Made by a program: the position numbers and the translations under genes. The notes beneath the pieces are model-generated. The model was given only the letters and a program-made list of their open reading frames with translations. It had not been told where the DNA came from and did not search any database. From Amoebidium appalachense (lineage: Eukaryota; Protista; Ichthyosporea): 19,761 nucleotides of DNA. The stretch lies in contig CAVNZM010000066.1 in assembly GCA_963693365.1 (NCBI GenBank), positions 1-19,761 of the forward strand. The letters run 5' to 3'. Of the stretch, positions 1-19,761 are shown piece after piece (position 1 is the first letter of the stretch; the number at the start of each line of letters is the position of its first letter).

Positions 1-104
1 CCGGCCTGCAAGACACAGCCGCAGGAGCACTCACAGACTACCTAGGTACTTTGGTGGCCGGCCCTGCCAGCCAGCCCGCACGAAAGAAGCGCCGACGTCG
101 CTAA
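1..104 (+). CDS. pol: C-terminal fragment of Pol (after chromodomain core, ending RKKRRRR*) of the upstream copy; runs off the window start
   Basis: Same sequence as 18234-18337; stop TAA at 102-104. Confidence 0.9.
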   Translation, partial: GLQDTAAGALTDYLGTLVAGPASQPARKKRRRR

Positions 105-155
105 CTTCCCTCAGCCTGGTGGTTTACCGTCTCCAGACCATACCACCAGGCTCCC

Positions 156-169
156 GAGAAGGGGGGGAG
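156..169 (+). other. Polypurine tract (plus-strand primer) of the upstream copy
   Basis: GAGAAGGGGGGGAG immediately 5' of the LTR start TGTAAACA at 170. Confidence 0.92.
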
Positions 170-779
170 TGTAAACATCTGTACACGCCGTACATGTTTA
201 CTATTACGAATATACTGTACATATCATAGTGATCACGTAGATATTGTGTACATATGATCAGATCAATATCACACGCGACAGCCGCGGGCTGCGGCTCACG
301 ACTGAGCCGCGGCGCCGGCAATATGCAGTGGCCGTGCAGTCAGTATGAACCAATAGAATTCGAGAACCGCTAGGATAGGAATGCAAGTCTCATCCACTAC
401 GGAGGCGACATCTATAGCTAAACGAACGGAACCAATAAGGAAATCAGACCCAGTTGCATAAACCTAAACGGGCTTAAGTATTGACCAATCATTTGCCACA
501 AAGTTATCCTTTTAGTTAGCTTCATGTTATTGGTGCACTGTGTGCACATAAAGACGACCGCACTCTTCTGACTGGTCAGAAGTCACGAAGGCATCAATGC
601 CACCCATCCAGATGATCCGGAACCTGGGGGCTATATAAACAAGCCGTCCCAGTACGGGGGATCACTCTGAACGAGCACATTAAATAGTAACCTGGCCGCG
701 TGTGCCTTACTACCCGTTCTCTGTCTTTATTCTGATTCAGTTGTTCTCTGCCTTATCCCAACTAGTTCAACTGTTTACA
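170..779 (+). repeat. LTR A (610 bp, complete)
   Basis: Starts TGTAAACA and ends TGTTTACA (8-bp terminal inverted repeat, TG...CA). Directly repeated at 780 and 18403. Confidence 0.97.
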
Positions 780-1388
780 GTAAACATCTGTACACGCCGT
801 ACATGTTTACTATTACGAATATACTGTACATATCATAGTGATCACGTAGATATTGTGTACATATGATCAGATCAATATCACACGCGACAGCCGCGGGCTG
901 CGGCTCACGACTGAGCCGCGGCGCCGGCAATATGCAGTGGCCGTGCAGTCAGTATGAACCAATAGAATTCGAGAACCGCTAGGATAGGAATGCAAGTCTC
1001 ATCCACTACGGAGGCGACATCTATAGCTAAACGAACGGAACCAATAAGGAAATCAGACCCAGTTGCATAAACCTAAACGGGCTTAAGTATTGACCAATCA
1101 TTTGCCACAAAGTTATCCTTTTAGTTAGCTTCATGTTATTGGTGCACTGTGTGCACATAAAGACGACCGCACTCTTCTGACTGGTCAGAAGTCACGAAGG
1201 CATCAATGCCACCCATCCAGATGATCCGGAACCTGGGGGCTATATAAACAAGCCGTCCCAGTACGGGGGATCACTCTGAACGAGCACATTAAATAGTAAC
1301 CTGGCCGCGTGTGCCTTACTACCCGTTCTCTGTCTTTATTCTGATTCAGTTGTTCTCTGCCTTATCCCAACTAGTTCAACTGTTTACA
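780..1388 (+). repeat. LTR B (609 bp, lacks the first T); 5' LTR of the main element
   Basis: Copy of 171-779 at offset 609; ends TGTTTACA and is followed by the PBS. Confidence 0.97.
959..1277 (+). promoter_or_regulatory. LTR RNA polymerase II promoter: CCAAT boxes, TATA box, initiator-like element
   Basis: CCAAT at 959, 1041 and 1094, ATTGG at 1138, TATATAAA at 1241-1248. TCACTCT (fits YYANWYY) at 1271-1277 is 30 bp after the TATA start. The same motifs occur in the other two LTRs. Confidence 0.7.
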
Positions 1389-1389
1389 T

Positions 1390-1403
1390 TGGCGACCGCG
1401 CAG
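1390..1403 (+). other. Primer-binding site, probably tRNA-Arg (UCG-type)
   Basis: TGGCGACCGCG(CAG) lies 1 nt after the LTR end. It is complementary to ...CGCGGUCG-CCA, the 3' end of eukaryotic tRNA-Arg(UCG) as I recall it. TGGCGACC PBSs are known from 412/mdg1-type gypsy elements. Confidence 0.82.
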
Positions 1404-1440
1404 TTCCAGAATCTCACATCTTTCAAGAATCTCTTCAACC

Positions 1441-3440
1441 ATGGCGGGCGAATTTGACGACTACCCTGTACTCTCGGACAATGAAAGCAAACTGACACGT
1501 GACACCAAGAAGCCTACCGCAGTCAAACCGCCGCCCCCAACGCAGAAGAAAGCCAAGACTCCGGGGCAGGGCACGAAAACACTCCCCACCCCCTCCCCCT
1601 ACACAGCCTCGTGCTCCCCAGAAACCGAACACGATCACAAAACCCAACACACACACGAACACAAAGGCAACTACGAAGCCCACTGGCAACGAACAAACGA
1701 AGCCCAACGAAAGCACGAAACCCAAAGACAAAACGAAGCGCAACGAACACACGAAAACCAACGAACATACGAACACCAACGAACACACGAACACCAACAA
1801 ACACACGAACGAACTTCAAGTAGCAACGAAGGAAAAAACGAAACAAGACCGGGACACTGCCACAGCTCTGGCAGAGGTGCGGGGCCGTGTTCTCTCCAAG
1901 TTCTATCGTATTGAAACTCTGAGACGTGCCATTCAAACTGCAACCGATGCTGGGCGGCCTGTGATGGACCTCGAAGCTGATGTCGCGCAGATTTACAGTG
2001 AGATTTCGCAGATGGAAGACACCACACTGTCTAGAATGTTGTGCACGTCCGCGAAATGGTCTGAGTTGGAGCGGGAAGCACAGTTGGTGGCTGAGGCACG
2101 AGTGAAAAATACGACGGTGCCCACCACCCCCCGTCCTCCCCCACCCACCACAGGCAAGAAGCCTTTGTCCCCGGTCCCATCTGGGTGCACTGATCCCAAG
2201 GTAATTGCACCTCCCGCACCCCCCACTAAATTTACATATAAGGATGTGCTTGCGCGCACACTCAGCTACACTGATTCTGATGCTGAAAATGAAGAAAAAC
2301 ACGAACAAAGTTACGAAGACACACCCACAAACGAAAACGAACACATGACTGCGAAAGTGCATGAAGAAGATCACTTCGACCAGCCTAAAGCACCCGTATT
2401 TAACGAAATCCCCCTTGCAGGATCCCCTCTGGCGTCTGCAGGTGGACTGGCAGGCACGCCAAGTCGCCCGAGAGGCTCTGATGTCAGCACAGGCTCAGGA
2501 GGTAAGGCTGGGTCTATATTGAACAAGCACTTTGCAGAGCACGAAAAACTGTGGTTGCACCCTCTCCGCCAGTTGCATGCATCCGAATACGGCCCCATCT
2601 TGGCTGCATTGAAACTACCAGAATACAAGGGTGACTTGCAGGATAAATGCACGGTGATTGAATGGCTGCACGAATTTTCCCAGCAGATGTTTTGCATTGC
2701 AGGGGTCCCCCCCACACTTGCTGTTCGCTGGGCGGTGCAGTGCTTTCCTCTTGCTTCCCCCGCCCGTGTGTGGTACACGAATTTTACCAGGACACAGGGA
2801 GAACTCACGTTTGATGCATTTGCACATGCACTAGTTACGAAATTTCACGACCAGCGTGTGCAAGAGGCACTCAGTGCCGAATTAAATGCACTCAAACAAG
2901 GCAAGCAAAAGGTGGCCGAATTTGCAAGCAGGCATGCGCGTTTGTGGGCACGTGTGTACCCCCTTAAGTCTGAGGCACACCAAATTTTGGATGTCTCACC
3001 GATTGGGTGGGGAAGACGAACAAGAATTTCGCAAATATCAACTCAGACAAACACGAAAAGAAGAAGAATTGACCCTGTCTGGAGTTGTTGCCTATCTCGC
3101 AGAAAAAGAAAGAGACAGGCACACACGAACCCCATCCACCATTCTAACACAGAAACCCCCCACAAAACAGCAACCCGGTGGTGGATCTGGTGCCAGCGAG
3201 AAGCCGTCTATTTTTTCGCGCATGGGCACCACCCCCTGCAACCGTGGGTGCAAGTACGGCAGCCACGCCGAAGGCAAGACGTGCCCGGCCCTCAAATTCG
3301 AATGCCACTCCTGCAAGCAGAAGGGGCACTTTGGGGGGTCACCAATTTGCCCCAAGTACGACCCCAACTTTAAGAAGGGAACCCGCAAGGCAGAGATTGA
3401 GGCTAATCGGGCCAAGTTCAAGAGAGCACGTGTAGAATAG
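1441..3440 (+). pseudogene. gag: gag (low-complexity N-terminus, retrotransposon capsid-like domain, double zinc knuckle), split over three frames by two +1 frame changes
   Basis: ATG in strong ACCATGG context at 1441 (frame of ORF 1441-1914). Capsid-like LPEYKG...IEWL...ARVWY...TFDAFAHALVTKF...LKQGKQKVAEFASR lies in the frame of ORF 1499-3373. Zinc knuckles CNRGC..H..CPA..CHSCKQKGH..C lie in the frame of ORF 2886-3440, which ends in TAG at 3438-3440. Confidence 0.85.
1655..1843 (+). repeat. Degenerate ~18-bp minisatellite (ACGAACACACGAACACCA-like) within the gag N-terminus
   Basis: Units such as ACGAACACACGAAAACCA / ACGAACATACGAACACCA / ACGAACACACGAACACCA encode TNEHTN-like repeats in the main gag frame. 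Confidence 0.85.
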
Positions 3441-3524
3441 GAAGGCGGGCAAGGGACTGGTCTCTCCCCAGTAGAACATAATGTATTTGATTTAATAGCA
3501 GAGCTGGAACTGTGTTCCCCTCTG
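3438..3524 (+). promoter_or_regulatory. Putative gag-pol UAG stop-codon readthrough signal (also at 8256 and 13253)
   Basis: A single TAG separates the gag end from pol in the same frame, and the frame is open from 3441 (GAA GGC GGG CAA...). A purine-rich spacer is followed by pairing segments GGGA/TCCC and ACTGG/CCAGT, then a hairpin at 3499-3524. Confidence 0.72.
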
Positions 3525-6500
3525 GCAGATAAATTGCAAAATAAATCTACTGGTGCGGAAATTTCTGTTGTCTCGGAGCCCTCCCACGAATCTGCATGTG
3601 CCCCACCCCCCCACGAACAGTTACCCCCGTGTACTGACCCCCCCATGCACACGCACACCCCGCCCCCGCGCAAAAAGAAAAATGTGCATTTTGCTGACCG
3701 TGTGCACTCCTCCATTGCAGAACCACGGCATGAAAATGCCACTGTGTGCACATTAACCCACGAAAATAAATGCACAGCCACACTTGCGCGAATGTATGTG
3801 CATGGGAAGCTAGTCACAGTAGTTGTCGACTCTGGTGCTAGCCATAGCTGTATAAGCACAGCATTTTACGAATCTCTCCCTGTAGTGGCAAGAAAACGAA
3901 TTCAGCATGTTCCTAATTTTAGTGTACTGGATGCACAAAGTAACGAAATGACATGCCAAGGAAGTATATCTCTCACTCTCGCCATTCCCAACGAATCTGC
4001 TCTAGTGGTGCACAGATGGCATGTGATTGATAATCTACCATATGATGCCTTATTAGGTGTTGATTTCATGGGGCCACAACAGGGACGAATTGATTACGGT
4101 GCTGCAGAACTTTCGTTCATGTATGCTAAGGGAAATCGCAGGTGCAGTATTCCGGTGTGGTGGTTGCGTGGGAGTGCGGAGGAGACAGCTGTTTCTCGCG
4201 TATTAATTACCACCACAGGTATTCACCTCCCGGTAGATGCGTCAAATATCGAAACGTGTAAAATAAAACCCGCTGCCGGCGCACCACCACCACGAACTTT
4301 AGACTGTTGTATGGGCACAGTGGTTCCATGTGGTCCACTTAATTCACGGGCTTACACAACAGCATGCAGTGTCACCAGTTTAGCTCGAATTTCGAATAAC
4401 GAACCCCCCCTCTCCACTAGCGAAGAAAGTGTGATCGAGGACGAATACGAATGCAAGGTGTTGTTGACTAACACATCGGACCATCATGTGTACCTAGGCC
4501 CTGGTACGGAGGTGGCCATGTTTATTCCCTTGCAATCAGATGACACTGTTACTCTTTTAGCACGTCCACACTCCGGTAATGGAACCAGGAGGGCGACAAC
4601 CCCACACCCTGGCCATCCATTAGGTACCTCTGCTAAAACGAACTTTTCTTCGCAGGAATCAACCGAAGAACCCACCGAACACGAACCACACACTTTCCAG
4701 GCGGCTACTAATATTAACGGTAGTATTAAGGTGTGTGAACGGAGTAAAATTATGAATATGAGTACGAAAGAGAACACCACACAGCGCAGTTCCACGAAAA
4801 TGAATGGTTTTGGTAATCCAGCACGAACAAAACCAGAGGTAGGGCCACCTACTATCGAAGCAGCAGATGGGGCACCATCTACCACTGCACTGGAGGATAC
4901 GAATAATTTACGAAAGCGTACGCACGAATGTACCTCCGACGGGGAAGCCGCCACAGACGACGACTTGCCTTTTGGGGTCAAACCTCCAGAAGAATACGAC
5001 ATGCCTGGAACTCCCCCAGACCAACGGAAACCGTTGGCGAAACGGATACGAAAACTGCTTAAGAAATGGAAGCATGTGTTCTCTGCACACGACAACGACT
5101 TTGGTTTGAGTACCTTAGACGAACTGTCGATCGAAGTAACTACCACCATACCACAGTACCGCAGGCCCTATAACATCCCACATCACCTTCGCGATAGCCT
5201 ACACAAACAAATTCAAAATTGGGTAGAGTTTGGAGTGATTGAGCCTGCGTCCAGCCCTTACTCCGCTCCGATGGTGTTGGTGGCGAAAAAGGACGGGTCT
5301 TTAAGAGTCTGCATTGATTTTAGAATGCTGAACTTGATTACGAAGAAAGACGGTTACCCTTTACCACGAATTGACATGGCTCTGGGTATGCTCAGAGGTG
5401 CCCGCGTGTTTTCCGCACTTGATTTAAACGGTGGTTACCACCAAGTCAAAGTAGCCGATAACGACAAAGAAAAACTTTCATTTACCACCCCCTGGGGGCA
5501 GTATCAATTCGCACGCGCACCTTTTGGAGTAAGTAACATGCCTGCTGTCTTTTCAAGGATGATGAAGCGTGTATTCGCTGGTATGCTGTGGACACATGTA
5601 CTCATATATCTCGATGACTTATTAGTTATGTCACCCACTATCGAAGAACATTTTGGGCATTTAGATTCATGTTTTTCCCGGCTCTGTGATGCAGGATTAA
5701 AACTGAAAGGCAGAAAATGCTCTTTGTTCATGGAAGAAGTTGGCTATTTAGGCCATCGCGTATGCCCGGATGGTATTAAGGTAGACCCAGAAAAAGTGGC
5801 AGCAATAAAGAATAAAAGCTACCCACAAAATTTATCTGAGCTACGAAGTGACCTCGGGTTATTTTCATATTATCGAATATTTGTGGACGATTTCAGCCAT
5901 ACGGCTGAACCACTCACGCGAATGCTGGGCACCTCGAAGGAGGATTCAGAATTACTAAAACGAATTCACGCAAAAATGCCCCCCTCTACGAAACCCGCCA
6001 AACGCAACGGCAGCGCAAAACAACGAAAAGACGAAGCAAAAAATTTGCACGCCGATTCTGCAGCTATTTTGGCCACGAAAAAGAAAGCACAGAAAAATGC
6101 TGCATGGGTGTGGGGTACGGAACAGGAGAAAGCATACGATACCCTTAAGAATGCGTTAATTAATGCACCTGTGCTTGCTCACCCCGATTTCACCAAACCT
6201 TTTATTGTTGACTCAGATGCTTCACAGTATGCTCTGGGCGCAGTGATTTCGCAGGTAGGTGATGACGGCAAAGAACGACCCATAGCTTATGCTAGCAGAA
6301 CACTCTCTAAGAGTGAACGAAATTATGCGGCGAATAAAAGGGAAGCCTTAGGTGTGTATTGGGCTGTGTGCAAAGCATTTCGCGCTTACACCTATGGGGC
6401 TCCTTTCTTGTTACGAACCGACCACTCCAGCTTGACGCGCATTCTGTCTACCGGCGATGCACCGGAACCTGTTGTTGCAGGCTGGCAAATGGCGCTTTCC

Positions 6501-8258
6501 GCATACACATACGAAATTCAGCACAGGGCGGGCAAACACCACAGCAATGCTGATGGACTCTCTCGGCCATCTAAAGAAAATGCGCAACCAGGACCCGAAG
6601 ATACTGAGCTGACATACCCCTCACTGATCGGCACAGTCTCGGGCTCGTTCACGGTGTTTGCGGTAACACGCTCCGCCGCAGCGACAGCGCAGGCACAAGC
6701 TGCCACCCATCCACCCCCAGCTGAACCCACGAAACCTAATACCACGCCGCCAGAATTTATTCCCCCAAAAGCGGATGGACGAATGCCCACCTATGAACAG
6801 TATGTGTCAGCACAGAAGGCTGATAAACACATTGCGAAAGTCAGGGCCTACCTGGAAAAAGCACCGGGCTACGAATTATTTGGCAACGAAATCGCGATGG
6901 AAGCTAGTCGCTGCACCATAGACAATGACCTTGTGTATGTGTGGGTCCTAGAACAGCGTGGCCCCCGCAAACCCAGCAAGGAACCACGAATTTGGGTGCC
7001 GTCTACGCTTGTGCGCCTCGTTTTGGCCGCATGTCACGACGCCCCAACCGCAGGTCACCTCGACGCAGCACGCACCTTCCACCGTGTTACCCAGATAGCA
7101 TGGTGGCCACGTGTATGGCAAGACTCGGTGCAGTGGGTAACCACATGCAAAGCCTGTCAATACCGGAAGACACCCCGAATGCAAAAGAAACTACGAATTC
7201 ACGATGGTTTTATCCCCACCTATCCCTTTCAATACGTGTCTATGGACATTACTGAGATGCCTACGAAATCTGATCTCAGAGTTTCCCTGTTGGTGTTTCT
7301 CGACCTCTTCACTCGCTGGCCGGAAGTGATTTTATTTCACAAAACACCCACAGCCGAAGATGTGGCAAAGGCATTCGAAGACTCCATCTACTGCCGTCAC
7401 GGTCGTCCGGAATTTTTAGTATCAGACAACGGCGCGAATTTGGCAGCTATGTTGGTCACAGATGTCTGTCGAGTGTTGGCTACAAAACGAATTTTTGCAA
7501 GTCCCTACAGCCCCCAGACCAATGGTGCCGTAGAGCGATTCAATCGCACACTTAAGAATATTCTTGCCACTCTCGTGCAGGATAAACACCACGAATGGAT
7601 TGACTACTTACCGCAAGTACTGTTTTCCTACCGCACCGCCTACCACTCTTCCTTGGGGGACACGCCATTCTTCATGCTTTATGGCAGAGATCCGGTCGAG
7701 CCCCCCCGCCCCCCAATTGCGGCTTCATGTGGGATGGAGACGGAGGAATACCGTCGAGAACTACTGCAACGAGTGCAGTATGCCCGGCAAACAGTCACAC
7801 GAATTATGTCTGAAGCTGCCCGTCGTAGTAAAATCACGGCTAACAAAAATGCTCGTGAACCCACAGAACTCGAGGGTCTGGTGTTGAAAGCAGTCACAGA
7901 CTCCACCACCGACCACAGTCTACCCACGGCACTCAGACCTAAATGGGAAGGTCCGTATCGCGTCCTGCGGCGCGTTACCGACGCCCCCATGTCTTACGAA
8001 ATTCAGCGGGTTGGGTCAACGGACACCGTTCGAGCACACGCACGTCACTTGAAGCCGTATTTTCCCCGTGACGACGTTGATATGACGCCAGCCGACTCTG
8101 GTCCGCAAGATTCACCCACCCCCACCTTCGAAGTGGCAAAAATTATTGCCCACAAGTACGACTCGGCAACTGCCCAAGCCCTTTACAAAGTTCGTTGGAA
8201 AGGGTACACGGCTAAGAACGACACGCGGGCCAAGTTCAAGAGAGCACGTGTAGAATAG
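3441..8258 (+). CDS. pol: Pol polyprotein copy 1 (aspartic protease, RT, RNase H, integrase, truncated chromodomain fused to gag tail); ORF-track TTG start at 3534 is probably not the real start
   Basis: Protease VVDSGA (D at 3828) and LLGVDF. RT KKDGSLRVCIDFR, APFG and YLDD (5607-5618). RNase H DSDAS / REALG / TDH / NADGLSR. Integrase HHCC, SMD, SDNG, NGAVERFN and GPY. Ends ...WKGYTAKNDT-RAKFKRARVE*. Confidence 0.95.
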   Translation, partial: EGGQGTGLSPVEHNVFDLIAELELCSPLADKLQNKSTGAEISVVSEPSHESACAPPPHEQLPPCTDPPMHTHTPPPRKKKNVHFADRVHSSIAEPRHENATVCTLTHENKCTATLARMYVHGKLVTVVVDSGASHSCISTAFYESLPVVARKRIQHVPNFSVLDAQSNEMTCQGSISLTLAIPNESALVVHRWHVIDNLPYDALLGVDFMGPQQGRIDYGAAELSFMYAKGNRRCSIPVWWLRGSAEETAVSRVLITTTGIHLPVDASNIETCKIKPAAGAPPPRTLDCCMGTVVPCGPLNSRAYTTACSVTSLARISNNEPPLSTSEESVIEDEYECKVLLTNTSDHHVYLGPGTEVAMFIPLQSDDTVTLLARPHSGNGTRRATTPHPGHPLGTSAKTNFSSQESTEEPTEHEPHTFQAATNINGSIKVCERSKIMNMSTKENTTQRSSTKMNGFGNPARTKPEVGPPTIEAADGAPSTTALEDTNNLRKRTHECTSDGEAATDDDLPFGVKPPEEYDMPGTPPDQRKPLAKRIRKLLKKWKHVFSAHDNDFGLSTLDELSIEVTTTIPQYRRPYNIPHHLRDSLHKQIQNWVEFGVIEPASSPYSAPMVLVAKKDGSLRVCIDFRMLNLITKKDGYPLPRIDMALGMLRGARVFSALDLNGGYHQVKVADNDKEKLSFTTPWGQYQFARAPFGVSNMPAVFSRMMKRVFAGMLWTHVLIYLDDLLVMSPTIEEHFGHLDSCFSRLCDAGLKLKGRKCSLFMEEVGYLGHRVCPDGIKVDPEKVAAIKNKSYPQNLSELRSDLGLFSYYRIFVDDFSHTAEPLTRMLGTSKEDSELLKRIHAKMPPSTKPAKRNGSAKQRKDEAKNLHADSAAILATKKKAQKNAAWVWGTEQEKAYDTLKNALINAPVLAHPDFTKPFIVDSDASQYALGAVISQVGDDGKERPIAYASRTLSKSERNYAANKREALGVYWAVCKAFRAYTYGAPFLLRTDHSSLTRILSTGDAPEPVVAGWQMALSAYTYEIQHRAGKHHSNADGLSRPSKENAQPGPEDTELTYPSLIGTVSGSFTVFAVTRSAAATAQAQAATHPPPAEPTKPNTTPPEFIPPKADGRMPTYEQYVSAQKADKHIAKVRAYLEKAPGYELFGNEIAMEASRCTIDNDLVYVWVLEQRGPRKPSKEPRIWVPSTLVRLVLAACHDAPTAGHLDAARTFHRVTQIAWWPRVWQDSVQWVTTCKACQYRKTPRMQKKLRIHDGFIPTYPFQYVSMDITEMPTKSDLRVSLLVFLDLFTRWPEVILFHKTPTAEDVAKAFEDSIYCRHGRPEFLVSDNGANLAAMLVTDVCRVLATKRIFASPYSPQTNGAVERFNRTLKNILATLVQDKHHEWIDYLPQVLFSYRTAYHSSLGDTPFFMLYGRDPVEPPRPPIAASCGMETEEYRRELLQRVQYARQTVTRIMSEAARRSKITANKNAREPTELEGLVLKAVTDSTTDHSLPTALRPKWEGPYRVLRRVTDAPMSYEIQRVGSTDTVRAHARHLKPYFPRDDVDMTPADSGPQDSPTPTFEVAKIIAHKYDSATAQALYKVRWKGYTAKNDTRAKFKRARVE

Positions 8259-11200
8259 GAAGGCGGGCAAGGGACTGGTCTCTCCCCAGTAGAACATAAT
8301 GTATTTGATTTAATAGCAGAGCTGGAACTGTGTTCCCCTCTGGCAGATAAATTGCAAAATAAATCTACTGGTGCGGAAATTTCTGTTGTCTCGGAGCCCT
8401 CCCACGAATCTGCATGTGCCCCACCCCCCCACGAACAGTTACCCCCGTGTACTGACCCCCCCATGCACACGCACACCCCGCCCCCGCGCAAAAAGAAAAA
8501 TGTGCATTTTGCTGACCGTGTGCACTCCTCCATTGCAGAACCACGGCATGAAAATGCCACTGTGTGCACATTAACCCACGAAAATAAATGCACAGCCACA
8601 CTTGCGCGAATGTATGTGCATGGGAAGCTAGTCACAGTAGTTGTCGACTCTGGTGCTAGCCATAGCTGTATAAGCACAGCATTTTACGAATCTCTCCCTG
8701 TAGTGGCAAGAAAACGAATTCAGCATGTTCCTAATTTTAGTGTACTGGATGCACAAAGTAACGAAATGACATGCCAAGGAAGTATATCTCTCACTCTCGC
8801 CATTCCCAACGAATCTGCTCTAGTGGTGCACAGATGGCATGTGATTGATAATCTACCATATTTTTACGAATCTCTCCCTGTAGTGGCAAGAAAACGAATT
8901 CAGCATGTTCCTAATTTTAGTGTACTGGATGCACAAAGTAACGAAATGACATGCCAAGGAAGTATATCTCTCACTCTCGCCATTCCCAACGAATCTGCTC
9001 TAGTGGTGCACAGATGGCATGTGATTGATAATCTACCATATGATGCCTTATTAGGTGTTGATTTCATGGGGCCACAACAGGGACGAATTGATTACGGTGC
9101 TGCAGAACTTTCGTTCATGTATGCTAAGGGAAATCGCAGGTGCAGTATTCCGGTGTGGTGGTTGCGTGGGAGTGCGGAGGAGACAGCTGTTTCTCGCGTA
9201 TTAATTACCACCACAGGTATTCACCTCCCGGTAGATGCGTCAAATATCGAAACGTGTAAAATAAAACTCGCTGCCGGCGCACCACCACCACGAACTTTAG
9301 ACTGTTGTATGGGCACAGTGGTTCCATGTGGTCCACTTAATTCACGGGCTTACACAACAGCATGCAGTGTCACCAGTTTAGCTCGAATTTCGAATAACGA
9401 ACCCCCCCTCTCCACTAGCGAAGAAAGTGTGATCGAGGACGAATACGAATGCAAGGTGTTGTTGACTAACACATCGGACCATCATGTGTACCTAGGCCCT
9501 GGTACGGAGGTGGCCATGTTTATTCCCTTGCAATCAGATGACACTGTTACTCTTTTAGCACGTCCACACTCCGGTAATGGAACCAGGAGGGCGACAACCC
9601 CACACCCTGGCCATCCATTAGGTACCTCTGCTAAAACGAACTTTTCTTCGCAGGAATCAACCGAAGAACCCACCGAACACGAACCACACACTTTCCAGGC
9701 GGCTACTAATATTAACGGTAGTATTAAGGTGTGTGAACGGAGTAAAATTATGAATATGAGTACGAAAGAGAACACCACACAGCGCAGTTCCACGAAAATG
9801 AATGGTTTTGGTAATCCAGCACGAACAAAACCAGAGGTAGGGCCACCTACTATCGAAGCAGCAGATGGGGCACCATCTACCACTGCACTGGAGGATACGA
9901 ATAATTTACGAAAGCGTACGCACGAATGTACCTCCGACGGGGAAGCCGCCACAGACGACGACTTGCCTTTTGGGGTCAAACCTCCAGAAGAATACGACAT
10001 GCCTGGAACTCCCCCAGACCAACGGAAACCGTTGGCGAAACGGATACGAAAACTGCTTAAGAAATGGAAGCATGTGTTCTCTGCACACGACAACGACTTT
10101 GGTTTGAGTACCTTAGACGAACTGTCGATCGAAGTAACTACCACCATACCACAGTACCGCAGGCCCTATAACATCCCACATCACCTTCGCGATAGCCTAC
10201 ACAAACAAATTCAAAATTGGGTAGAGTTTGGAGTGATTGAGCCTGCGTCCAGCCCTTACTCCGCTCCGATGGTGTTGGTGGCGAAAAAGGACGGGTCTTT
10301 AAGAGTCTGCATTGATTTTAGAATGCTGAACTTGATTACGAAGAAAGACGGTTACCCTTTACCACGAATTGACATGGCTCTGGGTATGCTCAGAGGTGCC
10401 CGCGTGTTTTCCGCACTTGATTTAAACGGTGGTTACCACCAAGTCAAAGTAGCCGATAACGACAAAGAAAAACTTTCATTTACCACCCCCTGGGGGCAGT
10501 ATCAATTCGCACGCGCACCTTTTGGAGTAAGTAACATGCCTGCTGTCTTTTCAAGGATGATGAACCGTGTATTCGCTGGTATGCTGTGGACACATGTACT
10601 CATATATCTCGATGACTTATTAGTTATGTCACCCACTATCGAAGAACATTTTGGGCATTTAGATTCATGTTTTTCCCGGCTCTGTGATGCAGGATTAAAA
10701 CTGAAAGGCAGAAAATGCTCTTTGTTCATGGAAGAAGTTGGCTATTTAGGCCATCGCGTATGCCCGGATGGTATTAAGGTAGACCCAGAAAAAGTGGCAG
10801 CAATAAAGAATAAAAGCTACCCACAAAATTTATCTGAGCTACGAAGTGACCTCGGGTTATTTTCATATTATCGAATATTTGTGGACGATTTCAGCCATAC
10901 GGCTGAACCACTCACGCGAATGCTGGGCACCTCGAAGGAGGATTCAGAATTACTAAAACGAATTCACGCAAAAATGCCCCCCTCTACGAAACCCGCCAAA
11001 CGCAACGGCAGCGCAAAACAACGAAAAGACGAAGCAAAAAATTTGCACGCCGATTCTGCAGCTATTTTGGCCACGAAAAAGAAAGCACAGAAAAATGCTG
11101 CATGGGTGTGGGGTACGGAACAGGAGAAAGCATACGATACCCTTAAGAATGCGTTAATTAATGCACCTGTGCTTGCTCACCCCGATTTCACCAAACCTTT

Positions 11201-13255
11201 TATTGTTGACTCAGATGCTTCACAGTATGCTCTGGGCGCAGTGATTTCGCAGGTAGGTGATGACGGCAAAGAACGACCCATAGCTTATGCTAGCAGAACA
11301 CTCTCTAAGAGTGAACGAAATTATGCGGCGAATAAAAGGGAAGCCTTAGGTGTGTATTGGGCTGTGTGCAAAGCATTTCGCGCTTACACCTATGGGGCTC
11401 CTTTCTTGTTACGAACCGACCACTCCAGCTTGACGCGCATTCTGTCTACCGGCGATGCACCGGAACCTGTTGTTGCAGGCTGGCAAATGGCGCTTTCCGC
11501 ATACACATACGAAATTCAGCACAGGGCGGGCAAACACCACAGCAATGCTGATGGACTCTCTCGGCCATCTAAAGAAAATGCGCAACCAGGACCCGAAGAT
11601 ACTGAGCTGACATACCCCTCACTGATCGGCACAGTCTCGGGCTCGTTCACGGTGTTTGCGGTAACACGCTCCGCCGCAGCGACAGCGCAGGCACAAGCTG
11701 CCACCCATCCACCCCCAGCTGAACCCACGAAACCTAATACCACGCCGCCAGAATTTATTCCCCCAAAAGCGGATGGACGAATGCCCACCTATGAACAGTA
11801 TGTGTCAGCACAGAAGGCTGATAAACACATTGCGAAAGTCAGGGCCTACCTGGAAAAAGCACCGGGCTACGAATTATTTGGCAACGAAATCGCGATGGAA
11901 GCTAGTCGCTGCACCATAGACAATGACCTTGTGTATGTGTGGGTCCTAGAACAGCGTGGCCCCCGCAAACCCAGCAAGGAACCACGAATTTGGGTGCCGT
12001 CTACGCTTGTGCGCCTCGTTTTGGCCGCATGTCACGACGCCCCAACCGCAGGTCACCTCGACGCAGCACGCACCTTCCACCGTGTTACCCAGATAGCATG
12101 GTGGCCACGTGTATGGCAAGACTCGGTGCAGTGGGTAACCACATGCAAAGCCTGTCAATACCGGAAGACACCCCGAATGCAAAAGAAACTACGAATTCAC
12201 GATGGTTTTATCCCCACCTATCCCTTTCAATACGTGTCTATGGACATTACTGAGATGCCTACGAAATCTGATCTCAGAGTTTCCCTGTTGGTGTTTCTCG
12301 ACCTCTTCACTCGCTGGCCGGAAGTGATTTTATTTCACAAAACACCCACAGCCGAAGATGTGGCAAAGGCATTCGAAGACTCCATCTACTGCCGTCACGG
12401 TCGTCCGGAATTTTTAGTATCAGACAACGGCGCGAATTTGGCAGCTATGTTGGTCACAGATGTCTGTCGAGTGTTGGCTACAAAACGAATTTTTGCAAGT
12501 CCCTACAGCCCCCAGACCAATGGTGCCGTAGAGCGATTCAATCGCACACTTAAGAATATTCTTGCCACTCTCGTGCAGGATAAACACCACGAATGGATTG
12601 ACTACTTACCGCAAGTACTGTTTTCCTACCGCACCGCCTACCACTCTTCCTTGGGGGACACGCCATTCTTCATGCTTTATGGCAGAGATCCGGTCGAGCC
12701 CCCCGCCCCCCAATTGCGGCTTCATGTGGGATGGAGACGGAGGAATACCGTCGAGAACTACTGCAACGAGTGCAGTATGCCCGGCAAACAGTCACACGAA
12801 TTATGTCTGAAGCTGCCCGTCGTAGTAAAATCACGGCTAACAAAAATGCTCGTGAACCCACAGAACTCGAGGGTCTGGTGTTGAAAGCAGTCACAGACTC
12901 CACCACCGACCACAGTCTACCCACGGCACTCAGACCTAAATGGGAAGGTCCGTATCGCGTCCTGCGGCGCGTTACCGACGCCCCCATGTCTTACGAAATT
13001 CAGCGGGTTGGGTCAACGGACACCGTTCGAGCACACGCACGTCACTTGAAGCCGTATTTTCCCCGTGACGACGTTGATATGACGCCAGCCGACTCTGGTC
13101 CGCAAGATTCACCCACCCCCACCTTCGAAGTGGCAAAAATTATTGCCCACAAGTACGACTCGGCAACTGCCCAAGCCCTTTACAAAGTTCGTTGGAAAGG
13201 GTACACGGCTAAGAACGACACGCGGGCCAAGTTCAAGAGAGCACGTGTAGAATAG
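8259..13255 (+). pseudogene. pol: Pol polyprotein copy 2, with 60-aa protease duplication, 1-bp frameshift after the integrase core, and truncated chromodomain
   Basis: Same domains as copy 1. The C run at 12699-12704 has 6 C versus 7 in copies 1 and 3, splitting it into ORFs 8352-12884 and 12731-13255. Confidence 0.9.
8682..9041 (+). repeat. Exact 2 x 180-bp tandem duplication inside the protease of pol copy 2
   Basis: 8682-8861 = 8862-9041 (FYESLPVV...IDNLPY twice). Confidence 0.96.
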
Positions 13256-16200
13256 GAAGGCGGGCAAGGGACTGGTCTCTCCCCAGTAGAACATAATGTA
13301 TTTGATTTAATAGCAGAGCTGGAACTGTGTTCCCCTCTGGCAGATAAATTGCAAAATAAATCTACTGGTGCGGAAATTTCTGTTGTCTCGGAGCCCTCCC
13401 ACGAATCTGCATGTGCCCCACCCCCCCACGAACAGTTACCCCCGTGTACTGACCCCCCCATGCACACGCACACCCCGCCCCCGCGCAAAAAGAAAAATGT
13501 GCATTTTGCTGACCGTGTGCACTCCTCCATTGCAGAACCACGGCATGAAAATGCCACTGTGTGCACATTAACCCACGAAAATAAATGCACAGCCACACTT
13601 GCGCGAATGTATGTGCATGGGAAGCTAGTCACAGTAGTTGTCGACTCTGGTGCTAGCCATAGCTGTATAAGCACAGCATTTTACGAATCTCTCCCTGTAG
13701 TGGCAAGAAAACGAATTCAGCATGTTCCTAATTTTAGTGTACTGGATGCACAAAGTAACGAAATGACATGCCAAGGAAGTATATCTCTCACTCTCGCCAT
13801 TCCCAACGAATCTGCTCTAGTGGTGCACAGATGGCATGTGATTGATAATCTACCATATTTTTACGAATCTCTCCCTGTAGTGGCAAGAAAACGAATTCAG
13901 CATGTTCCTAATTTTAGTGTACTGGATGCACAAAGTAACGAAATGACATGCCAAGGAAGTATATCTCTCACTCTCGCCATTCCCAACGAATCTGCTCTAG
14001 TGGTGCACAGATGGCATGTGATTGATAATCTACCATATGATGCCTTATTAGGTGTTGATTTCATGGGGCCACAACAGGGACGAATTGATTACGGTGCTGC
14101 AGAACTTTCGTTCATGTATGCTAAGGGAAATCGCAGGTGCAGTATTCCGGTGTGGTGGTTGCGTGGGAGTGCGGAGGAGACAGCTGTTTCTCGCGTATTA
14201 ATTACCACCACAGGTATTCACCTCCCGGTAGATGCGTCAAATATCGAAACGTGTAAAATAAAACTCGCTGCCGGCGCACCACCACCACGAACTTTAGACT
14301 GTTGTATGGGCACAGTGGTTCCATGTGGTCCACTTAATTCACGGGCTTACACAACAGCATGCAGTGTCACCAGTTTAGCTCGAATTTCGAATAACGAACC
14401 CCCCCTCTCCACTAGCGAAGAAAGTGTGATCGAGGACGAATACGAATGCAAGGTGTTGTTGACTAACACATCGGACCATCATGTGTACCTAGGCCCTGGT
14501 ACGGAGGTGGCCATGTTTATTCCCTTGCAATCAGATGACACTGTTACTCTTTTAGCACGTCCACACTCCGGTAATGGAACCAGGAGGGCGACAACCCCAC
14601 ACCCTGGCCATCCATTAGGTACCTCTGCTAAAACGAACTTTTCTTCGCAGGAATCAACCGAAGAACCCACCGAACACGAACCACACACTTTCCAGGCGGC
14701 TACTAATATTAACGGTAGTATTAAGGTGTGTGAACGGAGTAAAATTATGAATATGAGTACGAAAGAGAACACCACACAGCGCAGTTCCACGAAAATGAAT
14801 GGTTTTGGTAATCCAGCACGAACAAAACCAGAGGTAGGGCCACCTACTATCGAAGCAGCAGATGGGGCACCATCTACCACTGCACTGGAGGATACGAATA
14901 ATTTACGAAAGCGTACGCACGAATGTACCTCCGACGGGGAAGCCGCCACAGACGACGACTTGCCTTTTGGGGTCAAACCTCCAGAAGAATACGACATGCC
15001 TGGAACTCCCCCAGACCAACGGAAACCGTTGGCGAAACGGATACGAAAACTGCTTAAGAAATGGAAGCATGTGTTCTCTGCACACGACAACGACTTTGGT
15101 TTGAGTACCTTAGACGAACTGTCGATCGAAGTAACTACCACCATACCACAGTACCGCAGGCCCTATAACATCCCACATCACCTTCGCGATAGCCTACACA
15201 AACAAATTCAAAATTGGGTAGAGTTTGGAGTGATTGAGCCTGCGTCCAGCCCTTACTCCGCTCCGATGGTGTTGGTGGCGAAAAAGGACGGGTCTTTAAG
15301 AGTCTGCATTGATTTTAGAATGCTGAACTTGATTACGAAGAAAGACGGTTACCCTTTACCACGAATTGACATGGCTCTGGGTATGCTCAGAGGTGCCCGC
15401 GTGTTTTCCGCACTTGATTTAAACGGTGGTTACCACCAAGTCAAAGTAGCCGATAACGACAAAGAAAAACTTTCATTTACCACCCCCTGGGGGCAGTATC
15501 AATTCGCACGCGCACCTTTTGGAGTAAGTAACATGCCTGCTGTCTTTTCAAGGATGATGAAGCGTGTATTCGCTGGTATGCTGTGGACACATGTACTCAT
15601 ATATCTCGATGACTTATTAGTTATGTCACCCACTATCGAAGAACATTTTGGGCATTTAGATTCATGTTTTTCCCGGCTCTGTGATGCAGGATTAAAACTG
15701 AAAGGCAGAAAATGCTCTTTGTTCATGGAAGAAGTTGGCTATTTAGGCCATCGCGTATGCCCGGATGGTATTAAGGTAGACCCAGAAAAAGTGGCAGCAA
15801 TAAAGAATAAAAGCTACCCACAAAATTTATCTGAGCTACGAAGTGACCTCGGGTTATTTTCATATTATCGAATATTTGTGGACGATTTCAGCCATACGGC
15901 TGAACCACTCACGCGAATGCTGGGCACCTCGAAGGAGGATTCAGAATTACTAAAACGAATTCACGCAAAAATGCCCCCCTCTACGAAACCCGCCAAACGC
16001 AACGGCAGCGCAAAACAACGAAAAGACGAAGCAAAAAATTTGCACGCCGATTCTGCAGCTATTTTGGCCACGAAAAAGAAAGCACAGAAAAATGCTGCAT
16101 GGGTGTGGGGTACGGAACAGGAGAAAGCATACGATACCCTTAAGAATGCGTTAATTAATGCACCTGTGCTTGCTCACCCCGATTTCACCAAACCTTTTAT

Positions 16201-18337
16201 TGTTGACTCAGATGCTTCACAGTATGCTCTGGGCGCAGTGATTTCGCAGGTAGGTGATGACGGCAAAGAACGACCCATAGCTTATGCTAGCAGAACACTC
16301 TCTAAGAGTGAACGAAATTATGCGGCGAATAAAAGGGAAGCCTTAGGTGTGTATTGGGCTGTGTGCAAAGCATTTCGCGCTTACACCTATGGGGCTCCTT
16401 TCTTGTTACGAACCGACCACTCCAGCTTGACGCGCATTCTGTCTACCGGCGATGCACCGGAACCTGTTGTTGCAGGCTGGCAAATGGCGCTTTCCGCATA
16501 CACATACGAAATTCAGCACAGGGCGGGCAAACACCACAGCAATGCTGATGGACTCTCTCGGCCATCTAAAGAAAATGCGCAACCAGGACCCGAAGATACT
16601 GAGCTGACATACCCCTCACTGATCGGCACAGTCTCGGGCTCGTCCACGGTGTTTGCGGTAACACGCTCCGCCGCAGCGACAGCGCAGGCACAAGCTGCCA
16701 CCCATCCACCCCCAGCTGAACCCACGAAACCTAATACCACGCCGCCAGAATTTATTCCCCCAAAAGCGGATGGACGAATGCCCACCTATGAACAGTATGT
16801 GTCAGCACAGAAGGCTGATAAACACATTGCGAAAGTCAGGGCCTACCTGGAAAAAGCACCGGGCTACGAATTATTTGGCAACGAAATCGCGATGGAAGCT
16901 AGTCGCTGCACCATAGACAATGACCTTGTGTATGTGTGGGTCCTAGAACAGCGTGGCCCCCGCAAACCCAGCAAGGAACCACGAATTTGGGTGCCGTCTA
17001 CGCTTGTGCGCCTCGTTTTGGCCGCATGTCACGACGCCCCAACCGCAGGTCACCTCGACGCAGCACGCACCTTCCACCGTGTTACCCAGATAGCATGGTG
17101 GCCACGTGTATGGCAAGACTCGGTGCAGTGGGTAACCACATGCAAAGCCTGTCAATACCGGAAGACACCCCGAATGCAAAAGAAACTACGAATTCACGAT
17201 GGTTTTATCCCCACCTATCCCTTTCAATACGTGTCTATGGACATTACTGAGATGCCTACGAAATCTGATCTCAGAGTTTCCCTGTTGGTGTTTCTCGACC
17301 TCTTCACTCGCTGGCCGGAAGTGATTTTATTTCACAAAACACCCACAGCCGAAGATGTGGCAAAGGCATTCGAAGACTCCATCTACTGCCGTCACGGTCG
17401 TCCGGAATTTTTAGTATCAGACAACGGCGCGAATTTGGCAGCTATGTTGGTCACAGATGTCTGTCGAGTGTTGGCTACAAAACGAATTTTTGCAAGTCCC
17501 TACAGCCCCCAGACCAATGGTGCCGTAGAGCGATTCAATCGCACACTTAAGAATATTCTTGCCACTCTCGTGCAGGATAAACACCACGAATGGATTGACT
17601 ACTTACCGCAAGTACTGTTTTCCTACCGCACCGCCTACCACTCTTCCTTGGGGGACACGCCATTCTTCATGCTTTATGGCAGAGATCCGGTCGAGCCCCC
17701 CCGCCCCCCAATTGCGGCTTCATGTGGGATGGAGACGGAGGAATACCGTCGAGAACTACTGCAACGAGTGCAGTATGCCCGGCAAACAGTCACACGAATT
17801 ATGTCTGAAGCTGCCCGTCGTAGTAAAATCACGGCTAACAAAAATGCTCGTGAACCCACAGAACTCGAGGGTCTGGTGTTGAAAGCAGTCACAGACTCCA
17901 CCACCGACCACAGTCTACCCACGGCACTCAGACCTAAATGGGAAGGTCCGTATCGCGTCCTGCGGCGCGTTACCGACGCCCCCATGTCTTACGAAATTCA
18001 GCGGGTTGGGTCAACGGACACCGTTCGAGCACACGCACGTCACTTGAAGCCGTATTTTCCCCGTGACGACGTTGATATGACGCCAGCCGACTCTGGTCCG
18101 CAAGATTCACCCACCCCCACCTTCGAAGTGGCAAAAATTATTGCCCACAAGTACGACTCGGCAACTGCCCAAGCCCTTTACAAAGTTCGTTGGAAAGGGT
18201 ACACGGCTAAGAACGACACCTGGGAACCTCACTCCGGCCTGCAAGACACAGCCGCAGGAGCACTCACAGACTACCTAGGTACTTTGGTGGCCGGCCCTGC
18301 CAGCCAGCCCGCACGAAAGAAGCGCCGACGTCGCTAA
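13256..18337 (+). CDS. pol: Pol polyprotein copy 3, with 60-aa protease duplication and complete chromodomain
   Basis: Uninterrupted ORF with all catalytic motifs. Ends FEVAKIIAHK...YKVRWKGYTAKNDTWEPHSGL...RKKRRRR*. Confidence 0.95.
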   Translation, partial: EGGQGTGLSPVEHNVFDLIAELELCSPLADKLQNKSTGAEISVVSEPSHESACAPPPHEQLPPCTDPPMHTHTPPPRKKKNVHFADRVHSSIAEPRHENATVCTLTHENKCTATLARMYVHGKLVTVVVDSGASHSCISTAFYESLPVVARKRIQHVPNFSVLDAQSNEMTCQGSISLTLAIPNESALVVHRWHVIDNLPYFYESLPVVARKRIQHVPNFSVLDAQSNEMTCQGSISLTLAIPNESALVVHRWHVIDNLPYDALLGVDFMGPQQGRIDYGAAELSFMYAKGNRRCSIPVWWLRGSAEETAVSRVLITTTGIHLPVDASNIETCKIKLAAGAPPPRTLDCCMGTVVPCGPLNSRAYTTACSVTSLARISNNEPPLSTSEESVIEDEYECKVLLTNTSDHHVYLGPGTEVAMFIPLQSDDTVTLLARPHSGNGTRRATTPHPGHPLGTSAKTNFSSQESTEEPTEHEPHTFQAATNINGSIKVCERSKIMNMSTKENTTQRSSTKMNGFGNPARTKPEVGPPTIEAADGAPSTTALEDTNNLRKRTHECTSDGEAATDDDLPFGVKPPEEYDMPGTPPDQRKPLAKRIRKLLKKWKHVFSAHDNDFGLSTLDELSIEVTTTIPQYRRPYNIPHHLRDSLHKQIQNWVEFGVIEPASSPYSAPMVLVAKKDGSLRVCIDFRMLNLITKKDGYPLPRIDMALGMLRGARVFSALDLNGGYHQVKVADNDKEKLSFTTPWGQYQFARAPFGVSNMPAVFSRMMKRVFAGMLWTHVLIYLDDLLVMSPTIEEHFGHLDSCFSRLCDAGLKLKGRKCSLFMEEVGYLGHRVCPDGIKVDPEKVAAIKNKSYPQNLSELRSDLGLFSYYRIFVDDFSHTAEPLTRMLGTSKEDSELLKRIHAKMPPSTKPAKRNGSAKQRKDEAKNLHADSAAILATKKKAQKNAAWVWGTEQEKAYDTLKNALINAPVLAHPDFTKPFIVDSDASQYALGAVISQVGDDGKERPIAYASRTLSKSERNYAANKREALGVYWAVCKAFRAYTYGAPFLLRTDHSSLTRILSTGDAPEPVVAGWQMALSAYTYEIQHRAGKHHSNADGLSRPSKENAQPGPEDTELTYPSLIGTVSGSSTVFAVTRSAAATAQAQAATHPPPAEPTKPNTTPPEFIPPKADGRMPTYEQYVSAQKADKHIAKVRAYLEKAPGYELFGNEIAMEASRCTIDNDLVYVWVLEQRGPRKPSKEPRIWVPSTLVRLVLAACHDAPTAGHLDAARTFHRVTQIAWWPRVWQDSVQWVTTCKACQYRKTPRMQKKLRIHDGFIPTYPFQYVSMDITEMPTKSDLRVSLLVFLDLFTRWPEVILFHKTPTAEDVAKAFEDSIYCRHGRPEFLVSDNGANLAAMLVTDVCRVLATKRIFASPYSPQTNGAVERFNRTLKNILATLVQDKHHEWIDYLPQVLFSYRTAYHSSLGDTPFFMLYGRDPVEPPRPPIAASCGMETEEYRRELLQRVQYARQTVTRIMSEAARRSKITANKNAREPTELEGLVLKAVTDSTTDHSLPTALRPKWEGPYRVLRRVTDAPMSYEIQRVGSTDTVRAHARHLKPYFPRDDVDMTPADSGPQDSPTPTFEVAKIIAHKYDSATAQALYKVRWKGYTAKNDTWEPHSGLQDTAAGALTDYLGTLVAGPASQPARKKRRRR
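13679..14038 (+). repeat. Exact 2 x 180-bp tandem duplication inside the protease of pol copy 3
   Basis: 13679-13858 = 13859-14038, with the same breakpoints as in copy 2. Confidence 0.96.
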
Positions 18338-18388
18338 CTTCCCTCAGCCTGGTGGTTTACCGTCTCCAGACCATACCACCAGGCTCCC

Positions 18389-18402
18389 GAGAAGGGGGGG
18401 AG
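18389..18402 (+). other. Polypurine tract of the main element
   Basis: GAGAAGGGGGGGAG abutting TGTAAACA at 18403. Confidence 0.92.
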
Positions 18403-18999
18403 TGTAAACATCTGTACACGCCGTACATGTTTACTATTACGAATATACTGTACATATCATAGTGATCACGTAGATATTGTGTACATATGATCAGATCAAT
18501 ATCACACGCGACAGCCGCGGGCTGCGGCTCACGACTGAGCCGCGGCGCCGGCAATATGCAGTGGCCGTGCAGTCAGTATGAACCAATAGAATTCGAGAAC
18601 CGCTAGGATAGGAATGCAAGTCTCATCCACTACGGAGGCGACATCTATAGCTAAACGAACGGAACCAATAAGGAAATCAGACCCAGTTGCATAAACCTAA
18701 ACGGGCTTAAGTATTGACCAATCATTTGCCACAAAGTTATCCTTTTAGTTAGCTTCATGTTATTGGTGCACTGTGTGCACATAAAGACGACCGCACTCTT
18801 CTGACTGGTCAGAAGTCACGAAGGCATCAATGCCACCCATCCAGATGATCCGGAACCTGGGGGCTATATAAACAAGCCGTCCCAGTACGGGGGATCACTC
18901 TGAACGAGCACATTAAATAGTAACCTGGCCGCGTGTGCCTTACTACCCGTTCTCTGTCTTTATTCTGATTCAGTTGTTCTCTGCCTTATCCCAACTAGT
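18403..18999 (+). repeat. LTR C (3' LTR), truncated by 13 bp at its 3' end
   Basis: Matches 170-766. The terminal TCAACTGTTTACA is absent and replaced by GTGTGTGTGAAG. Confidence 0.95.
18912..18917 (+). terminator. Probable polyadenylation signal ATTAAA in the LTR (also 679-684 and 1288-1293)
   Basis: Common variant hexamer just downstream of the predicted start site, followed by GT- and T-rich sequence (GTGTG...TTCTCTGTCTTTATTCT). Confidence 0.55.
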
Positions 19000-19761
19000 G
19001 TGTGTGTGAAGTTCATGAAAGCACGTATGCAGGAATGTTGTAAATAAAGTTGTAGCGTTACCCATCAGGACAAACAAAGCGCCGAGATCTACGGAGGTGC
19101 CAGTCCCCGCAAAACGACCAAGGGTACCCCTATACACCATAAAGACAAAAATACCATCGTTCGGAAACCCTCGGAAGGGATAGTAAAACTTTGTATGGTG
19201 TCTGGGCTGACTCGAATGACTTACATAGACCTTCACACGAATGCGTATGGTATTGCTAATCTTGGAATGAAATCGTAATTGGCATAATTCGTTATAGTAA
19301 ACTGCCTCCACGGTGTAGATATGTTGACTTACGACAAAGAGTCCCGGTCTCTCCATTGTGTTAAACGACCTTATGTGAATAAGAGTTTCTTGTTATGTAT
19401 GTCGATTTCAGCATTTTTTATTTTTCCTTGTAGGAACGGACACCCTGTCCACTTGAGATAGAAGAAATATCGTAGGATGTCATAAATTAACTTAATGTTG
19501 GAGTACTCGTGTGTGTTGTGTTGTCTGTTTTCTTTCGATGAATTCAAACGGTCCTGGGCCAGTGTACTTCATATACAAAACCACCCCGTACTTTCAAAGT
19601 CTGGTCGGCATTTTGAGCATTTACAATATGTGGTTGATTAGCATTTTCTGCTCTAGGAGATGGACTCTCAGAATCCATGAAGTCTGTTTTTCTTTCTACT
19701 TATGAGTGCGTTACGATGGTGTCTGCAGGGAGAAGTAGACTCTCAGAGTCCAGGAAATGTG

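What the first reader, a model, noticed from the sequence alone, without database searches (positions are those of the whole stretch)
3408..18337. One retroelement carrying three tandem pol genes, each chained in frame through its own gag-tail + UAG cassette (gag-pol-pol-pol)
Seen: a single LTR-bounded element holds three near-identical pol copies. The repeat unit starts 30 nt upstream of the gag stop and ends inside the chromodomain. The junction is in frame, so pol 1 and pol 2 end in the gag peptide RAKFKRARVE-UAG followed in frame by the next pol. Inference: if the UAG is leaky, a ribosome finishing pol 1 meets the same recoding signal again. That would give a cascade of Gag, Gag-Pol, Gag-Pol-Pol and so on, up to ~5,600 codons if the frameshifts are discounted. 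Internal pol amplification that preserves the recoding site is not an architecture I recognise. An in-frame join has a 1-in-3 chance by accident, so selection is not shown.
Basis: partly seen in the sequence, partly recalled or inferred. Interest (0 to 1): 0.88.

Follow-up and report, generated by a model that had tools for sequence, protein, structure and literature searches.

The report
Jumbled jumping gene with triple pol
The sequence shows a jumping gene whose enzyme gene (pol) is repeated three times in a row, while public data show the same element with a single pol, so this is most likely a one-off local rearrangement (or possibly a sequencing artefact) and probably not a new way of making proteins.

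Summary
The architecture is in the sequence: a Ty3/gypsy chromodomain element reading gag-UAG-pol-(gag tail-UAG-pol)x2, units 99.9% identical. Both pol-pol joints are the same joint, so one illegitimate join was copied; in-frame odds are 1 in 3. The locus has three more homology-poor joints: an LTR-LTR fusion lacking 1 nt, a 180-bp protease duplication in units 2 and 3, and a 3' LTR clipped by 13 nt. Unit 2 looks like a unit 3/unit 1 hybrid. All 6 public runs laid hold the ordinary single-pol end; the 4 laid over gag hold the same UAG and lack the gag breaks. None is shown to carry this locus and contigs drop rare forms, so reality is untested. As written, gag stops at 1914 and pol 2 at 12884; pol 1 and 2 lose the chromodomain end. 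Best reading: a dead-end array of end-joined element pieces, expanded by unequal exchange (0.55); artefact 0.33; a mobile multi-pol form with a readthrough cascade 0.07. The gag-stop-pol layout is known (MuLV, Tca2, Tj1).

The parts
1..169 (+). 3' end of an upstream copy of the same element: pol tail (stop at 102-104) and polypurine tract
   Evidence: 1-170 identical to 18234-18403
170..779 (+). Complete LTR, TG...CA, 610 bp: 3' LTR of the upstream copy
780..1388 (+). 5' LTR of the multi-pol element, 609 bp; lacks the first T and is fused head-to-tail to the previous LTR with no target duplication between; TATA-like box at 1241
   Evidence: identical to 171-779; TATA position; such a joint is described for end-joined linear cDNA (PMC9324142 passages)
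1390..1403 (+). Primer-binding-site-like TGG... sequence one base after the LTR; cognate tRNA not identified
   Evidence: sequence; no tRNA gene in the window
1441..3440 (+). gag, split over three frames by two frameshifts at short base runs near 1589 and 2991; capsid domain, two CCHC-like knuckles, ends RAKFKRARVE-UAG
   Evidence: Retrotrans_gag E 2.6e-9, Ty3_capsid E 8.4e-7; contigs of public runs lack both breaks (2991: 4 of 4 runs; 1589: 3 of 3 that cover it); knuckles read by eye from the translation
3438..3448 (+). gag UAG stop (preceded by GAA) and an 8-nt purine-rich spacer; candidate readthrough site
   Evidence: no other letter listed in 4 of 4 runs; no fold better than shuffles, z +0.83 to +1.71; no strict pseudoknot
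3441..8224 (+). pol 1: protease (3777-4115), RT (5283-5762), RNase H (6111-6506), integrase (6996-7514), chromodomain cut before DTWEP's W
8225..8258 (+). Joint 1: one extra G, then the last 30 nt of gag and UAG, in frame with pol 1
   Evidence: microhomology 0-1 nt
8226..13221 (+). Unit 2: gag tail + pol 2; matches unit 3 at its 5' markers (180-bp duplication, 9268) and unit 1 at 11647; frameshift near 12699, stop at 12882-12884
8682..9041 (+). 180-bp in-frame tandem duplication in the protease of pol 2 (blunt joint, 0 microhomology)
13222..13255 (+). Joint 2, identical to joint 1
13256..18337 (+). pol 3, open, 1693 codons, with the same 180-bp duplication (13679-14038) and the only whole chromodomain (18122-18259)
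   Evidence: Chromo E 8.3e-10; best solved match MPP8 chromodomain, E 1.1e-9
18389..18402 (+). Polypurine tract
18403..18999 (+). 3' LTR, identical to the others but lacking its last 13 nt including the terminal CA
   Evidence: loose ends at 18999 in 4 of 4 runs continue with the full LTR end
19000..19761 (.). Right flank, 42% GC, starts with a GT run; its last 150 nt match another repeat

Best explanation
The window holds a Ty3/gypsy retrotransposon whose pol gene is present three times in tandem, most likely as a one-off, dead-end rearrangement in which broken pieces of the element's DNA were probably joined end to end and the pol unit then likely gained a further copy by unequal exchange. 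Shown: the family's ordinary form is LTR-gag-UAG-pol-LTR (about 8.2 kb); this locus has four kinds of joint with little or no microhomology (LTR-LTR minus 1 nt, chromodomain-G-gag tail, a blunt 180-bp duplication, LTR minus 13 nt to flank); the two pol-pol joints are identical; unit 2 carries unit 3's markers in its 5' part and unit 1's marker further on. Inferred: step 1, integrase-independent end joining of cDNA or broken chromosomal pieces made LTR-LTR-gag-pol-[gag tail-pol*]-LTR; step 2, one out-of-register homologous exchange between pol 1 and pol* made the third unit (an assembler overlapping reads out of register would give the same picture, so the count of three is soft). The join is in frame by a 1-in-3 chance. 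If the locus were transcribed and its frameshifts were read errors, leaky termination would give Gag-Pol-Pol at about r^2 and Gag-Pol-Pol-Pol at about r^3 (0.25% and 0.013% at MuLV's 5%): a by-product, not a selected design.
For: Identical joints and marker pattern. Microhomology 0-1 nt at the pol-pol joint and 0 at the duplication, so an overlap assembler had no homology with which to invent them. Non-integrase ends on both sides. Contigs of 4 of 4 runs join 8224 through 184 letters to the LTR, the single-pol form; contigs of 4 of 4 runs cross 18219 in the ordinary form; 6 distinct runs in all, of 24 listed. The change costs function: pol 1 and 2 lose the DTWEP end of the chromodomain, pol 2 and 3 carry a 60-residue repeat starting 12 residues after the protease DSG. 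In-frame odds 100 of 300 return points. Precedents: end-joined LTR-LTR joints with small indels (PMC9324142), multi-fragment capture including Ty cDNA at breaks (PMC11372161), tandem arrays from parts of retrotransposons (PMC3648361) and of whole ones (PMC11899658).
Against: No read or contig shows that any of the four joints exists in DNA; the locus itself is untested. The contigs are no proof of absence: they drop rare variants. Both the pol-pol joint and the 180-bp duplication keep the frame (1 in 9 by chance), which leans slightly towards selection. The window carries signs of imperfect sequence (3 indels at short base runs; 5 of 10 fixed substitutions next to CpG, P 0.0025, about 0.04 after 16 dinucleotides tried), so the markers that make unit 2 a hybrid may be noise; one marker (5567/10565/15562) does not fit the single-exchange model. 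The frameshifts that make the copy dead as written may be read errors. PBS, PPT, 5' U5 and 3' U3 are intact, so an RNA of this locus could in principle still be copied.
Confidence: 0.55

Rival explanations
1. Artefact: the joints arose in the library (ligation chimeras, rolling-circle or whole-genome amplification of extrachromosomal circles) or the assembler walked loops of a collapsed high-copy repeat, so no chromosome carries gag-pol-pol-pol.
For: Units and LTRs are 99.9-100% identical; only the single-pol form was seen in 6 runs; error-like differences at base runs and beside CpG fit long-read consensus errors (homopolymer and methylation-motif errors: PMC6591954 passages, bacterial Dcm, not CpG); an LTR-LTR joint is typical of extrachromosomal circles (PMC9324142); near-identical double pols also occur in gene models of other assemblies (P0010, P0011, P0013: 99.6-99.9% over 694-1002 aa).
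Against: The joints have 0-1 nt of microhomology, which overlap assembly and polymerase template switching do not readily make (established knowledge, recalled); four different blunt joints in 19 kb are many for chance ligation; the 180-bp duplication stays linked to the pol-pol joint in both units.
Confidence: 0.33
2. Mobile multi-pol variant: reverse transcriptase jumped from the gag tail back to the chromodomain on a second RNA, adding one untemplated base; the longer RNA was packaged and copied, and ribosomes meet the UAG cassette up to three times, giving Gag, Gag-Pol, Gag-Pol-Pol and Gag-Pol-Pol-Pol.
For: Joint and duplication both in frame; the cassette keeps GAA-UAG and the purine spacer; PBS, PPT, U5 and U3 needed for copying are intact; three identical LTRs mean a very recent event. 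One-base untemplated addition at RT jumps is recalled, from no call.
Against: Neither end is an integrase end; only the last, rarest Pol has a whole chromodomain; gag and pol 2 are frameshifted as written; no such form among contigs of 6 runs (weak, contigs drop rare forms); no readthrough structure found.
Confidence: 0.07
3. A 5-kb circle (gag tail-pol, closed at the joint) was excised or made from cDNA, replicated as a rolling circle and recombined back into a full element, adding two units at once.
For: Units 2 and 3 share the joint, the 180-bp duplication and the 9268/14265 marker; the LTR-LTR joint points to circular or end-joined DNA at this locus.
Against: Unit 2 matches unit 1, not unit 3, at 6649/11647/16644, which unequal exchange explains directly; no circle was observed.
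Confidence: 0.05

Closest known systems
Ty3/gypsy elements with an in-frame stop between gag and pol: Tj1 of Schizosaccharomyces japonicus (PMC4600332, passages) and Tosmo1-3/Tcry1 (10.1101/2022.12.06.519325, passages)
   Same: gag, in-frame stop, pol; GAA codon just before the stop; pol alone in its ORF
   Different: They use UGA-CU, here UAG-G; they have one pol; Tj1's need for the stop was tested, this one's was not
MuLV UAG readthrough and Candida Tca2 (PMC2194720, abstract and Background)
   Same: Stop followed by an 8-nt purine-rich spacer (here 7 of 8 purines); about 5% readthrough in MuLV
   Different: No pseudoknot found here; Tca2 shows that flanking sequence alone may not drive readthrough, so the mechanism cannot be assumed
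Tandem LTR-retrotransposon arrays of plants (PMC11899658, first sixth of the text and passages)
   Same: Young gypsy copies in head-to-tail arrays, highly similar, hard to tell from assembly artefacts
   Different: Those alternate whole internal regions with one shared LTR and keep target duplications; here the unit is LTR-free (gag tail-pol) and the left joint is two LTRs
CRM1TR/CRM4TR, tandem repeats from parts of maize centromeric retrotransposons (PMC3648361, abstract)
   Same: A piece of an element becomes a tandem monomer by illegitimate joining and is then multiplied by homology-based exchange
   Different: Monomers come from LTR/UTR, not from pol; many copies, millions of years old
End-joined cDNA: LTR-LTR junctions (PMC9324142, passages) and multi-fragment capture at double-strand breaks in yeast (PMC11372161, passages)
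   Same: Joints with small indels and no homology; several pieces in one insertion
   Different: Those are circles or short inserts seen in experiments; here 18 kb in an assembly, origin unseen

Membership tests
Ty3/gypsy (Metaviridae) LTR retrotransposon | pol order protease-RT-RNase H-integrase | tested here: met
   Pfam on pol 1 and pol 3; DSG, YLDD, HHCC, D-D-E and GPY motifs
Ty3/gypsy (Metaviridae) LTR retrotransposon | gag with capsid domain upstream of pol | tested here: met
   Retrotrans_gag E 2.6e-9; frameshifted in this copy
Ty3/gypsy (Metaviridae) LTR retrotransposon | TG...CA LTRs, PBS and PPT | tested here: met
   170-779 whole; PBS-like at 1390; PPT 18389-18402
Integrase-made insertion of the triple-pol unit | whole LTR termini at both ends with a target-site duplication | tested here: not met
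   5' LTR lacks its first base and abuts another LTR; 3' LTR lacks 13 nt; later damage to the ends cannot be excluded
Chromovirus branch | chromodomain at the integrase C-terminus | tested here: met
   Pfam Chromo E 8.3e-10; solved chromodomains E 1e-9; whole only in pol 3
Chromovirus branch | RT phylogeny inside the chromovirus clade | not tested
   No labelled reference set in hand; the 8 nearest proteins (50-55% identity, all with PF00385) are unnamed, named hits are animal gypsy proteins at 50% or less over partial cover
Programmed gag-pol stop readthrough (MuLV/Tj1 type) | in-frame stop fixed in the family, not a lesion or code change | tested here: met
   no other letter listed in 4 of 4 runs; no other in-frame TAG/TAA in 1693 codons
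Programmed gag-pol stop readthrough (MuLV/Tj1 type) | 3' stimulatory pseudoknot or stem | tested here: inconclusive
   4 of 4 stretches fold no better than shuffles; strict search none; one 4+5 bp candidate with a G-U pair among 16 loose ones
Programmed gag-pol stop readthrough (MuLV/Tj1 type) | measured readthrough product | not testable with these tools
   needs a reporter, ribosome profiling or proteomics
Tandem LTR-RT arrays sharing an internal LTR (PMC11899658) | one LTR between successive internal regions | tested here: not met
   no LTR between units 1, 2 and 3; two LTRs at the left joint

The most novel reading that the evidence does not exclude
A replication-born retrotransposon variant of about 18 kb with amplified pol, each copy behind its own UAG cassette, that is transcribed, decoded as a readthrough cascade (Gag, Gag-Pol, Gag-Pol-Pol, Gag-Pol-Pol-Pol) and still copied to new sites: a natural test of serial recoding and of particle size limits.
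Probability: 0.07. Interest if true: 0.75.

Novelty: new variant of a known kind. Interest (0 to 1): 0.22.

Why it matters
If the best reading holds it is a small case study: a young family throwing off end-joined arrays, the kind of seed from which retrotransposon-derived tandem repeats grow, with an LTR-free pol monomer that I did not find described. The more lasting by-product is the family: an unnamed chromodomain gypsy lineage with a fixed UAG between gag and pol. Only if the joint turned up at several integrase-made sites with a full-length RNA would it matter to recoding and retroelement specialists.

Tried and rejected
Own genome: none held, so no search for other joint copies. Runs: 24 listed, 20 holders, all Logan contigs, no raw reads, no RNA holder listed; 6 distinct runs were laid, 18 were not. 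No joint 8224->3408, 4043->3864 or 1388->780 was listed for X6, X12, X16, X4, and no joint-type loose end at 18219 among the 11 shown of 13; contigs drop rare forms, so this is not absence. The flank 19034-19600 had no cover in 4 of 4 runs and no LTR-flank joint was listed, so none of them is shown to carry this locus. Contig depth over pol against gag was near 1 (X6 318/290; X4 55-78/65), not 3, but the tool says depth is no copy number. X19 (RNA is a guess) holds the ordinary pol end; nothing follows on expression. Exact joint pattern: 0 hits in metagenome contigs and viral contigs; uninformative, since those collections gave no close relative (best 80 loci 24-41%; none). Those 80 loci held no near-identical tandem pol (6 of 80 had a second RT or IN; 1 of 80 a direct repeat of 1 kb or more, 86%; only 16 reach 10 kb) and were too distant to test the UAG. 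Longer proteins: 51 hits, none above 42% identity and none with a chromodomain family listed. A first self-comparison of double-pol proteins returned nothing through a script fault and was redone. Rejected: UAG reassignment; a stable stem or strict pseudoknot after the UAG; nested insertion (no inner LTRs). Earlier scan notes: nothing relevant. No supplements were read; supplements of PMC11899658 may list LTR-free internal tandems.
Full report
What is in the sequence. Self-alignment and unit-by-unit alignment give this map: the 3' end of an upstream copy (1-169), its LTR (170-779), a second identical LTR lacking the first T (780-1388), a PBS-like site, gag (1441-3440), then three pol units (3408-8224, 8226-13221, 13223-18219), the true pol end, a polypurine tract, a third identical LTR lacking its last 13 nt (18403-18999) and a flank. 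Pfam finds capsid, protease, RT, RNase H, integrase and chromodomain in Ty3/gypsy order. The two pol-pol joints are letter-identical; each cuts the chromodomain before the W of DTWEP and returns, after one extra G, to 30 nt before the gag UAG. Pol 1 is open to RAKFKRARVE-UAG and pol 2 follows in frame.

Units 2 and 3 share a 180-bp in-frame duplication inside the protease; unit 1 lacks it. Pol 2 is frameshifted near 12699 and stops at 12884. gag is frameshifted near 1589 and 2991, so the ORF from the first ATG ends after 157 codons. Neither end of the element is an integrase end. Microhomology is 0-1 nt at the pol-pol joint and 0 at the duplication.

Order of events. Identical joints mean one illegitimate join, then homology-based copying. 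Of four markers, three fit unit 2 being unit 3 in its 5' part (duplication, 4270) and unit 1 further on (6649); one (5567) is private to unit 2 and does not fit. That is the trace of one unequal exchange in a two-pol precursor, and equally of reads overlapped out of register. So the in-frame join counts once: 1 in 3 (100 of 300 return points), or 1 in 9 with the duplication.

The family elsewhere. No genome is held. 20 of 24 listed runs hold the element, all as contigs. In 4 of 4 runs laid on 780-8224, contigs go from 8224 through 184 letters into the LTR, with no other letter listed at the UAG and without the gag breaks where covered. In 4 of 4 runs laid on 17900-19761 (two of them new), contigs cross 18219 in the ordinary form. 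The family's standard form is thus gag-UAG-pol with one pol, about 8.2 kb. These runs say nothing certain on this locus: contigs drop rare variants and none is shown to hold it. The 8 nearest proteins (50-55%, unnamed, chromodomain, no gag family listed) are pol-only ORFs too.

Sequence quality. The window differs from the runs by 10 fixed substitutions and 2 indels over 780-8224; the indels lie at short base runs, and 5 of the 10 substitutions are next to CpG where 11% is expected (P 0.0025; about 0.04 after trying 16 dinucleotides; found post hoc). This hints at long-read consensus errors (PMC6591954, passages, reports homopolymer and Dcm-motif errors, not CpG), or at strain differences. It cuts both ways: the frameshifts may not be real, and the markers may be noise.

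The recoding site. The UAG is not a code change: pol 3 has 0 TAG/TAA and 53 CAR codons in 1693. GAA before the stop matches Tj1/Tosmo (10.1101/2022.12.06.519325, passages) and the 8-nt purine-rich spacer matches MuLV/Tca2 (PMC2194720, Background). No stem beat shuffles in 4 of 4 stretches and a strict pseudoknot search found none. Readthrough is likely for the family, unproven. At 5% per stop the second and third Pols would come at 0.25% and 0.013%, and only the third has a whole chromodomain, so the array removes function from the commonest product.

Mechanism. Best (0.55): a real, single, dead-end locus built by end joining of element pieces, then one unequal exchange. LTR-LTR joints with small indels are described as the mark of end-joined linear cDNA (PMC9324142, passages), multi-fragment capture at breaks is shown in yeast (PMC11372161, passages), and retrotransposon pieces are known to seed tandem repeats (PMC3648361, abstract; PMC11899658, first part and passages). 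Artefact (0.33) stays open because nothing here shows a molecule; the lack of microhomology argues against the assembler inventing the joints but not against library chimeras or a wrong unit count. A mobile multi-pol form (0.07) is not excluded, since the cis signals for copying are intact. Rolling-circle reinsertion 0.05.

Novelty. gag-stop-pol is known in gypsy elements (PMC4600332, passages). I found no paper on an LTR-free tandem pol that keeps the stop cassette in searches (listings only, except the papers named; the library lacks most subscription journals; no supplements read). Near-identical double pols do occur in gene models of other assemblies (3 of 8 examined, from 24 of 120 proteins with two RT or IN matches), reality unknown. 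Verdict: a new variant of a known kind, interest 0.22.

Noticed in passing
window 18922-18965 (same LTR stretch at 1298-1341): A 43-nt piece of the LTR lies under contigs of very high depth (23,558 in X19 against 40 for the rest of the LTR) whose loose ends lead into other sequence: probably shared with a more abundant related repeat.
   Followed up: no
window 1388 / 18999, loose ends: The same GC-rich sequence follows the full LTR end in X6 and X15, and its first two letters in X16: a shared insertion or a preferred multi-copy target.
   Followed up: no
window 19612-19761: The far end of the flank matches another repeat (contig depth 651 in X12).
   Followed up: no
window 1640-1830: Short imperfect repeats in the 5' part of gag, giving a His/Glu/Gln/Thr-rich low-complexity stretch.
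   Followed up: no
window 4116-5282 and 5940-6110: Long stretches without a Pfam match: about 390 residues between protease and RT, and a Lys/Ala-rich insert between RT and RNase H.
   Followed up: no
window 1944, 2101, 4252, 4270, 5567: Half of the fixed differences from public contigs sit next to CpG; may mark methylation-linked read errors or mutation bias.
   Followed up: partly
P0010, P0011, P0013: Annotated proteins of Cordylochernes, Brachyhypopomus and Trichinella with two pol copies 99.6-99.9% identical; tandem arrays or assembly/gene-model artefacts.
   Followed up: partly
L076:3717-6295 and 9173-11756: A 2.6-kb direct repeat at 86% identity in a distant gypsy locus.
   Followed up: no
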